Of a stretch of 64,000 nt of DNA, positions 1-64,000 are shown one piece after another; within the stretch, counting starts at the first letter, position 1; every line of letters begins with the position of its first letter. Both the position numbers and the translations under genes were made by a program. The stretch covers positions 580,354 through 644,353 of the forward strand of contig CAXBLY010000001.1 of assembly GCA_963976865.1 (NCBI GenBank). Reading direction: 5' to 3'. This stretch comes from an uncultured Gammaproteobacteria bacterium. GTDB taxonomy: Bacteria > Pseudomonadota > Gammaproteobacteria > UBA4575. The notes under the pieces are model-generated. The model did not search any database, was not told the DNA's origin, and saw only the letters and a list, made by a program, of their open reading frames with translations.

Positions 1-1944
1 ACACTTTTTGATGGCGCGATCCTCAATAGGCCAGGCAGTTTCAACACGGCGGAAGAAGTTTCTGTCCATCCAGTCAGCACTGGAGCAATATAGTTTTGAG
101 CGGCCACCGTTATAAAAATAAAAGACGCGAGAATGCTCCAGGAACCTGCCAACAATTGAACGAACTTCAATATTCTCTGAAATGCCTTTGACGCCTGGCC
201 TTAGACAGCAGGGGCCACGCACAATTAATTTTATCTCAACACCGGCGATAGACGCTCGGTAGAGTGCCTGTATTAACTGTGGTTCAACTAATGAGTTTAC
301 ACGAGCAATAATTTTTGCTTTGCGATGTTGTGTCGCACGTTTGGTTTCTTTCTCAATGTATTCAATGATTGTTTTATACAATGTGAAGGGTGCCTGTAAT
401 ACATTGTTCAGTCTCGGAATCTTTGTGAAGCTTGTGAGCTGTAAAAATATTTCATGCAAATCAGTTGTTATTCCAGGATCGCATGTAAACATTCCGTAGT
501 CGGTGTACAGTTTTGCAGTAGACTGATGGTAGTTGCCGGTACCTAAATGGGCATAACGGACCAGTTGATCATTCTCGCGTCTTATCACCAGTATCATTTT
601 TGCATGTGTCTTGATTCCTACAATGCCATAGACAACGTGTGCCCCCGCTTTTTGTAGCCGGTTCGCCAGTGCGATATTTGCAGCTTCATCAAATCTTGCC
701 ATGAGCTCAATAACAACAGTCACTTCCTTGCCAGAATTAGCAGCCATAACAAGTGCATCGACAATACGGGATTTTGCACCTGTTCTATATAAGGTTTGTT
801 TAATGGCTAAAACTTTGGGGTCTTTTGCTGCCTGATGAATAAAGTTAAGCACCGGCGCGAAGGACTGATAAGGGTGATGCATTAATACATCCTGGCTGGA
901 AATGACCTTGAATAAATTTGAATCCGGTGTGATCGGATTTGGTAGCAGGGGTTTGAAGCTACTATATTTTAAGTCGGGTCTGTCAATTAAATCGTAGGTG
1001 TTTAAAAGACGATTCAGATTAACCGGGCCATTTACCTTGTATAAGTCAATTTCATCAAGTTCGAATTGATGCAGCAGGTATTCAACAAGATGATCAGGAG
1101 TATTTTTATAGGTTTCTAAACGTGCAGCAGCACCATAACGGCGTGAAGCCAACTCACCTTCCAGCGCCAGGGGTAAATTGTCAATTTCATCATCGACATA
1201 CAAGTCGCTATTACGTGTGACGCGGAACTGGTAGCAACCATAAACCTGTAAGCCTTCAAACAGATCATGAACAAATTCGTGAATGACAGATGACAGGAAT
1301 ACAAAATTAATTGAATCATCACCCTGATCGCCAGGAAGCTGAATGAGTCTCGGCAAAGATCTTGGTGCCTGCACAATTGCCAGATGGCCACTTCTGCCAA
1401 ATGCATCTGAACCGCCTACTTCAACGATAAAGTTCAGACTTTTATTTAGGATACGTGGAAAGGGGTGGCCCGGATCAATACCAAGCGGACTTAGTACCGG
1501 TTCAACCTGGCTGGTAAAGTAATTCTGAATCCATTTGCGCTGGGATTGCGACCATTTCTCACGCGCAAGGAAATGCACATTTTCTTTAGTCAGTGCAGGC
1601 AATATGACTTCATTGAAAACACGATATTGTTCTTCAACCAAAATGGTTGCTGATTCATGGATTTCACGCAATACCTGTTTTGCAGGCTTCTGGTCGGCGG
1701 AGGTGTAGCCGGTAGAGAACTCAATATGCTGTTTAATGCCAAGTACGCGAATTTCAAAAAATTCATCTAAATTAGAGCATGAAATGCAAAGGAACTTTAA
1801 GCGCTCTAATAGCGGTGTGTTGATATCTTTTGCCTGTTCCAGCACACGCTCGTTAAATTTCAGCTGGCTAATTTCCCGATTGATAAATAACTCAGGCTGG
1901 CTGACGTCAATGTTGTGTGCATTCTCGTCTTTGGATGTAGGCAT
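1..1944 (-). CDS. ppk: polyphosphate kinase 1 (partial, C-terminus runs off window start)
   Basis: Reverse-strand translation from ATG at 1944 gives MPTSKDENAHNIDVSQPELFINREISQLKFNERVLEQAKDINTPLLERLKFLCISCSNLDEFFEIRV, matching the conserved PPK1 N-terminus. The frame stays open to position 1, so it is absent from the ORF track only because it is partial. Confidence 0.88.
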   Translation of the reverse strand, partial: MPTSKDENAHNIDVSQPELFINREISQLKFNERVLEQAKDINTPLLERLKFLCISCSNLDEFFEIRVLGIKQHIEFSTGYTSADQKPAKQVLREIHESATILVEEQYRVFNEVILPALTKENVHFLAREKWSQSQRKWIQNYFTSQVEPVLSPLGIDPGHPFPRILNKSLNFIVEVGGSDAFGRSGHLAIVQAPRSLPRLIQLPGDQGDDSINFVFLSSVIHEFVHDLFEGLQVYGCYQFRVTRNSDLYVDDEIDNLPLALEGELASRRYGAAARLETYKNTPDHLVEYLLHQFELDEIDLYKVNGPVNLNRLLNTYDLIDRPDLKYSSFKPLLPNPITPDSNLFKVISSQDVLMHHPYQSFAPVLNFIHQAAKDPKVLAIKQTLYRTGAKSRIVDALVMAANSGKEVTVVIELMARFDEAANIALANRLQKAGAHVVYGIVGIKTHAKMILVIRRENDQLVRYAHLGTGNYHQSTAKLYTDYGMFTCDPGITTDLHEIFLQLTSFTKIPRLNNVLQAPFTLYKTIIEYIEKETKRATQHRKAKIIARVNSLVEPQLIQALYRASIAGVEIKLIVRGPCCLRPGVKGISENIEVRSIVGRFLEHSRVFYFYNGGRSKLYCSSADWMDRNFFRRVETAWPIEDRAIKKC

Positions 1945-1953
1945 TGTTATAAA

Positions 1954-3108
1954 TTACTGAGTGATTAGTGTTTGTTGGTAAAACTCTAACATATTATCAG
2001 CTAGTGCTTTCGAGTCCCATTTTCCTGCATATTCGACTGCCGCCAGTTTTGTTTGTTCGTACACCTGTTTATTTTTGAGTAAAAAGACCACTTTATCGCA
2101 AAAATCGTCTATCTCACCATTGGTAATTATTGCCCCATTGCAATCAATCAGGATATCTCTGGTTCCCATGGCAGCTACTGAAACAACAGGAGTTCCGGAG
2201 GCCATTGCTTCGAGTAACACCAGGCCTTGAGTTTCTGTTACTGAACTGAATACAAAAATATCAGCACTATGGTAACAGTCTACCAGAGTGGTATCTCTGT
2301 CCAGATAACCGACAAATGCAATATTGTTATCAAGATTCAATTTTTTGGCCTGTTGTATGTATGCATTCCGGGCGGGGCCTTCGCCGGCAATGACGAGTAA
2401 AATCTCAGGAATGTGCTGTTTGACTCTGTCGACCATATCAAGCAATAAGCCAATATTTTTTTCAAAGGCAACGCGACTAACGTTTAATAGAATCTTTCTG
2501 TCGTCCGGGAGCTTGAATGTGGTTTTGAAAGCCTCACCATCACCGCCTTCGAATTTCTTGCTGTTGATGCCGGTAGGTATGATTTTAATATTATTTTTGA
2601 CACCATATGATTTTAATAATTTGACGATGATTGATGAAGGCGCAATAACACCTTTGGCCTGATTACACTGACGTGATGAAAATCGGCGCGCAAAGAATTT
2701 CAATACCTGTTTTGGAACGATAGGGATGTAGTGGTAAAGGTATTCTTCAAATAGTGTGTGGTAAGTAATAACGCATGGTATGCCTAATGCTTTGGCGATT
2801 CTGACTCCCGAGTAATGCGCAATAAAGGGTGTTTGAATATGTACAATATCGAAGTCACACGATATCAATTGAGGAATAAGCCTGGTAATGGCCTTTGATT
2901 TCATCATCCGGTCTTCTGGATCATAGGGGATTGCACGTGATGGTATGCGTATAATGGAGTCATCACTTTTGTCGCCACCAGTGTATTCAGGAGCAATCAG
3001 AGTGACTTGATTTCCGGATTTTTCAAATTCAGCCTTGAACGTCTGAATGGAAGTGGATACACCATTTATTCTTGGAAAGTAAACATCGGAAATCATCAAA
3101 ATATTCAT
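1954..3108 (-). CDS. glycosyltransferase family 4 (GT-B, group 1), 384 aa
   Basis: N-terminal ILMISDVYFPRINGVSTS and C-terminal EX7E motif (ETQGLVLLEAMASGTPVV) typical of retaining GT4 enzymes. Same strand as the upstream GT4 and metallophosphoesterase, directly after them. Confidence 0.8.
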   Translation of the reverse strand: MNILMISDVYFPRINGVSTSIQTFKAEFEKSGNQVTLIAPEYTGGDKSDDSIIRIPSRAIPYDPEDRMMKSKAITRLIPQLISCDFDIVHIQTPFIAHYSGVRIAKALGIPCVITYHTLFEEYLYHYIPIVPKQVLKFFARRFSSRQCNQAKGVIAPSSIIVKLLKSYGVKNNIKIIPTGINSKKFEGGDGEAFKTTFKLPDDRKILLNVSRVAFEKNIGLLLDMVDRVKQHIPEILLVIAGEGPARNAYIQQAKKLNLDNNIAFVGYLDRDTTLVDCYHSADIFVFSSVTETQGLVLLEAMASGTPVVSVAAMGTRDILIDCNGAIITNGEIDDFCDKVVFLLKNKQVYEQTKLAAVEYAGKWDSKALADNMLEFYQQTLITQ

Positions 3109-3160
3109 GTCATATTCTCAATGGCCTGCATAGATTTTATATAATGCGCCTGGCGCAATG

Positions 3161-4189
3161 TTATGCAGATTTTGCTGAGGTGAGGTTGTTAATGAATTGC
3201 AGTGTCGCCTGTTCCCAGGTGTATTCAAGCGCCTGATTAATGCAATCCTGTGGGTCCAGTTTGAGTGCTTCAAGTGCGGCTGTTTTTAAATTGTCATTCA
3301 ATATACCTGTTGTACCATCGCGAACAACATCACGAGGGCCTGTTACCGGGAACGCTGCAACAGGTAAGCCACATGCCATTGCTTCTAACATCACTACACC
3401 AAAAGTGTCTGTCAGGCTGGGAAAGACAAATACATCGCCGCTTGCTAGATAGTTTGCAAGTTGTTCACCGAACTTGTAGCCCTCAAATTTCACATTCGGG
3501 TATTTCTGACGCAGTTCATTGGTGGCAGGACCATCACCGATGACGACTTTGGTGCCAGGCAGGTTTAAAGACAGAAATGCTTCAATGTTTTTTTCAACCG
3601 CAACACGACCGACATAAACAGAGATGGGGCGGGGGTAGGATAAAAGATCTTTACTGTTTGGTTTGAATACACCGGTGTCGACACCGCGAGTCCATAAGGC
3701 AAGATTTTTAAATCCTCGTTTTTCCAGAATTTTTTGTTGATGCGGTGTGCCCACCATAGTGCGTGTTGCTTTGCTATGAAAGCGACGAAAAAATGCGTAT
3801 GTGAGACTCAGAGGGACGGGAATTCTCTCTCGAATGTATTCAGGAAACTGAGTGTGATATGAGGTGGTAAAAGCAAGATTGTTTTTAATGCAGTACTTCC
3901 TTGCTGCCTGTCCCAGAGGGCCTTCAGTTGAGATATGTATATGTGTTGGCTTGAATTCATCAAGCTGTTTTTTTATATATTTGCCTGCACCTAAAGCCAG
4001 ACGAATTTCCGGATAAGTAGGACAGGGAATGGTTTTACATTCGCCTGGGTGTATTACATGAACTTGATGACCTAGTTTGATGGCGGTGTCGCGAGTTTTA
4101 CCTAGCGTGGTGACCACACCGTTGACTTGTGGTTTCCACGCATCAGTGACAATCACAAGGCGAATGGAGTTACTGGTGGCTAGCGTCAT
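3161..4189 (-). CDS. glycosyltransferase family 4, 342 aa
   Basis: RLVIVTDAWKPQVNGVVTT N-terminus and GT4 EX7E-type motif (DTFGVVMLEAMACGLPV). Lies between the metallophosphoesterase and the second GT4. Confidence 0.8.
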   Translation of the reverse strand: MTLATSNSIRLVIVTDAWKPQVNGVVTTLGKTRDTAIKLGHQVHVIHPGECKTIPCPTYPEIRLALGAGKYIKKQLDEFKPTHIHISTEGPLGQAARKYCIKNNLAFTTSYHTQFPEYIRERIPVPLSLTYAFFRRFHSKATRTMVGTPHQQKILEKRGFKNLALWTRGVDTGVFKPNSKDLLSYPRPISVYVGRVAVEKNIEAFLSLNLPGTKVVIGDGPATNELRQKYPNVKFEGYKFGEQLANYLASGDVFVFPSLTDTFGVVMLEAMACGLPVAAFPVTGPRDVVRDGTTGILNDNLKTAALEALKLDPQDCINQALEYTWEQATLQFINNLTSAKSA

Positions 4190-4248
4190 AAATATAATGT
4201 TTGAATATAGGGGTCAGAGCGGATTATTGCACTGGTGCCTTCGCAAGA

Positions 4249-5055
4249 TTAAGCAACTTTTTGGCTGGCATATTCCGGATTATTTTCGCTAAGCAAGGAT
4301 TTCTTGTAATCCTCATTCCAGTAAATCAGTTCCAGACTACCATCGTCATGCTCAATCATGCCTGAGCAGCTTTCCACCCAGTCTCCATCGTTACAATAGA
4401 GTACTGAATTGATGTGACGAATTTCAGCATGGTGTATGTGTCCACAGACAACGCCATCAACTTTTCTTTCTTTGGCCAAATGCGCAAGAGCAGTTTCGAA
4501 GCTGCCAATATAGTTAACAGCATTCTTAACCTTGAGTTTTAAGTATTTGGCCAGTGACCAGTAGTTGCGTTTAAAAAGTCTGCGAAAAATATTGACGTAC
4601 TGATTTAGCTGTAAAAGTATGTCGTAAGCCCAGCTGCCGAGCTTGGCGATCATTTGGCTATGTTTAACTATAGTGTCAAATTCGTCACCATGTAATATCA
4701 ACAGTTTTTTACCATTGGCAGTGATGTGTTCATAATCCAGGTGTATTTCTACATTACCAAATGTATAACCAGCATATTCACGCATGACCTCATCATGGTT
4801 GCCCGGGATATATATCACTTTCGTTCCATGTTTGGCTTTACCGAGTATGGAACGTATGACATTGGTGTGCTGCTGTGGCCAGTATGAAGATTTTTGCAGA
4901 CTCCAGAAATCGACAATGTCACCAACCAGAAACAGGTATTCGGTTTCTACGCTATGAAGAAAATCAAGCAGGTTTTCCGCCTGGCATCCGCGAAAACCCA
5001 GATGAACATCTGAAATCCATACACTCCTAACATGAAGTAATGCTGGCGTACTCAA
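4249..5055 (-). CDS. metallophosphoesterase of the LpxH / PlcP family (UDP-2,3-diacylglucosamine diphosphatase-like; candidate phospholipase C PlcP)
   Basis: Calcineurin-like motifs ISDVHLG, VGDIVDFW, GNHDE, GDxxD and GHIH, with LpxH-like overall architecture (268 aa). The genomic context (GT4 genes, PAP2, Pho regulon) differs from the canonical lpxH neighbourhood. Confidence 0.65.
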   Translation of the reverse strand: MSTPALLHVRSVWISDVHLGFRGCQAENLLDFLHSVETEYLFLVGDIVDFWSLQKSSYWPQQHTNVIRSILGKAKHGTKVIYIPGNHDEVMREYAGYTFGNVEIHLDYEHITANGKKLLILHGDEFDTIVKHSQMIAKLGSWAYDILLQLNQYVNIFRRLFKRNYWSLAKYLKLKVKNAVNYIGSFETALAHLAKERKVDGVVCGHIHHAEIRHINSVLYCNDGDWVESCSGMIEHDDGSLELIYWNEDYKKSLLSENNPEYASQKVA

Positions 5056-5276
5056 AATGAAATCCGTTTTCTGACTGTATTACTCATTGGGGAGCAAAAT
5101 ATAACGGTTTGGTTACATAGGTATTAAATTTTTGTGAACTATTTATTAAAAGCAGTAAATAAGCCGATGAAAACACTAATGATGTAATAATAAATTCATT
5201 TTCATCTATCAACATTGGCCCAGCAGTGATCGATCCTTGTGATCAAAAATAAATTACGTTAGCGGAAGCCAGTGTC

Positions 5277-5822
5277 ATGTTTCAAACAAGAGTGAATAGC
5301 CTTTTTGAACGAGCAGATCTTATAGAGATGCGTTTATGTGTTCTTCTTAATAATAGCAGTCGATATACATATATAAGATTATTTTTTCGTGTGGTAAGTC
5401 GTCTGGGTGACGGCATGTTCTGGCATGCCCTGGCTGTGTTTTTACCCTACTTGCACGGCAAGCAGGGTGTCGCCGAAGCAGTACACATACTGATAACCGG
5501 ATTACTGGTACTGGGTACTTACAAGTTTTTAAAAAGCAGGCTGGTTCGCGAAAGGCCATTTATAAGTAATAACATTATAAAACAGGCCGCACCAGCGCTT
5601 GATCAATACAGTTTTCCTTCAGGACATACCATGCATGCGTTTTCATTCGCAATATTATTCAGTTATTTCCTGCCGGAACTAACATCGGTTGTATGGGGGT
5701 TTGCAGGACTGGTGGCAATGTCACGAGTTATTTTGGGGCTACATTATCCTACTGATGTGGTAGCAGGCGCATTACTTGGATCATGTCTGTCAGTGCTCAG
5801 CTTACTGATCATGACAGGATAA
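5277..5822 (+). CDS. PAP2 family phosphatase (phosphatidic acid / lipid phosphate phosphatase type)
   Basis: All three PAP2 signature motifs are present: KSRLVRERP (KX6RP), PSGH, and SRVILGLHYPTDV (SRX5HX3D). It is a hydrophobic membrane protein, transcribed divergently from the PlcP-like gene. Confidence 0.85.
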   Translation: MFQTRVNSLFERADLIEMRLCVLLNNSSRYTYIRLFFRVVSRLGDGMFWHALAVFLPYLHGKQGVAEAVHILITGLLVLGTYKFLKSRLVRERPFISNNIIKQAAPALDQYSFPSGHTMHAFSFAILFSYFLPELTSVVWGFAGLVAMSRVILGLHYPTDVVAGALLGSCLSVLSLLIMTG

Positions 5823-5921
5823 TGATTGAACTGCCGCAATTCATCACATGGGCTCTTTGTATAAAACCAATCTGTATTTAAGTGCGTGTATTGAAGCAAA
5901 GAGTTTAAAAAAAACGACAAT

Positions 5922-5964
5922 CTGACATTTTTGTCACAAAGTTGTCATTTAAGTGAAATATGAT
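5922..5964 (+). promoter_or_regulatory. Pho box (PhoB binding site) plus -10 element for the porin gene
   Basis: CTGACAT tttt, then TTGTCAC aaag TTGTCAT ttaa: 7-bp direct repeats with 4-bp A/T spacers on an 11-bp period, matching the CTGTCAT-A(A/T)A(T/A)-CTGTCAC consensus. A TATGAT -10 hexamer follows at 5959-5964, about 105 nt upstream of the porin ATG. Confidence 0.7.
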
Positions 5965-6070
5965 CCTGCCCTTCTAAACGACTGGACCGATAAGGCGTTT
6001 ATCAAAAAATCTGGTTTAAATGCCAGATAATTATTTCAAATAACAAATTTTTAATAACAGAGAGTTAAAT

Positions 6071-7360
6071 ATGAACTTAAAGCATATTCGTGCTGCATCC
6101 CTCGCTGCACTTGTAGCATCCGGTGCAATAGTTTCCACGCCGGCGTTTGCTGCCAATGACGCTATGATCGAGCTACTAAAGGTACTTCGGGATAATGGCA
6201 CTATCACTGATGAAGCCTATAACCTTCTTAAGAATTCTGCCGCAGCAGACGAAGAGCGGACAGATGCAAAAATAGAAGAGACTGCAGAACAGAAATTAGC
6301 GTCTGTTAACAAGGTTTCTGACAAGCTTAAATGGGCAGAGAAGATCAAATTTAAAGGTGACTTGCGTCTGCGACGTCAATATCAGGAGGCTGATCCAGAA
6401 AATGGAGAAAGTCAAAGTCGTGAACGTTACCGCTACCGTCTACGCCTGGGCGCTGAAGGCGAAGTGACTGATAGTGTGAAAGTGGGATTAGGATTTGCTA
6501 GTGGTGGCAGTGATGCACGCTCTACAAATGAAACGCTGGATGACGGATTCTCTACTAAAGATATCCGTTTGGATTACGCATTTGCAGAATGGAAACCAAC
6601 TGACTGGGTAAGTGTTGCTGGCGGTAAATTCAAACGTAAAGAGTATTTGTGGGCACCAACCGACTTATTGTGGGATGATGATATCAACCCGGAAGGTGTT
6701 TCTGTGCATTTACAAACTGATAATTCGTTTGGTACAGCATACGGAAATGCAGGTCACTGGATTGTCGAAGAATATAGTACGGTAAGTGATGATCCAACAC
6801 TGACTTATGCGCAGATTGGCCACAAGTTCAAGTCGGGCAATTTCTTTGGAAATGTTGCAGGTACTTACTATGCATTTGATGGTTTGGAAAATGAAACCGT
6901 GATTGTTGGTAGTGGTGGTAACAACACTTTAGTCGGTGGTAACTACATGTATGACTACGACTCTATTGGTTTGTCAGCAGAGCTTGGTGTGATGGATGTA
7001 TTAATTCCAGGCAAGAATTTCTCGATTTTCGCTGATTACATCAAGAATGACGATAGTGATGAAGATACCGGTCGAGCATTTGGCTTCAAGTTTGGGGATA
7101 AGAAAGTTGGTGACCAGCATACCTGGCAGCTAAAGTTTGTTAATGCTGATCTGGAAGCAGATGCATTTGTAGATTTCCTTCCTGATTCCGATCGACTTGG
7201 TGGAAATACAGGTGTGAAATCCAATGAAGTTGTATTCAAATATGCAGTTGCTAAGAATATAATTCTGGCGCTGGATTATTATGACTCAGAACAGGATGCA
7301 CCTGGTTTAGATGATGACGAAGAGAAAGTTTTACAAACTGATATCTCTTTCAAGTTCTAG
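6071..7360 (+). CDS. outer-membrane porin, phosphate-selective porin O/P (OprP-like) family
   Basis: Signal peptide MNLKHIRAASLAALVASGAIVSTPAFA and a beta-barrel protein ending in F. KIKFKGDLRLRRQYQ resembles the OprP N-terminal barrel start. A strong Pho box lies upstream and the phoBR-pst operon is adjacent. Confidence 0.65.
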   Translation: MNLKHIRAASLAALVASGAIVSTPAFAANDAMIELLKVLRDNGTITDEAYNLLKNSAAADEERTDAKIEETAEQKLASVNKVSDKLKWAEKIKFKGDLRLRRQYQEADPENGESQSRERYRYRLRLGAEGEVTDSVKVGLGFASGGSDARSTNETLDDGFSTKDIRLDYAFAEWKPTDWVSVAGGKFKRKEYLWAPTDLLWDDDINPEGVSVHLQTDNSFGTAYGNAGHWIVEEYSTVSDDPTLTYAQIGHKFKSGNFFGNVAGTYYAFDGLENETVIVGSGGNNTLVGGNYMYDYDSIGLSAELGVMDVLIPGKNFSIFADYIKNDDSDEDTGRAFGFKFGDKKVGDQHTWQLKFVNADLEADAFVDFLPDSDRLGGNTGVKSNEVVFKYAVAKNIILALDYYDSEQDAPGLDDDEEKVLQTDISFKF

Positions 7361-7386
7361 TCTGAATTCAGAGCTGAAGTTAAAAT

Positions 7387-7417
7387 CAGGGCAGTGGCAA
7401 CACTGCCCTTTTTTTAT
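7387..7417 (+). terminator. rho-independent terminator after the porin gene
   Basis: CAGGGCAGTG-gcaa-CACTGCCCT perfect 9-10 bp GC-rich stem followed by TTTTTTT. Confidence 0.8.
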
Positions 7418-7436
7418 GTTTGAATTTATTTCCGGT

Positions 7437-7471
7437 TTGTAACAAACTTTTAATGTGAGTGATGAATAATC
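7437..7471 (+). promoter_or_regulatory. candidate Pho box / operator upstream of phoB
   Basis: TTGTAAC aaac TTTTAAT gtga GTGATGA on an 11-bp period, followed by AATAAT as a possible -10. Embedded in the perfect palindrome GTTTGT-A-ACAAAC (7435-7447). The TGTAACAAA core is shared with the pstS upstream region. Confidence 0.4.
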
Positions 7472-7510
7472 CTCGATCGACTGGCAACTTTTGAGTTCGA
7501 CTGAGTTATT

Positions 7511-8251
7511 ATGAATCTTCAATACGATTTACAACCACCTAAATTTTCTTCCCGGCAAATGAAAAAACACCGAATAATGATCGTAGAAGATGAGAAGCCT
7601 ATTCGCGATATGGTCTATTTTGCGCTAGACAGTGATGGTTATGAGCTTCTTGAAGCGGTAGATGGAAGGGAAGCAACTGAAAAACTGGCACAGGATCTTC
7701 CAAGTTTGATCCTCATGGACTGGATGCTGCCGGATATCTCTGGCCTTGAACTGGTGAGACGTATCAAGCGTGATGAAATCACCAGCCATATTCCGATCAT
7801 TATGCTCACCGCCAAAACAGAGGAAAGAGACAAAATAGATGGGCTGGATTCAGGGGCAGACGATTACATCACAAAACCGTTTTCGGTGAGAGAACTGTCA
7901 GCCCGAATACGTGCGGTAATGCGCCGAATTGATGGCGATGAAAGCGATAATAAACTCACCTATGGCAAGTTAGTGCTTGACCTTGATGCCCATCATGTAA
8001 TCATTGACGATACACAAATTGAGGTGGGGCCTACCGAGTTCCGCTTATTAGAGTTTTTTATGACACATCCGGATAAAGTATACAGTCGTGCACAGTTGCT
8101 GGATTTTGTATGGGGTCGTAGCAAGTTTGTAGAAGAGCGAACGGTTGATGTGCATATCCTGCGTTTAAGAAAGTTATTAAAACCCTACAACTGCCATCAA
8201 ATGGTTCAAACAGTGAGAGGTTACGGTTACCGCTTCATTGTAGATAAATAA
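7511..8251 (+). CDS. phoB: phosphate regulon response regulator PhoB
   Basis: MIVEDEKPIRDMVYFALDSDGYE...LILMDWMLPDISG...GADDYITKPFSVRELSARIRAVMRR aligns with E. coli PhoB throughout, with an OmpR-type winged-helix C-terminus. The true start may be the internal ATG at 7559 (MKKHRIMIVED). TAATG overlap with phoR. Confidence 0.93.
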   Translation: MNLQYDLQPPKFSSRQMKKHRIMIVEDEKPIRDMVYFALDSDGYELLEAVDGREATEKLAQDLPSLILMDWMLPDISGLELVRRIKRDEITSHIPIIMLTAKTEERDKIDGLDSGADDYITKPFSVRELSARIRAVMRRIDGDESDNKLTYGKLVLDLDAHHVIIDDTQIEVGPTEFRLLEFFMTHPDKVYSRAQLLDFVWGRSKFVEERTVDVHILRLRKLLKPYNCHQMVQTVRGYGYRFIVDK

Positions 8252-9588
8252 TGCAGATAGCAACGTTCTGGGTTGAATTAAGGTTAGCCTTACTTGTTTT
8301 TGTTGCCAGTCTGGCCCTTGGTTTCCTTAGCGGACACTGGGCATTGTCTATATCTATTGGGTTGTTTGCGTTTATTATCTGGCATTTACGCCAGATAATG
8401 CATTTGCGTCGCTGGCTGGCGTCTGGTGCTCCCATGGATGCGGTGCCGAATCTGTATGGCACTGCCTATCACATTATTACCCAGGTCTGTGATATTAAAA
8501 AACGCCATAATGCACAGCGAATCAGTCTTGAACATTCATTGGCAAAATTTGATGCGGCGACGAAAGCAATGCCTGACGCCATGCTCATTGTTGACCAGAT
8601 GCAAACAATTGAATGGGCAAATCCGGCGGCAAAAACCCTGCTAAAAATTGATGCTAAGCGTGATATTGGTCAACGCATTGATAATATTGTGCGGGATCCG
8701 GAAATTACCAGTTATTTAACCAAGCAAGTATTTGACAACCCACTGGAGTTTTCATCAACAAATAGTACAGGTAAAGACCTAATGCTGAGAGTTGTCTCTT
8801 ATGATGATGGCAAAAAGCTACTCATAGTGCATGACCATGGTGATCTGTTGCGCTTGCAGAATGTACGCAAAGACTTTGTTTCCAACGCATCTCATGAAAT
8901 GCGCACACCACTGACAGTCATTATCGGTTATCTTGAGACACTCACCATGCGTGAAGAAATGACACCACTTACCCGGCGGGGCGTGGAAGGCGCGCTGGAG
9001 CAAGCCCAAAGATTAAAGCGTCTGATCGAGGATTTGCTTTCGCTGTCCAGGCTGGAGAATTTACCTTTAACTAAAAGCCAGTCAGAAAGTATCAATATCA
9101 CCATGCTGATACGCGAAGGCATCGACCTGCTGAAGTCCTCAGATGTGTACAAGAATCAGCAATTTGAGCTTGATTGTGATGGCGGGATTCAAATCAGTGG
9201 TGATTATCTTGAATTACAAAGTGCCATTCAGAATATCATCGATAATGCAGTCAAGTATTCGCCGGCAAATTCCTGCATCAATATCAGTTGGCGCAAACAT
9301 AACCAGGGTGGTTCACTATTAAGCGTAACGAATCTCGGTGAAAGCATTGACGAATCACATATTCCACGTTTGACAGAACGCTTTTACCGCATCGATAAAG
9401 GTCGCTCACGAGATATGGGCGGTACAGGGCTGGGTCTGTCAATTGTGAAACACATAATGGAGCGACATGGCGGTGAATTGAAAATTCACAGTCAAAAAGA
9501 GGCTGGAACGACTGTAGAGCTGAGTTTCCCGGAAGCGCGTAATATTTATGGGGAACAACAAGTTAACTCAAAAAGTCATGCCGTGTAA
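8251..9588 (+). CDS. phoR: phosphate regulon sensor histidine kinase PhoR
   Basis: N-terminal TM region, PAS-like segment, H-box NASHEMRTPL and HATPase_c (GTGLGLSIVKHIMERHGGEL). Translationally coupled to phoB. Confidence 0.9.
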   Translation: MQIATFWVELRLALLVFVASLALGFLSGHWALSISIGLFAFIIWHLRQIMHLRRWLASGAPMDAVPNLYGTAYHIITQVCDIKKRHNAQRISLEHSLAKFDAATKAMPDAMLIVDQMQTIEWANPAAKTLLKIDAKRDIGQRIDNIVRDPEITSYLTKQVFDNPLEFSSTNSTGKDLMLRVVSYDDGKKLLIVHDHGDLLRLQNVRKDFVSNASHEMRTPLTVIIGYLETLTMREEMTPLTRRGVEGALEQAQRLKRLIEDLLSLSRLENLPLTKSQSESINITMLIREGIDLLKSSDVYKNQQFELDCDGGIQISGDYLELQSAIQNIIDNAVKYSPANSCINISWRKHNQGGSLLSVTNLGESIDESHIPRLTERFYRIDKGRSRDMGGTGLGLSIVKHIMERHGGELKIHSQKEAGTTVELSFPEARNIYGEQQVNSKSHAV

Positions 9589-9593
9589 TACGT

Positions 9594-9622
9594 CTGTAAC
9601 AAATGAGTAATAAAGTGCAGCC
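9594..9622 (+). promoter_or_regulatory. candidate Pho box upstream of pstS
   Basis: CTGTAAC aaat GAGTAAT aaag located 50-77 nt upstream of the pstS ATG. The first half-site matches 5/7 of the consensus and shares TGTAACAAA with the phoB upstream site. Confidence 0.35.
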
Positions 9623-9670
9623 TCCATTTCATACAAGCCGGAATAGATACGGCAATTCTTAGGAGAATAA

Positions 9671-10645
9671 ATGAACTTTAAGCATATGACCGCAGCACTC
9701 ACCGCGTTGGTGACAGTGTCTACAAATGTTGCGTTTGCCGAGGCAAAAGTTGATGAAGGTTTGAAAGACTACACTGTGGCAAGTGGTGTATCAGGTAACT
9801 TGTCTAGTGTGGGTTCTGACACCTTAGCCAATCTGATGACACTTTGGGCCGAGGATTACAAGCGCTTCTACCCGAATGTGAACATCCAGATCCAGGCGGC
9901 AGGGTCTTCTACAGCGCCTCCAGGACTGACTGAAGGTACTTCAAACCTGGGCCCTATGAGCCGAAAAATGAAAGATAAGGAAATTGCATCATTCGAAGAA
10001 AAGTACGGCTACAAGCCAACAGCTATTCCTGTGGCAATTGATGCACTGGCAGTATTTGCGCACAAGGATAACCCGATTAAGGGTCTTTCGATTGAGCAGG
10101 TTGATGCCATTTTCTCAAGCACACGCAAGTGTGGAGCTAAAGATACCGTAACCAATTGGGGCGACCTTGGCTTGACAGGTGAGTGGGCACGTAAGGATAT
10201 CCAGTTATTTGGACGTAATTCAGTATCGGGTACTTACGGCTACTTTAAAAAGGTAGGTCTGTGTAAGGGTGATTTCAAATCTACAGTGAACGAGCAACCA
10301 GGTTCAGCCTCAGTGGTACAGTCGGTTACCCAGTCACTGAATGGCATCGGCTACTCAGGAATAGGTTACAAAACCACAGGCGTTCGCGCACTTCCGATTG
10401 CAAAAGGTGGATCTGCCAACTACATAGAAGCGTCACCTGAAGCCGCTATTTCTGGCAAGTACCCGTTAGCTCGCTTTTTGTACGTTTACGTAAACAAGCA
10501 TCCAAATAAGGCGCTATCGCCTTTGGAAGGTGAATTCATTAAGCTGGTACTTTCAAAAGAAGGCCAAAAGGTTGTTGTGAAAGACGGATATATCCCACTA
10601 CCTGCAAAAGTGGCTGAAAAAACTCTGAAATCACTGGGTCTGTAG
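9671..10645 (+). CDS. pstS: phosphate ABC transporter substrate-binding protein PstS
   Basis: Signal peptide, PstS-family periplasmic binding protein ([30 protein letters not shown]). RBS AGGAGA 6 nt upstream. Confidence 0.9.
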
Positions 10646-10683
10646 TATTGCCTGGCGAATAACAGAGAGAGAAGTAGTACCCG

Positions 10684-10719
10684 AGAGCCCTATTAATTAA
10701 TATAGGGCTTTCTTTTTAT
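10684..10719 (+). terminator. rho-independent terminator / attenuator between pstS and pstC
   Basis: GAGAGCCCTAT-taattaat-ATAGGGCTTTC stem-loop followed by TTTTTAT. It probably sets the high pstS:pstCAB expression ratio. Confidence 0.7.
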
Positions 10720-10781
10720 CCAGCTTTAACATTGTTCTTATATAATACCGCCCTACAAATTGACACAGAATAGCTCGGGAA

Positions 10782-13034
10782 ATGGAAGCCAGTAATACTT
10801 CAGATCAGATTGCCAAAGGTCAGCGCAGATGGAAAATTCGTAAATTCGTCGATGTGCTGGCGCGCAGAGTGGTTGAAATAGGTGGCATAAGTGTCATTGC
10901 AGCCATCGCTCTAATCTTTCTATTTCTATTAAGCGTGGTGTATCCGCTTTTTGGGCAACCATCGGTAGATGAGATTGCTCAGTATCAGATATCTGATACT
11001 CAAGACGAAACGCTGTACTTGGCCATAGAAGAACAGGCTGAAATCGCATTGCGAGTCGGCAGTTCGGGCAACATACAATTCTTTAATGTAGAGAATGGCG
11101 AGATAATACTCAGGCGAAAACTGCCCATAGAACCTGGTAATAAAATCACTTCTTTTCGGGTAGCGAATGAAGCAACAGGATTGCTGGTAGCAGGAATGCA
11201 GTCAGGTGAATTGTTGTTCTTCAAACATGATTATGAACTGGAATTTACGGATACCAGCCGCATTATACATCCCGAAATTCTCTATCCTTACGGTGAACAG
11301 TTGTTCAGGGTTGCAAAAGGGCCCGTACTGGATTTTGCAGTTGGAGATAACGAGGATTCTACTGCAGTACTCGTTCGTACGTTGGATGGGAAAATAATAT
11401 TTCAGTCATTCACAAAAGAATCATCTTTTATTGATGAAACAACGACACTTGAATTAGGCGACAGCGATGAAATTCTCACCGTTGATCCTGTGCTCGGTCT
11501 GCTGGTTGATCCAGAGCAGGAGTGGGCCTACATACTGACTCAGGGTGGCGACTTGTCAGCCTACGATATTCGGCAGAATGATTTTCTCTTAAGAGAAAAA
11601 GTAAAAGTCACTGAAGGAGAAGTAAGACCCACATATCTCAAATTCCTAACCGGTGGAATCTCGTTATTAATTGGGGATAGCAGAGGCAAATTATCACAGT
11701 GGTTTCAGGTGCGTAGTGACGGCGAACTTGAATTCAGACTACAAAAGATTCGTGAGACACATATCGATAATTCACCAATAACAAGTCTGGCGACAGAGCA
11801 ACTAAGAAAAGGCGTTATAGCGGCAAGCCAGGCAGGCACGATTAAATTGCTATACACAACCAGTGAACGTGATTTGTTGACGATACCCGCGAGTGACAGT
11901 GCGATTCAGACATTAGCTGTTGCACCCCGCGCAGACATGTTTATTGCGGAAGATAGAAGCAGAACTATCAAGGCCTGGAATATAGACAATCATCACCCGG
12001 AAACATCACTTGCAGCGTTATGGGGGAAGATCTGGTATGAGGATTATGTGAAGCCGGACTACATCTGGCAGTCATCATCAGCCAGTAGCGATTTCGAACC
12101 CAAATACAGTTTAGTACCATTAACCTTTGGTACATTAAAAGCAGCATTTTATGCAATGATGTTTGCCATGCCTCTTGCCATATGCGGTGCAATTTTTACT
12201 GCTTACTTCATGGCACCACCGATGCGCGCAATAGTGAAACCTTCAATTGAAATCATGGAAGCACTGCCAACCGTGATTCTGGGATTCCTGGCGGGTTTAT
12301 GGCTGGCACCTTTTGTTGAATTACATCTGCCCGGCGTATTTAGTATTTTTATATTAATGCCCATAGGAATAATTCTGCTGTCGCTAGTCTGGTGGAAGCT
12401 GCCAGGGAGTACAAAAAGATTCATCCCTGAAGGATGGCAGGCAGCCGCGCTAATAATTCCATTGATTATCATCGCATTGGTATGTGTCAACGTGTCACCC
12501 TATGTGGAACGAGTGTTTTTTGATGGGAATGTACGCATATGGCTGAGTGAAGAACTTGGTATTGGTTTTGATCAGCGCAATGCATTAATTATTGGAATCG
12601 CGATGGGCTTTGCCGTGATACCAACAATATTTTCAATTGCGGAAGATGCCATTTTCAGTGTGCCAAAACATCTTACATCGGGTTCTCTGGCATTAGGTGC
12701 AACACCCTGGCAAACCTTGACACGGATCGTATTGCTATCCGCCAGCCCGGGTATTTTCTCGGCGGTTATGATCGGATTTGGTCGTGCGGTGGGTGAAACA
12801 ATGATAGTGCTGATGGCAACAGGTAACACGCCAGTGATGGACTTTAGTATCTTTCAGGGCATGCGTACATTGTCAGCGAACATTGCCGTTGAATTGCCTG
12901 AATCGGAAGTGGACAGTACGCACTATCGAATATTATTTTTAGCGGCATTTGTTTTGTTTATTTTTACTTTCTTTTTCAATACGGTGGCAGAAATAGTGCG
13001 TCAGCGGTTAAGAAAGAAATACAGTAGCTTATAA
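10782..13034 (+). CDS. pstC: phosphate ABC transporter permease PstC, long form (750 aa) with an N-terminal extension of about 430 aa
   Basis: The C-terminal third carries the BPD_transp_1 permease core (EAA-like loop region). The N-terminus has one TM helix followed by a large extracytoplasmic domain, as in Pseudomonas PstC (677 aa). Confidence 0.88.
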   Translation: MEASNTSDQIAKGQRRWKIRKFVDVLARRVVEIGGISVIAAIALIFLFLLSVVYPLFGQPSVDEIAQYQISDTQDETLYLAIEEQAEIALRVGSSGNIQFFNVENGEIILRRKLPIEPGNKITSFRVANEATGLLVAGMQSGELLFFKHDYELEFTDTSRIIHPEILYPYGEQLFRVAKGPVLDFAVGDNEDSTAVLVRTLDGKIIFQSFTKESSFIDETTTLELGDSDEILTVDPVLGLLVDPEQEWAYILTQGGDLSAYDIRQNDFLLREKVKVTEGEVRPTYLKFLTGGISLLIGDSRGKLSQWFQVRSDGELEFRLQKIRETHIDNSPITSLATEQLRKGVIAASQAGTIKLLYTTSERDLLTIPASDSAIQTLAVAPRADMFIAEDRSRTIKAWNIDNHHPETSLAALWGKIWYEDYVKPDYIWQSSSASSDFEPKYSLVPLTFGTLKAAFYAMMFAMPLAICGAIFTAYFMAPPMRAIVKPSIEIMEALPTVILGFLAGLWLAPFVELHLPGVFSIFILMPIGIILLSLVWWKLPGSTKRFIPEGWQAAALIIPLIIIALVCVNVSPYVERVFFDGNVRIWLSEELGIGFDQRNALIIGIAMGFAVIPTIFSIAEDAIFSVPKHLTSGSLALGATPWQTLTRIVLLSASPGIFSAVMIGFGRAVGETMIVLMATGNTPVMDFSIFQGMRTLSANIAVELPESEVDSTHYRILFLAAFVLFIFTFFFNTVAEIVRQRLRKKYSSL

Positions 13035-13039
13035 CTATT

Positions 13040-14704
13040 ATGAATACAGAAAAGCTGGGTTTTTTTAAAAGCGGCACACCTTGGGTATGGTTAAACGCCG
13101 GTGCTGTATCGATCAGTATGATAATGGTCATCGGCTTGTTGATATTGATAGCAGCGAAAGGCCTTGGTCATTTTTGGCCGAAAACAATCTGGGAAATCGA
13201 TTACCAGGAAGGTGATAAGCAGATCGTGCTGTTAGGTGAGCGGGCAAAAACGGAATCAGTGCCTGCAAAACAGCTTGTGGCATCGGGTCTGCATGTTGAG
13301 TTTGAAGAAGAGTTCGTAGAAAGAACAATGCTTAAAATCGGCAACCGTGAAATGTATGGAGTGGATTTCAAGCTTATTGTTAAACCATCTGAAAACGAGG
13401 TTCGCAAGCCCGTCGATGCCATTGTGTTCGAGCGCACTCAGTGGGGTAATTTTTACGGGTATCTGAAGTCTATTAGTGAAAATGGCAGCACAATTGATAT
13501 TGACCCGGATAATTTATGGAATGAATTACAGGAACGCTTAAAGCGAGTTGAAGACTTGCGTGATGAGATTCATGAAATAGAAAAGTTTGATATTGGAAAG
13601 ATCAATTACAAGATTGAAGACTTGCGTCTGAGAGAGCGTCGGATAGAACTGAGTGGCATCAGCGATCCTGCCATTATTGCCGATATCAGCGCTGAACGTA
13701 ATATTCTGAATGATAAGTATGAAGTATTAAAAACGGAACTGGCAAAGTTATATACCCAGATAGCACGTGATCAGGCATTGATGACAATACAAAATGGCCA
13801 GGAGAAGCTGATCAAGCTGGCAGATATTGTTAAAGCAAGTAAGCCCAATGCGATGAGTATATGGACTAAAATCGCACATTACTTTGTCAACCTGAAAGAT
13901 TTTATAGCCGATGATCCACGAGAAGCGAATACTGAAGGAGGCATATTTCCAGCAATATTTGGTACAGTCATGATGGTGTTGCTAATGTCTGTCATCGTGA
14001 CACCTTTTGGAGTAATCGCTGCAATTTATTTGCGTGAATATGCTAAACAGGGATTTATTACAAGACTGGTAAGGATCTCTGTGAATAACCTGGCGGGTGT
14101 TCCATCGATTGTATATGGGGTGTTTGGTCTGGGGTTCTTTGTATATTTTCTGGGGGGGAATATAGATCAGTTATTTTACCCTGAAGCTTTACCCTCGCCG
14201 ACGTTTGGATCAGGCGGGATATTATGGGCATCACTCACCTTGGCATTGCTGACAGTGCCCGTAGTTATCGTGGCTACCGAAGAAGGCCTGTCAAGAATAC
14301 CAAGTTCTGTGAGAGAAGGTTCGCTGGCTTTGGGGGCAACCAAAGCGGAAACGCTGTGGCGCACCGTGATACCTATGGCAAGTCCTGCAATGATGACAGG
14401 TCTTATTCTGGCAGTCGCGCGTGCAGCAGGAGAAGTTGCACCATTAATGCTGGTTGGTGCAGTCAAACTGGCGCCGTCTTTACCGCTTGATTTGAATGCT
14501 CCGTTTTTGCATCTGGAAAGAAAGTTCATGCATTTGGGTTTTCACATTTATGATGTTGGTTTCCAGAGTCCCAACGTTGAAGCGGCGCGTCCACTGGTGT
14601 TTGCAACGGCGTTAATTCTTGTCCTAGTAATAATATTACTAAACCTGTCTGCCATATATATCCGTAATCATTTGCGGGAAAAATATCGCACCATGGAACA
14701 TTAA
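13040..14704 (+). CDS. pstA: phosphate ABC transporter permease PstA, long form (554 aa)
   Basis: C-terminal ABC permease domain ([38 protein letters not shown]) with an N-terminal TM plus a coiled-coil-rich extension, comparable to Pseudomonas PstA (556 aa). Confidence 0.88.
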
Positions 14705-14735
14705 TATAAATTGTATAATATCAGGCAATAAACAT

Positions 14736-15557
14736 ATGACTATTGATACCCCAGTATCCGATCAGGTCTTCCACGGGAAGGAATCAAGAAAGATCGAAGA
14801 CGAAGAGGTTTGTATACAATGCAAGGACTTTTCACTTTTCTATGGTGAGAAGCAGGCACTGTTTGATGTAAATATGAGCATCCCAACAAACCGTGTCACA
14901 GCATTTATCGGTCCTAGTGGATGTGGTAAATCAACACTGCTTCGTTGCATGAATCGAATGAATGACCTCGTGGATGGTGTCACCCTTAAAGGTGAAATGT
15001 TATTAAGAGGCGAAGACGTTTATGACAGAAGTGTCAACGTTACTGATTTGCGCAGAAGAGTGGGAATGGTATTCCAGAAACCCAACCCGTTCCCGAAAAC
15101 TATTTTTGAAAATGTAGCATATGGCCTGCGCCTGCAAAACGTCTCAAATAAAAGAGAAATTGAAGACCGTGTTGAATGGTCGTTAAAACAGGCAGCATTA
15201 TGGGATGAAGTCGGTAATCGACTACAGGATAATGCGTTTGCGTTATCAGGCGGACAACAACAGCGTCTGGTGATAGCCAGAGCGATAGCTATTCAGCCCG
15301 AAGTGCTATTGCTGGATGAACCTGCATCAGCACTGGATCCGATATCGACGTTTAAAATTGAAGAGCTGATTTATGAACTCAAGTCACAATATACGGTGGT
15401 TATTGTGACACATAATATGCAACAGGCGGCGCGGGTGTCAGATTATACTGCTTTCTTGTATCTTGGAGAGGTAATTGAATTTGATGCTACGGATCAGTTG
15501 TTTACAAATCCAGTGGAAAAAAAGACAGAGGACTATATTACAGGACGTTATGGATAG
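14736..15557 (+). CDS. pstB: phosphate import ATP-binding protein PstB
   Basis: Walker [13 protein letters not shown] signature LSGGQQQRL, Walker [12 protein letters not shown], with the PstB-specific N-terminus. Confidence 0.95.
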
Positions 15558-15580
15558 GTGGTGGAAATAAATTAATAAAA

Positions 15581-15611
15581 TGTATATACAAAGCATGCAA
15601 ATGTATATACA
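15581..15611. promoter_or_regulatory. two copies of the perfect 10-bp palindrome TGTATATACA (21 bp centre to centre) in the pstB-phoU spacer
   Basis: AATGTATATACAA agcatgc AATGTATATACAA, also containing a GCATGC palindrome. Positioned about 35-65 nt upstream of the phoU ATG (RBS GAGGT). Confidence 0.4.
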
Positions 15612-15645
15612 ATGTATTTAAATATCATTTTGAGGTCATACTGCC

Positions 15646-16365
15646 ATGTCAATACAAAATTTTGGACAACATATACTGCACCAATTCGATGAGGACCTCG
15701 AGTCAACTCGAAATAAAGTCCTCAATATGGGTGGGCTTGTTGAAAAACAAGTTGAGAATAGCCTGCTAGCCCTGGTCAATTCAGATAGCAGCCTGGCTGA
15801 AAAAGTCGCAACAAGCGATTACCAGGTAAACTCCATGGAAGTAGCAATTGATGAAGAATGTAATCACATCATTGCCTTACGTCAGCCAGCCGCAGGTGAT
15901 TTACGCCTGGTCGTCGCTATTATTAAAACAATTACAGATCTTGAAAGAATAGGTGACGAAGCGGAAAAAATTGGCCGTTATGCCGTGGAACTGGCAACAG
16001 AAGAACGCAATGAAATGTATTTTTCAGAGCTTAAGCTTTTGGGCGACCAGGTTAAGACGATATTACGTGAATCCCTGGATGCTTTTGCACGCATGGATGT
16101 TGCCAGTGCCTTTAAAACGGCCGCAACTGACAAAGCTATCAACCAGGAATACGACGTGATCATGCGCAAGCTGATCAAATCCATGTCTGAAGATCGTTCC
16201 TCCGTCGAGCGAGGTTTAAAAGTCATGTGGTGCGCTCGTGCATTAGAGCGAATTGGTGATCATGCCAAGAATATCTGTGAATACGTGATCTTTACTGTTG
16301 AAGGCAAGGATGTTCGTCACACCAGTTTTCAACAGGCACTGGATGAATTTCAGGGTAAATCCTGA
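15646..16365 (+). CDS. phoU: phosphate signalling complex protein PhoU
   Basis: Two PhoU repeats (LRLVVAIIKTITDLERIGDEAEKI and KVMWCARALERIGDHAKNICE), 239 aa, last gene of the pst operon. Confidence 0.9.
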   Translation: MSIQNFGQHILHQFDEDLESTRNKVLNMGGLVEKQVENSLLALVNSDSSLAEKVATSDYQVNSMEVAIDEECNHIIALRQPAAGDLRLVVAIIKTITDLERIGDEAEKIGRYAVELATEERNEMYFSELKLLGDQVKTILRESLDAFARMDVASAFKTAATDKAINQEYDVIMRKLIKSMSEDRSSVERGLKVMWCARALERIGDHAKNICEYVIFTVEGKDVRHTSFQQALDEFQGKS

Positions 16366-16398
16366 TTAATTATAGATAATAAAACATATCACCATAAA

Positions 16399-16431
16399 AA
16401 AAGCCCCGCATAATAAGCGGGGCTTTTTTTA
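16399..16431. terminator. bidirectional rho-independent terminator
   Basis: AAAAAAAGCCCCGC-ataataa-GCGGGGCTTTTTTT, with an A-run upstream and a T-run downstream. It serves phoU (plus) and the convergent minus-strand genes. Confidence 0.9.
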
Positions 16432-16445
16432 TGGTTATTTAGCTA

Positions 16446-16526
16446 TTAGACAAATACAAATGCCATTACAAGTGCAATCACGACAACGGCAACACCGACT
16501 AATAGTGCAGGAACATCATAGTTCAT
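16446..16526 (-). CDS. putative 26-aa single-TM small protein (MNYDVPALLVGVAVVVIALVMAFVFV)
   Basis: ATG preceded by GGAG 5 nt upstream, with a TATAAT-like box about 25 nt further upstream. Entirely hydrophobic after MNYDVP, and it ends at the bidirectional terminator. Not in the ORF track (<60 aa). Confidence 0.35.
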   Translation of the reverse strand: MNYDVPALLVGVAVVVIALVMAFVFV

Positions 16527-16650
16527 TGGAACTCCAGTAAATTTTATTATAGTTAGCAGCTAAGTATTGTAACTGAGATTATATTGACTAACTGAGATAC
16601 GTACAACTGTTATGCATACACCAGTGATATTTTGCTAAGCAATTGAATAA

Positions 16651-17442
16651 TCAGCCATTTTTAAATCGGGCAGGCTTTATATCCAAATTCTCAATAAACT
16701 GGCGTGTCACACCAAGCTTTTCAGCTGTCATTACCCGAATAGCTGTCAGTGTGTATTCAGGATACTCATCTGCCAGTGAACTTGCGACTTCATAGCATCT
16801 CACTGCCAGATTTTTATCTTCAAGTCCTGCTTCTTCTGCAAGCTTTTTGATGACGACATTCTCAGTTTGAGTGTCGTTATTTTTATTATTGTTTCCGGCT
16901 TTTTTAGCCGACTCATTCTTCGCAGGTCTGGCGGGTGCGCTATTGGTTGATTTGGCTTGTTGTTTGGGAGCCGTTGGTGCAGCAGCAGGCGCCGGTTTTT
17001 TTGCTTCAGGCGTTGCAGCTTGTGCTTTGGGTTTGGGGACTGATTGCAAGATGGCACTTTGTGATGCTTTCTGCTCTGCATTCGATACTTTCCACATATG
17101 CTCCATAATTTGTATGGCGCTTAATGTGGCAGTTGCAGTTAATCCTTTTGGAATGGCAGCGAGTACAATCTTCAGGTGGATTAACATAGACAGACGATGC
17201 CACTGGGGAGAGTCTATTTCGGCCTTGCTGAATCTGTCTCGCAATATTTTAATGTCATTAAGGTCACCACCAGTATTTTCAATCTCGCTTTCGACTAAAG
17301 TTTCGATATTAGCCAGTAACTGATGCAGGTCAGTGTAACTGCTTTGGTCATGCGTGCGAAATTCATCAAATCGAACAGCCCAATCAATTGAATACAGCTC
17401 TTGTGTAAGCGGACTGGTTTCCATGCTTGTGTTATTTTCCAT
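16651..17442 (-). CDS. hypothetical protein (263 aa) with Pro/Ala/Lys-rich low-complexity linker; paralog of the upstream gene
   Basis: Long ORF with a good coding look. Central KPAPAAAPTAPKQQAK low-complexity stretch. The C-terminal approx 40 aa (YPEYTLTAIRVMTAEKLGVTRQFIENLDIKP) and the N-terminal IDW region are shared with the adjacent 189-aa ORF. No recognisable family. Confidence 0.6.
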   Translation of the reverse strand: MENNTSMETSPLTQELYSIDWAVRFDEFRTHDQSSYTDLHQLLANIETLVESEIENTGGDLNDIKILRDRFSKAEIDSPQWHRLSMLIHLKIVLAAIPKGLTATATLSAIQIMEHMWKVSNAEQKASQSAILQSVPKPKAQAATPEAKKPAPAAAPTAPKQQAKSTNSAPARPAKNESAKKAGNNNKNNDTQTENVVIKKLAEEAGLEDKNLAVRCYEVASSLADEYPEYTLTAIRVMTAEKLGVTRQFIENLDIKPARFKNG

Positions 17443-17449
17443 ATTGTTA

Positions 17450-18019
17450 TTATTCTGGTCGAATGTCTAAATCGTCCAGGCGTTGCTTGCTGACATTGAG
17501 TTTGTTTGAAAGTAGCAGACGTAAAGCGTTAACTGTGCAATGTGGATATTTTTTCTTAAGCGCATTGATAGCAGCACTGTATGTTTCAATTTCCAGCTCA
17601 TTGTTGTTGGCTTTACTTAATATGTCTTCTACAGATTTTTGATCTTTTAAAAGCTGTTCGCGATCCTGTGCAAAGTAACCTTGCCAGCGAAAATCAGCTA
17701 ACAGGAATCCCAGCAAAATAGTCGTAGCCTGATCACCGCTTTCAAGTGCGGAACGTAACGTGAATGACTGTAGTAAACTGTTCCCTGCATACCAGGCACT
17801 GGAGCCTTCTTCTATCGTGTCCAGCCTGGCTTGTAATGCATTAATCTCAGTAGGTAGACCCGCATCTTTTAAGATGTGGTGCGCCCATCTGTCGACTTCT
17901 TTTAGACTTGAATGTAACGTGTCTGCACTCGGGTCGAAATGATCTTCAACCTGCTTGAGTGTCGCTAGTGGGTCTGAGTCTTTTATACTTGGCCAATCAA
18001 TTTGTGAGCTAGGCTCCAT
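17450..18019 (-). CDS. hypothetical protein (189 aa), paralog of the downstream 263-aa gene
   Basis: Shares the N-terminal IDW region and the C-terminal motif YPHCTVNALRLLLSNKLNVSKQRLDDLDIRP with the 263-aa neighbour. 8-nt intergenic gap suggests an operon. Confidence 0.6.
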   Translation of the reverse strand: MEPSSQIDWPSIKDSDPLATLKQVEDHFDPSADTLHSSLKEVDRWAHHILKDAGLPTEINALQARLDTIEEGSSAWYAGNSLLQSFTLRSALESGDQATTILLGFLLADFRWQGYFAQDREQLLKDQKSVEDILSKANNNELEIETYSAAINALKKKYPHCTVNALRLLLSNKLNVSKQRLDDLDIRPE

Positions 18020-18231
18020 GTAAAATTCCTGAAAGATTATTCATTTCGAGCATATATACACGAATTGTAAATTCAAAAATGTGATTAGTAGAGCGTGCTC
18101 GGCAATTTTTAGATATAGCTAAATGTTCTGCCGATATATGGTTAAAATTCAGAGATTTACGGATGCGAACTTTCTCACACTGTTTGCTTCTAAGTAATAG
18201 TTCACAAAAATATAATAACTGAGGATAAGTA

Positions 18232-18909
18232 ATGAGTTTGAAACCTATCACAATATTTGCAGTAGCCATGAGTAGCGTATTAACACTGGGAGCATGTTCA
18301 ACAATCAATCCGTACACAGGAGAACAGCAAACAAGCAAAGCAGTAAAAGGGGCAGGAATAGGCGCAGCCGCGGGAGCGGTCGTAGGTTTGATTAGCGGTG
18401 ATAATGGTCGAGAGCGTAGAAAGAGAGCGTTAATTGGCGCCGGTGTAGGTGCGATCGCAGGTGGTAGCGTGGGCTACTACATGGATGTACAGGAAGCCAA
18501 ACTTCGCCAGAAACTGGCAGGCACGGGTGTTAGCGTAACGCGTGATGGGGACAACATTATTCTGAATATGCCCAGCAATATCACATTTGGTGTGGATAGT
18601 GCGGATATCAGCAGTGACTTCTATCAAGTACTTGATTCTGTCACTATCGTGGTGAAAGAATACGATAAAACACTCATAGAAGTGATGGGACATACAGATA
18701 GCACAGGTTCTGAGCAACATAATCAGTTGCTATCAGAGAGAAGAGCAAGAAGCGTGAAGGATTACTTTTCCAGTCGAGAGGTGAATCCAGGCCGATTGCA
18801 GGAATACGGCTACGGGGAAGGTTATCCGGTTGCCAGTAACGACACGGCACAGGGTCGTGCACAAAATCGTCGGGTAGAAATAGCCCTGGTGCCCATTACC
18901 AGCAGTTAA
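18232..18909 (+). CDS. OmpA-family lipoprotein with N-terminal glycine-zipper (YiaD-like)
   Basis: Lipobox LTLGAC, Gly-zipper GAGIGAAAGAVVGLISG / GAGVGAIAGGSVG, and a C-terminal OmpA_C domain (NRRVEIALVP). RBS GAGGA upstream. Confidence 0.82.
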   Translation: MSLKPITIFAVAMSSVLTLGACSTINPYTGEQQTSKAVKGAGIGAAAGAVVGLISGDNGRERRKRALIGAGVGAIAGGSVGYYMDVQEAKLRQKLAGTGVSVTRDGDNIILNMPSNITFGVDSADISSDFYQVLDSVTIVVKEYDKTLIEVMGHTDSTGSEQHNQLLSERRARSVKDYFSSREVNPGRLQEYGYGEGYPVASNDTAQGRAQNRRVEIALVPITSS

Positions 18910-18937
18910 AGCACAACCCAATTTTATTGCAGACATA

Positions 18938-18970
18938 AAAGGCTCTGGCAATTGTCAGGGCCTTTTGTTT
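18938..18970 (+). terminator. rho-independent terminator after the OmpA-family gene
   Basis: AAAGGCUCUG-gcaauugu-CAGGGCCUUU, a 10-bp stem with one G-U wobble, then UUGUUU. Confidence 0.6.
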
Positions 18971-19004
18971 GAATGCTGAATTATTTGATTAACCGTAAAA
19001 TTAC

Positions 19005-19616
19005 ATGTCTCAAGGTACCCTTTATATTGTGTCTGCTCCATCAGGAGCAGGGAAAACCAGTTTGCTCAAGGCGGTTCGTTCAGAACTGAAAGAGGTTAAA
19101 GTGGCCGTCTCTCACACGACACGAAATCCAAGGCCAGGTGAAATCGATGGTGAACACTATCATTTCGTGTCCAGGCAGGAATTTCAAAAAATGAAAGAAG
19201 ATGATGATTTTCTGGAATTTGCCGAGGTGTTTGGTAATTTTTATGGAACTTCCAAACAGTCTGTGAATTCTCTGCTAGCCGCGAGGATAGGCGTGGTACT
19301 CGAGATTGACTGGCAGGGTGCCCGGCAAGTACGAAAAATATACCCGCAGGCGGTATCAATATTTATTCTGCCACCTTCCATCGAGGAGCTGGAAAAGCGC
19401 CTGCGGACAAGAGGGCAAGACTCAGATGATGTCATACAGGGACGTATGCAACAGGCTCAAAGCGAAATAAGTCACTATGAGGAATATCAATACCTGATAA
19501 TCAATGATGATATTAATCAGGCTATTCAGATACTGACGAAAGTGTTTTTGCAGCCAGAAGATTATTCACCACCCAATCAGGACAAGCTGAATCAGTTACT
19601 TTCCGGAATGAAATAA
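19005..19616 (+). CDS. gmk: guanylate kinase
   Basis: P-loop [12 protein letters not shown] and the conserved Gmk core ([24 protein letters not shown]), 203 aa. Confidence 0.95.
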
Positions 19617-19700
19617 TGCTGAATCACATGAGTAGTTTATAAGTGTAAAATCGACTACACTTTAAACATTGGAATATATACAAAATAACAGGAGAAAAGC

Positions 19701-20072
19701 GTGGCACGCGTAACCGTAGAAGATTGTCTAGAAAAAATTGATAACCGCTTCAAACTCATTATGGTCGCCAGTAAACGAGCCAGACAGATTGCGATGGGAA
19801 CGGAACCTTTAGTGGAGTGGGAAAACGATAAACCGACGGTGGTTGCTTTACGCGAAATAGCTGACGAGTTAATTACCGAAGAGTCACTAAAAGAAACGCC
19901 GCTAAGCAGTTCTGAAGAATTACTTTCTGAAGAGATTGGCGAAGTCGACGCGCTAGCCGCAGCATTGCATGCAGAAATCGGGATTGAATTGAGCCAGATG
20001 AAATCCGAAGAGCCGGAACAGAATTCAACACCAGAAGCGCCAGCCACTGATAATACTGAACAGGGTCGGTAG
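19701..20072 (+). CDS. rpoZ: DNA-directed RNA polymerase subunit omega
   Basis: [32 protein letters not shown] matches RpoZ. GTG start with GGAG RBS at 19691. Acidic C-terminal tail. The gmk-rpoZ-spoT order is conserved. Confidence 0.9.
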
Positions 20073-20094
20073 TACCCTGTTGGTTTAGTTTTAT

Positions 20095-22278
20095 ATGGCG
20101 ACGGCAGTCACTCCAAATTCAACTAATACACTAAGCACTGCTAACCCATCGCGGTTTTTAATAAGTGAATTATGCGAGTTACTCGATTCGTATCTGGAGC
20201 CCGCACAAGTCAAGCAAGTCTACAATGCATATCTGTTCAGCGCTGAAGCACATGAAGGGCAAAAGCGCTTAACAGGTGAGCCTTATATATACCATCCTTT
20301 GGCAGTGGCAAAAATCATGGCAGAAATGCGCCTTGATTATCAAAGTATTACTGCAGCAATATTGCACGATGTAATAGAAGACACGCCAACAGCCAAAGAA
20401 CAGATTAAAGAAAAGTTCGGTGAAGATGTTGCTGAACTGGTTGATGGTGTCAGCAAACTCACGCATTTAACATTTAATTCGCGCGCCGAAGCACAGGCTG
20501 AAAATTTCCGTAAAATGATGTTGGCAATGGTGCGTGATATTCGCATCATTATAGTTAAGCTTGCTGATCGCTTGCATAACTTGCGCACAATCAGTGTGAT
20601 GCGTAGTGACAAGAAGCGCCGTATTGCAAAAGAAACACTGGATATATACGTACCTATTGCGCAACGCTTAGGTATGCACAAGGTCAGGGTTGAGCTCGAA
20701 CATCTGGCATTTCAGGCGATGTATCCGATGCGTTATGGGGCATTGGAAAATGCGGTTAAAAAAAGTCAAAAAAGCCGCAGGCAGATAATGCGGGAGGTGG
20801 AAACATCAATCTGTGCTCAACTGGAAACAGCTAATATAGAAAGTAGAATTTTTGGGCGAGAGAAAAATCTTTATAGCATCTATAAAAAAATGCGTGCTAA
20901 AAGCATATCATTCTCGGAAGTATATGATGTATATGCAATACGACTGTTAGTGAAAGATATCGATACCTGTTATCGAACTATGGGTGTCGTTCATAACCTG
21001 TATAAGCCGGTTCCGGGAAAATTCAAGGATTACATTGCAATCCCAAAGAAAAACGGATATCAGTCCCTGCATACAATTTTATTTGGGCCTAAAGGTGTTG
21101 TAGTAGAGGTGCAAATAAGAACAGAAGAGATGGATGTCATTGCGGAATCAGGAGTAGCAGCGCACTGGATATACAAGACAGGTGACGGGAAAACAGGAAC
21201 ACTTGCATCACCTGCAAGCACACGCAAGTGGATTGCTGAAATTATGGAAATTCAACAGAACACAGGAAATTCACTGGAATTTCTGGAAAGCGTTAAAGTC
21301 GATCTGTTCCCTGACGAGATTTATGTTTTCACACCTGCAGGAGACATTATTGTATTGCCGCGTGGCAGTTCTGCCGTTGATTTCGCTTATGCAGTGCATT
21401 CGGATCTGGGTAATACCTGTGTGGCTGCAAAAATAGACAGAAGAATATCACCGTTAAGTATTCGTCTGGAGAATGGCCAGACAGTTGAAGTGATATCTAC
21501 TCCAACCGCGAGACCAAAAACAAGCTGGCTAAACTTTGTAACTACCAATAAAGCCAGAGTTAATATTCGTCACTACCTTAAAAACCTGCAAAGAGAAGAA
21601 GCCATCAAACTCGGAGAGCGATTATTTAAAAAATCATTCTCGGCCTATAACCAATCATTTGATCAGGTTAAGAAACAAGATATCGAAAAATTACTTAAAA
21701 GCACTAATCTGGCCTCGCTGGAAGATCTGTATGCTGAAATCGGGTTGGGGGAGCGAGTCGCGGAACTGATGATACAAAGCCTGCTGGGCCTGGATGGGGT
21801 TAAGCCTAAACGAAAACGGAAATCTGATAAGGAAACCGCGCTGGCTATTCGTGGCACCGAAGGCGTGGTGGTTAATTTCGGCAAGTGCTGTAGTCCTATT
21901 CCTGGCGATCAAATTATAGGGATTATGACTTCTGGTAAAGGCCTGGTGATTCACAGGGAACGTTGCCGCAATATCGATCGTAAGAATGCATTTAAGGATA
22001 AATGGGTCACTGTATCCTGGGCAGAAGACCACGAGCAGGATTTTGTAGCGACAGTACGTGTAGAAACAATTAATCAGCGAGGAGTGCTTGCAACACTTGC
22101 CGCGCGAATTGCAGCAGCAGGGTCAAATATAGATGACATTGTCTTTGAAGATAAAGACGGCAAAAGTACCACTATTACTTTTGCGATAGGTGTGCGTGAC
22201 CGGAAGCAACTTGCCAGTATAATTCGTACACTTCGCAGTAATCCAAATGTACTTAAAGCTTCCCGCATGCGCGGTTAA
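20095..22278 (+). CDS. spoT: bifunctional (p)ppGpp synthetase/hydrolase SpoT
   Basis: HD hydrolase motif (HDVIEDT), RelA/SpoT synthetase domain, TGS and ACT C-terminal domains, 727 aa, located after rpoZ as in E. coli and Pseudomonas. Confidence 0.9.
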   Translation: MATAVTPNSTNTLSTANPSRFLISELCELLDSYLEPAQVKQVYNAYLFSAEAHEGQKRLTGEPYIYHPLAVAKIMAEMRLDYQSITAAILHDVIEDTPTAKEQIKEKFGEDVAELVDGVSKLTHLTFNSRAEAQAENFRKMMLAMVRDIRIIIVKLADRLHNLRTISVMRSDKKRRIAKETLDIYVPIAQRLGMHKVRVELEHLAFQAMYPMRYGALENAVKKSQKSRRQIMREVETSICAQLETANIESRIFGREKNLYSIYKKMRAKSISFSEVYDVYAIRLLVKDIDTCYRTMGVVHNLYKPVPGKFKDYIAIPKKNGYQSLHTILFGPKGVVVEVQIRTEEMDVIAESGVAAHWIYKTGDGKTGTLASPASTRKWIAEIMEIQQNTGNSLEFLESVKVDLFPDEIYVFTPAGDIIVLPRGSSAVDFAYAVHSDLGNTCVAAKIDRRISPLSIRLENGQTVEVISTPTARPKTSWLNFVTTNKARVNIRHYLKNLQREEAIKLGERLFKKSFSAYNQSFDQVKKQDIEKLLKSTNLASLEDLYAEIGLGERVAELMIQSLLGLDGVKPKRKRKSDKETALAIRGTEGVVVNFGKCCSPIPGDQIIGIMTSGKGLVIHRERCRNIDRKNAFKDKWVTVSWAEDHEQDFVATVRVETINQRGVLATLAARIAAAGSNIDDIVFEDKDGKSTTITFAIGVRDRKQLASIIRTLRSNPNVLKASRMRG

Positions 22279-22312
22279 CAGTTAACTATTCAATTAATCA
22301 AGGAGAAACACT

Positions 22313-22693
22313 ATGACTAAAACGATCATAGCTACTGATCGTGCGCCCCAGGCTATTGGTACTTATTCTCAGGCGGTAAAAGCGGGTACTACGGTGTATA
22401 TGTCAGGGCAAATTCCACTGGATCCCGCTACCATGGAGTTGATCGAAGGAGGTATCGAGGATCAGATTAAACGTGTTTTTGATAATCTTTCCGCAGTTGC
22501 TGAAGCGGCTGGAGGCACATTCGATAATATAGTGAAATTGAATATCTACTTAACAGATTTATCATGTTTTCCAACAGTGAACGAAATAATGTCGACGTAC
22601 TTCAGACAACCATACCCTGCACGTGCAGCAGTGGGTGTAGCTTCACTGCCAAAGGGTGCACAAGTAGAAATGGATGCAGTTCTGGAACTTTAA
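22313..22693 (+). CDS. ridA: RidA family reactive enamine/imine deaminase
   Basis: 126 aa, YjgF/chorismate-mutase-like fold signature ([22 protein letters not shown]). Strong RBS AGGAGA. Confidence 0.85.
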
Positions 22694-22715
22694 AGGTTAA
22701 GCACTATTTTTTACC

Positions 22716-24785
22716 GTGAGTGAGCTACAAATTCTACCTGGCATTACTGCCAAGGCAGTAGAAAATTTAGCCAAGTTAAATATCTTCACGCTGTTTGATT
22801 TACTGTTTCATCTGCCACTGCGCTATAACGATCGTACGGTAATCACAAAAATCTCTGACATTACCTGCAATAACGAATTGCAGGTGGTAGGTCAGGTATA
22901 CAACGCCAAGGTGGTCTTTGGACGCCGCCGCATGATGACGGCGACATTACAGGATGATACCGGCGAGATCACGCTACGCTTTTTTCACTTTAACAGCAGC
23001 CAGCTAAAGGGTCTGTCTGATGGCAAGCGAGTGGTCTGTTTTGGTGAGCCGCGCCGGACAGGTAACCGGATCGAAATGATCCATCCACAGTATCGTGTGC
23101 TGCAGGAACACGAAACGGTCACGCTCTCGGATCGACTTGAACCGGTGTATCCTACAACTAAAGGACTACAACAAAAGCGCTTGCGGTCACTGGTTGATGC
23201 AGCGCTTAAATGGGCCAAACAGCAGGAAACTGTGTTTGAGGATGTACTGGCCAGTATGCCCGGCAGACCAGGCGAAGCTACTCCCATCCTGGCAATGTTA
23301 AACGAAGTTCATAAACCTCGTGCAGATACAGATAAACAGGCTTTGCTAGACAGGACGCACCCTGCGCAACAAAAACTGGTTTTTGATGAACTGCTTGCTC
23401 ATCATCTAAGTATTATGAAAATCCGTGTGCGTAGTAACCTGCGTAAAAGTTACAGGCTGACCCCCAATGAATCCCTGGTAAAGCCGTTTATTCAGAACCT
23501 GCCATTTAGGCTGACTAATGCTCAGGCTAAAGTACTGGAAGAAATCAAAACTGATATGGCTGCAGAGCATCCCATGATGCGACTTGTACAGGGAGATGTA
23601 GGTAGCGGCAAAACGGTTGTGGCATTGGTGGCATGTCTTTATGCAGTAGAAAATCATTTCCAGGCCGCCATCATGGCACCGACCGAGTTACTTGCAGAAC
23701 AGCATTACAGGTATTTCACCAATCAACTATTACCCCTGGGTATACAGGTTGCGTGGCTTTCATCTGGCTTGCCAGCCAGAAAAAAAAGGGAAATGCTGGA
23801 ACTGATTGCAAGCGGTACAGCATCAGTAGTAGTTGGTACTCATGCGTTGTTTCAGGATTCAGTGGAATTTAAAAACCTGGCGTTAAGTATCACTGATGAG
23901 CAACACCGGTTTGGTGTGCAGCAGCGTTTGCAGCTTACCCGGAAAGGCTCCGCAGATACTATCTATCCTCATCAATTAACTATGACTGCAACGCCAATAC
24001 CGAGGACATTGGCTATGAGCATGTATGCACATCTTGATTATTCGGTTATTGACGAACTTCCGCCGGGAAGAAAACCTATTAAAACTGTCGCCATCGCTGA
24101 TTCAAGACGTGATGATATTATCGAACGTATACGAGAGATATGTCAGGAAGGTGCTCAGGTTTACTGGGTTTGCAGTTTAATCGAAGAATCAGATGCACTA
24201 CAAAGTCAGGCAGCAACAGATACGCATGCCTATCTTCAGTCACAGCTAACGGAGCTTAACACCGGCCTGTTGCATGGACGCCTGAAGTCTGCAGAAAAAG
24301 ACGCAGTGATGCAGGACTTTATTAATAAAAGAATCAATGTGCTGGTAGCAACCACTGTAATTGAAGTTGGTGTCGATGTGCCCAATGCAAGTTTAATGAT
24401 TATAGAAAATGCAGAACGTTTTGGTCTCGCGCAACTACATCAATTGCGAGGTCGCGTTGGCCGTGGTGAAAAACAGAGCAGCTGTGTGCTTCTATATAAG
24501 GCACCGCTTGGAGATCTGGCGAAGAGAAGACTGGAAGCACTGCGGGAAACCACAGATGGATTTGAGCTTGCACGAGTAGATCTGGAAATTCGTGGGCCAG
24601 GGGAGGTATTAGGGACCAGGCAGTCAGGAGACATGCAAATGCATATTGCTAACCTGAGTAAAGACCTGGCATTGTTACCTGATGTGCAAAAAGCAGCTCA
24701 CTGGTTACTGGAGAATCATCCTGAACGAGTAGATACGGTGTTGAGAAGATGGCTTGGAAATGCTGTTGAATACGCCAACGCCTAG
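22716..24785 (+). CDS. recG: ATP-dependent DNA helicase RecG
   Basis: Wedge domain and helicase motifs (GDVGSGKT, DEQHRFG, QLRGRVGRG), 689 aa, GTG start. Conserved spoT-ridA-recG order. Confidence 0.93.
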   Translation: MSELQILPGITAKAVENLAKLNIFTLFDLLFHLPLRYNDRTVITKISDITCNNELQVVGQVYNAKVVFGRRRMMTATLQDDTGEITLRFFHFNSSQLKGLSDGKRVVCFGEPRRTGNRIEMIHPQYRVLQEHETVTLSDRLEPVYPTTKGLQQKRLRSLVDAALKWAKQQETVFEDVLASMPGRPGEATPILAMLNEVHKPRADTDKQALLDRTHPAQQKLVFDELLAHHLSIMKIRVRSNLRKSYRLTPNESLVKPFIQNLPFRLTNAQAKVLEEIKTDMAAEHPMMRLVQGDVGSGKTVVALVACLYAVENHFQAAIMAPTELLAEQHYRYFTNQLLPLGIQVAWLSSGLPARKKREMLELIASGTASVVVGTHALFQDSVEFKNLALSITDEQHRFGVQQRLQLTRKGSADTIYPHQLTMTATPIPRTLAMSMYAHLDYSVIDELPPGRKPIKTVAIADSRRDDIIERIREICQEGAQVYWVCSLIEESDALQSQAATDTHAYLQSQLTELNTGLLHGRLKSAEKDAVMQDFINKRINVLVATTVIEVGVDVPNASLMIIENAERFGLAQLHQLRGRVGRGEKQSSCVLLYKAPLGDLAKRRLEALRETTDGFELARVDLEIRGPGEVLGTRQSGDMQMHIANLSKDLALLPDVQKAAHWLLENHPERVDTVLRRWLGNAVEYANA

Positions 24786-24790
24786 CAACA

Positions 24791-25078
24791 CTAGACAGTC
24801 ATAGTCCCGATTACCATAACGCCGATTAACTTGGCACATAAGAAAAAGCCAAGCAGGATGCCAAGTTTGCTAAAGATACCAGAGTCTGGCTTAAAGGCCT
24901 GGACTATACTGAGCAGCGTACCAAGCACTGCCAACACCAGTGCTGCCCAATAAAGCATGCTGAAACAGGTCGATTCACACACACGACCGTCAAAAGGCCC
25001 GCTCAATAGGCTATAAACCAGTGCGACAGTGATGCCCCAGCCAAGTAAAATTAATGTATTTGCTGTAACTGTATTCAT
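24791..25078 (-). CDS. small integral membrane protein (95 aa), unknown function
   Basis: Three predicted TM helices. Starts 12 nt downstream of the BASS transporter gene on the same strand. Confidence 0.5.
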   Translation of the reverse strand: MNTVTANTLILLGWGITVALVYSLLSGPFDGRVCESTCFSMLYWAALVLAVLGTLLSIVQAFKPDSGIFSKLGILLGFFLCAKLIGVMVIGTMTV

Positions 25079-25090
25079 AAGTATCTATAT

Positions 25091-25996
25091 TTAATATGAT
25101 TTTTTAGCCCAATAACTAGCAAGTAAAGAACCTGTGACATTGTGGACTACGGAAAACAATGCAGCCGGTAACGCGCTAGTAGCACCAAAGAATTTTACTG
25201 CCAGAGCCACAGCCAGTCCAGAGTTTTGCATACCCACCTCAATAGCAATGGTTTTGCTCAAGGTTTTATCGAATGTGAATAGTAGTGTTGTGAAATAGCC
25301 TAAAACCAGACCAGAGACATTATGAGCAAGCACTAACCCCACTAGAATCGGGCTCACACTCAATAAATTGTCTTTATTCAAGGCAACGATAATGGCGATT
25401 ATGAAACAAATCAGAATGATAGAAAGGTCGGCACCAAATTTCTGAATTGGTAACACGACAATACGCAGGTACTGGTTAAGCAGCACTCCCAGGCTCACAG
25501 GTAGCACGACAATATAAAAAATCTTTGTCATTATGCTGAATATGTCTACCTCAACAGTATGATTTAGATAGGCGTAGGCAAGTAATGGGGTTGCAACCAC
25601 AGCCAGAATTGTACTGATGGCCGTCAGCGTGATGGAAAGCGCCACATCGGCCTTGCTGATATAGCAAATCACGTTAGATGCTGTACCACCAGGCACACTG
25701 CCCACTAGAATCATGCCTGCCATCAGTGCAGGAGTTAATCCGGCAAGCAGGCTTAACTGCCATGCGATAAGAGGCATACAACCAAACTGCAGGAACAGGC
25801 CGAGCAATATCAGGGGATAGCGTTGTAACGCTCTCTTGAAGTCCTGCAGTGTCAATGTTGAGCCCATACAAAACATCACTATACCGAGCAGGTACACAAT
25901 CCATGATTTATGTCCTGCCAGCCAGCCAGGCGAGAAATATGCGAATGTACTGACAGTTATTGCCAGTAAAGGGAAATAGCGTTGTAGTAAAGACAT
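25091..25996 (-). CDS. bile acid:sodium symporter (BASS) family transporter
   Basis: 301 aa polytopic membrane protein with SBF-family sequence character (LGLFLQFGCMPLIAW, GGTASNVICY). Confidence 0.8.
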   Translation of the reverse strand: MSLLQRYFPLLAITVSTFAYFSPGWLAGHKSWIVYLLGIVMFCMGSTLTLQDFKRALQRYPLILLGLFLQFGCMPLIAWQLSLLAGLTPALMAGMILVGSVPGGTASNVICYISKADVALSITLTAISTILAVVATPLLAYAYLNHTVEVDIFSIMTKIFYIVVLPVSLGVLLNQYLRIVVLPIQKFGADLSIILICFIIAIIVALNKDNLLSVSPILVGLVLAHNVSGLVLGYFTTLLFTFDKTLSKTIAIEVGMQNSGLAVALAVKFFGATSALPAALFSVVHNVTGSLLASYWAKKSY

Positions 25997-26067
25997 GCAG
26001 TTAATTTTTCACAGAATATTTTGAATATGGGACAGCGGAATAGTGTTAGAGATTGGCCGCTAATGAT

Positions 26068-26403
26068 TTAGAATTGCGCGTAGATAGCACCATTGTCGAT
26101 CCTGATACTTACAGATTCCAATAATTTTCCGGTACAGGGCCCATAAATACAGCGACCACTGTCGATTTCAAATAATGCACCATGATTGGCGCACTGGATA
26201 TAGTCTTTATCGTAACTTAAGAATACATCAGGCGACCAGTTTAAAGGGGCCAGATTATGTGGACAGCTATTTAGATAAGCAAAGACAGTATTATGATGGC
26301 GTACAATAAAAATATCACGCGCAGGGGTGAACTCTGATATAACAAAACTACGTGAATCTACTTCAGCTAATTCGTCGAAATCACAAAGTTTAATAAGAGG
26401 CAT
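26068..26403 (-). CDS. Rieske [2Fe-2S] domain protein (small ferredoxin-like)
   Basis: CPH...(16)...CANHG Rieske cluster-binding boxes, 111 aa. Confidence 0.8.
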   Translation of the reverse strand: MPLIKLCDFDELAEVDSRSFVISEFTPARDIFIVRHHNTVFAYLNSCPHNLAPLNWSPDVFLSYDKDYIQCANHGALFEIDSGRCIYGPCTGKLLESVSIRIDNGAIYAQF

Positions 26404-26408
26404 ATTGT

Positions 26409-26831
26409 TTGAATGATCTGAATATTAAATTTACCGATTCATTGCAGGTCGAAGAGTATTTTTACCGGGCTTTTAGAACGGGCAGTATTGAATTGATGAA
26501 AGATATCTGGGACAAAACAGATGAGGTAATTTGTATACATCCAGGTTCACCAAGAATTTATAGTTTCGACCTGATTATAGCAAGCTGGAAACAAATATTT
26601 TCTGCACAGTCAGGGACTTCAATTGAAATCAGCGAACCTGTATACAAGCTGCTAGATGGTATTTCAGTTCACTATGTAAAAGAAACACTCTCTATCAGTA
26701 ATAAAACAGTTGTATCTGTGTATGCCACAAATATATACCGTCAAACCCAGGATGGCTGGAAGATGATAGCCCACCACGCCAGTCCTGCCTTTGCCGATAC
26801 AGAAGCGAAAATAAATCCAAGTCTGCATTAA
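26409..26831 (+). CDS. NTF2-like / SnoaL-like (DUF4440-type) protein
   Basis: 140 aa. The pattern EEYFYRAFRTGSIELMKDIWDKTDEV...GWKMIAHHASP is typical of the ketosteroid-isomerase-like fold. Confidence 0.5.
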   Translation: MNDLNIKFTDSLQVEEYFYRAFRTGSIELMKDIWDKTDEVICIHPGSPRIYSFDLIIASWKQIFSAQSGTSIEISEPVYKLLDGISVHYVKETLSISNKTVVSVYATNIYRQTQDGWKMIAHHASPAFADTEAKINPSLH

Positions 26832-26847
26832 TGCAGGGATAAATGAT

Positions 26848-28077
26848 TTAATTATTATGGGTTCTCGGATCCAGCTCATTAACTGTGGGTGAAGTTTTGG
26901 GAATAGCAACAAAATTATCTTTACGCGCTGGGTCCACAGATGTGGAGATAAACATTCTCCAGCAGATTAAAAGTGCCAGTATGAAGTGAATTGCGGCAGT
27001 GAAATAAAATAACATATAGTAATTATAGCTATACATTAAACTTGAGCCGATCAATGGGCCCAGTGCAGCACCAATCGAATATAACAATAGTAGACCACCA
27101 CTTATTTCCAGAGCATCGTTAGTGCCAACATAGTCATTCGCATGTGCCAGACACAAGGCATACAGGGGAAAAGAGAATGCACCAAATAACGTAGTTAAAG
27201 CATACAGCCAGACTAGCCCCTCTGTTAAATGGGTAATAATGACAACTGCGATTATCACAGACCCCACACTGGCAAAGGTAATTATCAATCGTCGATCAAC
27301 CAGATCAGATATCCATCCCAGAGGCCATAATGCAAGCACACCTCCCAGCACAGACATACTCATAAACCATGTCACCTGTTCGACTGTCAGGCCGTAGTCC
27401 AGCGCAAACAAGGGTCCCAACGTCCAGAATGCGCCAGTAGCAAGGCCAACACACAAAGCACCTATCACGCCTGCAGGTGAAATACTGTATAGCCACATAA
27501 TTCTTAATTGAGCTCTGGCGACAGGAGTAGGTGTAGGTGACTTCGTAAGCGCTACAGGGATGACAGCTAATGACAGCAAGATAGACGCAAATATGAATAA
27601 TATAAATCCGGTCGGATGCGATATGCTAATTAGCTGTTGCCCGGCAATAATCAGAGTGAGATTGATTAAAGTATAAAATGATAAAATTCTTCCGCGACTC
27701 GCATTGGTTGCGCGATCATTTAGCCAGCTTTCAATGACCATCTGCATACCTGCAAAACATAAACCTGAAAGTGCACGTGCCAGCCACCAGGTGACCTCGT
27801 TAATTATCAGAATGTGTAACAACACACTGACCGACGCTATGGCAGCAAAGGCGGTAAATGACCGAATATGGCCCACACGCACCACCATCCAGGGGCAGAT
27901 AGTGCAGCCAAGTATCAAGCCAACATAAAATGCAGAGCCCATAATCCCTATTGAAAGCGCAGTGAAAGTTTCTATATCTGCGCGTATAGGTAATAAAGTC
28001 CCTTGAAGGCCGTTACTTGTCTGAATCAGTGCAGTACTGAATAACAGTGCAATAATTGAAAGTAGAGTGATTCGCAT
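26848..28077 (-). CDS. MFS transporter
   Basis: 409 aa with 12 predicted TM segments and the MFS-like motif GRILSFYTLINL. Confidence 0.75.
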   Translation of the reverse strand: MRITLLSIIALLFSTALIQTSNGLQGTLLPIRADIETFTALSIGIMGSAFYVGLILGCTICPWMVVRVGHIRSFTAFAAIASVSVLLHILIINEVTWWLARALSGLCFAGMQMVIESWLNDRATNASRGRILSFYTLINLTLIIAGQQLISISHPTGFILFIFASILLSLAVIPVALTKSPTPTPVARAQLRIMWLYSISPAGVIGALCVGLATGAFWTLGPLFALDYGLTVEQVTWFMSMSVLGGVLALWPLGWISDLVDRRLIITFASVGSVIIAVVIITHLTEGLVWLYALTTLFGAFSFPLYALCLAHANDYVGTNDALEISGGLLLLYSIGAALGPLIGSSLMYSYNYYMLFYFTAAIHFILALLICWRMFISTSVDPARKDNFVAIPKTSPTVNELDPRTHNN

Positions 28078-28203
28078 AGCATCATTAAAGCATGAGTTAT
28101 GCCAGTCTGAGGAAAATAAATCTCTGGAAGTTTGACGAGCGTAATAACATCAACCTGCCTTATAAATCTTTGCTTGTAACGTCAAGCCCAGAACAGGGCA
28201 AAA

Positions 28204-29925
28204 TCAAAAATAGTAGAAAATCAAACAGGCACTCAGTAGCACGGCTACCCAGATCACCATATTACCCACCGAAGCGCCACGTGCGATTGGACTTTTAGGA
28301 CCATGTGTCTGAAAGGCTGATGTTGTAATTATACCGAGGCTGAGTTGCTTGAAATTCTGAACGTATGTGAGTAACGAAGCGAACGCTGTGGAAAGTGTAC
28401 TGAGCAAGCCATTGAGTGGTTTTCGGTAGAACCAGTCGAAGTCAAGGTTGATCGATTTGATTTCTGGTGGGTACCAGCCATTTCTAAACAATACCACGAA
28501 AGCCAATGCAGCGAAGAACAGTAACTGAAGCTGAGTGATGATGTGATCAAACGTATATGGGTGGAACTCCATCCCATATGGTAACCATTGATAGAGCAGA
28601 TCAGGGAATACCCCAATAAGTATGCAGGCGGCCGCAGTCATGCCCATGGCAACTAACATGTTCAAAGGTGCTTCTTTGCACTGGTGGTGTTGGTCGTGAG
28701 CAAAGAAACTAAAGAAGGGTACTTTAATCCCTGAGTGGTCTAACACACCGGCAGAGGCAAATAATAAAACCAGCCAAATGATCCAGTGCCCTTGTTCTGC
28801 GACAGCGTATAAGATAATACCTTTAGAAATGAAGCCGCTAAATAAAGGAAATGCTGAAATCGACATAGCGCCGATAATGCAAAAGATGGTTGTCCACGGC
28901 ATCGATTTATACAGACCGCCTAATTCTGATGCTTTGACTGTGCCGACACGATGTAACACCGCACCCATACTCATAAACAGTAGTGCTTTATACAGAATGT
29001 GGCTGAAGGCATGAGCGGCAGTACCATTAAGTGCCAGTTCAGTACCCACCCCCACACCCACAACCATAAAGCCAAGCTGGTTGTTTAAGCTGTATGAGAG
29101 CACTTTGCGTAAATCATTTTCCAATACTGCAAAAAAGATCGGAAAAGCAGTCATGAGAGCGCCAATCCAGATCAGGGATTCTGTCCCGGCATAAGCTCGG
29201 GCCAGACAATACACAGCCAGTTTTGTGGTAAAGGCGGAAAGGGCCACTGTCCCTACCGGGCTTGCATGTGGATAAGCATCTTGCAGCCAGTTGTGCAGTA
29301 GCGGGAATGCGCACTTGATACCAAAGGCCAGGAAAATCAACAGACCTGATAATGTATCAATAGTCATGGCATTGAAAAGTATCGACTCCGTCTGCTGGTA
29401 GTGCAAAATACTTCCAAGTAATAAAAGCAGTCCTGAAGTGATGTGAATCAACAGGTATCGCATCCCGGCCTGCTTTGATTGATTGCTGCCGCCCAGCCAC
29501 ACAATAACAGTCGAAGAAATCGCGCTGATTTCCCAAAAGATAAACAGTGTGAGTAAGTCACCAGCCAATACAGCACCAATTGCCGAGCCGGCATAAATTG
29601 CAATAGAGGACTGCTCTGCTTTATTAGAACTGTGTAGTGAGTACACTGCTGCCAGAAATGCAGCAAGAATAAAAATTAATGTGAAAATCCAGCTTAAACC
29701 GTCAATTCGTATTGGGTCTAAAGTGTAACCAAATGTATTGATAGTAAGGATGAGTTCATCTGGATAATTTAAAAACCCCGCAAGTGCTATCAATGGCAAT
29801 GCAAATGTAGCCACGCGGCGCATATTCCCTGGCATAAACATCATGACAATGCCGCCCAGAATCAAAATAATACCAGGATGATTTACGAAATCATTCGAAA
29901 AGAAATCAATCATAATAATCCTCAT
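28204..29925 (-). CDS. Mrp/complex-I antiporter-like subunit, NuoL/MrpA N-terminal-domain-like (573 aa)
   Basis: Proton_antipo_M core (LLHNWLQDAYPHASPVGTVALSAFTTKLAVY). The longest of three paralogous antiporter subunits, with no MrpB-like C-terminal fusion. Confidence 0.8.
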   Translation of the reverse strand: MRIIMIDFFSNDFVNHPGIILILGGIVMMFMPGNMRRVATFALPLIALAGFLNYPDELILTINTFGYTLDPIRIDGLSWIFTLIFILAAFLAAVYSLHSSNKAEQSSIAIYAGSAIGAVLAGDLLTLFIFWEISAISSTVIVWLGGSNQSKQAGMRYLLIHITSGLLLLLGSILHYQQTESILFNAMTIDTLSGLLIFLAFGIKCAFPLLHNWLQDAYPHASPVGTVALSAFTTKLAVYCLARAYAGTESLIWIGALMTAFPIFFAVLENDLRKVLSYSLNNQLGFMVVGVGVGTELALNGTAAHAFSHILYKALLFMSMGAVLHRVGTVKASELGGLYKSMPWTTIFCIIGAMSISAFPLFSGFISKGIILYAVAEQGHWIIWLVLLFASAGVLDHSGIKVPFFSFFAHDQHHQCKEAPLNMLVAMGMTAAACILIGVFPDLLYQWLPYGMEFHPYTFDHIITQLQLLFFAALAFVVLFRNGWYPPEIKSINLDFDWFYRKPLNGLLSTLSTAFASLLTYVQNFKQLSLGIITTSAFQTHGPKSPIARGASVGNMVIWVAVLLSACLIFYYF

Positions 29926-30130
29926 CGCGTTTCAGGATCTTGCGCAACTGTTTTGCTGAAAGCACGATCACCATGTAAGCAGCAAATCCATAAAAAGCGT
30001 AAAAACCAAACCATTCTTCAAATTCAAAGTGTCCGTGCTTGTGATGAAAGACATCAACAAGCAGTACCGCAGCGCAAAGCGCATAAAGTGTGTAGACAAC
30101 AAAATTAATGAATTTTTTACTGTAGATCAT
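29906..30130 (-). CDS. small two-TM membrane protein (74 aa) embedded in the Mrp-like operon
   Basis: Overlaps the upstream stop (ATGA) and the downstream start by 20 nt, indicating translational coupling. His/aromatic-rich loop HHKHGHFEFEEWFGFYAFYGF. Confidence 0.55.
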   Translation of the reverse strand: MIYSKKFINFVVYTLYALCAAVLLVDVFHHKHGHFEFEEWFGFYAFYGFAAYMVIVLSAKQLRKILKRDEDYYD

Positions 30131-31599
30131 CTTAAATTGAGTAAAAGTAAAAAGTCATAAACATAAGGTAGTAAAAAGAATAGCACCAGGCATAAACCTG
30201 CTGTGACACATAAAGGCATGACGACTGCGAATGGTGCTTCCTGTATCCCTTTGCTTGCATGCCTGGGTTTAAGCATGTATCCATTAATTGCTATTGGCAT
30301 CAGGTAAATAATATTGAGTAATGTACTGATTAAAAATGCAATGGCAATGATGAGTCTGTCAGCGCTGAGTGCCCCGTCAATTAAAAACCATTTGCTCCAG
30401 CTGCCAGCAAGAGGCGGCAAGCCAATAATGCTGATCGCAGCGATAGTATAAGCCGCAAATGTAAATGGCATGGCGCGCCCTAAACCGTGCATATCACTAA
30501 TAAGTGTTTTCTTGGTGGCTGTGTATATCGCACCCGCGCAAAAGAATAGTGTAATCTTGCCTGCAGCATGAGTCGCCAAATGCAGTGATGAACCAATAAT
30601 GCTGGTTGAGGTTGCCAGCGCTGCGCCCAGAACAATATAAGCCAACTGGCTTACCGTGGAATAAGCCAGACGTGCTTTCAGATTATCCTGCTGTAATGCA
30701 ACCAGTGAAGCTAACAGCATTGTAATAGTCGCGACCCAGATAATTGGAGAGTTAGTGCCCGTGTCAGTGAGGACATCAATTCCAAATATATAGACAGTGA
30801 CCTTTAATACACAGAACACACCGGCTTTTACGACCGCAACAGCATGCAGTAATGCGCTTACTGGTGTAGGTGCCACCATTGCCGAAGGTAGCCAGCGATG
30901 GAAAGGCATTAATGCTGCTTTACCAATACCGAAGGCATACAAAGCAAATAGCAGCATCAATAAACCGTCAGGTAACCGGTTTTCCAGTATTCCTCCGACA
31001 GTAAAATCGAGCGTGCCCGTGATACTCCACGTCCATAGGATAGCCATTAACAAAAAGCCAATGGATGTGCCGATTAAAATCCCCAGGTAGACCCGGGCGC
31101 CGGCTTTGGCGTCATCTGTGCCTTTGTGAGCAACCAATGGGTAAGTGCTGAGAGTGAGTAGCTCATAGAAAATAAATAGAGTGAGCAGATTGGCTGAATA
31201 AGCGATACCCATGACAGCTGCCATAGCAAGACAGAAGCACATATAGAAACGTGCTAAATGTTTTTCCTTGTTGGCGTTCATATAGCCAATGGCATAAATA
31301 GTAGTGACTAGCCACAATCCTGATGCTACACAGGCATATAAAATGCCTAGAGGCTCGATATGAAATGCAATTGGAATGGAATCAACAAGCGTGAGTAATG
31401 TGAAACTTTGATAAAAAGCTTCTGGCCCCAAATTCACAATCGAAATGGTCACACCAAGCAAACCTATCGCCGTGCAGACAAATAATAATTCGATTAGACC
31501 GCGGTACCTGGCACCGGCAAATATTAACAGTGCGCCGATGACGGGCACTAACATGCTGGCATAAACATACATTTGCAGGTTTTGGCTTATGTCACTCAT
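30127..31599 (-). CDS. Mrp antiporter subunit D-like (NuoM/N family), copy 2
   Basis: 490 aa, Proton_antipo_M domain. 4-nt overlaps with its neighbours. Confidence 0.85.
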   Translation of the reverse strand: MSDISQNLQMYVYASMLVPVIGALLIFAGARYRGLIELLFVCTAIGLLGVTISIVNLGPEAFYQSFTLLTLVDSIPIAFHIEPLGILYACVASGLWLVTTIYAIGYMNANKEKHLARFYMCFCLAMAAVMGIAYSANLLTLFIFYELLTLSTYPLVAHKGTDDAKAGARVYLGILIGTSIGFLLMAILWTWSITGTLDFTVGGILENRLPDGLLMLLFALYAFGIGKAALMPFHRWLPSAMVAPTPVSALLHAVAVVKAGVFCVLKVTVYIFGIDVLTDTGTNSPIIWVATITMLLASLVALQQDNLKARLAYSTVSQLAYIVLGAALATSTSIIGSSLHLATHAAGKITLFFCAGAIYTATKKTLISDMHGLGRAMPFTFAAYTIAAISIIGLPPLAGSWSKWFLIDGALSADRLIIAIAFLISTLLNIIYLMPIAINGYMLKPRHASKGIQEAPFAVVMPLCVTAGLCLVLFFLLPYVYDFLLLLNLR

Positions 31600-33071
31600 T
31601 GTTTAAACAATGCCTCTGCTGCCGCAGTTGCCACATCCACTGGATAGCTGCTGTCGATACCAAAGTACAAGCTGGTTAGTACCATTATCCAGGTGCAGGC
31701 GAGGAGTAGTGGAGGAGCTTCTTTAATGCCTGCATAACTTTGACTTGGTTGACGAAAATATATCTGTTCAATGACACGCCAAATATAAATCACCGATAAC
31801 AGAGACGTGAATAAAACAATGACTGCAAGCCACCAATAATCTTTTTCAAGGATAGCTAATACCAGATACCATTTGCTGATAAAGCCGGATGTCAATGGCA
31901 CGCCAATTAAAGCAAGCCCGCCAATCACAAATGCTGCTGATGTCCATGGCATGACACGACCAGCACCGGCCAAATTAACAAGAAGGGTGGAATGGAAACG
32001 GGAATATAAACAGGCCAGGCACATGAATAAAGCGCCTTTAATAAAGGCGTGATTAAACAAATGAATAATGCTTGCGATCAGGCCCGCTTTGGTTTCGAGG
32101 GCAATTCCCATAGTCATATAACCAATCTGTCCCAGACTGGAGTAGGCTAATAAACGTTTCACGCCGGGCTGAAAAATAGCAGTGAATGAACTTAAAATGA
32201 TCGCCACAATTGACAGAGGTAACAGAATGTAACCCAGGTGAAGTAAATCAAATGAGAATTCAAATCCAAAGATAGTGTAGAAAACACGATAGAGTAAATA
32301 TAAAGCAACCTTGGTAGCAGTGGCTGCTAAAAATATACTCACTACAGATGGAGCGTGTGCATACGCATTTGGAAGCCAGTGATGCAGAGGGAATAATGCA
32401 AGTTTTAGGCAAATACCTACAGTGAAAAATGCAAATGCTGCATGTATTGCACGAAAGCCATCAACTTCATGGATGCGTACCTTCAAGTCAAGCATGTTTA
32501 AGGTGCCGGTTTGCATATACAGCAAGCCGATACCAATAAGTATGAAGGTAGCGCCAATGGTACCCATGATTAAATATTCATAGGAGGCAGTGAGCGCTTT
32601 GCGGTCATCTCCCATGGCAATCATGGCATAGGAGGCAAGTGAACTGATTTCAAGAAATACAAATACGTTAAATGCATCGCCAGTGGCTACAATTCCTAAC
32701 AAGCCTGTAAAGCAAAGTAGAAAGGCGGTATAGAATAATGCATGTTTACCGGCATCTATTTCATTTTCGACAAGCTGACGTGAGGCCAGTAGCGTAATGG
32801 AAGCAATAGCAGTGATTAATACCAGCACAAATGCGCTAATCAGGTCGATATGGTACTGGATACCCCAGGGAGCTGGCCAGCTCCCTAGCTCATAGGTTAG
32901 TGCGCCACCAGCTCTTACCTGCAGAATTAATAATACGGAAATAGCAAATGCAACCCAGGCAATGGCCGTTGCAAATAACCAGGGCAGCCTTGACCTCGGC
33001 AGCAGGCTGCATAAAGGTGCTGCAATAAGCGGAATAACAACTTGCAGAATTGGATAATGTGCTGCGATCAC
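31596..33071 (-). CDS. mrpD: Mrp antiporter subunit D-like (NuoM/N family), copy 1
   Basis: 491 aa, Proton_antipo_M domain (AFLFFTVGICLKLALFPLHHWLPNAYAHAPS). Confidence 0.85.
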   Translation of the reverse strand: MIAAHYPILQVVIPLIAAPLCSLLPRSRLPWLFATAIAWVAFAISVLLILQVRAGGALTYELGSWPAPWGIQYHIDLISAFVLVLITAIASITLLASRQLVENEIDAGKHALFYTAFLLCFTGLLGIVATGDAFNVFVFLEISSLASYAMIAMGDDRKALTASYEYLIMGTIGATFILIGIGLLYMQTGTLNMLDLKVRIHEVDGFRAIHAAFAFFTVGICLKLALFPLHHWLPNAYAHAPSVVSIFLAATATKVALYLLYRVFYTIFGFEFSFDLLHLGYILLPLSIVAIILSSFTAIFQPGVKRLLAYSSLGQIGYMTMGIALETKAGLIASIIHLFNHAFIKGALFMCLACLYSRFHSTLLVNLAGAGRVMPWTSAAFVIGGLALIGVPLTSGFISKWYLVLAILEKDYWWLAVIVLFTSLLSVIYIWRVIEQIYFRQPSQSYAGIKEAPPLLLACTWIMVLTSLYFGIDSSYPVDVATAAAEALFKQ

Positions 33072-33430
33072 TCTTCTTCTAGCTCGATTTTTTCGATTTC
33101 CTGCTCATCAATAGACTGATAGCGCTTGTTTATATTCACCACCAGGGCTAAACCAACAGCTGTCGTTGCAACACTGACGACAATCGCTGTCAGTATAAGG
33201 ACATGAGGTAATGGATTGGAAAACACGCTGTAGCCTTCTTCAAGTATAGGCGCCGTGCCTCCATCTACTTTGCCCATTGAAATAAATAAAATGAACACAG
33301 ATGTCTGGAAAATATTCAGGCCGATGAGTTTTTTCAGCAGATTAGTGTGATCAATCACAATGTACAGACCTGCCATCATTAGCATTACGCAGATCCAGTA
33401 ATTATATTGAGCAGAAATGAGATCAATCAT
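33068..33430 (-). CDS. mrpC: Mrp antiporter subunit C (NuoK-like)
   Basis: 120 aa, three TM, NuoK/MnhC pattern (LIGLNIFQTSVFILFIS). Confidence 0.8.
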   Translation of the reverse strand: MIDLISAQYNYWICVMLMMAGLYIVIDHTNLLKKLIGLNIFQTSVFILFISMGKVDGGTAPILEEGYSVFSNPLPHVLILTAIVVSVATTAVGLALVVNINKRYQSIDEQEIEKIELEEE

Positions 33431-33852
33431 TATTTCTTGAATTTGGCGAAAGAGTAAAAAATAGAAATAATTACCGTTGCTACCGTTATGCCAACACCCA
33501 GTTCAATAATTAATATTCCCCAATGCTGCCCATGTACCGGGTCATGGGCGAGTACGTTGTAATCCAGATAATTGCCACCGAGAAAAATACCTAAAATGCC
33601 AACGCCGGCATACAGCAGCAGGCCCAGCGCCGCTAAAATTCTCGCGGTATTAAGTGAAATGACTTTTTCTGCACGTTTGGTACCGTGTAGAAGGCTATAT
33701 AAAATAATGCCACTGGCAAAAATCACGCCAGCCTGAAAGCCGCCACCAGGGCCATAATCTCCATGAAACTGCACATATAATGCTAATAGTAATATGGCGG
33801 GGATCAGAAGATGGCTTGATTCAAGCAGGATAGGGTTTTTTCTAACACTCAT
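33430..33852 (-). CDS. mrpB: Mrp antiporter subunit B (MnhB domain)
   Basis: GDYGPGGGFQAGVIFASG is the hallmark MnhB motif. 140 aa. Confidence 0.8.
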   Translation of the reverse strand: MSVRKNPILLESSHLLIPAILLLALYVQFHGDYGPGGGFQAGVIFASGIILYSLLHGTKRAEKVISLNTARILAALGLLLYAGVGILGIFLGGNYLDYNVLAHDPVHGQHWGILIIELGVGITVATVIISIFYSFAKFKK

Positions 33853-34358
33853 GATTTATTTCGGCGAGAGCCCCGGTTAAGACCAAGTAATAGCATCACA
33901 GCGATTAACGCTGTGAATACAACGGCCACTTCACCCAGGGTATCAAAGCCCCGGTAGCTTGCGAGCACAGAAGTCACTATATTGGGGATACCAATTTCTT
34001 CACCACTTTGCTCTATATAACGTGGCGCTACATGAGTATGGACAGGTGCATTGGGGTCACCGAATGCTGGCATGTCGCTGGTGGAATAAATTAAACCAGC
34101 ACCGGTCACTAATACCACAAATACAGGGATTACATGATTCTTACGTGTAAGCACCTGATGTTTGCCGGTAACGGCGAGCGCGCTCAGGAATAATACGGTT
34201 GAGATACCGGCACCCACTGCGGCCTCGGTAAAAGCGACATCAACAGCGTCCAAAAGGACAAAGAATGTTGCAGACAACAGGCTGTATATTCCGCCAAGCA
34301 TAATCACTGAAAGAATATTACGCATGGCAATAATGGCGATTGCGGTAGTCGCAAGCAT
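33849..34358 (-). CDS. DUF4040 / MrpA C-terminal-domain-like protein (MbhD/E-like)
   Basis: DAVDVAFTEAAVGAG (DUF4040 signature) and NIVTSVLASYRGFDTLGEVAVVF (MnhB-type motif). Corresponds to the C-terminal part of canonical MrpA encoded as a separate gene. Confidence 0.7.
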   Translation of the reverse strand: MLATTAIAIIAMRNILSVIMLGGIYSLLSATFFVLLDAVDVAFTEAAVGAGISTVLFLSALAVTGKHQVLTRKNHVIPVFVVLVTGAGLIYSTSDMPAFGDPNAPVHTHVAPRYIEQSGEEIGIPNIVTSVLASYRGFDTLGEVAVVFTALIAVMLLLGLNRGSRRNKS

Positions 34359-34378
34359 GCTTAATAAAAATATGTTGA

Positions 34379-34702
34379 CTAGGTTTTCGATGATGAATCC
34401 TTACCAGTGATTAAGTGACGGTCTTCGTGTATGGCTGTATTGACGAGAGCGTGAATAGCTGTAGGCCCGGTGATTAACAGAAACAGCAGAATCAATATGA
34501 GCTTGATTGATGCCATGCTGATTCCTGCATACAGAATTAAACCACTAATGATCAAAATGGCGCCAAAGCTGTCGATCAAACTGGCTGCATGTACTCGGGT
34601 AATGAAGCTTGGCATTTTCATTATGCCGAATGCACCGATTAGACAAAACAGGCAACCTGTTAATACCAGTATAGTACTTAGTCCATAAATCAGTAACTGC
34701 AT
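34379..34702 (-). CDS. mrpG: Mrp antiporter subunit G
   Basis: 107 aa. RVHAASLIDSFGAILIISG and TGPTAIHALVNTA match the MnhG/PhaG family. Confidence 0.8.
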   Translation of the reverse strand: MQLLIYGLSTILVLTGCLFCLIGAFGIMKMPSFITRVHAASLIDSFGAILIISGLILYAGISMASIKLILILLFLLITGPTAIHALVNTAIHEDRHLITGKDSSSKT

Positions 34703-34977
34703 TAAGAGCCTTCCTCTTCGCGATGCCCTAGATCATTAAAGCGGTACAGCTTTAAAACGGCGACTGTGCCGGTAAAATTAATCAGTGAATATACCAGTGC
34801 AATGTCCATAAATGCAGGGCGCTGCATATAAAATCCCAGAATGGCGATAGCCAATACAGTGGCAGTACCAAAAGTGTTGATTGCCAGGATACGGTCATAC
34901 AGAGAGGGACCTAGCCATGCACGTAAAATTACGATCACCATGACTATCATCATTGAAATAAGTGCTGCAGTAATCAA
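34702..34977 (-). CDS. mrpF: Mrp antiporter subunit F
   Basis: 91 aa. YDRILAINTFGTATVL...DIALVYSLINFTGTVAVLK matches the MrpF/PhaF family. Confidence 0.8.
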   Translation of the reverse strand: MITAALISMMIVMVIVILRAWLGPSLYDRILAINTFGTATVLAIAILGFYMQRPAFMDIALVYSLINFTGTVAVLKLYRFNDLGHREEEGS

Positions 34978-35453
34978 CGAATGCCGCCTTCCAGTTTAGT
35001 GACACGTTTGTCTATGTCTCCGTCTATAATTCCCTGAGCAGTATGATCTGTTAATGCATGCACAAGAATTTCATTATTATTGATATCAACACTTATTGTT
35101 CCGGGCGTAAGAGTTATGCTATTTGCATGCACCGCAAGCCCTGTGGTGGTTTTTTGACTGGGTCTGGAGCATACAGTTTGTGGCTGAAGTCTATTGCTTG
35201 AGCTTAAAATACAGCGTGCAACATGTATGTTTGATTTGGTTATCTCTTTCAGTAACCAGGGAATATAAAGCGGTAAGCGCAGATTGATTTTAATCCTCTC
35301 ATGATGAGAGCTATAGATCTTTAGTCTGATAGAGAGATAGGTAACAAGTGCGCAGGAAACCACCCCAAAAATAATAAGATTGGTCTTGAAATAACCAGAT
35401 AGCAGCAACCAAAGTATAAATAGGCTGGTAAAACTAAGAATGACTGTTTTCAA
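34974..35453 (-). CDS. mrpE: Mrp antiporter subunit E
   Basis: 159 aa, with the conserved SITLTPGT motif of MnhE. Apparent TTG start with no clear SD. First gene of the cluster. Confidence 0.75.
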   Translation of the reverse strand: MKTVILSFTSLFILWLLLSGYFKTNLIIFGVVSCALVTYLSIRLKIYSSHHERIKINLRLPLYIPWLLKEITKSNIHVARCILSSSNRLQPQTVCSRPSQKTTTGLAVHANSITLTPGTISVDINNNEILVHALTDHTAQGIIDGDIDKRVTKLEGGIR

Positions 35454-35471
35454 GTTTTATTGTAATTTATC

Positions 35472-35485
35472 AATGAATATTCATT
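35472..35485. promoter_or_regulatory. perfect 14-bp palindrome AATGAATATTCATT 19-32 nt upstream of mrpE
   Basis: Sits in the 55-nt gap between the epimerase gene and mrpE. Extended 9-0-9 near-palindrome TCAATGAAT|ATTCATTAA. A candidate operator. Confidence 0.35.
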
Positions 35486-35508
35486 AACATACCTAGCCAC
35501 AGGGAATA

Positions 35509-36411
35509 TTACAAATTTTTTAGGTCTAAACTTCTGAAGCAGTCTTCAAGCCCTAATGCCAGGGTAGGAAATTGAATCTCCACATCCAGTAATGCATTCA
35601 TTTTATCAAGTGATAAACGCCTGGATTCATTGATAAAGGACAACATCCCTGCGGATAATTTTTCCTGGGCCTGTGACAGGGGTACGCAGGGTGGTCTGGG
35701 TAAGCCTGCAAAGTCGGCTATTTTGTAGTAATAATCGGACATTGAGGTTGGCTGACCGTCTGCAATATTAATCACCTCATTTTGAATCTTATTTAACATC
35801 GCAGAAACACATACTGCAGCAAGGTCTGCCACATGAATCCGATTGCTGGGCGGGGCCTCTTCAGGACAGATGACAGTAATGTTTTTAAGTCTTTCCAGAG
35901 GTAGACGGGAAGGGCCATAAATACCCCCCACTCTCAGGATGACATACTCGCAACGATGCCGAAGACAGTACCTGATTAGCGCTTTTTCAGCATAAACACG
36001 GCGTTTGGCTCGGGCAGTCACAGGCGCCAGCGGGTGATCTTCAGTTACCCAGTTTCCCTGACAGTCTCCATAAACTCCGGAGGTACTTATATAGACAATT
36101 TTCCGTGGTGGGCTGGATTTACATAAATTCAGGAAATTTTCTATACGGTGATCATCATTATCCGTATGACTGGGCGGGGCCAGATAATACGCCTGGTCGA
36201 TGTGAGCTGCCCATTCAGGCTGATCTCGAATAGGTGTATCCAGGTCGCAAATAACGGCATGCAATTGCCTGTCGACAAGTGTCTGACAACTTGATTCAGA
36301 CTGAACGACACAGGTTGGGTTTTGCTGATTATTTAAAAGCAGTTTGGCTAGATAAGAGCCAAGAAAACCGCAGCCAATAATAACAGGCTGCGGGGAAGTA
36401 TCGGCTGACAC
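35509..36411 (-). CDS. NAD-dependent epimerase/dehydratase family protein
   Basis: N-terminal Rossmann motif VIIGCGFLGSYLAKLL. 300 aa SDR-extended type. Confidence 0.75.
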   Translation of the reverse strand: MSADTSPQPVIIGCGFLGSYLAKLLLNNQQNPTCVVQSESSCQTLVDRQLHAVICDLDTPIRDQPEWAAHIDQAYYLAPPSHTDNDDHRIENFLNLCKSSPPRKIVYISTSGVYGDCQGNWVTEDHPLAPVTARAKRRVYAEKALIRYCLRHRCEYVILRVGGIYGPSRLPLERLKNITVICPEEAPPSNRIHVADLAAVCVSAMLNKIQNEVINIADGQPTSMSDYYYKIADFAGLPRPPCVPLSQAQEKLSAGMLSFINESRRLSLDKMNALLDVEIQFPTLALGLEDCFRSLDLKNL

Positions 36412-36429
36412 TGAAAACTGACTTAAGCG

Positions 36430-37602
36430 TTATCGTGATGCGATATGTAAACCTTTTTTGGCGCAACGTTGTGCGTCAATAGGTTCATCTAGAAACTCAT
36501 GCAGTTCGGCGAGCTCTGCATAGGTGCCAACTAATGGCTTGCGGCTTAGGCTGGACTCAAGATAACTTTTGGCCTTACCCCAAAGCTTTTGGTGTTTGTT
36601 GAGGCGGCCTAATGTCAATAACAGACCTGCGCTGTCTTTGTGGTGATTTAACCAGTCTTCACTTTGCCTGGTTCTCTGGGGAAGGTTGTCGATTTTCAGT
36701 AACCCATATTCCTGGACCAAATCTTCATCCCAGTTCATATCAAGTTGAGTCTTGATGATTTGTTCAGCGACAGTGTCGTGTCCATGCCGGATTAGCGTAC
36801 GAACATAGGCGTGTAACAGGGATGCGTTAGCCTGTAATTGCTTGTGATAGATCTTCCATAATCCGGACAGACGCTCCTCAGAGGAATTAGTGTCGTAATG
36901 ATCGATAGCCCACTCCAGACATCTGTTCACAGTATACTGAATGCGCGCTGCCTTGCTTGCATGGGGCAGCAGTTTCGGTAAACATGTTTCAACACCCTCA
37001 ATGTTATTGGTCTTGATATATGCATGGCAAAGCGTATTGAGATTACATATATTATCTACACTTTCATCACGCAGTAACATTAACGCTTTCTCGGGTTTCC
37101 CGTCTTCCAGACAGAATTCAGCTTCAATGGTGTTCGCTAGTGATTTCCCGCCTTCCAATTTTCTCAGACTGGTGACATGCGCATCACGTGTGTCATTCTG
37201 TCCGGAATTATGTGCGCAGTGTGCGGCAAACAGATGCTGGGCTTTTTGCATTGGGCTTTGTTTGATGTGCTTGGTTGCTGTGCGCATTGCTTCAGTCCAG
37301 TTGAACTGGCTGAAGTTAAGCATCGACGATTCCAGAGAATGCATAATTTCAAGATTACGTTTTTGCTGACGCCGGGTTTTTATGCGCCCCGGCAATCTGA
37401 ATAAGGCGCCAATAATGCGAAACAAAAAATATAAAATAATAAACGCAGCGATTGTCCAGTAATAAAACTGGGTAAGTGGCAGTTCTACAGTCGTGTCGCC
37501 GTAACTGAAAACAGCAAATCCTGGCTGGTGTCGCAGAATCAATATGTCCACACCGGCAACGATGAGACCAATGAGTAAAATGAATAATATTCGCTTAATC
37601 AT
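36430..37602 (-). CDS. hemY: heme biosynthesis-associated TPR protein HemY
   Basis: HemY_N-type N-terminus with two TM helices followed by a TPR-like region. Follows hemX as in E. coli and Pseudomonas. Confidence 0.8.
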   Translation of the reverse strand: MIKRILFILLIGLIVAGVDILILRHQPGFAVFSYGDTTVELPLTQFYYWTIAAFIILYFLFRIIGALFRLPGRIKTRRQQKRNLEIMHSLESSMLNFSQFNWTEAMRTATKHIKQSPMQKAQHLFAAHCAHNSGQNDTRDAHVTSLRKLEGGKSLANTIEAEFCLEDGKPEKALMLLRDESVDNICNLNTLCHAYIKTNNIEGVETCLPKLLPHASKAARIQYTVNRCLEWAIDHYDTNSSEERLSGLWKIYHKQLQANASLLHAYVRTLIRHGHDTVAEQIIKTQLDMNWDEDLVQEYGLLKIDNLPQRTRQSEDWLNHHKDSAGLLLTLGRLNKHQKLWGKAKSYLESSLSRKPLVGTYAELAELHEFLDEPIDAQRCAKKGLHIASR

Positions 37603-38756
37603 TACTTGTCCTTAAGGCTATTCACATGCTTCGCTAATAATATGGATGGTTCCGATATATCAGGTAACGAAGGCATTAAATTATTTTTATTTAACTGAGC
37701 AATTTCTTCAATGAGAGACGACTGATTGGAAAATTGATCGTTACTTTCTAACCATGCAAGTGCTGCGTTTAGTTGCTGGTGGAATGCATTGTTATCTCGT
37801 GTGCTTACCGCGTATTTTGCACCTAATAATTTATTGCGCAGAAAGTCATACGCACGCTTTTTTTCCTGTTCTTCAATAAATAGTGCAATTTTTTGCTCAC
37901 CATGTGTGACATTAACAGAGTCATTAAATGCAGCTTTAACTTTCTCAGCGGTGTTTTGAAGAAATTGTTTGCTGACTTCCAGAAGCTTTGCCGCATTAAA
38001 AGGTTTGTCGTTTGTTGTGTCCTGTTTTTCTGCAGGTTTAGCTGATGGAGTTTTTGCCTGTTTATCAGCGGCCTGACTGGTCGTTTGTTTTATCAAACCA
38101 TTTTTAAGTTCAGCGATGGTGTTATCCAGCTGAAGTTGTATGCCCGTGTAGTCAGGGTGTGGAAACTGACTTAATGCCTGCTTTTGTTTGGCGATGGACT
38201 GGCGAATTGGAATCAGGCGTACATCATGAATGTCGTTAAGACGTTGATCGGCTGCATTTAAGCCGGTAAGTGCGCCATCAAAATCCCGATCAAGTAACAG
38301 GCGATGCTGAGACATGCGTAAAACATGTTCGACCTCTTTCAGCATCCAGCCATTCTGGTCACGATTGACGACATCACTGGTGTGCTCGATGACCGTGGCA
38401 AGACGCTGCTGTTCTGTGTTTATTGATTCAAGGTTATTTGACAGACTGGTAATGCTGGAATTTGTATCGTCAATTTTTTTGTTGAAATTACGACTGAATT
38501 TCTGAATGTGAGGGTTCTCGTCGACGTTACCAAGTGCATGTTCAAGTGCGCGACGCTGTGTTTCAGCAGTCTGTAATTGTTTTTGCATTTGTTGCCAGAC
38601 GTAATATCCGGCACCGATACCGGCGACTGTTAATAAAAAAGTCAAAAATACAAAAAAGCCCAACAGTACGCCACCAGATTTCTGCTTGTTGGTATTCGCC
38701 ACAGGTTTGGCGGGCGGGGTTGTTGTCTGGGGTTCCGTGTCACCCTTAGTGCTCAT
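37602..38756 (-). CDS. hemX: HemX (uroporphyrinogen-III C-methyltransferase-annotated membrane protein)
   Basis: Pro/Thr-rich N-terminus, single TM (VLLGFFVFLTFLLTVAGIGAGYYVW), and a coiled-coil periplasmic domain. hemCDXY synteny. Confidence 0.8.
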   Translation of the reverse strand: MSTKGDTEPQTTTPPAKPVANTNKQKSGGVLLGFFVFLTFLLTVAGIGAGYYVWQQMQKQLQTAETQRRALEHALGNVDENPHIQKFSRNFNKKIDDTNSSITSLSNNLESINTEQQRLATVIEHTSDVVNRDQNGWMLKEVEHVLRMSQHRLLLDRDFDGALTGLNAADQRLNDIHDVRLIPIRQSIAKQKQALSQFPHPDYTGIQLQLDNTIAELKNGLIKQTTSQAADKQAKTPSAKPAEKQDTTNDKPFNAAKLLEVSKQFLQNTAEKVKAAFNDSVNVTHGEQKIALFIEEQEKKRAYDFLRNKLLGAKYAVSTRDNNAFHQQLNAALAWLESNDQFSNQSSLIEEIAQLNKNNLMPSLPDISEPSILLAKHVNSLKDK

Positions 38757-38775
38757 TGTTTCTCTCCGTTCAAGT

Positions 38776-39546
38776 CTATGCGCTGTGGATCCATTGATTA
38801 ATCGCAGCCAGCATGTCTGTGTCTGATGGGGTCGCGGCTATTATAGGCAATTTTTTAAACCCAAGAGCTGTTACTTTATTTCCAATTCTGGTGTGTCCAA
38901 CTATTGTTTGACAGCTCAAAAGCGTGCTGTGCAACGATTTCGGCGTTAATGCCAGAAAGTTTTCCACCACCTCGCTGCTGGTAAACAATAGTAGATCAAT
39001 TTTATCGTTGAGTGCGTCCAAATTGACAGCTTTTGGCAAAGTTCTTTGATATACATCAATCGAATGAATAACAGCACCCCTGCTTTTCAGTGTCTCGCGC
39101 AAGAGTTTCCGGCCGCCTTCTCCCTTGACGAATAACACTGATCTTTGTTTAACGTTTTGTAACTCTGGCAATTTTAACAAGGCTTCACTGTCAGAATCTT
39201 CTAACGGGGTTAGTACCTGCTGAATCCCGTAGTCTCGCAAGGCCTGCGCAGTTGAAGTTCCGACGGCTGCAAATTTGCATGATGAGGGTACTTTAACAGT
39301 GAAATCAGGCAATGCTTGCAGTCCATATTGAACGGCATTTGTACTGGTAAAAATAATAAGCTCACAGTGAGATAGGAAATTTTCAAGGTGCGAGCTGTCA
39401 AAATTGTACAGTGGACGTATTTCTATACACGGGAAGGCAACGACATTTGCCCCTAATGAGGTCAATTCAGCACAAATATGTTTATTTTGCTGGTTTGCCC
39501 GGGTAACGACAATGGACGTATTGCTCAAGGGCAATGTCTGATCCAC
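38776..39546 (-). CDS. hemD: uroporphyrinogen-III synthase
   Basis: 256 aa HEM4-type protein, positioned between hemC and hemX. Confidence 0.8.
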   Translation of the reverse strand: MDQTLPLSNTSIVVTRANQQNKHICAELTSLGANVVAFPCIEIRPLYNFDSSHLENFLSHCELIIFTSTNAVQYGLQALPDFTVKVPSSCKFAAVGTSTAQALRDYGIQQVLTPLEDSDSEALLKLPELQNVKQRSVLFVKGEGGRKLLRETLKSRGAVIHSIDVYQRTLPKAVNLDALNDKIDLLLFTSSEVVENFLALTPKSLHSTLLSCQTIVGHTRIGNKVTALGFKKLPIIAATPSDTDMLAAINQWIHSA

Positions 39547-39552
39547 CGGGTC

Positions 39553-40476
39553 TTACTCTTCTCGCAAGGAATCTACCAGTTCACTAGCACCCTGTTCGAT
39601 GAGCTGATTGACTACTTGTTGAATAATCTGCGCAATTTCGTCATGTGGGCCAAAGGCCGAAGCACGAATAATTTTGCTGCCACCAGGCAGCCCAACTAAT
39701 GCCTGAAGCGTTAATGAGTCAGCTGATTGGGTAGCATGCGCCGCAATTGGTAAATGGCAGTTAGCTGATAATGCAGTACTGATTCCCCGTTCAGCAATGA
39801 CACACATTGACGTGGCATCGTGATGCAAGGGTGCCAGAATTTCCCTGGTGGCAGTGTCGTTATCTCTGCATTCAATGCCAATGGCGCCCTGACCGATAGC
39901 AGGAAGGCTTGTGTCGGTATCAAGGAAAGCTGCAATCCGTGTTTCAAAACCCAGACGTTTAAGCCCGGCGCTAGCCAGGATAATGGCATCGTAGTCACCA
40001 TCATCAAGTTTTTTTAATCGGGTATTCACATTACCACGCAGCGGCTGAATGTTTAGATTGCTGTGTGATGCGCGCACCTGGCACTCACGTCGTGTGCTGG
40101 ATGTGCCGACAACTGCCCCGGCAGGCAATTCATCGAGTGACTTGTATTTATTGGAGACAAATGCATCGCGAGGGTCTTCACGTTCCAGTATAGCGTGAAT
40201 TTCAAGTGACGCGGGTAGCTCGTAAGGAACATCTTTCATCGAATGTACTGCGATGTCAGCGTTATTATCCAGCAGACACTGCTCCAGCTCTTTGACAAAC
40301 AGCCCCTTGCCGCCGGCAGCTGCAAGTGATGCCTGAAGAAAGCGATCTCCTTCCGTGGTCATACCGATAATTTCGACGTCGAGATCAGGGTGATGCAGGG
40401 ATAATAATCGCGAAACCTCATTCGCCTGCCAGAGGGCGAGTTGGCTTTCACGCGTAGCTATTCGAATGCGTGACAT
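39553..40476 (-). CDS. hemC: hydroxymethylbilane synthase (porphobilinogen deaminase)
   Basis: RIATRESQLALWQANEV...GGKGLFVKELE is the diagnostic HemC N-terminus, with a dipyrromethane cofactor Cys region. 307 aa. Confidence 0.93.
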   Translation of the reverse strand: MSRIRIATRESQLALWQANEVSRLLSLHHPDLDVEIIGMTTEGDRFLQASLAAAGGKGLFVKELEQCLLDNNADIAVHSMKDVPYELPASLEIHAILEREDPRDAFVSNKYKSLDELPAGAVVGTSSTRRECQVRASHSNLNIQPLRGNVNTRLKKLDDGDYDAIILASAGLKRLGFETRIAAFLDTDTSLPAIGQGAIGIECRDNDTATREILAPLHHDATSMCVIAERGISTALSANCHLPIAAHATQSADSLTLQALVGLPGGSKIIRASAFGPHDEIAQIIQQVVNQLIEQGASELVDSLREE

Positions 40477-40510
40477 TTGTTCAGATTATGTATGGGATAA
40501 CGCGAACGGC

Positions 40511-41242
40511 TTATCTGAATTTCAGGAATTTACGCACTTCGGCGACATGTCGGCGGCTGATTTCGAGCTTGTCTGTAATTTCTTTAAAACTGACGACAAA
40601 ACGACCATCAATATTCTTTTCCATGCCAGTGATGTAGTTGGTGCTAACCAGAGCATTGCGGTGTATTCGAATAAGGCGGTCTTCGAATTCAGTTTCCAGA
40701 TTTTTAAGTGCATCTTCAATTAAGACTTCACCACCTAAATGACGCACAGTGATGTATTTTTGATCAGCCTGAAAGTAAACAATTTCGTCAACGGGTATTA
40801 GCTCGAGATTGCCTCGAATGCGCGCACATATATGGCTGCGGCCAGTATTATTGGTTTCGATATTTAGCGCAGCTATTTGCGCTTTGGTTAATTTTCTTGC
40901 CTTGGCAAGAGACTTTTCCAGTTTTTCCTGACGAATTGGCTTCACCAGGTAATCCACCGCGTTGGCATCGTAGGCTTCCAGGGCATGTTCACTGTATGCA
41001 GTTGTAAATATGATCGCTGGTGGTTCATCCATTTCACTTAAGTGACGGGCAGCTTCAAGTCCGTCCATGCCAGGCATACGAATGTCCATTAGTACTACAT
41101 CAGGATGAGAATCTTGTACCATTCGGACTGCTTCCAGGCCATTTGATGCCTGTCCGCTGGTTTCCATGCTGTCTATGGAAGAAACCATATGAATTAATCG
41201 ATCACGTGCTGGTGCTTCATCATCCACAATTAAAACTTTCAT
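40511..41242 (-). CDS. algR: LytTR-family two-component response regulator (AlgR-like)
   Basis: CheY-like receiver (VLIVDDE...MDIRMPGMDG) plus a C-terminal LytTR DNA-binding domain. Position upstream of hemC mirrors Pseudomonas algR. Confidence 0.8.
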   Translation of the reverse strand: MKVLIVDDEAPARDRLIHMVSSIDSMETSGQASNGLEAVRMVQDSHPDVVLMDIRMPGMDGLEAARHLSEMDEPPAIIFTTAYSEHALEAYDANAVDYLVKPIRQEKLEKSLAKARKLTKAQIAALNIETNNTGRSHICARIRGNLELIPVDEIVYFQADQKYITVRHLGGEVLIEDALKNLETEFEDRLIRIHRNALVSTNYITGMEKNIDGRFVVSFKEITDKLEISRRHVAEVRKFLKFR

Positions 41243-41260
41243 TTATATATGCCTCGTTAA

Positions 41261-42340
41261 TTACGACTCTATGGGAATATGGAAACTGACTGAATAATTT
41301 TTATCAGACTCTTTAATTTTCATCTTGGACTGATCGCCATATGCGAGCTGCAGGCGCTGACGGATATTATCCTGAGCCATTTTATTGCCAGAACGAAGAG
41401 GATCACGTTCCAAGGGTTTTGGGTTCGTGATGGTAAGCTGCAGTTCCCGCGCTGTACTCTCGATCTCAATTCGGACTGTCCCCCCATCTGTCAATGGTTC
41501 TACACCATGATATATCGCATTTTCTACTAAAGGTTGCAAGATCAATGCGGGTATGAGTGTGCTTAAACTGAGACTATCTTGCAAGTGTAATTCGATTTTT
41601 AGTCGGTTTCCAAGCCTGAGTTCTTCGATACTGATGTATCGTTTGGTGAATTCCAGTTCCTCGCGCAGGGTCACTTTGTCCTGATGCCCCAAAGAGGCGC
41701 GAAACAGATCGGCCAGGTCGAGTACGGCTTTTTCTGCCTTTACGGGATCGGTTTGTGTCAGGCTGGCAATAGTATTCATACTGTTAAACAGGAAATGTGG
41801 GCGAATTCTTGCCTGTAATGCCTGGATTCTGGAGCGTGCCTCAGTCTGGATGTTGGATTTCCATTGATGCTGGACATAGAAATAACGTAAAGCAACCGCA
41901 CTGACAATGGCACTGATGGCAATGTTTCTGAGCAGAAAGCCATTCATGAAGATCGAGTCGTCCGTTGTAAGCAACGTGGTTTCCTGAGGTGTTGTCACTA
42001 CGGCAATGACAGAGATAATAAATGTCACCAGTAAACTCAGGCCATAGCACGAAAAAGCAGAAACGATCGGTGTTAATCCCAGCAGAAATTTCCTGGTTAC
42101 GCATAATACGAGGATGTTTCCCAGTGCAATCCATACAATAAACAGAGCAATCATGGACAGGCTTACCCAGTAGTCTTTTCCGGGTTGCATGGAGGATAGT
42201 GAGAGCACAAAAGCTAATAAGATAGCTCCCAGGACAACCAGAAAGATAACCCGTGCATTGCAGAAATCAGGTAAAAAGCTCGGCTCAGGCTGGCTGGCAT
42301 CCTGGTTCTGTGGTCGCTGGGGGGGAGGAGTTCTGGCCAT
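41261..42340 (-). CDS. algZ: sensor histidine kinase of the LytS/AlgZ(FimS) type
   Basis: N-terminal TM helices, His_kinase domain (RPHFLFNSMNTIASL) and a C-terminal HATPase region. Partner of the AlgR-like gene. Confidence 0.75.
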   Translation of the reverse strand: MARTPPPQRPQNQDASQPEPSFLPDFCNARVIFLVVLGAILLAFVLSLSSMQPGKDYWVSLSMIALFIVWIALGNILVLCVTRKFLLGLTPIVSAFSCYGLSLLVTFIISVIAVVTTPQETTLLTTDDSIFMNGFLLRNIAISAIVSAVALRYFYVQHQWKSNIQTEARSRIQALQARIRPHFLFNSMNTIASLTQTDPVKAEKAVLDLADLFRASLGHQDKVTLREELEFTKRYISIEELRLGNRLKIELHLQDSLSLSTLIPALILQPLVENAIYHGVEPLTDGGTVRIEIESTARELQLTITNPKPLERDPLRSGNKMAQDNIRQRLQLAYGDQSKMKIKESDKNYSVSFHIPIES

Positions 42341-42432
42341 TTATTTTAGTTTTGTATGTTTAGTCAGCAAGATTATTTTTTCAGGACTACATTCATAGGT
42401 ATACTCACGCCACATTTGATCGATTAGCCGTT

Positions 42433-43860
42433 ATGTCTGAAAACAAAAACGATAAAAAAGCCAGTTCCCAACAAGCCAAACCTGATGGAAGTAAACCGTG
42501 GGGTGGACGTTTTACTGAGTCGACAGATGCATTCGTGGAAGAATTTACGGCATCTGTGGCATTTGATCAACGAATGTATGCCCAGGATATTGCTGGATCA
42601 CAAGCGCATGCACGAATGTTGGCCAGAATAAAAGTGCTTACAGCTGATGAATGTAATGCCATTGTTACTGCACTTGATGAAATTCGCAGTGAAGTTGAGG
42701 CGGGTGAATTTGACTGGCGTGTAGATCTTGAAGACGTGCATATGAATATCGAGTCTCGCCTGGTTGCTAAAATTGGTGAGCCGGGTAAAAAGCTGCATAC
42801 GGGCAGATCCAGAAATGATCAGGTGGCGACTGACATCAGGCTATATTTACGAGAACAAATAGACATTATAGATGCCGAGCTTAAACGCATGCAGCTTGCG
42901 ATACTGGATATGGCCGAAAAAGAAGCGGATACCCTGATGCCCGGCTTTACCCACTTGCAGGTTGCGCAGGTTATCACCGTGGGCCATCACTTAATGGCCT
43001 GGTTTGAAATGTTGACCAGGGATCGTGGACGTTTATCAGATTGCAGAAAACGCGTTAATGTCATGCCATTAGGCTCTGCTGCGCTGGCAGGAACGCCCTT
43101 TCCTCTGGATCGTGATTACGTTGCTGAGCAACTGGGTTTTGATTCCATCACCAAGAATTCACTGGATGCCGTGAGTGACCGTGATTTTGCCATTGAGTTT
43201 TGTTCATTTGCGTCGTTGCTGCTGATGCATCTGTCGCGCATGTCAGAAGAACTTGTATTGTGGGCCTCGCAGCAATTTGAATTTATTGAGCTTCCTGACC
43301 GTTTCTGCACTGGCTCATCCATCATGCCGCAGAAGAAAAATCCTGACGTCCCGGAACTTGTGCGAGGTAAGAGTGGGCGTGTATTTGGTAATTTAATGTC
43401 GCTACTTACCTTAATGAAGTCACAGGTACTGGCATACAATAAAGATAATCAGGAAGATAAAGAGCCTCTGTTCGATACAATTGATGCAGTAACGGGTAGC
43501 GTGCGTGTTTATGCAGACATGATCCCGCATATAATTTTTAAAGCAGACAATCTTGCACAGGCTGTTAATAAAGGCTACGCCACTGCGACTGATCTGGCGG
43601 ATTATCTGGTCGCAAAAGGTGTTGCATTTCGTGATGCACATGAGATTGTGGGTCGCGCAGTACGTATGGCGATCGATGAGGGTAAGGAATTACCACACTT
43701 AACCATAGAACAGTACCGGTCAATATCTGAGGTTATTGCCGAAGATGTTTATCCTGTGCTGCAGACACGTGGTTCTGCAGAGTCCAAGCGGGTTACTGGC
43801 GGTACGAACCCGGACCAGGTTCGCAAGCAAATACAGGCTGCCCGTGAATCTGTCGACTAG
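42433..43860 (+). CDS. argH: argininosuccinate lyase
   Basis: Fumarate-lyase signature [12 protein letters not shown] and the ArgH N-terminus WGGRFTES. 475 aa. Confidence 0.95.
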
Positions 43861-44540
43861 CGCGATAGTTTGTTAATTATCCACGTTCGAATATCGAGAA
43901 TTTGCGCATCACATAACTGGTGAGCCATAGGATAGGCATGCCAGACTAATCTGGTGCCAAGTGCTAGGAGTATGCCCCTGGCAAGATCGCCTACATCAAT
44001 AGGAAGAACTTCGTCATGAGCCCCGTGTGCCATGAAAATATTATGATCTATCACCCTGTCTTTTTTTGCATCAGGTGCTAAATGACGTAGTGGTAAATAA
44101 GTGGACAATGCAATGACGCCTCCGATAGGAACATTGCCATGTAGTAATGTATGCAAGGTTAATGCACCACCTTGTGAGAAGCCCGCTAATATAATTCTGT
44201 CGGGATCAAGATGTGCAAATTTAGACTGGATTAATGATTCAACCGCAAGCATGGATGAATTGATTCCAGCTTCATCTTCTTCTGCTTCCAGGCTCAATTC
44301 TAAAATGTCATACCAGGCATTCATTGATATGCCCTGATTGATTGTCACTGGCTGGACAGGTGCATTGGGAAAAACGAAATGAATTGATAAATCGTCTGGT
44401 AGATTGAGCTGATTCACCATGGGCGTGAAGTCATGTGCATCTGCACCTAAACCATGCAGCCAGATAATTGCGGCATCCGGGTTGCTTCCGTGCATGTCTT
44501 CTAGGTAATCTAATTCCATATCGACTCCATTATAGAACAC
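43857..44540 (-). CDS. alpha/beta-hydrolase carboxylesterase/phospholipase family protein (YpfH-like)
   Basis: Nucleophile elbow GFSQGGA, 227 aa. Stop overlaps the argH stop (convergent). Confidence 0.7.
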
Positions 44541-44615
44541 TATATTATATCTGTGCGTACATCGTTATAATTGCACGCTGATAATTTATCTCTGACATAA
44601 AACAGGTAGAGTAAC

Positions 44616-44762
44616 TTGAATCGAATCACCTTAGTGCTGTTATTGCTGGCTAGCATGATGATCTTCAGTGCCTGTGGCCAATATGGCCCACTGTATGCGC
44701 CAATCGAGGAAACTACACCAGAAAAGCCAGAAGGTTCTGAGGATCAGGCAGAAAAACAATAA
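44616..44762 (+). CDS. lptM: LptM (YifL/LppL)-like small lipoprotein, 48 aa
   Basis: Translates as LNRITLVLLLLASMMIFSACGQYGPLYAPIEE..., with lipobox FSAC followed by GxYGPLY, matching E. coli LptM (LTGCGLKGPLYFP). TTG start after AGGTAGAG. Conserved position immediately upstream of lysA and dapF. Missed by the ORF track. Confidence 0.6.
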   Translation: MNRITLVLLLLASMMIFSACGQYGPLYAPIEETTPEKPEGSEDQAEKQ

Positions 44763-44826
44763 TCTGTTTTTTTCTCATCAAGACAATTACAAGAATACAA
44801 GCTCAAATTACACAACAGGCGCTAAA

Positions 44827-46092
44827 GTGAATCAATTTCCTGGTTTTGAATATCGACAAGACAAGCTATTTGTTGAAGACGTTGATATTCCTCGCATGGC
44901 GCTTCAGTACGGCACGCCACTATATGTTTACTCCAAAACTGCGTTGACTTCTCGCTGGGTAGAATTATGTACGGCGTTTTCTTCTGTAGACTTTTTGCCC
45001 TGCTATGCCGTTAAAGCCAATTCCAATATCGCCATCTTGCAAATGCTGGCTCAATGGGGTGCAGGATTTGATATTGTTTCTGTGGGTGAGCTGGAACGCG
45101 TACTGAAAGCGGGTGGTGACGCGCGCAAAATAATGTTCTCAGGTGTCGCAAAGAGAGAAGATGAGATCCGTAAAGCAATTCATTGCCAGATTGGCTGCAT
45201 CAATGTTGAGTCAGAATATGAATTGAAGCAAATTTGTACCATCGCAGCAGATATGAAAATGCATGTGAATGTGTCGCTTAGAATTAATCCTGATGTCAAT
45301 CCAAACACGCATCCTTATATTTCAACGGGTCTGAAAGAAAGCAAGTTTGGAATCACCAGTGAACTGGCCCTTGGCTTGTATGCATCAATCAAGGATCACC
45401 CATGGGTGAGGCCGGTTGGTGTTGATTGTCATATAGGATCGCAGATCACCGAGACCCAGCCCTACATTGATGCTGCCAGGCACGTGTTTGCGTTTGTGGA
45501 AAAACTGGAACAGATGGGTATAACGCTAAAGCACATCGATCTGGGTGGTGGTTTTGGTATTACTTACGATAGCGAAGCGCCCCCTGAATTTAGTCAATAT
45601 GCAGAAGTTATCAAGCCATTCTTTGAGAGTAAAAGTTATCAGCTAGTGCTCGAACCAGGAAGGTCAATAGTCGCAAATGCAGGTGCGCTGGTGACGAAGG
45701 TTGAATATATAAAAAATATAGAAGTGAATGAGTTTGTGCTGGTGGATGCAGCGATGAATGATTTAATTCGCCCCGCATTGTATCAAGCCTGGCACACAGT
45801 ATTGCCGGTAACGCTTAAGGCCAACCGGGCAGAAAAGGTTTATGACATTGTTGGTCCTGTCTGCGAAAGCGGCGATTTTTTTGCCAAGAAACGTCAAATG
45901 AAAGAACTCCAGCCTGGAGAGTTGCTTGGAGTCATGTCAGCAGGTGCGTATGCCATGACCATGGCAAGTAATTACAATACGCGCCAGCGTCCATGTGAGT
46001 TGATGGTAGATGGTGATAATGTTCATTTAATCAGACGCAGAGATGCGATTGACGAACTTTGGCAGAATGAAATCTTGTTGCCTGCAGATTAG
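44827..46092 (+). CDS. lysA: diaminopimelate decarboxylase
   Basis: PLP-dependent Orn/DAP decarboxylase fold (YAVKANSN, GGGFG, CESGD). Start set at the GTG (VNQFPGFEYRQDKLF) by alignment to LysA N-termini. The ORF-track start at 44668 would overlap lptM. Confidence 0.9.
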   Translation: MNQFPGFEYRQDKLFVEDVDIPRMALQYGTPLYVYSKTALTSRWVELCTAFSSVDFLPCYAVKANSNIAILQMLAQWGAGFDIVSVGELERVLKAGGDARKIMFSGVAKREDEIRKAIHCQIGCINVESEYELKQICTIAADMKMHVNVSLRINPDVNPNTHPYISTGLKESKFGITSELALGLYASIKDHPWVRPVGVDCHIGSQITETQPYIDAARHVFAFVEKLEQMGITLKHIDLGGGFGITYDSEAPPEFSQYAEVIKPFFESKSYQLVLEPGRSIVANAGALVTKVEYIKNIEVNEFVLVDAAMNDLIRPALYQAWHTVLPVTLKANRAEKVYDIVGPVCESGDFFAKKRQMKELQPGELLGVMSAGAYAMTMASNYNTRQRPCELMVDGDNVHLIRRRDAIDELWQNEILLPAD

Positions 46093-46127
46093 TTTGATGA
46101 ATAAGCGACTTATGCAGGGCTTATAGA

Positions 46128-46550
46128 ATGGATGATCAACTCATTGCAGAGTTGCTTCAAAATGTTAATACAATTGCGGTGATAGGGTTGTCCCCAAAAA
46201 AGCACCGTGCAAGTCACCGGGTTGCGAAATATTTGCAGGAATTTTCCTATGAGGTAATACCAGTGCGTCCAGTCGCCAAAACTATACTGGGCCAGACTGT
46301 ATATAGGACGTTGGAAGATATTCCATTCAAAGTGGATCTGGTTAATGTTTTTCGTGCACCAAAATCGATTCCGGATATTGTCGATTCGTGTATTAGTCTG
46401 GGAATTAATAAAATCTGGCTGCAGGAAGGTATAATGAATTCAGAAGCTGAAACAAAAGCGCAGCAGGCAGGCATTTCTATGATCTCGGACCGATGCATTT
46501 ATAAAGAAATTGTTCGTATCGGCCAGAATAAAACCAATAAGCAACAATAG
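46128..46550 (+). CDS. CoA-binding domain protein (YccU-like)
   Basis: IAVIGLSPKKHRASHRVAKYL...VIPVRP matches CoA_binding_2. Confidence 0.7.
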   Translation: MDDQLIAELLQNVNTIAVIGLSPKKHRASHRVAKYLQEFSYEVIPVRPVAKTILGQTVYRTLEDIPFKVDLVNVFRAPKSIPDIVDSCISLGINKIWLQEGIMNSEAETKAQQAGISMISDRCIYKEIVRIGQNKTNKQQ

Positions 46551-46584
46551 TGATTAAATAAACCTTCTAACTCACGGAAACGCA

Positions 46585-47412
46585 GTGAAACTTGATTTTG
46601 TAAAAATGCATGGTCTTGGTAATGATTTTGTTTTGCTGGATGGTGTCAGTCAAAATTTAAATTTAACAGCAGATAATATTCGGCATTTGTCTCATAGAAA
46701 GTTTGGTATTGGATGCGATCAACTGCTAATTGCACAAGCATCTGTTAAGGAAGATGTTGATTTTCGTTACCGAATATTTAATAGTGACGGTAGTGAAGTC
46801 GAGCAGTGCGGAAATGGTGCGCGCTGTTTTGCTCAGTTTGTAAGGCGGGTTGGCCTTACTGATAAACAGGTAATCAAGGTTGAAACACTCGCAGGTATTT
46901 TCACTCTGAATATTCGTGATGACATTAATGTCACAGTAGAAATGGGCAGACCTGAATTTGAATCTGAAAAGATTCCTTTTAATGAGCGTAGTGAAAATAA
47001 TGTTTATATGTTTGATGCAGGTGATCAGCATATAGAGTTTGCAGTCGTTTCAATGGGAAATCCGCATGCCGTAATATTTGTGGATGATGTAAACTCTCTG
47101 GATGTACAGGAGATAGGAAGTCAGTTGGAAGTGGATAGTCGATTTCCTAATCGTACTAATGTTCAGTTTGTACAGGTTGAAGACAGACAAAACATAAAGC
47201 AAAGAATATTTGAGCGAGGTGTTGGTGAGACCATGGCAAGTGGTTCCGGGGCCTGCGCTGCTGCTGCAGTCGCACAGCAAAAAAATAGAGTGGATGACAT
47301 GGTTAAGATTACAATGCCGGGTGGGGCGCTGGAAATCCACAGTGATAAAAACGGGTGTCTGTTGATGACAGGGCCAACTGAATTTAGCTTTGAGGGGAGT
47401 GTTTACGTATGA
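46585..47412 (+). CDS. dapF: diaminopimelate epimerase
   Basis: KMHGLGNDFVLLD and catalytic-Cys regions (QCGNGARC, GSGACA). GTG start. Confidence 0.95.
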   Translation: MKLDFVKMHGLGNDFVLLDGVSQNLNLTADNIRHLSHRKFGIGCDQLLIAQASVKEDVDFRYRIFNSDGSEVEQCGNGARCFAQFVRRVGLTDKQVIKVETLAGIFTLNIRDDINVTVEMGRPEFESEKIPFNERSENNVYMFDAGDQHIEFAVVSMGNPHAVIFVDDVNSLDVQEIGSQLEVDSRFPNRTNVQFVQVEDRQNIKQRIFERGVGETMASGSGACAAAAVAQQKNRVDDMVKITMPGGALEIHSDKNGCLLMTGPTEFSFEGSVYV

Positions 47413-48137
47413 CAATTAAGACCGAAGTTCACGCGAGTGCCAATGCGAGTGCCAGGCGCAGTGAAGCGGTGCCATCGATTGATCCAGTGGCGGTTAAAGA
47501 TTATTTATTACAGCATCCAGAATTTTTTAACCAGCACCCTGCTCTTCTGCGTGATCTTGATATTAAACATGAATCCGGTACAGCAGTTTCACTGGTTGAA
47601 CGTCAGATCCAGTTACTACGTGACAAGAACGGTAGTTTGGAAAAAAAGATCCTTCATCTTGTGCAGATTGCTCAGGACAATGAAATTCTGGAAGAACAGC
47701 TACATAGAATCGCACGTCGTTTGATCGAAATTGATCATAACAAGAATATTATCCCCATTATTAATGATCTGCTGAATAACGAGTTTCCATCATTGCAAAT
47801 TCGTCTGGGACTGTATGATGTTGCTCCAGAGTACACTGTGCCCACAGAAAACAATATTACTGCCGCTGACCTGGATTATGTGTTCTATAAACAGATCATT
47901 CAGGAAAATTGCAGAGACTGCATATTCCTGCGCGGTAAAGGACTGGTCGATCTGTTTGTAAAACGGGTTGATGTAAAGTCCGGCGTTGCAATTCCACTGC
48001 GAAGCAACAAGAACTTTGGTGTATTGCTGCTTGGCAGTTCTAATGAGAATCGATTCTACGAAGGGATGGGGACTCTGTTTTTGGAATACCTGGCTGACTT
48101 GCTTAGCCGCAAGCTGAAAAAGCTGCTTAAACAGTAA
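47409..48137 (+). CDS. DUF484 family protein (YigA-like)
   Basis: 242 aa with a GAF-like C-terminus. Conserved dapF-yigA-xerC order. Confidence 0.7.
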   Translation: MTIKTEVHASANASARRSEAVPSIDPVAVKDYLLQHPEFFNQHPALLRDLDIKHESGTAVSLVERQIQLLRDKNGSLEKKILHLVQIAQDNEILEEQLHRIARRLIEIDHNKNIIPIINDLLNNEFPSLQIRLGLYDVAPEYTVPTENNITAADLDYVFYKQIIQENCRDCIFLRGKGLVDLFVKRVDVKSGVAIPLRSNKNFGVLLLGSSNENRFYEGMGTLFLEYLADLLSRKLKKLLKQ

Positions 48138-48143
48138 ACCAGC

Positions 48144-49055
48144 ATGATTGCGAAGATGCATAGTCAGTCTTTACAGGAATACCTGGACTACCTTCGCACC
48201 ATCAAACATTATTCTTCCGCAACGCTGGAAGGTTACCAGCGGGATATTCAGGGCTTCTTCCAGTTCCTGTCAGAACAAAAAATAAGCGACATAACCCGTG
48301 CCAGTATTCACGATATTCGTGCATATATTGCCAGTTGTCACCGCAAGGGTATGGCAGAAAGCAGTATGCAACGCCTGCTTTCATCGTTGCGCGGGTTCTA
48401 TAAACACCTGGTGGTCAATAATCAAATTGGCGCTAATCCCGTAGCAGATGTGCGTGCACCTAAAGGGGCCAGGAAATTGCCTAAAGTACTGGACGTTGAT
48501 CAGGTCGATCGCCTGCTGAGTGGCCGCAATACCACGCCACTGGATGTGCGGGATCAGGCAATGATGGAGTTGATGTATTCATCCGGGCTGCGTTTGTCAG
48601 AACTGGTAAATCTGAATGTACTGGATATGGATCTAAATGCAGGCCAGGTGAAAATTCTTGGTAAAGGGAATAAAACCCGATACTTGCCTATAGGTCGTCA
48701 GGCTAAAGAAGCGCTAAATGCGTGGCTAGTATTGCGAACAGGTCTGGCGCTTGCCGGAGAAGTGGCCGTTTTTGTCAATAATAGAGGATCGAGGCTTTCC
48801 CAGCGTGCGGTACAGAAAAGGATGCGCGAGCATGCAAAGCGCACAGAATTAGGTGTTCATGTTCATCCACATATGATGCGTCATTCATTTGCCAGCCATT
48901 TGCTGGAGTCGAGCGGTGATCTGAGATCTGTGCAGGAACTGCTGGGACATGCGAATATTAGTACTACGCAGGTATATACCCAGCTGGATTTCCAGCATCT
49001 GGCTAAGGTTTATGATCAGGCCCACCCCAGAGCGAGAAAAACGCCCACCAAGTAA
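48144..49055 (+). CDS. xerC: tyrosine recombinase XerC
   Basis: N-terminal SAM-like domain. Catalytic R...HxxR...Y residues (HMMRHSFASHLL, LGHANISTTQVYTQL). Follows dapF-yigA. Confidence 0.9.
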   Translation: MIAKMHSQSLQEYLDYLRTIKHYSSATLEGYQRDIQGFFQFLSEQKISDITRASIHDIRAYIASCHRKGMAESSMQRLLSSLRGFYKHLVVNNQIGANPVADVRAPKGARKLPKVLDVDQVDRLLSGRNTTPLDVRDQAMMELMYSSGLRLSELVNLNVLDMDLNAGQVKILGKGNKTRYLPIGRQAKEALNAWLVLRTGLALAGEVAVFVNNRGSRLSQRAVQKRMREHAKRTELGVHVHPHMMRHSFASHLLESSGDLRSVQELLGHANISTTQVYTQLDFQHLAKVYDQAHPRARKTPTK

Positions 49056-49153
49056 TTATCTCCACAATTCTCTACATTGGTAGATAACCCCGAGCACGCA
49101 GTCGTGTACAATTCGCGCCTATTCAATTTAATGACCAATTTAAAGGCGCAGGC

Positions 49154-49672
49154 ATGACGACGATAGTTTCAGTAAGGCGTGATGGCAAAGTAGTGCTAGG
49201 CGGTGACGGACAGGTTACGCTGGGTAACACCGTTATGAAAGGAAACGCAAAAAAAGTACGCAGATTATACAATGGCCAGGTTATTGCCGGTTTTGCCGGT
49301 GGAACTGCCGATGCATTTACATTATTTGAACGATTCGAGGGCAAGCTGGAAAAACATGGCGGCCATCTCACGCGTTCGGCGGTAGAACTTGCGAAAGACT
49401 GGCGAACTGATCGTATGTTACGACGTCTAGAGGCATTGCTGGCAGTCGCAGACCAGACGACTTCTCTGATCATTTCAGGTAATGGCGATGTCATAGAGCC
49501 TGAGGATTCACTGATTGCAATTGGATCTGGCGGGCCATTCGCACAGGCAGCTGCGCGCGCACTGTTAGATCATAGCAAACTAGGTGCACGTGAAATTGTA
49601 GACAACGCATTAAGCATTGCTTCCAGTATCTGTATCTACACCAACAACAATACCGCTATCGAGGAACTTTAG
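49154..49672 (+). CDS. hslV: ATP-dependent protease subunit HslV
   Basis: [22 protein letters not shown], with N-terminal Thr nucleophile after Met removal. 172 aa. Confidence 0.95.
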
Positions 49673-49693
49673 TTTTATTAAAAGGAATTAGTT

Positions 49694-51034
49694 ATGTCTA
49701 GTATGACTCCGCGAGAAATAGTCGAAGAATTAAATCGACATATAGTTGGACAGGATGACGCCAAGCGTGCAGTGGCAATCGCCTTGCGGAACCGATGGCG
49801 CAGAATGCAGTTGCCAGAGTCCTTACAAACAGAAGTCACGCCCAAGAATATCTTAATGATCGGCCCTACAGGGGTTGGAAAAACAGAAATCGCCAGACGT
49901 CTGGCCAAGCTGGCAAATGCACCATTTATAAAAGTAGAAGCGACAAAATTCACGGAAGTCGGCTACGTGGGTCGCGATGTGGAGTCTATTATTCGGGACC
50001 TGACGGATAGCGCTATCAATTTAATGCGCGAAGTCGAGATGAAAAAAGTGAAGTTTCGAGCTGAAGAAGCCGCAGAAGAACGCATTCTGGATGTATTTGT
50101 CCCACCACCCAAATCCGAGAGTTTCGGTACCGCAGAAAATAGTAGTTCAGAATTTGCCGGGGAAACACGTCAAAAATTCAGAAAGAAACTGCGTGAGGGT
50201 GATTTGGACGAGAAAGAAATCGAAATTGATATTCGGGCTAATCCTCTCGGTGTTGAAATCATGACGCCACCCGGTATGGAAGATATGGCCAGTCAGTTAC
50301 AGGGCATGTTTCAAAATTTGGGCACGCAAAAAACCAATAAGCGCAAACTAAAAGTAAAGGATGCCTTCAAAGTGCTGGTAGATGAAGAGGCGCAAAAATT
50401 AATCAATGAGGATGACGTAAAAACGCGTGCGTTAAGACAGGTTGAGCAAAATGGTATTGTGTTTCTGGATGAAATAGACAAGGTCGCAAAACGGGGTGAA
50501 TACAGCGGTACAGATGTTTCACGTGAAGGGGTACAGCGAGATCTGCTGCCATTAGTTGAAGGGTGCACAGTGTCAACAAAACATGGTGTTATCAAAACAG
50601 ACCACATACTTTTCATCGCATCAGGCGCTTTCCACCTGTCAAAACCGACTGACCTGATACCAGAGTTACAGGGTCGATTACCGATTCGAGTGGAATTAAG
50701 CGCATTGAAAGTTGAGGATTTTGTTAGCATCCTGGTCGAACCCAAAGCTTCACTGACTGAGCAGTATGTGGAACTGATGGCGACCGAAGGAGTGACGCTC
50801 GAATTTACACAGGAAGGGATTCAGAGTATTGCTCAAACAGCCTATGACGTAAACGAACGTACCGAAAATATCGGCGCACGCCGCTTGCATACTATTATGG
50901 AGCGACTGCTGGAAACATTGTCATTTGAAGCGCCTGACAAGAATGGTCAGAAGGTCGTCATCGACAGGCAGTATGTTGATGATAATGTTTCTGAATTAAG
51001 TAAAGATGAAGATTTGAGCCGTTATATTCTGTAA
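49694..51034 (+). CDS. hslU: ATP-dependent protease ATPase subunit HslU
   Basis: [25 protein letters not shown] and Walker [16 protein letters not shown]. 446 aa. Confidence 0.95.
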
Positions 51035-51079
51035 CGTGCTGAAAGTTGATACGCAAATAAACAGAGCAAGGAAATAAAC

Positions 51080-51442
51080 ATGGCTAAAGTTGTTCCGACA
51101 GAAATACAGCTACATCAGAAGTCCAGAATACTGGAAATTGCTTTTGATGATGGTTCGCGGTTCGAATTAAGCTGCGAATTTCTTCGTGTATATTCTCCCT
51201 CCGCGGAAGTTACCGGGCATGGTCCTGGTACCGAAGTGCTGCAGGTAGGTAAGGAAGATGTCAATATCACTGCAATAGAACCCGTGGGAAATTATGCAGT
51301 AAGACTGGTATTTGATGATAACCATGATTCTGGTCTGTATAGCTGGGAGCACCTGCATGACCTGGGAGTCAATCAGAATGAGAAGTGGCAAAACTATCTG
51401 GATAGACTGGAAGCAGCGGGGCATAAGCGCAATACACACTAA
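51080..51442 (+). CDS. DUF971 domain protein (gamma-butyrobetaine hydroxylase-like N-terminal domain)
   Basis: 120 aa. LEIAFDDGSRFELSCEFLRVYSPSAEV and YSWEHL match the DUF971 pattern. Confidence 0.55.
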   Translation: MAKVVPTEIQLHQKSRILEIAFDDGSRFELSCEFLRVYSPSAEVTGHGPGTEVLQVGKEDVNITAIEPVGNYAVRLVFDDNHDSGLYSWEHLHDLGVNQNEKWQNYLDRLEAAGHKRNTH

Positions 51443-51451
51443 AGTGAATCT

Positions 51452-52198
51452 ATGAACGAACAAGAGAAAACCCACTTTGGCTATACTGATGTAAGTCCAG
51501 GCGAAAAAACCGAGCGGGTTCGGCAGGTGTTTGAGTCTGTCGCGAATAACTACGATGTGATGAATGACTTAATGTCCATGGGACTGCATCGGTTATGGAA
51601 AAAATTTGCATTACACATTGCAGCAGTGAGACCAAAGCAGAAAGTTCTGGATCTGGCTGGAGGAACCGGCGATCTGGCTGCGGAACTTCATAAAAGCGTT
51701 GGCGAGCAGGGACAGGTCATTCTATGTGATATCAATGCAAGCATGCTTGGTGTAGGACGCGACAGAATGATTGATCGTGGACTGCTAAAAAACCTGAATT
51801 ACGTGCAGGCAAATGCAGAAGCATTACCGTTTGCAGATAACAGTTTTGACTGCATTACCATGGCATTTGGCCTGCGAAACGTAACATATAAAGAACGATG
51901 TCTGGCATCAGCCTACGCAAAGCTTAAACCTGCCGGAAAATTTATTGTCTTGGAATTTTCAAAACCGGCGCCCTGGCTACGTCCCGTCTATGACATGTAT
52001 TCGTTTTCTATATTGCCAAAGCTGGGCGAATGGATTGCTAAAGATGCTGACAGTTACCGTTATCTGGCAGAGTCAATTCGCATGCATCCTGACCAGCCCA
52101 CGCTCAAGCAAATGTTTGCTGACGCCGGCTTTGATCGATGTAGCTATGTGAATATGAGTGGGGGTATTGTCGCTGCTCATATCGGATATAAGTACTAG
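51452..52198 (+). CDS. ubiE: ubiquinone/menaquinone biosynthesis C-methyltransferase UbiE
   Basis: [44 protein letters not shown] and SAM motif [12 protein letters not shown]. Confidence 0.93.
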
Positions 52199-52199
52199 T

Positions 52200-52790
52200 A
52201 TGAAAGGCGCGATCATTGCCGCACTTAATCGTTATTTGGAATCTGACCCGGAACGGGCAGCGGGTCTGGATCAAATCAAGGGCAAGCTGATACGTATATA
52301 TCTGCGCGAGCTGGACAGGACATTGTTTCTGCGTGTTCAGCAACGATATTTGCAAGAGGAGCCTGATAACACTATAGAAGCGGATGTGGAAATTTCTGTT
52401 TCTTTAAAAGTGTTACCAGCACTTTTAGCCGGTGCTGAACAGGACAAGTTGATTAAGGAAGGTAACATTGAAATAAAAGGAGATACGCATATCGCAAGCG
52501 TGTTTCAGAATACACTGCGGGAAATTGAAATAGACTGGGAAGAGCTGGTGTCAAAATACACTGGCGACGAAATTGCCTATCAAATTGGGCGGGGTGCAAA
52601 AGCTGTCCACGCTTTAGGGCGCAACATGCGTGAAAATTTTCGCCAGGACTTGCGAGATTTTCTGCAGGATAATGTGCAGGCATCGGCAACACAGGATGAA
52701 GTCGATCAATTTATACAAGACGTCGATATACTGCGAGCGAAGGCTGACCGCCTGGAAGCACGTTTGAATCGATTGCAACGTCGTCACTAG
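52200..52790 (+). CDS. ubiJ: ubiquinone biosynthesis accessory factor UbiJ (SCP2 domain, YigP-like)
   Basis: Located between ubiE and ubiB. SCP2-like N-terminus. Start chosen at the ATG immediately after the ubiE stop, whereas the ORF-track start at 52158 would overlap ubiE. Confidence 0.65.
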   Translation: MKGAIIAALNRYLESDPERAAGLDQIKGKLIRIYLRELDRTLFLRVQQRYLQEEPDNTIEADVEISVSLKVLPALLAGAEQDKLIKEGNIEIKGDTHIASVFQNTLREIEIDWEELVSKYTGDEIAYQIGRGAKAVHALGRNMRENFRQDLRDFLQDNVQASATQDEVDQFIQDVDILRAKADRLEARLNRLQRRH

Positions 52791-52805
52791 ATCCTATAAA
52801 TAATT

Positions 52806-54371
52806 ATGCGCTTACTTCGACAATTCATCCGCATTATTCAGATCAATATTGTTCTGGTTCGTCACGGGCTGGAAGAAGTTATTTTTGCAATTCATCTGTT
52901 CCGGCCAATACGTTTTTTGCTGCTGATGCTTCCCTGGCACTGGTTTCGAAGCGTAGATATTTCCCATGGCGTACGTATTAGACGCACATTAGAAGATCTC
53001 GGACCTATTTTTATCAAGTTTGGTCAAGCGCTGTCGACACGTCGTGATTTACTTTCTGATGATATCGCTGATGAGTTGACCAAGTTGCAAGATCAGGTTC
53101 CACCATTTCCGGGAGATGAAGCGCGCAGGATTATAGAAAAAGCATTTGCCTGTGATATCAGCGAGATTTTTTCTCAATTTGATGAAACACCACTCGCCTC
53201 TGCATCGATTGCACAAGTCCATGCGGCGACACTTCATGATGGTTCGGATGTGGTGGTTAAAGTATTAAGGCCCGATGTACGTAAGTATATAAAAAGGGAT
53301 TTAGAGGTAATGCATTTGATTGCAGACCTGGCGCATCGATATTGGGCAGATGGAAGAAGATTGCGTCCCCGTGAAATTGTCGATGATTACGAGCAAACCG
53401 TAATGGATGAGCTGGATTTATTGCGGGAAGCGGCTAATGCGAGTCAGTTGAAGCGTAATTTTGCAAACAGTACAGACCTGTATGTGCCTGAGGTGTACTG
53501 GGATTACTGTCGAGTGAATGTGATGGTAATGGAGCGTATACATGGTATTGCTGTTAATGATGTAAAAACCTTGGCTGCCAATCATGTCAACATGAAAAAA
53601 CTATCTGAACGTGGCGTAAATATTTTCTTCACGCAGGTGTTTAAGCACAATTTTTTTCATGCGGATATGCACCCTGGCAATATTTTTGTTTCCTACGAAA
53701 CCCCGGATGACCCTAAATATCTGGGTGTTGATTTTGGCATTATGGGAACACTGTCTATTGAGGACCAGCGCTATCTGGCTGAAAATCTGCTGGCATTCTT
53801 TAATCAGGATTACCGACGCGTTGCCGAGCTGCATCTGGAATCCGGGTGGGTGCCTGCCAATACAAGAATTGATCATTTCGAGTCTGCCATCAGAACGGTG
53901 TGTGAACCAATTTTTCAAAAACCCATTAGCGAAATTTCATTTGGTAATTTATTGCTGCGTTTATTTCAAACAGCGAGAAGATTTCAAATGGAGGTGCAAC
54001 CACAATTAGTGTTACTGCAGAAAACCCTGCTTAACATAGAAGGCCTTGGGCGACAGTTAGACCCGGATCTGGATTTGTGGAAAACTGCTAAACCGTTTCT
54101 GGATCGCTGGATGAGTGAACAAGTAGGCGTGCATGCATTAATTAAAGGTGTGCGTCAGCATCTTCCTAAAGTGTTGGAACAGGCACCTGAACTTCCTTCT
54201 TTGATCCATGGGTATCTAGTGCGTGCAGAGCAGGCACCCAGGCAGCAAAATGAGATGCTTAAACTGGAAGTGCATAAGTTAGAACAAAAGTACAAACAGC
54301 AAAGACAAATGTCGATTGTGAGTGCGGTTATTGCAATCACCGCCGCGGCAGCTATCTCGTATTATTTTTAA
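52806..54371 (+). CDS. ubiB: ubiquinone biosynthesis regulatory protein kinase UbiB (ABC1/AarF family)
   Basis: LGPIFIKFGQALSTRRDL...AAASIAQVH kinase-like motifs with C-terminal TM helices. 521 aa. Confidence 0.9.
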   Translation: MRLLRQFIRIIQINIVLVRHGLEEVIFAIHLFRPIRFLLLMLPWHWFRSVDISHGVRIRRTLEDLGPIFIKFGQALSTRRDLLSDDIADELTKLQDQVPPFPGDEARRIIEKAFACDISEIFSQFDETPLASASIAQVHAATLHDGSDVVVKVLRPDVRKYIKRDLEVMHLIADLAHRYWADGRRLRPREIVDDYEQTVMDELDLLREAANASQLKRNFANSTDLYVPEVYWDYCRVNVMVMERIHGIAVNDVKTLAANHVNMKKLSERGVNIFFTQVFKHNFFHADMHPGNIFVSYETPDDPKYLGVDFGIMGTLSIEDQRYLAENLLAFFNQDYRRVAELHLESGWVPANTRIDHFESAIRTVCEPIFQKPISEISFGNLLLRLFQTARRFQMEVQPQLVLLQKTLLNIEGLGRQLDPDLDLWKTAKPFLDRWMSEQVGVHALIKGVRQHLPKVLEQAPELPSLIHGYLVRAEQAPRQQNEMLKLEVHKLEQKYKQQRQMSIVSAVIAITAAAAISYYF

Positions 54372-54438
54372 TAATTCAAATTACAAACAAGCTTTTGTGT
54401 GTTGAGCACGAACGCTTCATGACAAGTGAAAAAATATT

Positions 54439-56622
54439 GTGGATGTATCGCCAATACTTGATGGGTTGAACCAGGAACAACGTAATGCAGTGACAGCAGT
54501 ACCAGGGCCAGCATTAGTCTTGGCGGGTGCGGGGAGTGGTAAAACCCGGGTGCTCGTTCATCGAATTGCCTGGTTGTGTAATGTTGAGGGGGTATCACCT
54601 TATGGTTTGCTGGCTGTAACGTTTACCAACAAAGCAGCTGCTGAAATGCGTTCAAGGGTTGAAAGTCTGCTTGAGGCAAATTTGTCTGGTATGTGGGTAG
54701 GCACTTTCCATGGCATTGCGCACCGTATGTTGCGTGCTCACTGGCAAGCTGCCAACTTGCCGCAGGCATTTCAGATCCTGGATTCCGATGACCAGCATCG
54801 TCTGGTGAAACGTATTATGAAAGGGCTGGAACTGGATGAATCCAAGTGGCCTGTGAAACAGGCCCAGTGGTTTATCAATGCTCGCAAAGATGAAGGCCTG
54901 CGTGCCAGTCAAATACAGGATGGTGGTGACCTGACAACGCGCCAGTTATTAAGAGTGTATATCGCATATGAAGCAGCATGCGAGCGGGCAGGTGTTGTCG
55001 ACTTTGCTGAACTGTTATTAAGGTCATTGGAGCTGTTAAGACATAATGAGGATATTATCACTCATTACCAAAACCGGTTTAGACATGTATTGGTTGATGA
55101 GTTTCAGGATACAAACTCAATACAATACGACTGGCTGAAGCTGCTCGCAGGGAAAAACAATCCGGTATTTGCAGTCGGTGATGATGATCAATCCATTTAT
55201 GGCTGGCGTGGTGCAAAAATAGAAAATATATTTTCCTTTAGTAAGGATTATGCGGATACGCAAACATTTCGTCTCGAACAAAATTATCGTTCAACCGGTA
55301 CAATTCTTTCTGCCGCCAATGGCTTGATTGATCATAACCAGGGACGTCTGGGTAAAAAGCTCTGGACTGACGGTAACGAAGGTACACCTGTACAACTGTA
55401 TGCAGCATATAATGAACATGATGAAGCCCGTTTTGTTATTGAAAGGGTTAAAGAGTGGGTTCACCAGCAGGGACGCAAGCATAGCGAAATAGCAGTGCTT
55501 TATCGCTCTAACGTGCAGTCGCGGGTGTTTGAGGAAAACCTCATAGCACAACAAATACCTTATCGAATCTATGGCGGGTTACGTTTCTTCGAACGGGCCG
55601 AGATTAAAGATGCCCTGGCTTATCTACGACTGAGTTCCAGCCGCATTGCGGACCCGGCATTTGAACGTATTGTTAATCATCCTCCGCGCGGTATTGGTGA
55701 CCGAACCCTGCAGGTAATTCGGGATTATGCGCGAGCTGAATCAGTCCCTCTGTGGGATGCAACAAAAACAATAATTGCACAGGGCACTTTGGCGGCGCGA
55801 GCGCAGGGTGCGCTGACTCAGTTTGTGATGTTAATAGAGAGATTGTCTGACCAATTAAAAGATAAAGAACTGGAAGAACAGGTTGAGCAGGTAATAGGGC
55901 TGTCCGGCTTGCAGGCTCATTTTGAAAAAGATCGCAGTGAGAAAGGTCAGTCGAGAGTAGAGAACTTGCATGAGTTAATAGAAGCTGCGCGTGGCTTTCG
56001 TTACGAAAGCGAAGATGGTGAGGAGTTGTCTGAACTGGATGCGTTTTTATCTAATGCAGCGCTGGAATCAGGTGAAGGCCAGGCATCCAAGTGGGAGGAT
56101 TGCGTACAATTGATGACGTTGCACACAGCCAAAGGTCTGGAGTTTCCTTTGGTTTTTTTGGTGGGCATGGAGGAAGGCCTGTTCCCTAGCAGTATGTCAA
56201 TGGATGAGCCAGGGCGTGTCGAAGAAGAACGTCGTCTATGCTATGTGGGTATTACACGTGCCAGAGAAAATCTAATGATCTGTTTTGCAGAATCCCGGCG
56301 TCACTATGGGAACGAGAATTATAATCCACCATCACGATTTATTAATGAAATTCCTGCCGAACTAATACAAGAAGTCAGACCACGCGCGCGCGTGACACAA
56401 ACAGTACACAATCCTGAACCCATGGCAAAAGTAAAAAGAAGAATTGACGATGGTGAAGGCGGAATACGTGTAGGACAGCGAGTATCACATAAAAAGTTTG
56501 GGGAAGGTGTGGTGATGGATCAGGAAGGCAACGGCAAGAGCGCACGTGTGCAGGTCAAGTTTGAGGGTAGTGGCAGTAAATGGCTAGTGCTGGCGTATGC
56601 AAATTTAACAGTACTGGCTTGA
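54439..56622 (+). CDS. uvrD: DNA helicase II UvrD
   Basis: VDVSPILDGLNQEQRNAVTAVPGPALVLAGAGSGKTRVLVHRIAWL is nearly identical in pattern to the E. coli UvrD N-terminus. 727 aa, GTG start. Confidence 0.9.
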   Translation: MDVSPILDGLNQEQRNAVTAVPGPALVLAGAGSGKTRVLVHRIAWLCNVEGVSPYGLLAVTFTNKAAAEMRSRVESLLEANLSGMWVGTFHGIAHRMLRAHWQAANLPQAFQILDSDDQHRLVKRIMKGLELDESKWPVKQAQWFINARKDEGLRASQIQDGGDLTTRQLLRVYIAYEAACERAGVVDFAELLLRSLELLRHNEDIITHYQNRFRHVLVDEFQDTNSIQYDWLKLLAGKNNPVFAVGDDDQSIYGWRGAKIENIFSFSKDYADTQTFRLEQNYRSTGTILSAANGLIDHNQGRLGKKLWTDGNEGTPVQLYAAYNEHDEARFVIERVKEWVHQQGRKHSEIAVLYRSNVQSRVFEENLIAQQIPYRIYGGLRFFERAEIKDALAYLRLSSSRIADPAFERIVNHPPRGIGDRTLQVIRDYARAESVPLWDATKTIIAQGTLAARAQGALTQFVMLIERLSDQLKDKELEEQVEQVIGLSGLQAHFEKDRSEKGQSRVENLHELIEAARGFRYESEDGEELSELDAFLSNAALESGEGQASKWEDCVQLMTLHTAKGLEFPLVFLVGMEEGLFPSSMSMDEPGRVEEERRLCYVGITRARENLMICFAESRRHYGNENYNPPSRFINEIPAELIQEVRPRARVTQTVHNPEPMAKVKRRIDDGEGGIRVGQRVSHKKFGEGVVMDQEGNGKSARVQVKFEGSGSKWLVLAYANLTVLA

Positions 56623-56656
56623 GTAAATAAATCACTAATGCAGGAGGTGGTGTCTA

Positions 56657-57769
56657 ATGAGTGATAAAAATACACGCAGGAAATTTTTACAATACCTTGG
56701 GCTTGGTGCTGCTAGCTGTACAGTCGCATCCTGTAATGAGACAACATCTAATCAGGCAGAGTCTTCTGCTGTTGCTGATCATCAAACCTTTAACTGGAAA
56801 ATGATAACGACCTGGCCGAAGAATTTTCCAGGGTTGGGCACTGGCGCAGAATTTCTGGCGCAAACCATAAATGAAATGTCTAATGGCAGATTGAATATTA
56901 AAGTTTATGGTGCTGGCGAGATTGTTCCAGCGCTTGAAATATTTGATGCTGTGACTGCCGGCACCGCTGAAATGGGTCATGGTTCCGCGTATTACTGGAA
57001 GGGTAAAAACCCTGCATTACAGTTTTTTTCCACTGTGCCATTTGGTATGACGGCTAATGAGATGAATGCATGGCTATATCATGGCGGCGGAATGGAATTA
57101 TGGGAAAAAGCGTATAAGCCATTTGGCCTGGTGCCCATGGCCGCCGGTAATACGATGGTGCAAATGGGAGGCTGGTTTAATAAGGAAATCAATTCCGTTG
57201 AAGATTTACAGGGCCTGAAAATGCGTATCCCGGGACTAGGCGGAGAAGTGTTGCGTCTTGCAGGTGGAACACCTGTGAATATTCCTGGAGGAGATTTGTT
57301 TGTGTCACTGCAAAAGGGTGTTATTGATGCTACCGAATGGGTGGGACCGTATAATGACTTGGCCTTTGGGTTACACAAGGCTGCCAAATATTATTATTCA
57401 CCCGGCTGGCATGAACCAGGAACTACGCTTGAGTGTTTTATCAATCAGCAGGCTTACGACAAGCTTCCTGCTGATTTGCAAAGTATAGTGCGAAATGCGG
57501 CAAGAGTAGCAAACCAGGATATGATGCTGGAGTACGTTGCACGCAATAACGATGCGCTAGAGACGCTGGTTAATGAGCATAAGGTGGATGTAAGAGAATT
57601 CCCTGCCGACGTCATTGAAAAATTGCGTACTTTGTCAAAGCAGGTAGTGGCCGAGATTGTGGGTAGTGATCCATTTGCTCGTGAAATACATGATTCCTAC
57701 CAAAGTTTTTTGACCAAATCCAAAGCTTGGTATAATTTATCCGAGCGTGCCTACCTGAATATGAGATAA
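56657..57769 (+). CDS. dctP: TRAP transporter substrate-binding protein, DctP family (Tat-type signal with lipobox)
   Basis: DctP-family core. N-terminal twin-arginine motif TRRKFLQ followed by VASC lipobox-like sequence. 370 aa. Confidence 0.8.
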   Translation: MSDKNTRRKFLQYLGLGAASCTVASCNETTSNQAESSAVADHQTFNWKMITTWPKNFPGLGTGAEFLAQTINEMSNGRLNIKVYGAGEIVPALEIFDAVTAGTAEMGHGSAYYWKGKNPALQFFSTVPFGMTANEMNAWLYHGGGMELWEKAYKPFGLVPMAAGNTMVQMGGWFNKEINSVEDLQGLKMRIPGLGGEVLRLAGGTPVNIPGGDLFVSLQKGVIDATEWVGPYNDLAFGLHKAAKYYYSPGWHEPGTTLECFINQQAYDKLPADLQSIVRNAARVANQDMMLEYVARNNDALETLVNEHKVDVREFPADVIEKLRTLSKQVVAEIVGSDPFAREIHDSYQSFLTKSKAWYNLSERAYLNMR

Positions 57770-57916
57770 AGATAACCAATTGATATAATTGGAGATTTTT
57801 GAAAAATTCAGGTAAGTCAATATAGGACAGATAAACAAGGAATAAATTTTAAGTGGCTGATATAATGCACGAAATTTATAATAACTATAATAGACTGCCA
57901 TAACACGGGAGGAAAA

Positions 57917-58150
57917 ATGGACGATCTTTACACCAAATGGAAAGTAATGTGGGATGCAAAAGAATGGGGAACTCAGGGGTTCTTTTTTGTTAGTGCAATC
58001 ATTGCACTTGTCATCATGTCAGGACCATTACGTGCTACTAATGAGGGCACTGCCGCTAAAAAAGGATTTACATTTGCGATTGGTCTCGCTTACCTGATTT
58101 TAGTGATTGTGGGTTATTTCCAGCTAGTACCAAAAATTTCTTCATACTAG
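57917..58150 (+). CDS. small two-TM membrane protein (77 aa), unknown function
   Basis: Strong RBS GGGAGG 6 nt upstream of the ATG. Two hydrophobic helices. Convergent with dctM. Confidence 0.5.
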   Translation: MDDLYTKWKVMWDAKEWGTQGFFFVSAIIALVIMSGPLRATNEGTAAKKGFTFAIGLAYLILVIVGYFQLVPKISSY

Positions 58151-58152
58151 GT

Positions 58153-59523
58153 TCAAGAATTTAGTTTCTCAGGTAACCAAGTGGCCAACTCTGGCCACTT
58201 GGCGAGACATCCAAGTACGACAAGCTGAATTAAAATAAACGGAATCACTCCTCGGTAAATTTGTCGGGTTGTCACGACTTCCGACGCCACCCCCCTTAAA
58301 TAAAATAAGGCGAATCCAAATGGAGGCGTTAGGAAAGATGTCTGTAAATTGATGGCAATCATAATTCCTAGCCATATCGGGTCTACTCCCATCATGAGTA
58401 ATATCGGGCCTACGATAGGTACAACAACAAATGTAATCTCAATAAAATCCAGTACAAAGCCAAGCAGGAACATGACCAGCATGACAATGGCCAGGGCACC
58501 AAATACTCCACCAGGAAGCTGAGTTAAAAATGCATGTATAGCGTCATCGCCGCCGTATCCACGAAATACTAAAGAAAAGACTGAAGCGCCAATAAAGATA
58601 GCAAAAACCATACACGTAACACGTACGCTGCTACGTATAATATGTTGTATGCAAGTGAGGTTTAGCTGCCTGTTAAACAGTGCCAATAGTAATGCGCCGA
58701 CTGCGCCCACTGAAGCCGCTTCAGTAGGTGTGGCGAAACCGCCAATAATAGAACCCAGCACTGCAACAATTAACATGATGGGTGGAAGTAAAGCGCGTAG
58801 ACACTGGGTAAACAGCTTTGCATGATTGCGGTCAACTTCAGCCGCGGGCATCAATACCGGTTTTGTGAACGCAATGTATGTCAGGTAAAAAATATAAAAA
58901 GTGACTAGCATTACGCCCGGAATAATCGCGCCGGTAAATAAATCACTGACCGTGACAGTATCCGGAGAAAAATTCCCCTGCTCTAATTGTGCCTGCTGGT
59001 AGGCAGAAGAAATCACATCACCCAGCAACACTATAATTATCGAGGGGGGGATAATTTGGCCCAGAGTGCCGGAGGCACAAATGATTCCGCTGGAAAGTGC
59101 AGGATCATAATTTCTTTTTAGCATGGTCGGTAATGAGAGTAGACCCATGGTGACAACGGTTGCACCTACGATGCCAGTGCTCGCTGCGAGCAATAAACCT
59201 ACAATGACAACAGAATAACCAAGACCGCCACGTATGGAACCAAATAGCTGACTCATTGTGTCGAGCAGGTTCTCGGCAATTTTCGATCGTTCCAGTGTAA
59301 TTCCCATAAATACAAACAACGGAACAGCAATCAGTGTTTCATTGTTCATAATGCCGAAGATGCGGCTGGGTAAAGCATGCATTAGCGATGAGTCAAACCC
59401 GCCAATAATATTTCCAAGGAAAGCGAATGCAAGCGATACGCCCGCAAGAGTAAATGCCACAGGATAACCTGTCATTAGTACGATAATGACGACCAGAAAC
59501 ATAATGAACGCCACGATTTCCAT
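58153..59523 (-). CDS. dctM: TRAP transporter large permease DctM
   Basis: 456 aa with 12+ TM and DctM-family motifs. 2-nt gap to dctQ. Confidence 0.88.
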   Translation of the reverse strand: MEIVAFIMFLVVIIVLMTGYPVAFTLAGVSLAFAFLGNIIGGFDSSLMHALPSRIFGIMNNETLIAVPLFVFMGITLERSKIAENLLDTMSQLFGSIRGGLGYSVVIVGLLLAASTGIVGATVVTMGLLSLPTMLKRNYDPALSSGIICASGTLGQIIPPSIIIVLLGDVISSAYQQAQLEQGNFSPDTVTVSDLFTGAIIPGVMLVTFYIFYLTYIAFTKPVLMPAAEVDRNHAKLFTQCLRALLPPIMLIVAVLGSIIGGFATPTEAASVGAVGALLLALFNRQLNLTCIQHIIRSSVRVTCMVFAIFIGASVFSLVFRGYGGDDAIHAFLTQLPGGVFGALAIVMLVMFLLGFVLDFIEITFVVVPIVGPILLMMGVDPIWLGIMIAINLQTSFLTPPFGFALFYLRGVASEVVTTRQIYRGVIPFILIQLVVLGCLAKWPELATWLPEKLNS

Positions 59524-59525
59524 GG

Positions 59526-60032
59526 CTATTTTCTTTCAGATGAAATAGTCATTAAGCTGTTGCATACAGTTGATACACCCTGTAACAGCAAGAATGAAGG
59601 CATTAAAGGAACAAGTGTTTTGAGAATAAATATCAGTGGTAATCCGTTTGCTTCGCGTGAACCTTCAAGTAGTTTCCAGGAATTACTCGCATATTCAAAG
59701 CTGGAGAATATTAAGTATATGCAGAATGGAAATAACAGGAAAACAGTACCGAGAAGATCTGTCCATGCTTTCTGTGAGTCAGAATATCTGGAATAAAAGA
59801 TATCGACTCTCACATGCTCGTTGTGTTTATACGTATAGCCAATTGCGAGCATGAAAACGAAGCTGTGAAGATAGATAACGCTTTCCTGAACAGCTATTAA
59901 GCCAAAATTAAATCCATAACGCATTACTACATTAAAAAATGTAATGACAACCATGGCAATCACAAACCAGGCAACACTACGACCAACCCATTCGTTAAAA
60001 CGGTTAATGAGTGATTGAGTTTGTACTAGCAT
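59526..60032 (-). CDS. dctQ: TRAP transporter small permease DctQ
   Basis: DctQ-like four-TM protein. Start set at MLVQTQSLINRF (ATG 60032) because the longer ORF-track version (to 60179) would overlap the LOG gene by about 100 nt. Confidence 0.75.
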   Translation of the reverse strand: MLVQTQSLINRFNEWVGRSVAWFVIAMVVITFFNVVMRYGFNFGLIAVQESVIYLHSFVFMLAIGYTYKHNEHVRVDIFYSRYSDSQKAWTDLLGTVFLLFPFCIYLIFSSFEYASNSWKLLEGSREANGLPLIFILKTLVPLMPSFLLLQGVSTVCNSLMTISSERK

Positions 60033-60075
60033 TACAATTATATATTTATGCTTGCCTGATGCGTGTAGATATTGA

Positions 60076-60828
60076 TTACAGTTCCAGCAGTTTTTCCTGC
60101 TCTTCCTTGGAAGGCTCAAATGTTCTGCCTTCATAGTAATCAAAAATGGCTGTGACGACATCGGCAGGCTCATCAACAATCTGCATGAGATCCAGATCTT
60201 TTGCTGAAATGGTGCCGTGCTTAAGCAGTGATTCCTTGAACCAGTCTATTAATCCATGCCAGAAATCAGATTCGACGAGGATGATGGGAATTTTCCTGGA
60301 TTTGCCTGTCTGCACTAAAGTCAGTATCTCGGCCAGTTCGTCAAGGGTGCCAAAGCCACCGGGCAATACAACATAGGCGGATGCATATTTCACGAACATG
60401 ACTTTTCGCGAAAAGAAATGTCTAAAGTTGAGCGAGATATCCTGAAAGGCATTTCCAGATTGCTCATTGGGTAACATAATGTTCAGACCGACACTGGGTG
60501 ATTTGCCCGCAAAAGCTCCCTTGTTGGCCGCTTCCATAATGCCTGGTCCTCCACCGCTAACGACGGTGAAACCGGCATCAGATAATTCCCGTGAAATAGA
60601 TTCAGTGAGTTTATAAAAAGCATGGTCTTCTGGTATGCGCGCCGAACCAAAAATACTCACTGACGGAGCAATTTTTGAAAGACGTTCAAAGCCTTCAACA
60701 AACTCAGCAATAATCTGGAAAATTTTCCAGCTTTCACGTGATAATGTGCTTGAATTGCCTGGGCCGGCGAGTGGCTGTTTCTGTGTTTTATTATCCATGT
60801 GCGATTTTTCCCTTGCGCGAGTGTACAT
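60076..60828 (-). CDS. LOG family protein (cytokinin riboside 5'-monophosphate phosphoribohydrolase-like, TIGR00730)
   Basis: PGGFGTLDELAEILTLVQTGK and GGGPGIMEAANKGA are the diagnostic LOG motifs. Confidence 0.85.
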   Translation of the reverse strand: MYTRAREKSHMDNKTQKQPLAGPGNSSTLSRESWKIFQIIAEFVEGFERLSKIAPSVSIFGSARIPEDHAFYKLTESISRELSDAGFTVVSGGGPGIMEAANKGAFAGKSPSVGLNIMLPNEQSGNAFQDISLNFRHFFSRKVMFVKYASAYVVLPGGFGTLDELAEILTLVQTGKSRKIPIILVESDFWHGLIDWFKESLLKHGTISAKDLDLMQIVDEPADVVTAIFDYYEGRTFEPSKEEQEKLLEL

Positions 60829-60872
60829 GATAACGTTGCCATCCGCTTATCTACAATAATGAAATATTATAA

Positions 60873-63578
60873 TTGCATATGACAACCCCTTCTTTATTAC
60901 TTTTGGTTGATGGTTCTTCTTATTTATACCGTGCGTTTCATGCCTTACCGCCACTGACAAACAAGCAGGGAACACCTACCGGTGCAGTTTATGGTGTGCT
61001 GCGTATGATACGTAAACTCATTGAAGAAGAGCAGCCCGATCGAGTGGCAGTTATTTTTGATGCAAAAGGGAAAACTTTCAGGCATGAGTTATTCAGAGAG
61101 TATAAAGCCAATCGCCCGCCAATGCCTGATGATTTGCGTGTACAAATAGAACCGTTACATGCGCTGATAAAGGCTTTGGGTATCCCGCTCATAACGATAG
61201 ATGGTGTAGAAGCCGACGATGTGATTGGCACATTAGCGCATTCAAAATTTGCTGCAAAACATAATGTGCTCATTTCCACGGGTGATAAGGATATGGCTCA
61301 GTTAGTATCTGAAAAGGTCACACTGATCAATACCATGAATGACACACGCATGGATGTGGATGGGGTGAGTGAAAAGTTTGGCATATCACCTGCGCAGATC
61401 ATAGATTATCTGGCGTTGATGGGCGACAGGGTAGATAACATTCCCGGTGTGCCCGGTGTAGGGCCAAAGACAGCGGTCAAGTGGCTGCATCAGTTTGGGA
61501 CTATGCAGGGTGTTATTGATAATCGTGATGAAGTCAAAGGCAAGATAGGAGAAAAATTACGTGCCGCTGTTGATGACCTTCCATTGTCTTATGAACTCGC
61601 CACTATCAAGTGCGATGTTGAATTGGGTATAACGCTGGATGATTTGCAACTCGGGGATAAAGACACTCAAGTACTCGAAAAGCTTTACAGGGAACTGGAT
61701 TTTAATGCCTGGCTGGATGACCTGAAGGATACAGATGCACAAGTCAATGTTCCTGTTTCTTCTGATGCCAAAAATAATTACCAATTAATTCTGACTAAAA
61801 AGGAATTAAAAGTATGGGCGAAAAAATTAAAGCGAGCTGAAATTTTCGCGTTTGACACGGAAACTGACAGTCTCGATTACATGCAAGCCAATTTAGTTGG
61901 CATGTCATTCTCTGTGCAGGCAGGTGAAGCCGCGTATTTGCCTATTGCACACGACTATGAGGGTGCTCCCCAACAGTTGACATTAGAGGATGTGCTGGAA
62001 GAGATTGGAGATATTTTAAAAGATTCCAGTGTCGCGAAAGTGGGGCATAATCTTAAGTATGATCAATCAGTGCTGTCACGCCATGATATAACTCTCGGTG
62101 GAATACAGCATGATACGATGCTTGAATCCTATATTGTAAATTCCACTGCCAGTCGTCACGATCTCGATACATTAAGCGAATTGTATCTGGGGCATAAGAA
62201 CATCAAGTTTGAAGATGTGGCTGGCAAGGGTAAAAAGCAAATTACCTTTAATCAGGTGCCGTTGGATGTCGCTCTGGATTATGCGGCAGAAGATGCTGAT
62301 ATGTCCCTGCAGTTGCATCAATACTTCTGGCCTCAATTATCCAAACTGGAAAAGCAGCAAGCGTTATATCGCGATATCGAAGTACCGATGCTGTCAGTAC
62401 TTTCGCGTCTTGAATGCAATGGAGTACTGGTAGATTCGAATTTGCTTCAAATACAAAGTGAAGAACTGCGCCTGAAAATTACTGAGCTGGAAAAACAGGC
62501 GTATGCAACGATTGGTGAAGAGTTTAATCTGGACTCACCCAAGCAGTTACAAAAAATATTGTTTGAGCAATTGGAATTACCCGTCATCAGAAAGACACCC
62601 AAAGGCCAGCCATCCACGGCCGAAGATGTACTGCAGGAACTGGCAAGTGATTATGAATTTCCGGAAATGATCCTTAAATATCGATCGCTGAAAAAATTAA
62701 AAACCACTTATGTAGATAAATTGCCAAAACAGATCTGTGAGTCAACCGGTCGTGTACATACTTCGTATCACCAGGCGGTTGCCTCAACAGGAAGGCTTTC
62801 ATCAACAGACCCGAATTTACAAAATATTCCTATACGCACTGAAGAGGGACGGCGCATACGCCAGGCATTCATAGCAAATAAAGACTGCTCTTTACTGGCC
62901 GCCGATTATTCTCAGATTGAGCTGAGAATCATGGCACACCTGTCCAATGACGAAAGACTGGTAGCCGCGTTTGCAGAAGGTAAAGATGTGCACACTGCAA
63001 CTGCTGCGGAAGTATTTTCAGTTGATATTAATGAAGTTTCAAAAGACCAGCGTCGTGCGGCCAAAGCCGTAAATTTTGGTTTGATTTACGGTATGTCTGC
63101 GTTTGGCCTGGGTAAACAACTCGGCGTACATCGTGGTGAGGCGCAAAGCTACATTGATTTATACTTCGAGCGTTATCCGGGTGTAAAAAAATACATGTAT
63201 GAAACGCGCGAGCTTGCTCATGAGCAGGGGTTTATAGAAACAATGTTTGGACGTCGTTTGTATTTACCAGAAATTAATTCGCGAAATGCGCAGCGTCGTC
63301 AGTATGCAGAGCGTACTGCGATTAATGCACCGATGCAGGGAAGTGCTGCAGATATCATTAAACGCGCCATGATCGCGATAGATGAGTGGATTTTTGAATC
63401 GTCAAAGCCCATTACCATGATTATGCAGGTACATGACGAACTGGTATTTGAAATCGAAGATACCTTTCTGCAGGAAGCAAGGGAAAACATTATAAAGTGT
63501 ATGGTATCTGCCGCAGATTTAACCGTGCCTCTGGAAGTCGATGCCAATACTGGTCTCAACTGGGATGAGGCCCATTGA
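60873..63578 (+). CDS. polA: DNA polymerase I
   Basis: 5'-3' exonuclease, 3'-5' exonuclease and polymerase domains (RRAAKAVNFGLIYG, QVHDELVFE). 901 aa. Confidence 0.95.
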   Translation: MHMTTPSLLLLVDGSSYLYRAFHALPPLTNKQGTPTGAVYGVLRMIRKLIEEEQPDRVAVIFDAKGKTFRHELFREYKANRPPMPDDLRVQIEPLHALIKALGIPLITIDGVEADDVIGTLAHSKFAAKHNVLISTGDKDMAQLVSEKVTLINTMNDTRMDVDGVSEKFGISPAQIIDYLALMGDRVDNIPGVPGVGPKTAVKWLHQFGTMQGVIDNRDEVKGKIGEKLRAAVDDLPLSYELATIKCDVELGITLDDLQLGDKDTQVLEKLYRELDFNAWLDDLKDTDAQVNVPVSSDAKNNYQLILTKKELKVWAKKLKRAEIFAFDTETDSLDYMQANLVGMSFSVQAGEAAYLPIAHDYEGAPQQLTLEDVLEEIGDILKDSSVAKVGHNLKYDQSVLSRHDITLGGIQHDTMLESYIVNSTASRHDLDTLSELYLGHKNIKFEDVAGKGKKQITFNQVPLDVALDYAAEDADMSLQLHQYFWPQLSKLEKQQALYRDIEVPMLSVLSRLECNGVLVDSNLLQIQSEELRLKITELEKQAYATIGEEFNLDSPKQLQKILFEQLELPVIRKTPKGQPSTAEDVLQELASDYEFPEMILKYRSLKKLKTTYVDKLPKQICESTGRVHTSYHQAVASTGRLSSTDPNLQNIPIRTEEGRRIRQAFIANKDCSLLAADYSQIELRIMAHLSNDERLVAAFAEGKDVHTATAAEVFSVDINEVSKDQRRAAKAVNFGLIYGMSAFGLGKQLGVHRGEAQSYIDLYFERYPGVKKYMYETRELAHEQGFIETMFGRRLYLPEINSRNAQRRQYAERTAINAPMQGSAADIIKRAMIAIDEWIFESSKPITMIMQVHDELVFEIEDTFLQEARENIIKCMVSAADLTVPLEVDANTGLNWDEAH

Positions 63579-63715
63579 TCGCGAGGCCAGAACCACTAAT
63601 CGAGTCTGCTCACTAGAGACCAGGCGGGTTCTTATAATTCTCAGCTAACCGCACTTGCGTACTCAGCAGAAGATTGAGGCGTGAGAAGGATCTCAAACAG
63701 GATGAGGATAAGTAT

Positions 63716-64000
63716 ATGATTCGCAATATTATAGTGGGGACAACGCTGTTAATCAGTTCTTCAGCGTTTGCATTGGATTTGCAACGGGAAGAGCTTTTGA
63801 ACCTGTATCATGGAGTCGATTCAGGTCAGACCAGTATAGCTTCGAAAGCATGGGTGAATTTATCTACCGGCATTGCTGCAGACTATCAGGGCAATGAGCA
63901 GGATGAAATTAAATTTACGCCATTACAGGAAGCACAAACAAAAGTGGGCGTATTTACAAGCGACTCACTGCATAAAGCGCTGACTGAAAACAGTGACTAT
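63716..64000 (+). CDS. secreted protein of unknown function (partial, continues beyond window)
   Basis: ATG after GAGGA RBS. Signal peptide MIRNIIVGTTLLISSSAFA. Open to the window end. Confidence 0.5.
   Translation, partial: MIRNIIVGTTLLISSSAFALDLQREELLNLYHGVDSGQTSIASKAWVNLSTGIAADYQGNEQDEIKFTPLQEAQTKVGVFTSDSLHKALTENSDY

Follow-up and report, generated by a model that had tools for sequence, protein, structure and literature searches.

The gene cluster located between ppk and the porin–phoBR–pstSCAB–phoU genes most probably constitutes a PhoB-controlled, PlcP/Agt-type module for membrane-lipid remodelling, a reading to which we assign a probability of about 85%. The host is an uncultured marine gammaproteobacterium that carries, beside its phosphate-sensing genes, the known PlcP/Agt gene set, by which phospholipids are exchanged for sugar lipids once phosphate is exhausted. 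A second lipid glycosyltransferase, a membrane lipid phosphatase and polyphosphate kinase accompany the set here. PlcP–Agt systems have already been described, gammaproteobacteria included; what is new here is the coupling of a Pho-boxed PAP2 gene to a GT4 glycosyltransferase. The original prediction of a remodelling system of this type was essentially right, and comparisons with LpxH and with WaaG, either of which bears directly on it, were both in its favour.

Gene layout and the PlcP phosphoesterase

An ORF check, together with Pfam and NCBIfam searches, found the four predicted genes and their neighbours where they had been placed in the window, that is, the whole 64-kb stretch of DNA analysed (Table 1). 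The flanks are as described, with PPK1 on one side and the Porin_5 porin, phoB, phoR, pstS, pstC, pstA, pstB and phoU on the other. The full gene layout is conserved in the relatives L001 and L086, as is the TTG start of plcP, which is the one used by gene callers. PhoB of L086 is called at 230 residues, and the true start of phoB in the window probably lies near 7559. The adjacency of ppk holds, but its description as a mere flank does not. Its start codon at 1944 is found 9 bp past the GT4a stop at 1954, the GT4a–ppk order recurs in L001 and L086, and no terminator-like site is present between the two genes. Because of the 9-bp gap here and the overlap of the pair in L086, ppk is probably co-transcribed, and probably closes the plcP operon.

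Table 1. Genes and predicted regulatory sites of the cluster and its surroundings (positions in the window).
Feature	Position	Strand	Description
ppk (PPK1)	1-1944	(-)	Four PPK1 Pfam domains; gene clipped by the window edge
GT4a	1954-3108	(-)	ORF of 384 aa
GT4b	3161-4189	(-)	ORF of 342 aa
plcP metallophosphoesterase	4249-5055	(-)	ORF of 268 aa, TTG start
Candidate -10 hexamer TATATT	5098-5103	(-)	Weak candidate from a consensus scan, 8 bp downstream of the core Pho box
Predicted Pho-box array toward plcP	5101-5151	(-)	Half-sites (TTTTAAT) AGTTCAC, ATTTAAT, ATGTAAC, CCGTTAT; 11-bp register
Predicted core Pho box of the plcP-directed array	5129-5112	(-)	PWM match
Predicted Pho box toward PAP2	5182-5199	(+)	ATGTAATAATAAATTCAT; PWM 12.3 bits
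PAP2	5277-5822	(+)	ORF of 181 aa, divergent from plcP
Predicted Pho box of the porin gene	5931-5959	(+)	TTGTCACAAAGTTGTCATTTAAGTGAAAT; 3 mismatches to the E. coli consensus; conserved in L001
Porin_5 porin, putative phosphate-starvation porin	6071-7360	(+)	Pfam PF16930; Pho box upstream
phoB-phoR two-component system	7511-9588	(+)	Both above the NCBIfam PhoB and PhoR equivalog cut-offs
pstS-pstC-pstA-pstB-phoU	9671-16365	(+)	Pfam and NCBIfam

The plcP product contains a Metallophos domain (Pfam), and the three motifs claimed for it were all located: DVHLG at residues 16–20, GDIVDFW at residues 45–51 and GNHDE at residues 85–89. The protein groups with the validated PlcPs, being 54% identical to the Pseudomonas aeruginosa PA3219 orthologue (E 7e-95, 268 bits) and 45% identical to the Sinorhizobium meliloti SMc00171 orthologue (E 1e-90, 257 bits), as against 23% identity and 29.6 bits for E. 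coli LpxH. Its scores with the NCBIfam LpxH equivalog models are 45 and 41 bits, for cut-offs of 134 and 190 bits. The GNHD of PlcP replaces the GNRD of solved LpxH structures, and belongs to a set of elements (DxH, GD, GNHD, HGD and GHxH) that is invariant across the PlcP family. The original assignment to the LpxH family stands as a remote fold relationship, with LpxH accounting for all 12 of the nearest PDB entries to the AF2 model, but not beyond that level. Judged from its sequence, the protein is a PlcP-type intracellular phospholipase C and not LpxH. In public annotation pipelines the family goes under the name 'UDP-2,3-diacylglucosamine diphosphatase', a mis-annotation that also affects the PlcPs validated by experiment in P. 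aeruginosa and S. meliloti. A check of the neighbourhood of plcP revealed neither ppiB–lpxH synteny nor LPS-core genes.

The two glycosyltransferases and the PAP2 phosphatase

Both glycosyltransferases possess the N- and C-terminal GT4 domains (Pfam), and neither is WaaG-like, their scores with the WaaG structure 2IV7 being 28.5 and 22.5 bits. The EX7E motif predicted for the two enzymes is present in GT4a (ETQGLVLLE, residues 292–300), but GT4b has a DX7E motif instead (DTFGVVMLE), in which Asp replaces the first Glu. DX7E is a hallmark of the Agt clade, and the validated Agt1 of P. aeruginosa has the same signature Asp. GT4b further displays GRVAVEKN (residues 194–201) and FPSLTDTFG (residues 256–264), the clade motifs being those defined in PMC8231724, and shares 47% identity with the P. 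aeruginosa PA3218 (Agt1) orthologue (E 4e-112). Because of this identity and the clade motifs, GT4b is assigned to the Agt clade of DAG glycosyltransferases. In about half of 80 loci from alpha-, gamma- and zetaproteobacteria, the gene right after PlcP is a GT4b homologue, and the order PlcP then GT4b fits the 'type 2' layout (PMC4796936).

GT4a is 28% identical to Agt1. Among NCBIfam models it fits best to that of the alpha-monoglucosyl-DAG synthase Mgs (full-length match, 140 bits, cut-off 400), the top three models are all DAG or PG glycosyltransferases, and homologues bear the JGI name 1,2-diacylglycerol 3-alpha-glucosyltransferase. GT4a is thus classified as a putative Mgs-like lipid glycosyltransferase from a clade distinct from that of GT4b, and most likely acts on DAG. 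Homologues recur in other genomes beside PlcP, DgkA, Ugd and PAP2, and some are fused to DAGK_prokar (DgkA). Their operons include PAP2–PlcP–GT4a::DgkA, PlcP–GT4a–DgkA and PlcP–GT4a–DgkA–Ugd, with PhoD, phytase and TonB genes as neighbours; the PlcP–GT–DgkA order is found in L007, L081 and L085. Neither dgkA nor ugd was found within the 64-kb window. The combined action of GT4a and GT4b may yield a diglycosyl lipid or two glycolipids.

The divergently transcribed PAP2 gene matches the Pfam PAP2 family, and its product has the three signature motifs expected of it, KX6RP (residues 86–94), PSGH (residues 114–117) and SRX5HX3D (residues 149–160). The nearest structure is the lipid A 1-phosphatase LpxE from Aquifex (47 bits; TM 0.70/0.77), followed by PgpB from Bacillus subtilis. 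The best NCBIfam model is undecaprenyl-diphosphatase, which is also the JGI name of the homologues, and PAP2 scores below every NCBIfam equivalog cut-off. The protein is described here as a putative integral-membrane lipid phosphate phosphatase. A functional link to glycolipid glycosyltransferases is supported by gene-neighbourhood data. In 9 of the 10 lineages examined, a GT4 of the Agt-like or GT4a-like kind adjoins the PAP2 homologue or shares its operon, and in Oceanospirillaceae the PAP2 gene overlaps an Agt-clade GT4 gene. Canonical Pho-box arrays precede the PAP2–GT4 units of L015, L081, L091, L092 and L101. Pairs of Agt and PAP2 genes without PlcP also occur, and of the 80 PlcP loci only 5 have PAP2 nearby.

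Control region, proposed mechanism and alternatives

The divergent region between plcP and PAP2 (5056–5276) spans 221 bp and contains predicted Pho-box arrays in both directions. The suggested scan of this region was positive with a lineage-trained matrix, a PWM for which the promoters of pstS, phoB and porin genes were the sole source, with sites chosen by eye from six promoters. The two best non-training, non-coding matches of the window both lie here, in opposite directions. The site at 5182(+) is the top non-training match, and that at 5129(-) ranks sixth among 15,663 non-coding positions, behind four non-coding training sites and 5182(+). Three relatives have kept these sites. The plcP-directed array is retained in L086, L001 and L094, and its box reaches 16.7 bits in L001; the PAP2-directed box is identical in L086 and corresponds to TTGTAATAAATATTTCAT in L001, with 18.5 bits. 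Both L001 boxes score on a par with those of pstS and phoB. Family-wide, Pho-box-like sites with at most 3 mismatches precede 16% of plcP genes, compared with 1.3% of control windows that consist mostly of coding DNA. Matches to the strict E. coli Pho-box consensus show no enrichment in the window (8 found, 7.1 expected), and a promoter consensus scan returned no more sites than in shuffled sequence.

Under phosphate scarcity, PhoR would activate PhoB, which would bind the arrays of the 221-bp region. PlcP, a presumed Mn-type metallophosphoesterase with an LpxH-like lipid-binding lid, would remove the phospho-head group of phospholipids and leave DAG, an activity anticipated because of its 45–54% identity to validated PlcPs. 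Agt (GT4b) would transfer glucose and/or glucuronic acid from a UDP-sugar to DAG, as anticipated from its identity to Agt1 and its clade motifs. GT4a may form a further glycolipid or, with another sugar donor, the one that Agt makes, and PPK would bank the recovered phosphate as polyphosphate. The active sites of PAP2 enzymes are normally on the periplasmic side, whereas de novo PA and the glycosyltransferases are at the cytoplasmic face, a point against this scheme. Homology with LpxE and PgpB suggests the same periplasmic orientation for the active site of the present PAP2. The most likely substrate of the enzyme is phosphatidic acid or some other lipid phosphate, whose dephosphorylation would provide a second source of DAG and free Pi beside the Pho-regulated porin and PstS. 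On this view PAP2 may supply DAG from PA.

Other explanations concern the role of PAP2, the purpose of the whole cluster, or the identity of the phosphoesterase and the two GT4s. It is possible, if doubtful, that PAP2 (and perhaps GT4a) serves not in DAG supply but as a Pho-regulated, periplasm-facing envelope phosphatase in the sense of LpxE, PgpB or UppP, which would take phosphate off lipid A 1-phosphate, undecaprenyl diphosphate or PGP, providing periplasmic Pi for PstS and altering the surface charge. Such a role agrees with LpxE and PgpB as the closest sequence and fold matches, with the undecaprenyl-diphosphatase names, with the position of PAP2 directly upstream of the Pho-boxed porin and pst genes, and with the existence of undecaprenol-specific relatives of both DgkA and PAP2. 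It leaves the tight, repeated coupling of PAP2 to Agt-clade GT4s without explanation, while DAG supply explains it directly, and all equivalog scores of PAP2 are far under the cut-offs. The core plcP–agt remodelling function would remain intact in either case.

That the glycolipids are made for other ends, such as envelope stress or cationic-peptide resistance, with the proximity of phoBR–pst and the Pho-box-like sites being coincidental, appears improbable. The glycolipids of P. aeruginosa do also guard against polymyxin (PMC8528852), and the E. coli consensus and promoter scans are at chance level. Against this stand 11-bp-phased arrays conserved in four genomes, L001 boxes as strong as those of pstS and phoB, the family-wide enrichment upstream of plcP, the PhoD, phytase and TonB neighbours of related loci, and the PHO-dependent expression of PlcP shown experimentally in Pseudomonas and Burkholderia. 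We give hardly any credence to a housekeeping LpxH of lipid A synthesis accompanied by two LPS-core glycosyltransferases. The pipeline name and the nearest solved fold point that way, but the validated PlcPs bear the same name, and the reading is already contradicted by the low identity to LpxH, scores far under both cut-offs, the GNHD motif and the synteny; WaaG scores of 22–28 bits and the lack of LPS-core genes nearby argue likewise against the glycosyltransferase part.

Comparison with known systems

The proposed remodelling module resembles several known systems to different extents. LpxH has in common with PlcP the metallophosphoesterase core and the insertion point of a helical lid, and is its nearest solved fold, but differs in sequence (17–23% identity, GNRD for GNHD, with PlcP under the equivalog cut-offs), gene neighbourhood and substrate. 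The 'type 2' PlcP–Agt clusters of SAR11 HTCC7211, Agrobacterium and Thalassospira (Sebastian et al. 2016, PMC4796936; Wei et al. 2021, PMC8231724) likewise have PlcP followed by an Agt/GTcp-clade GT4 with GRVAXEKN and FPSXTDTFG, a predicted Pho box and a marine low-phosphate setting. They rely on a single multifunctional glycosyltransferase, and no PAP2, ppk or second GT4 is described in them. The Pi-induced plcP–agt–dagK operon of Burkholderia cenocepacia (bioRxiv 10.1101/2023.05.30.542800) also combines PlcP with a lipid glycosyltransferase and a further lipid-phosphate enzyme, in the gene order that recurs with the GT4a homologues of L007, L081 and L085. That enzyme is encoded there by dagK, whereas the window is without dgkA, and the additional enzyme here is a PAP2 phosphatase, opposite in direction to a DAG kinase. 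By role alone, the proposed supply of DAG to a glycolipid synthase in phosphate stress recalls the PAP2-type phosphatidate phosphatases of plastids and cyanobacteria, from which galactolipid synthesis receives its DAG (Nakamura et al. 2007, as related in PMC4796936); here, PAP2 is present alongside PlcP and does not take its place.

A close counterpart is the P. aeruginosa system, consisting of PlcP–Agt1 (PA3219–PA3218) and Agt2 (PA0842) (Jones et al. 2021, PMC8528852). It is gammaproteobacterial, its PlcP and Agt1 are the 54% and 47% identical proteins described above, and it has plcP next to agt in a single Pho-boxed operon. It also has two glycosyltransferases, which there form two glycolipids, MGDG and GADG. 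By contrast, the second glycosyltransferase of the present cluster belongs to the same operon and to a different, Mgs-like clade with EX7E, a Pho-boxed PAP2 gene is divergently transcribed, ppk probably ends the operon, and the cluster abuts porin–phoBR–pstSCAB–phoU.

Layout of the locus and identity of its phosphoesterase and GT4b

The motifs quoted in the original prediction were all found at the expected residues, and domain matches place PPK1 on one side of the block and the porin with phoBR-pst-phoU on the other, as had been claimed. The scores of PhoB and PhoR exceed their NCBIfam equivalog cut-offs. Two details of that description were modified. The EX7E motif, assigned to both glycosyltransferases (GTs), is present in GT4a, but GT4b has DX7E instead. 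In addition, ppk is indeed adjacent to the block but is not a mere flank: it starts 9 bp past the stop codon of GT4a and is, therefore, probably part of the plcP operon. The two genes overlap in L086, a relative locus with the layout of the window. The genomes closest to the window are unclassified gammaproteobacterial MAGs, and identical proteins are encoded on contigs from Tara Oceans and JGI metagenomes.

Features of the locus and its surroundings (window coordinates)
Feature	Position	Strand	Description
ppk (PPK1)	1-1944	-	left flank; four domains matched
GT4a	1954-3108	-	384 aa; Pfam GT4 N- and C-terminal domains
GT4b (agt)	3161-4189	-	342 aa; Pfam GT4 N- and C-terminal domains
Phosphoesterase (plcP)	4249-5055	-	268 aa, TTG start; Pfam Metallophos
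Control region	5056-5276		221 bp, between plcP and PAP2
Predicted Pho box toward plcP	5129	-	ATTTAATACCTATGTAAC
Predicted Pho box toward PAP2	5182	+	ATGTAATAATAAATTCAT
PAP2	5277-5822	+	181 aa; Pfam PAP2
Right flank, in order		+	Porin_5 porin, phoB, phoR, pstS, long-form pstC and pstA, pstB, phoU
phoB ORF as listed	7511-8251	+	246 aa
ORF directly past phoU	16651-17442	-	263 aa
Adjacent ORF	17450-18019	-	189 aa
Segment 5' of OmpA/glycine-zipper gene	18196-18216		AATAGTTCACAAAAATATAATA
OmpA/glycine-zipper gene	18232-18909
Housekeeping region	19005-35453		gmk, spoT/relA, recG, SBF transporter, MFS transporter, Mrp/Mnh-type antiporter cluster

The listed phoB ORF has about 16 surplus N-terminal residues; the match to the PhoB model begins at residue 20, the L086 product is called at 230 aa, and translation probably begins at the Met near 7559. 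In L089, an environmental variant of the locus, the Pho-regulated porin gene is divided into two ORFs (3013-4154; 237 and 143 aa), owing to a frameshift or to misassembly. Neither of the two ORFs past phoU matches a Pfam family at E <= 1e-5, and an Rfam search of the whole 64-kb window found no family at gathering score.

The phosphoesterase contains the motifs of calcineurin-like metallophosphoesterases (DxH, GDxxD, GNH[DE], H and GHxH), which are invariant in 21 family members. BLASTP comparisons revealed 54% identity (E 7e-95) to the orthologue of Pseudomonas aeruginosa PA3219 and 45% identity (E 1e-90) to that of Sinorhizobium meliloti SMc00171, both of which are PlcP phospholipases by experiment (PMC8528852; references in PMC4796936). 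Sebastian et al. count a protein as PlcP if it matches a member proven by experiment at E < 1e-40, and both values lie below that threshold. The reference sequences came from pieces of chromosome that PLSDB lists as plasmids, in which the PA3219 orthologue was recognised by its neighbours, a GT (PA3218) and the adenylate cyclase gene cyaB (PA3217), and the SMc00171 orthologue by the adjacent sinR and sinI. The records concerned, L097 (P. aeruginosa pHPA0698-2, carrying PA3219-PA3218-cyaB) and L098 (S. meliloti Ak57 'pSymB', 3.7 Mb, carrying sinI-sinR-SMc00171), are really chromosomal DNA.

The phosphoesterase shares only 23% identity over 125 residues (29.6 bits) with Escherichia coli LpxH, and among solved structures the Haemophilus influenzae LpxH scores 36 bits. 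An LpxH identity is contradicted by this low similarity, by scores of 45.2 and 40.9 bits against the LpxH equivalogs NF003743 and TIGR01854, below their respective cut-offs of 134 and 190, and by the GNHDE motif, which reads GNRD in both aligned LpxH chains and whose GNHD is invariant in the 21 family members. The 12 best PDB neighbours of the AlphaFold model (pLDDT 79) are LpxH entries, but at 17-20% identity, so that the term 'LpxH-like' is correct for the fold only. A low-confidence helical insertion (approximately residues 123-197) occupies in the model the place where LpxH holds its lipid-binding lid. The agt gene lies directly downstream of plcP, and a predicted, conserved Pho-box array lies upstream. 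On these comparisons we assign the phosphoesterase to PlcP, not LpxH, in agreement with the original prediction, and phospholipase C activity on PE, PG or PC, yielding DAG under Pi limitation, is predicted. Public pipelines name the whole PlcP family, including the validated P. aeruginosa and S. meliloti enzymes, 'UDP-2,3-diacylglucosamine diphosphatase', a propagated and systematic mis-annotation.

GT4b shares full-length similarity with the P. aeruginosa Agt1 orthologue (47% identity over 326 aa, E 4e-112). It contains both UDP-sugar motifs of the Agt/GTcp clade, GRVAXEKN and FPSXTDTFG, the latter with Asp for the usual Glu, the Asp being essential in GTcp (Wei et al., PMC8231724). They read GRVAVEKN (aa 194-201) and FPSLTDTFG (aa 256-264), and the validated Agt1 has FPSLTDTYG at the corresponding position. 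The segments SYHTQ (110-114), WTRG (166-169) and YTWEQ (323-327) are unaligned candidates for the catalytic His104 and for the DAG-binding Thr162/Arg163 and Trp320 of GTcp. A GT4b homologue (46-75% identical) is found immediately 3' of PlcP in about half of the 80 loci retrieved with PlcP, in alpha-, gamma- and zetaproteobacteria, including Thalassospira, which Sebastian et al. list as PlcP+Agt 'type 2' (PMC4796936). GT4b is accordingly placed by its sequence in the Agt/GTcp clade of GT4, the Agt-type identity originally proposed. A WaaG-like LPS-core identity is excluded for both GT4s by their scores against the WaaG structure 2IV7 (28.5 bits for GT4a and 22.5 bits for GT4b), well under those of other GT4s, and by the absence of waa genes among the annotated neighbours. 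Comparison with solved structures gave only generic GT4 matches for both proteins (BshA, PimA, BGluT), which do not indicate the sugar donor.

GT4a, a second recurrent partner of PlcP

GT4a, which has a true EX7E motif, shares only 28-30% identity with Agt1 and GT4b, and the two window proteins are assigned to different GT4 clades. Its top three NCBIfam models, Mgs alpha-monoglucosyl-DAG synthase, IagA/BgsA and GlcNAc-PG synthase, all describe membrane-lipid glycosyltransferases. The match to the Mgs model NF049988 is full-length (1-379 on 1-386 of 398) but reaches 140 of the 400 bits required, and GT4a is thus classified as a relative, not a member, of Mgs. The JGI name for its homologues is 1,2-diacylglycerol 3-alpha-glucosyltransferase, and several of these homologues are fused to a C-terminal prokaryotic DAG-kinase domain.

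Gene neighbourhoods of GT4a and PAP2 homologues (>, followed by; <>, divergent from; ::, fused to)
Locus	Gene order	Remarks
L001, L086	as in the window
L081-84	PAP2 > PlcP > GT4a::DgkA	PhoD adjacent; L081-83 in the PAP2 comparison
L085	GT1_3 > PlcP > GT4a > DgkA	phytase, phosphodiesterase and TonB receptor adjacent
L007 (Pseudohongiella)	PlcP > GT4a > DgkA > Ugd
Thiodictyon plasmid	PlcP <> GT4a
L015 (Thiohalophilus)	PAP2 > GT4a	convergent with plcP > agt
L094/95	Agt <> PAP2 > porin > phoBR > pstS	Agt 69% identical; without PlcP
L096	Agt <> PAP2; PlcP <> GT4a
L091-L093, L101-L102	Agt-like GT4 overlapping PAP2	three Oceanospirillaceae/Thalassolituus lineages; FPSxTDTFG in the GT4

The neighbourhoods of the family in L081-84, L085, L007, L015 and Thiodictyon establish GT4a as a second, recurrent partner of PlcP. 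Where it is the sole GT beside PlcP, GT4a itself presumably glycosylates DAG. The PlcP operons, the DgkA fusions and the PAP2 and Ugd neighbours favour DAG as the acceptor, and the Ugd linkage hints at UDP-GlcA as the donor. Among the matches listed in a plasmid search with GT4a there was no Pseudomonas or Burkholderia record. A different GT type is found in L002-L009 (Nitrosomonas and Burkholderiales MAGs; PlcP 71-75% identical), where a PF13528 (Glyco_trans_1_3) protein encoded 1-2 kb downstream stands in place of the Agt-type GT4. This type also follows PAP2 in the Pseudohongiella locus and precedes PlcP in L085.

Predicted Pho boxes of the control region

When at most 3 mismatches were allowed, the E. 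coli Pho-box consensus CTGTCATNNNNCTGTCAT matched 8 sites in the 64-kb window, where 7.1 were expected, and the local pstS and phoB promoters fit it poorly. Because the consensus was uninformative, it was replaced by a locally trained position weight matrix (PWM). When the promoters of pstS, phoB and the porin gene in the window were compared with those in L001, a relative with the same layout, half-sites of the forms TGTCAY, TGTAAY and TTTAAT with 11-bp spacing became apparent. The PWM was trained on 11 half-site dimers from these promoters, selected by eye, and the plcP-PAP2 region was left out. Beyond the training sites, the best non-coding match in the 64-kb window is the pair at 5182(+) and 5129(-), directed toward PAP2 and plcP, respectively. 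The latter is flanked by half-sites at 5151, 5140 and 5118 in perfect 11-bp register. The L001 counterparts of the two sites score 18.5 and 16.7 bits, level with the training sites. When the control region of the window is aligned with those of L086, L001 and L094, the Pho-box blocks are seen to be conserved, and L094 displays canonical TGTCAC/GTCAT half-sites at the equivalent place.

The signal extends to the family. Among the 80 PlcP loci, consensus sites with up to 3 mismatches were found 5' of 16% of plcP genes versus 1.3% of random windows from the same loci, and sites with up to 4 mismatches in 51% versus 9% (Mann-Whitney p = 5e-20), the control windows being mostly coding sequence. Both plcP and PAP2 are thus predicted to be preceded by the mark of the Pho regulon, PhoB direct repeats in 11-bp register that overlap the -35 position or lie 5' of it; the search of the intergenic region for a Pho box was positive in both directions, with sites conserved in relatives. 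A scan for sigma-70 promoters and terminators gave matches no more than chance, and the assignment of the -10 hexamer is, therefore, only tentative.

Canonical arrays also precede PAP2 units elsewhere: CTGTCACAAGACTTTCAC in L081, one of four half-sites in L015, and the sequence ACTTCAC-N4-CTGTCAC-N4-CTGCAAG-N4-CTGTCAC shared by three Oceanospirillaceae loci. In the Thiohalophilus MAG locus L015, runs of 8-9 tandem CTGCCAA heptamers (6830-6895 and 10880-10925) adjoin the Pho boxes of the plcP-agt operon and those of the PAP2-GT4a operon. In the window, the segment 5' of the OmpA/glycine-zipper gene shares 16 consecutive bases with the plcP upstream array AATAGTTCACAAAAAT, and the Pho PWM gives 6.6 bits to its 18-mer at 18199; the segment may be a further Pho-regulated promoter or a chance occurrence.

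PAP2, its GT4 neighbours and known systems

PAP2 contains the three signature motifs KX6RP, PSGH and SRX5HX3D. Its AF2 model (pLDDT 85) is all-helical and closest to LpxE from Aquifex (6EBU; TM 0.70/0.77, 26% identity), followed by Bacillus subtilis PgpB (5JKI; TM 0.67). Motifs and model place the protein in the lipid phosphate phosphatase superfamily. Its placement in the SepP, PgpB or YbjG subfamilies was rejected, as it scores 60, 41 and 39 bits against equivalog cut-offs of 250, 261 and 229, and it reaches the cut-off of no other NCBIfam equivalog either.

A lipid-type GT4 is adjacent to the PAP2 homologue (34-76% identical) or in the same operon in nine of the ten lineages examined, L103 being the only one without a neighbouring GT4. 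The Oceanospirillaceae/Thalassolituus two-gene cassette, whose GT4 has 395-402 aa, occurs widely in Tara samples. It has a conserved array of four Pho-box half-sites, and PlcP is absent from its neighbourhood. The simplest explanation of these neighbourhoods is that PAP2 dephosphorylates PA or a related lipid phosphate and feeds DAG to the GT, which echoes the phosphatidate-phosphatase route to DAG proposed for cyanobacteria by Sebastian et al. (PMC4796936). On the rival explanation, PAP2 would be an envelope phosphatase of the LpxE, PgpB or UppP kind, freeing Pi in the periplasm. Homology implies that its active site faces the periplasm, a location suited to Pi scavenging beside the porin and PstS, and DAG supply to cytoplasmic GTs would consequently require lipid flipping. 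In the literature library that was searched, no paper connects PlcP with PAP2; a query on the pair yielded only plant studies of papain-like proteases.

A wider, speculative proposal is that PAP2 and an Agt-like or GT4a-like GT4 form a previously undescribed cassette under PhoB control, which would lead from PA, or from some other lipid phosphate, through DAG to glycolipid, independently of PlcP or in parallel with it. Both routes would coexist here under one bidirectional Pho-box region, and the Pi freed on the periplasmic side could be captured by PstS. The role of a second, so far uncharacterised glycolipid synthase would fall to GT4a, and through ppk the phosphate recovered from lipids would be stored as polyphosphate. 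We put the probability of this reading as a whole at roughly 0.4.

The replacement of phospholipids by glycolipids is a major means for marine bacteria to cut their phosphorus demand, and also changes antibiotic tolerance in pathogens. An abundant, uncultured marine gammaproteobacterial lineage now joins the carriers of the PlcP-Agt system, and the comparisons point to two further, testable parts of the pathway: a PAP2 phosphatase with predicted Pho box, closely linked to lipid GT4s, and an Mgs-like GT4 often found with PlcP, DgkA and Ugd. To our knowledge, the synthases of the diglycosyl-DAG of marine heterotrophs and of the 'UGL' of P. aeruginosa are still unknown; GT4a would be a candidate for either if the proposal is true. 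If PAP2 supplies DAG, heterotrophic bacteria would share the two-route logic of phospholipase C and phosphatidate phosphatase known from plants and algae.

The overall reading of the locus as PlcP/Agt-type lipid remodelling was correct, and the plcP-agt pair with its predicted Pho box belongs to a system that is already well described. A PlcP-Agt system with two GTs has already been shown in the gammaproteobacterium P. aeruginosa (PMC8528852). A plcP-agt-dagK operon is known in Burkholderia (bioRxiv 10.1101/2023.05.30.542800), and PlcP, DagK and UDP-glucose dehydrogenase are PHO-regulated in P. putida; the associations of PlcP with DgkA and Ugd are, therefore, not new. What the analysis adds is the coupling of PAP2 with GT4s and the GT4a family, both of them candidates for glycolipid steps as yet unassigned. 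Compared with known PlcP-Agt systems, the window differs in the Mgs-like second GT4 within the operon, in ppk as the probable terminal gene, in the divergent PAP2 with its predicted Pho box, and in directly adjoining porin-phoBR-pstSCAB-phoU.

Follow-up and report, generated by a model that had tools for sequence, protein, structure and literature searches.

Ten open reading frames occupy positions 28204-35453 on the minus strand of the window (the whole stretch of 64,000 nucleotides that was analysed), exactly at the coordinates given in the original prediction, and both these coordinates and the Pfam families confirm the ten-gene minus-strand cluster described there. Pfam assignment of each ORF, proposed there as a check, placed nine of the proteins and left the 74-aa one without a family. 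The genes are as follows:

34974-35453, minus strand: mrpE, 159 aa; Pfam MNHE (1.2e-28); opens the gene order in related loci too
34702-34977, minus strand: mrpF, 91 aa; Pfam MrpF_PhaF (1.7e-17)
34379-34702, minus strand: mrpG, 107 aa; Pfam PhaG_MnhG_YufB (1e-21); TIGR01300, 67 bits (cut-off 63.1)
33849-34358, minus strand: separate gene for the MrpA C-terminal domain (Ac), 169 aa; Pfam MbhD and MbhE; NCBIfam NF009159, 194.7 (cut-off 141)
33430-33852, minus strand: mrpB, 140 aa, MbhF-like; Pfam MnhB (7e-28); NF009162, 180.9 (cut-off 120)
33068-33430, minus strand: mrpC, 120 aa, NuoK/MbhG-like; Pfam Oxidored_q2 (4e-22); NF005621, 135.8 (cut-off 126)
31596-33071, minus strand: D1, 491 aa, MrpD/MbhH/MbsH-type antiporter-like subunit
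30127-31599, minus strand: D2, 490 aa, 14-TM core of the MrpA-N/NuoL type, lacking a lateral helix
29906-30130, minus strand: x, 74 aa, two-TM small subunit of no family
28204-29925, minus strand: D3, 573 aa, distal antiporter-like subunit; NCBIfam equivalog NF009310, 685 bits (cut-off 564)

The gene order is thus E-F-G-Ac-B-C-D1-D2-x-D3, where Ac is the fused MbhD/MbhE protein. Overlaps of 1, 4 or 20 nt were found at eight of the nine junctions, in agreement with the near-universal overlap of 1-20 nt noted earlier, and the single non-overlapping junction is a 20-nt gap between mrpG and the 169-aa gene. Because orthologues begin at the second ATG, the true start of D3 is probably 29913 (569 aa), and the x/D3 overlap is then probably 8 nt rather than 20 nt. 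The flanking genes in the window are housekeeping genes, with an epimerase and hemYXDC upstream and MFS, SnoaL, Rieske, SBF and RecG genes downstream, matching the epimerase and MFS flanks previously reported. Judged by homology, each of the seven Mrp domain types is represented, and one tightly packed operon encodes them all.

Proton_antipo_M was detected in all three large proteins (Pfam, 4e-62, 5e-58 and 4e-40), which fall into three separate clades, bearing out the claim of three antiporter-like subunits. All three keep the TM5 Glu, TM7 Lys, TM8 Lys, TM10-11 His/His/Lys and TM12 Lys, and the channel residues vary little or not at all across the 71-81 orthologues compared for each subunit. 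D1 scored highest against MbsH, MbhH and MrpD (PDB phmmer, 225, 198 and 187 bits; other subunit types at most 121), and it carries a Leu at the TM8 His position, with all channel charges conserved in 71 orthologues. D2, which shows a weak Proton_antipo_N match in Pfam, is the only one of the three with the MrpA-type TM8 histidine, harboring the MrpA/NuoL/HyfD-specific TM8 motif APTPVSALLHAVAVVKAG with the switch histidine His252 in 75 of 75 orthologues, and it grouped with MrpA/NuoL/HyfD at 57% bootstrap in a neighbour-joining tree with few references and unsupported deep nodes. In the same analysis, Haloarcula orthologues paired with D1, D2 and D3 in separate clades (75, 100 and 99% bootstrap, respectively). 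Of the two subunits originally called MrpD-like, D1 therefore retains that label, whereas D2 is of the MrpA/NuoL type. For D3, helices at 459-481, 497-541 and 553-572 in the AF2 model (medium confidence, pLDDT 74.7) are predicted to be TM15, a lateral helix and TM16, and the top Foldseek matches were MrpA (7qru_A) and NuoL/ND5/NdhF over ~620-656 columns. The earlier NuoL/MrpA-N-like assignment of D3 thus holds for its predicted architecture but not for its channel residues, which are MrpD-type and conserved in 81 sequences, nor for its phylogeny, as it forms a clade of its own.

The 169-aa protein aligns to MrpA at ~610-800 in NCBIfam and at 643-813 in PDB searches, which also recovered MbhD/E and MbsD/E, in accordance with the suggestion that this DUF4040 protein corresponds to the MrpA C-terminal domain. 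MrpA is consequently spread over separate genes, with D2 as the 14-TM N-type core and the MbhD/MbhE fusion as the C-terminal domain. Residues E45, D139 and E143 of the fusion are invariant in 69 orthologues, as are H30, F39 and E117 of MrpB in 70 orthologues, and these are the equivalents of E687/D776/E780 in MrpA-C and H34/F41/D121 in MrpB of B. pseudofirmus. The cation path differs elsewhere. MrpF aligns to MbhB, MbsB and MrpF in the PDB, but its Asn34 replaces an Asp that all references in the comparison share (group 1/2 Mrp, MBH and MBS, including Pyrococcus MbhB and MbsB), and this Asn was found in 67 of 67 orthologues and in Haloarcula. This Asp, which corresponds to D35 of Anoxybacillus and D38 of B. 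pseudofirmus, forms part of the route proposed for Na+ entry. MrpC, with MbsG as its strongest PDB match (81 bits), carries Gln42 (70/70 orthologues) at the position of an Asp in MbhG and a Glu in MbsG, and Thr43/Phe46 at the positions of H37/H40 in Anoxybacillus MrpC; the ligands elsewhere are H37/H40 (Mrp), D37/H41 (MBH) and Glu (MBS), as opposed to T43/F46 and the invariant Q42 in this clade. Since the MrpF Asp and the MrpC ligands are replaced, Na+ is not secured as the substrate, and these clade-specific substitutions lend further weight to the earlier warning against inferring ion specificity from canonical Mrp.

The 74-aa subunit x, called hypothetical by all sources, is flanked by D2 and D3 in 78 loci and carries the conserved motif D.FYHKH..F..E...GFY..YGF...R..L.R.EDYYD. 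It had no significant Pfam match, a lone NCBIfam match far below the cut-off and PDB E-values of 0.65 or worse. No x gene was found in the Haloarcula cluster, where D2 has a long insertion instead. By sequence comparison, the clade thus differs from every solved Mrp/MBH/MBS module in its MrpF Asn, its MrpC Gln/Thr/Phe and its family-less 74-aa subunit.

Related loci were compared in Alpha-, Beta- and Gammaproteobacteria. The full ten-gene order recurs unchanged in 62 of these 80 loci, almost all of the incomplete ones being cut by contig ends; the relatives share this order rather than the canonical one. This conservation of gene order in dozens of other genomes, the 74-aa gene included, is far beyond chance, and the layout, kept in hundreds of proteobacterial species, is old, vertically stable and widespread. 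A nine-gene version without x is annotated on a Haloarcula marina plasmid (NZ_CP100409), where E-F-G-DUF4040-MnhB-C is followed by orthologues of D1, D2 and D3; this archaeal cluster shares the MrpF Asn and shows 31-41% identity. Clusters without a full-length mrpA and with several mrpD genes have been termed Group 3 Mrp (PMC5703873, PMC8415708), and the ten-gene operon belongs to this kind. Since so many proteobacterial species, and a haloarchaeon as well, have the layout, it represents an under-studied known kind rather than a new system. Curated NCBI models exist for four of its subunits, and NCBIfam equivalogs cover the cluster in part. The descriptions 'atypical' and 'rearranged' were overstated for a layout this old, stable and widespread. 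The searchable literature yielded no biochemically characterised member of precisely this ten- or nine-gene clade.

With regard to known systems, the E-F-G-(D/E)-B-C-D order had been likened to Mbh, and it indeed equals MbhA-H as well as the stand-alone mrpEFGBB'CD of Pyrococcus furiosus (Haja et al. 2021, PMC8415708; PMC7419157). The first seven genes share order and content with the latter, including a fused MbhD/MbhE 'MrpB', an MbhF-like MrpB', MrpC and MrpD, and the small subunits score best against Pyrococcus MBH/MBS chains; P. furiosus Mrp, however, has one antiporter-like subunit and no MrpA-type core, to which the present operon adds D2, x and D3. All seven domain types are shared with canonical Group 1/2 Mrp (B. 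pseudofirmus 7QRU, A. flavithermus 6Z16 and Dietzia 7D3U), as are the MrpA TM8 His-switch motif in D2 and the MrpD-like D1. Canonical Mrp nevertheless has a different gene order, an unsplit MrpA, an LTQLxxE motif in MrpA-C in place of the Mbh-type LTEAAVG, the MrpF Asp and the MrpC histidines, whereas the operon has an extra 74-aa subunit and the lateral helix on an additional third antiporter-like subunit. Complex I (NuoN-M-L, NuoJ/K) and E. coli Hyf likewise have three antiporter-like subunits with a distal lateral helix and TM16 anchor, counterparts of the NuoK-like MrpC and NuoJ-like MrpA-C, and as many type-I proton paths. Complex I lacks the MrpE/F/G/B cation module and the operon lacks NuoH, NuoA and a redox module; moreover, the predicted lateral helix of D3 (~45 residues) would reach one or two subunits, not three as in complex I. 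Among described relatives, Aphanothece mrpCD1D2EFGAB is a cyanobacterial Group 3 system with demonstrated Na+/H+ antiport activity, 'Ca. Nitrospira alkalitolerans' has two additional NuoM/L-like genes behind its Group 3 Mrp cluster (PMC7784846), and Ehrlichia chaffeensis has dispersed genes annotated as F, G, DUF4040, B, C and E with three D-like genes, which give partial rescue of an E. coli strain sensitive to Na+ (PMC8395091; likeness by annotation only). All three, likened by description only, have no full-length MrpA and extra MrpD/A-like genes, but their gene orders and numbers are unlike those here; Na+-related phenotypes were reported for Aphanothece and Ehrlichia.

The operon might instead encode the membrane arm of a redox-driven Mbh/Mbs/Mbx or complex-I-type pump, with a hydrogenase-like, FeS or CO-dehydrogenase-type catalytic module elsewhere in the genome. 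The MbhA-H gene order, the proximal subunits each matching solved MBS/MBH rather than bacterial Mrp best, the complex I membrane-arm layout (three antiporter-like subunits plus lateral helix) and the coxS/M/L/G-type genes close to ~15 alphaproteobacterial loci would all fit such a pump. These cox genes, however, accompany only about a fifth of the 80 loci, on either side and either strand, and beside these loci no conserved non-Mrp neighbour and no hydrogenase, NuoH-like or FeS partner was kept. Around the operon in the window, no NuoH/MbhM-, NuoB/C/D/I- or MbhJ-N-like gene was detected, including the window flanks, where an MbhJ-N-like module would have made it a standard Mbx-type complex; the proposal of a stand-alone CPA3/Mrp-like cluster without an adjacent catalytic module holds for both the window and the 80 loci. 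Furthermore, the redox module of MBH replaces MrpA (PMC8415708), whereas an MrpA-type D2 and a distal capping D3 are present here. Judged from the window and the 80 related loci, a redox-driven pump is considered quite improbable.

A Mrp-type architecture serving another ion or coupling (K+/H+, Ca2+/H+ or otherwise non-Na+ exchange) is unlikely but conceivable, because the clade has swapped charged and histidine cation-path ligands for amides and hydrophobic residues, namely Asn34 at the MrpF Asp, which published work describes as highly conserved and functionally important, and Q42, T43 and F46 in MrpC, and K+- or Ca2+-specific Mrp systems are known (PMC5703873). Opposed to this are the retained central carboxylates (E45, D139 and E143 of MrpA-C, E117 of MrpB and the TM5 Glu of D1), the largely marine or saline origin of the relatives according to record titles, and the partial rescue of NaCl sensitivity by the Ehrlichia gene set, alike by annotation only. 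An assembly or annotation artefact, or a decaying cluster, has virtually no probability. The sole oddity is the 169-aa protein, whose N-terminus falls ~10-17 residues short of that in more distant orthologues, yet the five closest genomes share this short form, every ORF is intact with invariant functional residues, and 62 independent assemblies have the same order and junctions, which excludes assembly error as the source of the order.

The reading best matching these data, held with good though not full confidence, is that the operon would encode a stand-alone ten-subunit Mrp (CPA3) of the Group 3 kind, a secondary antiporter in which the proton-motive force powers cation/proton exchange, the cation probably being sodium. 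Its subunits would lie in the membrane in gene order, with E-G-F-B, MrpA-C and C forming the cation module, D1-D2 keeping the canonical MrpD-MrpA interface, D3 added distally and clamping its neighbour with the ~45-residue lateral helix, and x serving as an accessory subunit where D2 meets D3. Protons may enter via three type-I channels and a composite channel, a count equal to that of complex I (for proton-path counts per complex and the lateral-helix role, see PMC8165549), and could drive one Na+ (or K+) outward by way of the small-subunit module. Such exchange would be more electrogenic than that of canonical Mrp, for which ~2 H+ per Na+ are assumed, and, if so, would suit saline or alkaline habitats.

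All ten minus-strand ORFs of the operon (window 28204-35453, in the order E-F-G-Ac-B-C-D1-D2-x-D3) were found at exactly the coordinates of the original prediction. In transcription order, Pfam assigned them to MNHE (MrpE), MrpF_PhaF, PhaG_MnhG (MrpG), MbhD plus MbhE within the 169-aa protein Ac, MnhB (MrpB), Oxidored_q2 (MrpC/NuoK), and Proton_antipo_M in the three large antiporter-like subunits D1, D2, and D3 (491, 490, and 573 aa, respectively), and NCBIfam concurred for every ORF except x, the 74-aa protein encoded between D2 and D3. Together, in one contiguous overlapping cluster, the genes cover the seven Mrp domain types (A-N, A-C, B, C, D, E, F, G), the domain set of TC 2.A.63. NCBIfam equivalog cut-offs were passed by D3 (NF009310, 685 vs 564), Ac (NF009159, 194.7 vs 141), MrpB (NF009162, 180.9 vs 120), MrpC (NF005621, 135.8 vs 126), and, for the general MrpG equivalog TIGR01300, MrpG (67 vs 63.1), while D1, D2, MrpE, and MrpF scored below every NCBIfam cut-off. 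Ac (33849-34358, minus strand) was aligned by NCBIfam to positions ~610-800 of full-length MrpA models and, in PDB searches, with MrpA residues 643-813, MbhD/MbhE, and MbsD/MbsE, indicating that this DUF4040 protein is, as proposed, the MrpA C-terminal domain detached as a separate protein. Overlaps of 1-20 nt were found at eight of the nine junctions, the final one (x/D3) probably measuring 8 nt because the D3 orthologues begin at the second ATG. The G-to-Ac junction, with a 20-nt gap, is the sole one without an overlap, and, compared with more distant orthologues, Ac of the window and of its five nearest relatives starts ~10-17 residues later, which shortens the first helix of the protein. 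Promoter and terminator scans over 27900-36600 were uninformative, with counts equal to the shuffled expectation.

In its gene content and order, the operon differs from Group 1 and 2 Mrp systems (compared here through S. aureus and Vibrio), which are arranged as mrpABCDEFG or mrpA'CDEFG with a single MrpA of 800-950 aa, a gene that the operon lacks. In the definition of Group 3 (Swartz 2005; Ito 2017; Haja 2021; PMC5703873; PMC8415708), the gene order is irregular (other than ABCDEFG), a full-length mrpA is missing, and only MrpD/A-like genes of ~500 aa occur, in some cases more than one. The operon agrees with this definition, having its MrpA-C encoded separately, three large genes (490-573 aa), and the order EFG-Ac-B-C-D-D-x-D. 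Its first seven genes agree with the description of the stand-alone Mrp of Pyrococcus furiosus (PMC8415708), and according to the published correspondence MbhA-H equal MrpE, F, G, A-C (D+E), B, C, and D (PMC7419157). Similar sets have been reported in 'Ca. Nitrospira alkalitolerans', where a Group 3 cluster is followed by two NuoM/L-like genes (PMC7784846), and in Ehrlichia chaffeensis, whose dispersed genes are annotated as F, G, DUF4040, B, C, E, and three D-like subunits; the latter set partly complements a Na+-sensitive E. coli strain and is likened to the operon by annotation only (PMC8395091). Its class is widespread, already has a name, and is curated in part; the operon is an ordinary member of it and does not constitute a system of a new kind. 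The searchable literature yielded no structural or biochemical work on the form with three antiporter-like subunits, and relative to that literature the new elements are the reassigned large subunits, the lateral helix on the third of them, the invariant MrpF Asn and MrpC Gln, and the conserved 74-aa subunit.

The large subunits proved not to be equivalent. D1 is, by sequence, clearly of the MrpD/MbhH/MbsH type, scoring 225, 198, and 187 bits against the PDB chains of MbsH, MbhH, and MrpD, respectively, versus at most 121 for other subunit types. The best-scoring PDB relatives of D2 were NdhF, MrpA, and NuoL (with a Proton_antipo_N match near the threshold), and its TM8 contains APTPVSALLHAVAVVKAG, a motif specific to MrpA/NuoL/HyfD. 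Within this motif lies the histidine described as the MrpA switch (Lee et al. 2022), which was present in 75 of 75 D2 orthologues; D1 and D3 have Leu at this position, as do MrpD, NuoM, and NuoN. A neighbour-joining tree was built with NuoL/M/N and HyfB/D/F of E. coli, MrpA/D of S. aureus and Vibrio, and five PDB chains as references, and with shadow ORFs from high-GC loci removed. In it, D1, D2, and D3 formed three separate clades, each with a Haloarcula orthologue (bootstrap 75, 100, and 99%, respectively); D2 grouped with MrpA/NuoL/HyfD (57%), and D3 joined no reference with support, MbsH' included. The possibility that D3 is an orthologue of MbsH', the extra MBS subunit, was rejected, as MbsH' was the top phmmer match (112 bits) but MrpD and MrpA chains scored almost equally, and it did not group with D3 in the tree. 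The AlphaFold2 model of D3 (pLDDT 74.7) consists of a 14-helix core followed by helices at 459-481, 497-541 (45 residues), and 553-572 (terminal), the predicted C-terminus being a TM15-lateral helix-TM16 arrangement, and Foldseek returned MrpA (7qru_A) as its best match together with NuoL/ND5/NdhF chains over ~620-656 columns. Given the TM8 histidine, the tree, and the D3 model, the earlier labels need adjusting: the MrpD-like label holds for D1 (PDB scores), but D2 is an MrpA-N-type core, and D3, described as NuoL/MrpA-N-like, matches that description only in its lateral helix and forms its own clade. The observation itself stands, and its interpretation was largely right. The channel charges are complete in all three subunits (TM5 Glu, TM7 Lys, TM8 Lys, TM10-11 His/His/Lys, and TM12 Lys) and invariant or nearly so in 71-81 orthologues, like the charged chain of Mrp.

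For the small subunits, the best solved homologues of MrpF, MrpB, MrpC, and Ac, and likewise of D1, came from Pyrococcus MBH or MBS and not from bacterial Mrp, and Ac has the Mbh-type motif LTEAAVG in place of the LTQLxxE of group 1/2 MrpA. Among the residues of the cation module, those conserved here are Ac E45 (the counterpart of E706 in Anoxybacillus and of E69 in MbhD), Ac D139 and E143, and MrpB H30, F39, and E117. The conserved MrpF aspartate, in contrast, is Asn34 here, with Asn in 67 of 67 orthologues and in Haloarcula, whereas Asp is found in MbhB, MbsB, and the MrpF of Anoxybacillus, Bacillus, Staphylococcus, and Vibrio. Previous studies placed this highly conserved residue (D35) on the Na+ entry path (Steiner and Sazanov, PMC7419157) and reported it (D38) to be functionally important (Lee et al.). 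Moreover, MrpC has T43 and F46 at the positions of Anoxybacillus H37 and H40, and its Gln42, which is invariant, stands where MbhG has D37 and MbsG a Glu. These replacements mean that ion specificity is not transferable from the characterised systems; Na+ transport could still be compatible with the MrpF Asn and the MrpC Gln, Thr, and Phe.

Protein x (29906-30130, minus strand) was annotated as hypothetical in all sources, with no significant Pfam match, a sole NCBIfam match far below the cut-off, and PDB E-values of 0.65 or worse. It lay between D2 and D3 in 78 loci, with the conserved pattern D.FYHKH..F..E...GFY..YGF...R..L.R.EDYYD, and its sequence suggests two transmembrane helices and a His-rich loop, with a C-terminus that is first basic and then acidic. 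The loop (F-Y/H-H-K-H) could be a candidate proton or metal binder, and the C-terminus closes with the conserved EDYYD. A detached piece of a known subunit was considered, including the missing C-terminus of Haloarcula D2, and rejected, as PDB, Pfam, and NCBIfam gave no significant match; the x HMM found nothing in Haloarcula D2 and D3, MrpA, NuoL, or Hyf subunits, and its only strong match was a read-through ORF in a high-GC locus, an artefact of longest-ORF choice. Protein x is best regarded as the tenth subunit of the bacterial form, conserved but so far without a name.

A pattern scan with one genome per species recovered at least 594 stretches encoding a relative of D3, the best 80 of which belonged to Alpha-, Beta-, and Gammaproteobacteria (54-87% identity). 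Searching these 80 by tblastn with all ten window proteins revealed the complete order E-F-G-Ac-B-C-D1-D2-x-D3 in 62, and nearly all the others ended at a contig boundary or missed a weakly detected short gene, so the gene order is no assembly error, a possibility that the original prediction had left to be checked. Nine loci among the 80, the closest relatives (L001-L007, L011, and L079), share the hemD/X/Y, SnoaL, Rieske, and RecG flanks, so that the operon is stably inherited in the window's lineage. On a Haloarcula marina plasmid (NZ_CP100409, 4315-11762), E-F-G-DUF4040-MnhB-C is followed by three large subunits, with the x gene absent; this nine-gene layout, MrpF Asn included, adjoins transposase, universal stress protein, and TrkA-C genes, and prompts one to ask whether the cluster was passed between bacteria and archaea. 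Plasmid carriage was rejected, as no D1 relative among PLSDB plasmids exceeded 36% identity, the best match being the Haloarcula cluster. In addition, D2-x-D3 alone formed a three-gene unit behind divergently oriented genes in two gammaproteobacterial MAGs, with no E-F-G-Ac-B-C-D1 genes within ~8 kb upstream, suggesting a separable module:

L022, 8370-11674: lone D2-x-D3 trio
L027, 8188-11680: lone D2-x-D3 trio

Upstream of the operon lie an NAD-dependent epimerase gene and then hemY/X/D/C, and downstream an MFS transporter, the SnoaL-like and small Rieske proteins, an SBF transporter, and RecG, while the remaining genes of the window are housekeeping genes of gammaproteobacterial type (phoBR-pst-phoU, gmk, spoT, argH, lysA, dapF, xerC, hslU, ubiB, and uvrD). 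Several of these neighbours were recorded in their own right:

26068-26403, minus strand: small Rieske-domain protein, 111 aa, downstream of the operon
26409-26831, plus strand: SnoaL-like protein, 140 aa, downstream of the operon
10782-13034, plus strand: unusually long pst phosphate-transporter permease, 750 aa
13040-14704, plus strand: unusually long pst phosphate-transporter permease, 554 aa
16651-17442, minus strand: ORF of 263 aa
17450-18019, minus strand: adjacent ORF of 189 aa

The Rieske and SnoaL-like pair kept its position in nine of nine related gammaproteobacterial loci, the BPD_transp_1 domain is confined to the C-terminal part of both long permeases, and the 263- and 189-aa ORFs, between phoU and an OmpA-family gene, had no Pfam match at E <= 1e-5. 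In about 15 alphaproteobacterial loci (L008, L029, L038, L046, L047, L057, L061, L062, L078, L080, and others), coxS-, coxM-, coxL-, and coxG-like genes, which by sequence recognition we take to be of the aerobic CO-dehydrogenase/xanthine-dehydrogenase type, lie a few kb from the operon on either side and either strand, probably as lineage synteny and not as functional partners.

On this sequence evidence, the best-supported reading is that the operon encodes a stand-alone, PMF-driven cation/H+ antiporter, based on the complete Mrp domain set, a cation module whose core is intact, three proton channels that may all be functional, and no conserved energy-input partner. The kinship to MBH and MBS chains might instead point to the membrane arm of a redox complex with its catalytic part elsewhere. 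However, the 64-kb window has no second mrp cluster and no gene for a hydrogenase, a NuoH-like protein, or an FeS module, the last three already noted as lacking beside the operon in the original prediction, and neither an MbhJ-N-type module (hydrogenase-like large/small, FeS, and NuoH-like anchor), as adjoins the MBH, MBS, and Mbx respiratory complexes, nor any non-Mrp partner gene was conserved in the 10-kb flanks of the best 80 of at least 594 related loci, where synteny was lineage-specific only (the window's own lineage shares hemD/X/Y, SnoaL, Rieske, and RecG, and some Alphaproteobacteria have cox genes). Of a complex I- or Hyf-type arm, only L/M/N-like, K-like, and J-like parts were present, without NuoH/HyfC, a NuoA-type subunit, or a Q/hydrogenase module. 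Since a conserved partner is lacking and the MrpA-type core, which the redox module replaces in MBH, is present, a redox arm is very improbable. An altered ion specificity, to which the MrpF and MrpC replacements would lend themselves, is unlikely, and the chance that the cluster is an artefact is negligible given its recurrence.

For the stand-alone antiporter, the membrane order would be E/G/F/B-AcC-D1-D2-D3, with the canonical MrpD-MrpA interface kept as D1-D2 and D3 added distally; its helix 497-541 would lie across D2, with x where D2 and D3 meet, and in the model this lateral helix could span one or two subunits. The complex may have four proton paths, three of type I plus a composite one, as in complex I (compare PMC8165549), and the H+/Na+ ratio could then exceed the ~2 assumed for canonical Mrp (PMC7419157). 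Many of the best 80 of at least 594 relatives come, by record title, from marine, saline, or sediment samples, which a role in Na+ and pH homeostasis would fit. Tentatively, and with more doubt than confidence, the bacterial and haloarchaeal clade may even be a functionally distinct Mrp subclass, with the channel count of complex I (three subunits plus the composite path), its own small subunit x, an altered cation path (Asn in MrpF and Gln in MrpC), and an H+:cation ratio (3 or more) or substrate unlike that of every characterised Mrp; if so, of all living systems it would most closely resemble the whole membrane arm of complex I, minus a redox module.

For annotation, 'subunit D' is a name currently used for three non-equivalent proteins, and the 74-aa gene encodes a conserved subunit and is no spurious ORF. 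Mrp antiporters serve as a model for the coupling of distant proton channels in the membrane arm of complex I, and, to our knowledge, all solved Mrp structures contain two antiporter-like subunits. The operon represents a widespread and conserved form with three, in which the lateral-helix clamp appears shifted to the extra distal subunit and two proposed cation-path residues are systematically altered. The clade is thus a reasonable target for biochemistry, as this form, if expressed and solved, would test whether an added proton channel alters the H+/Na+ ratio and whether the MrpF aspartate is needed for cation entry.
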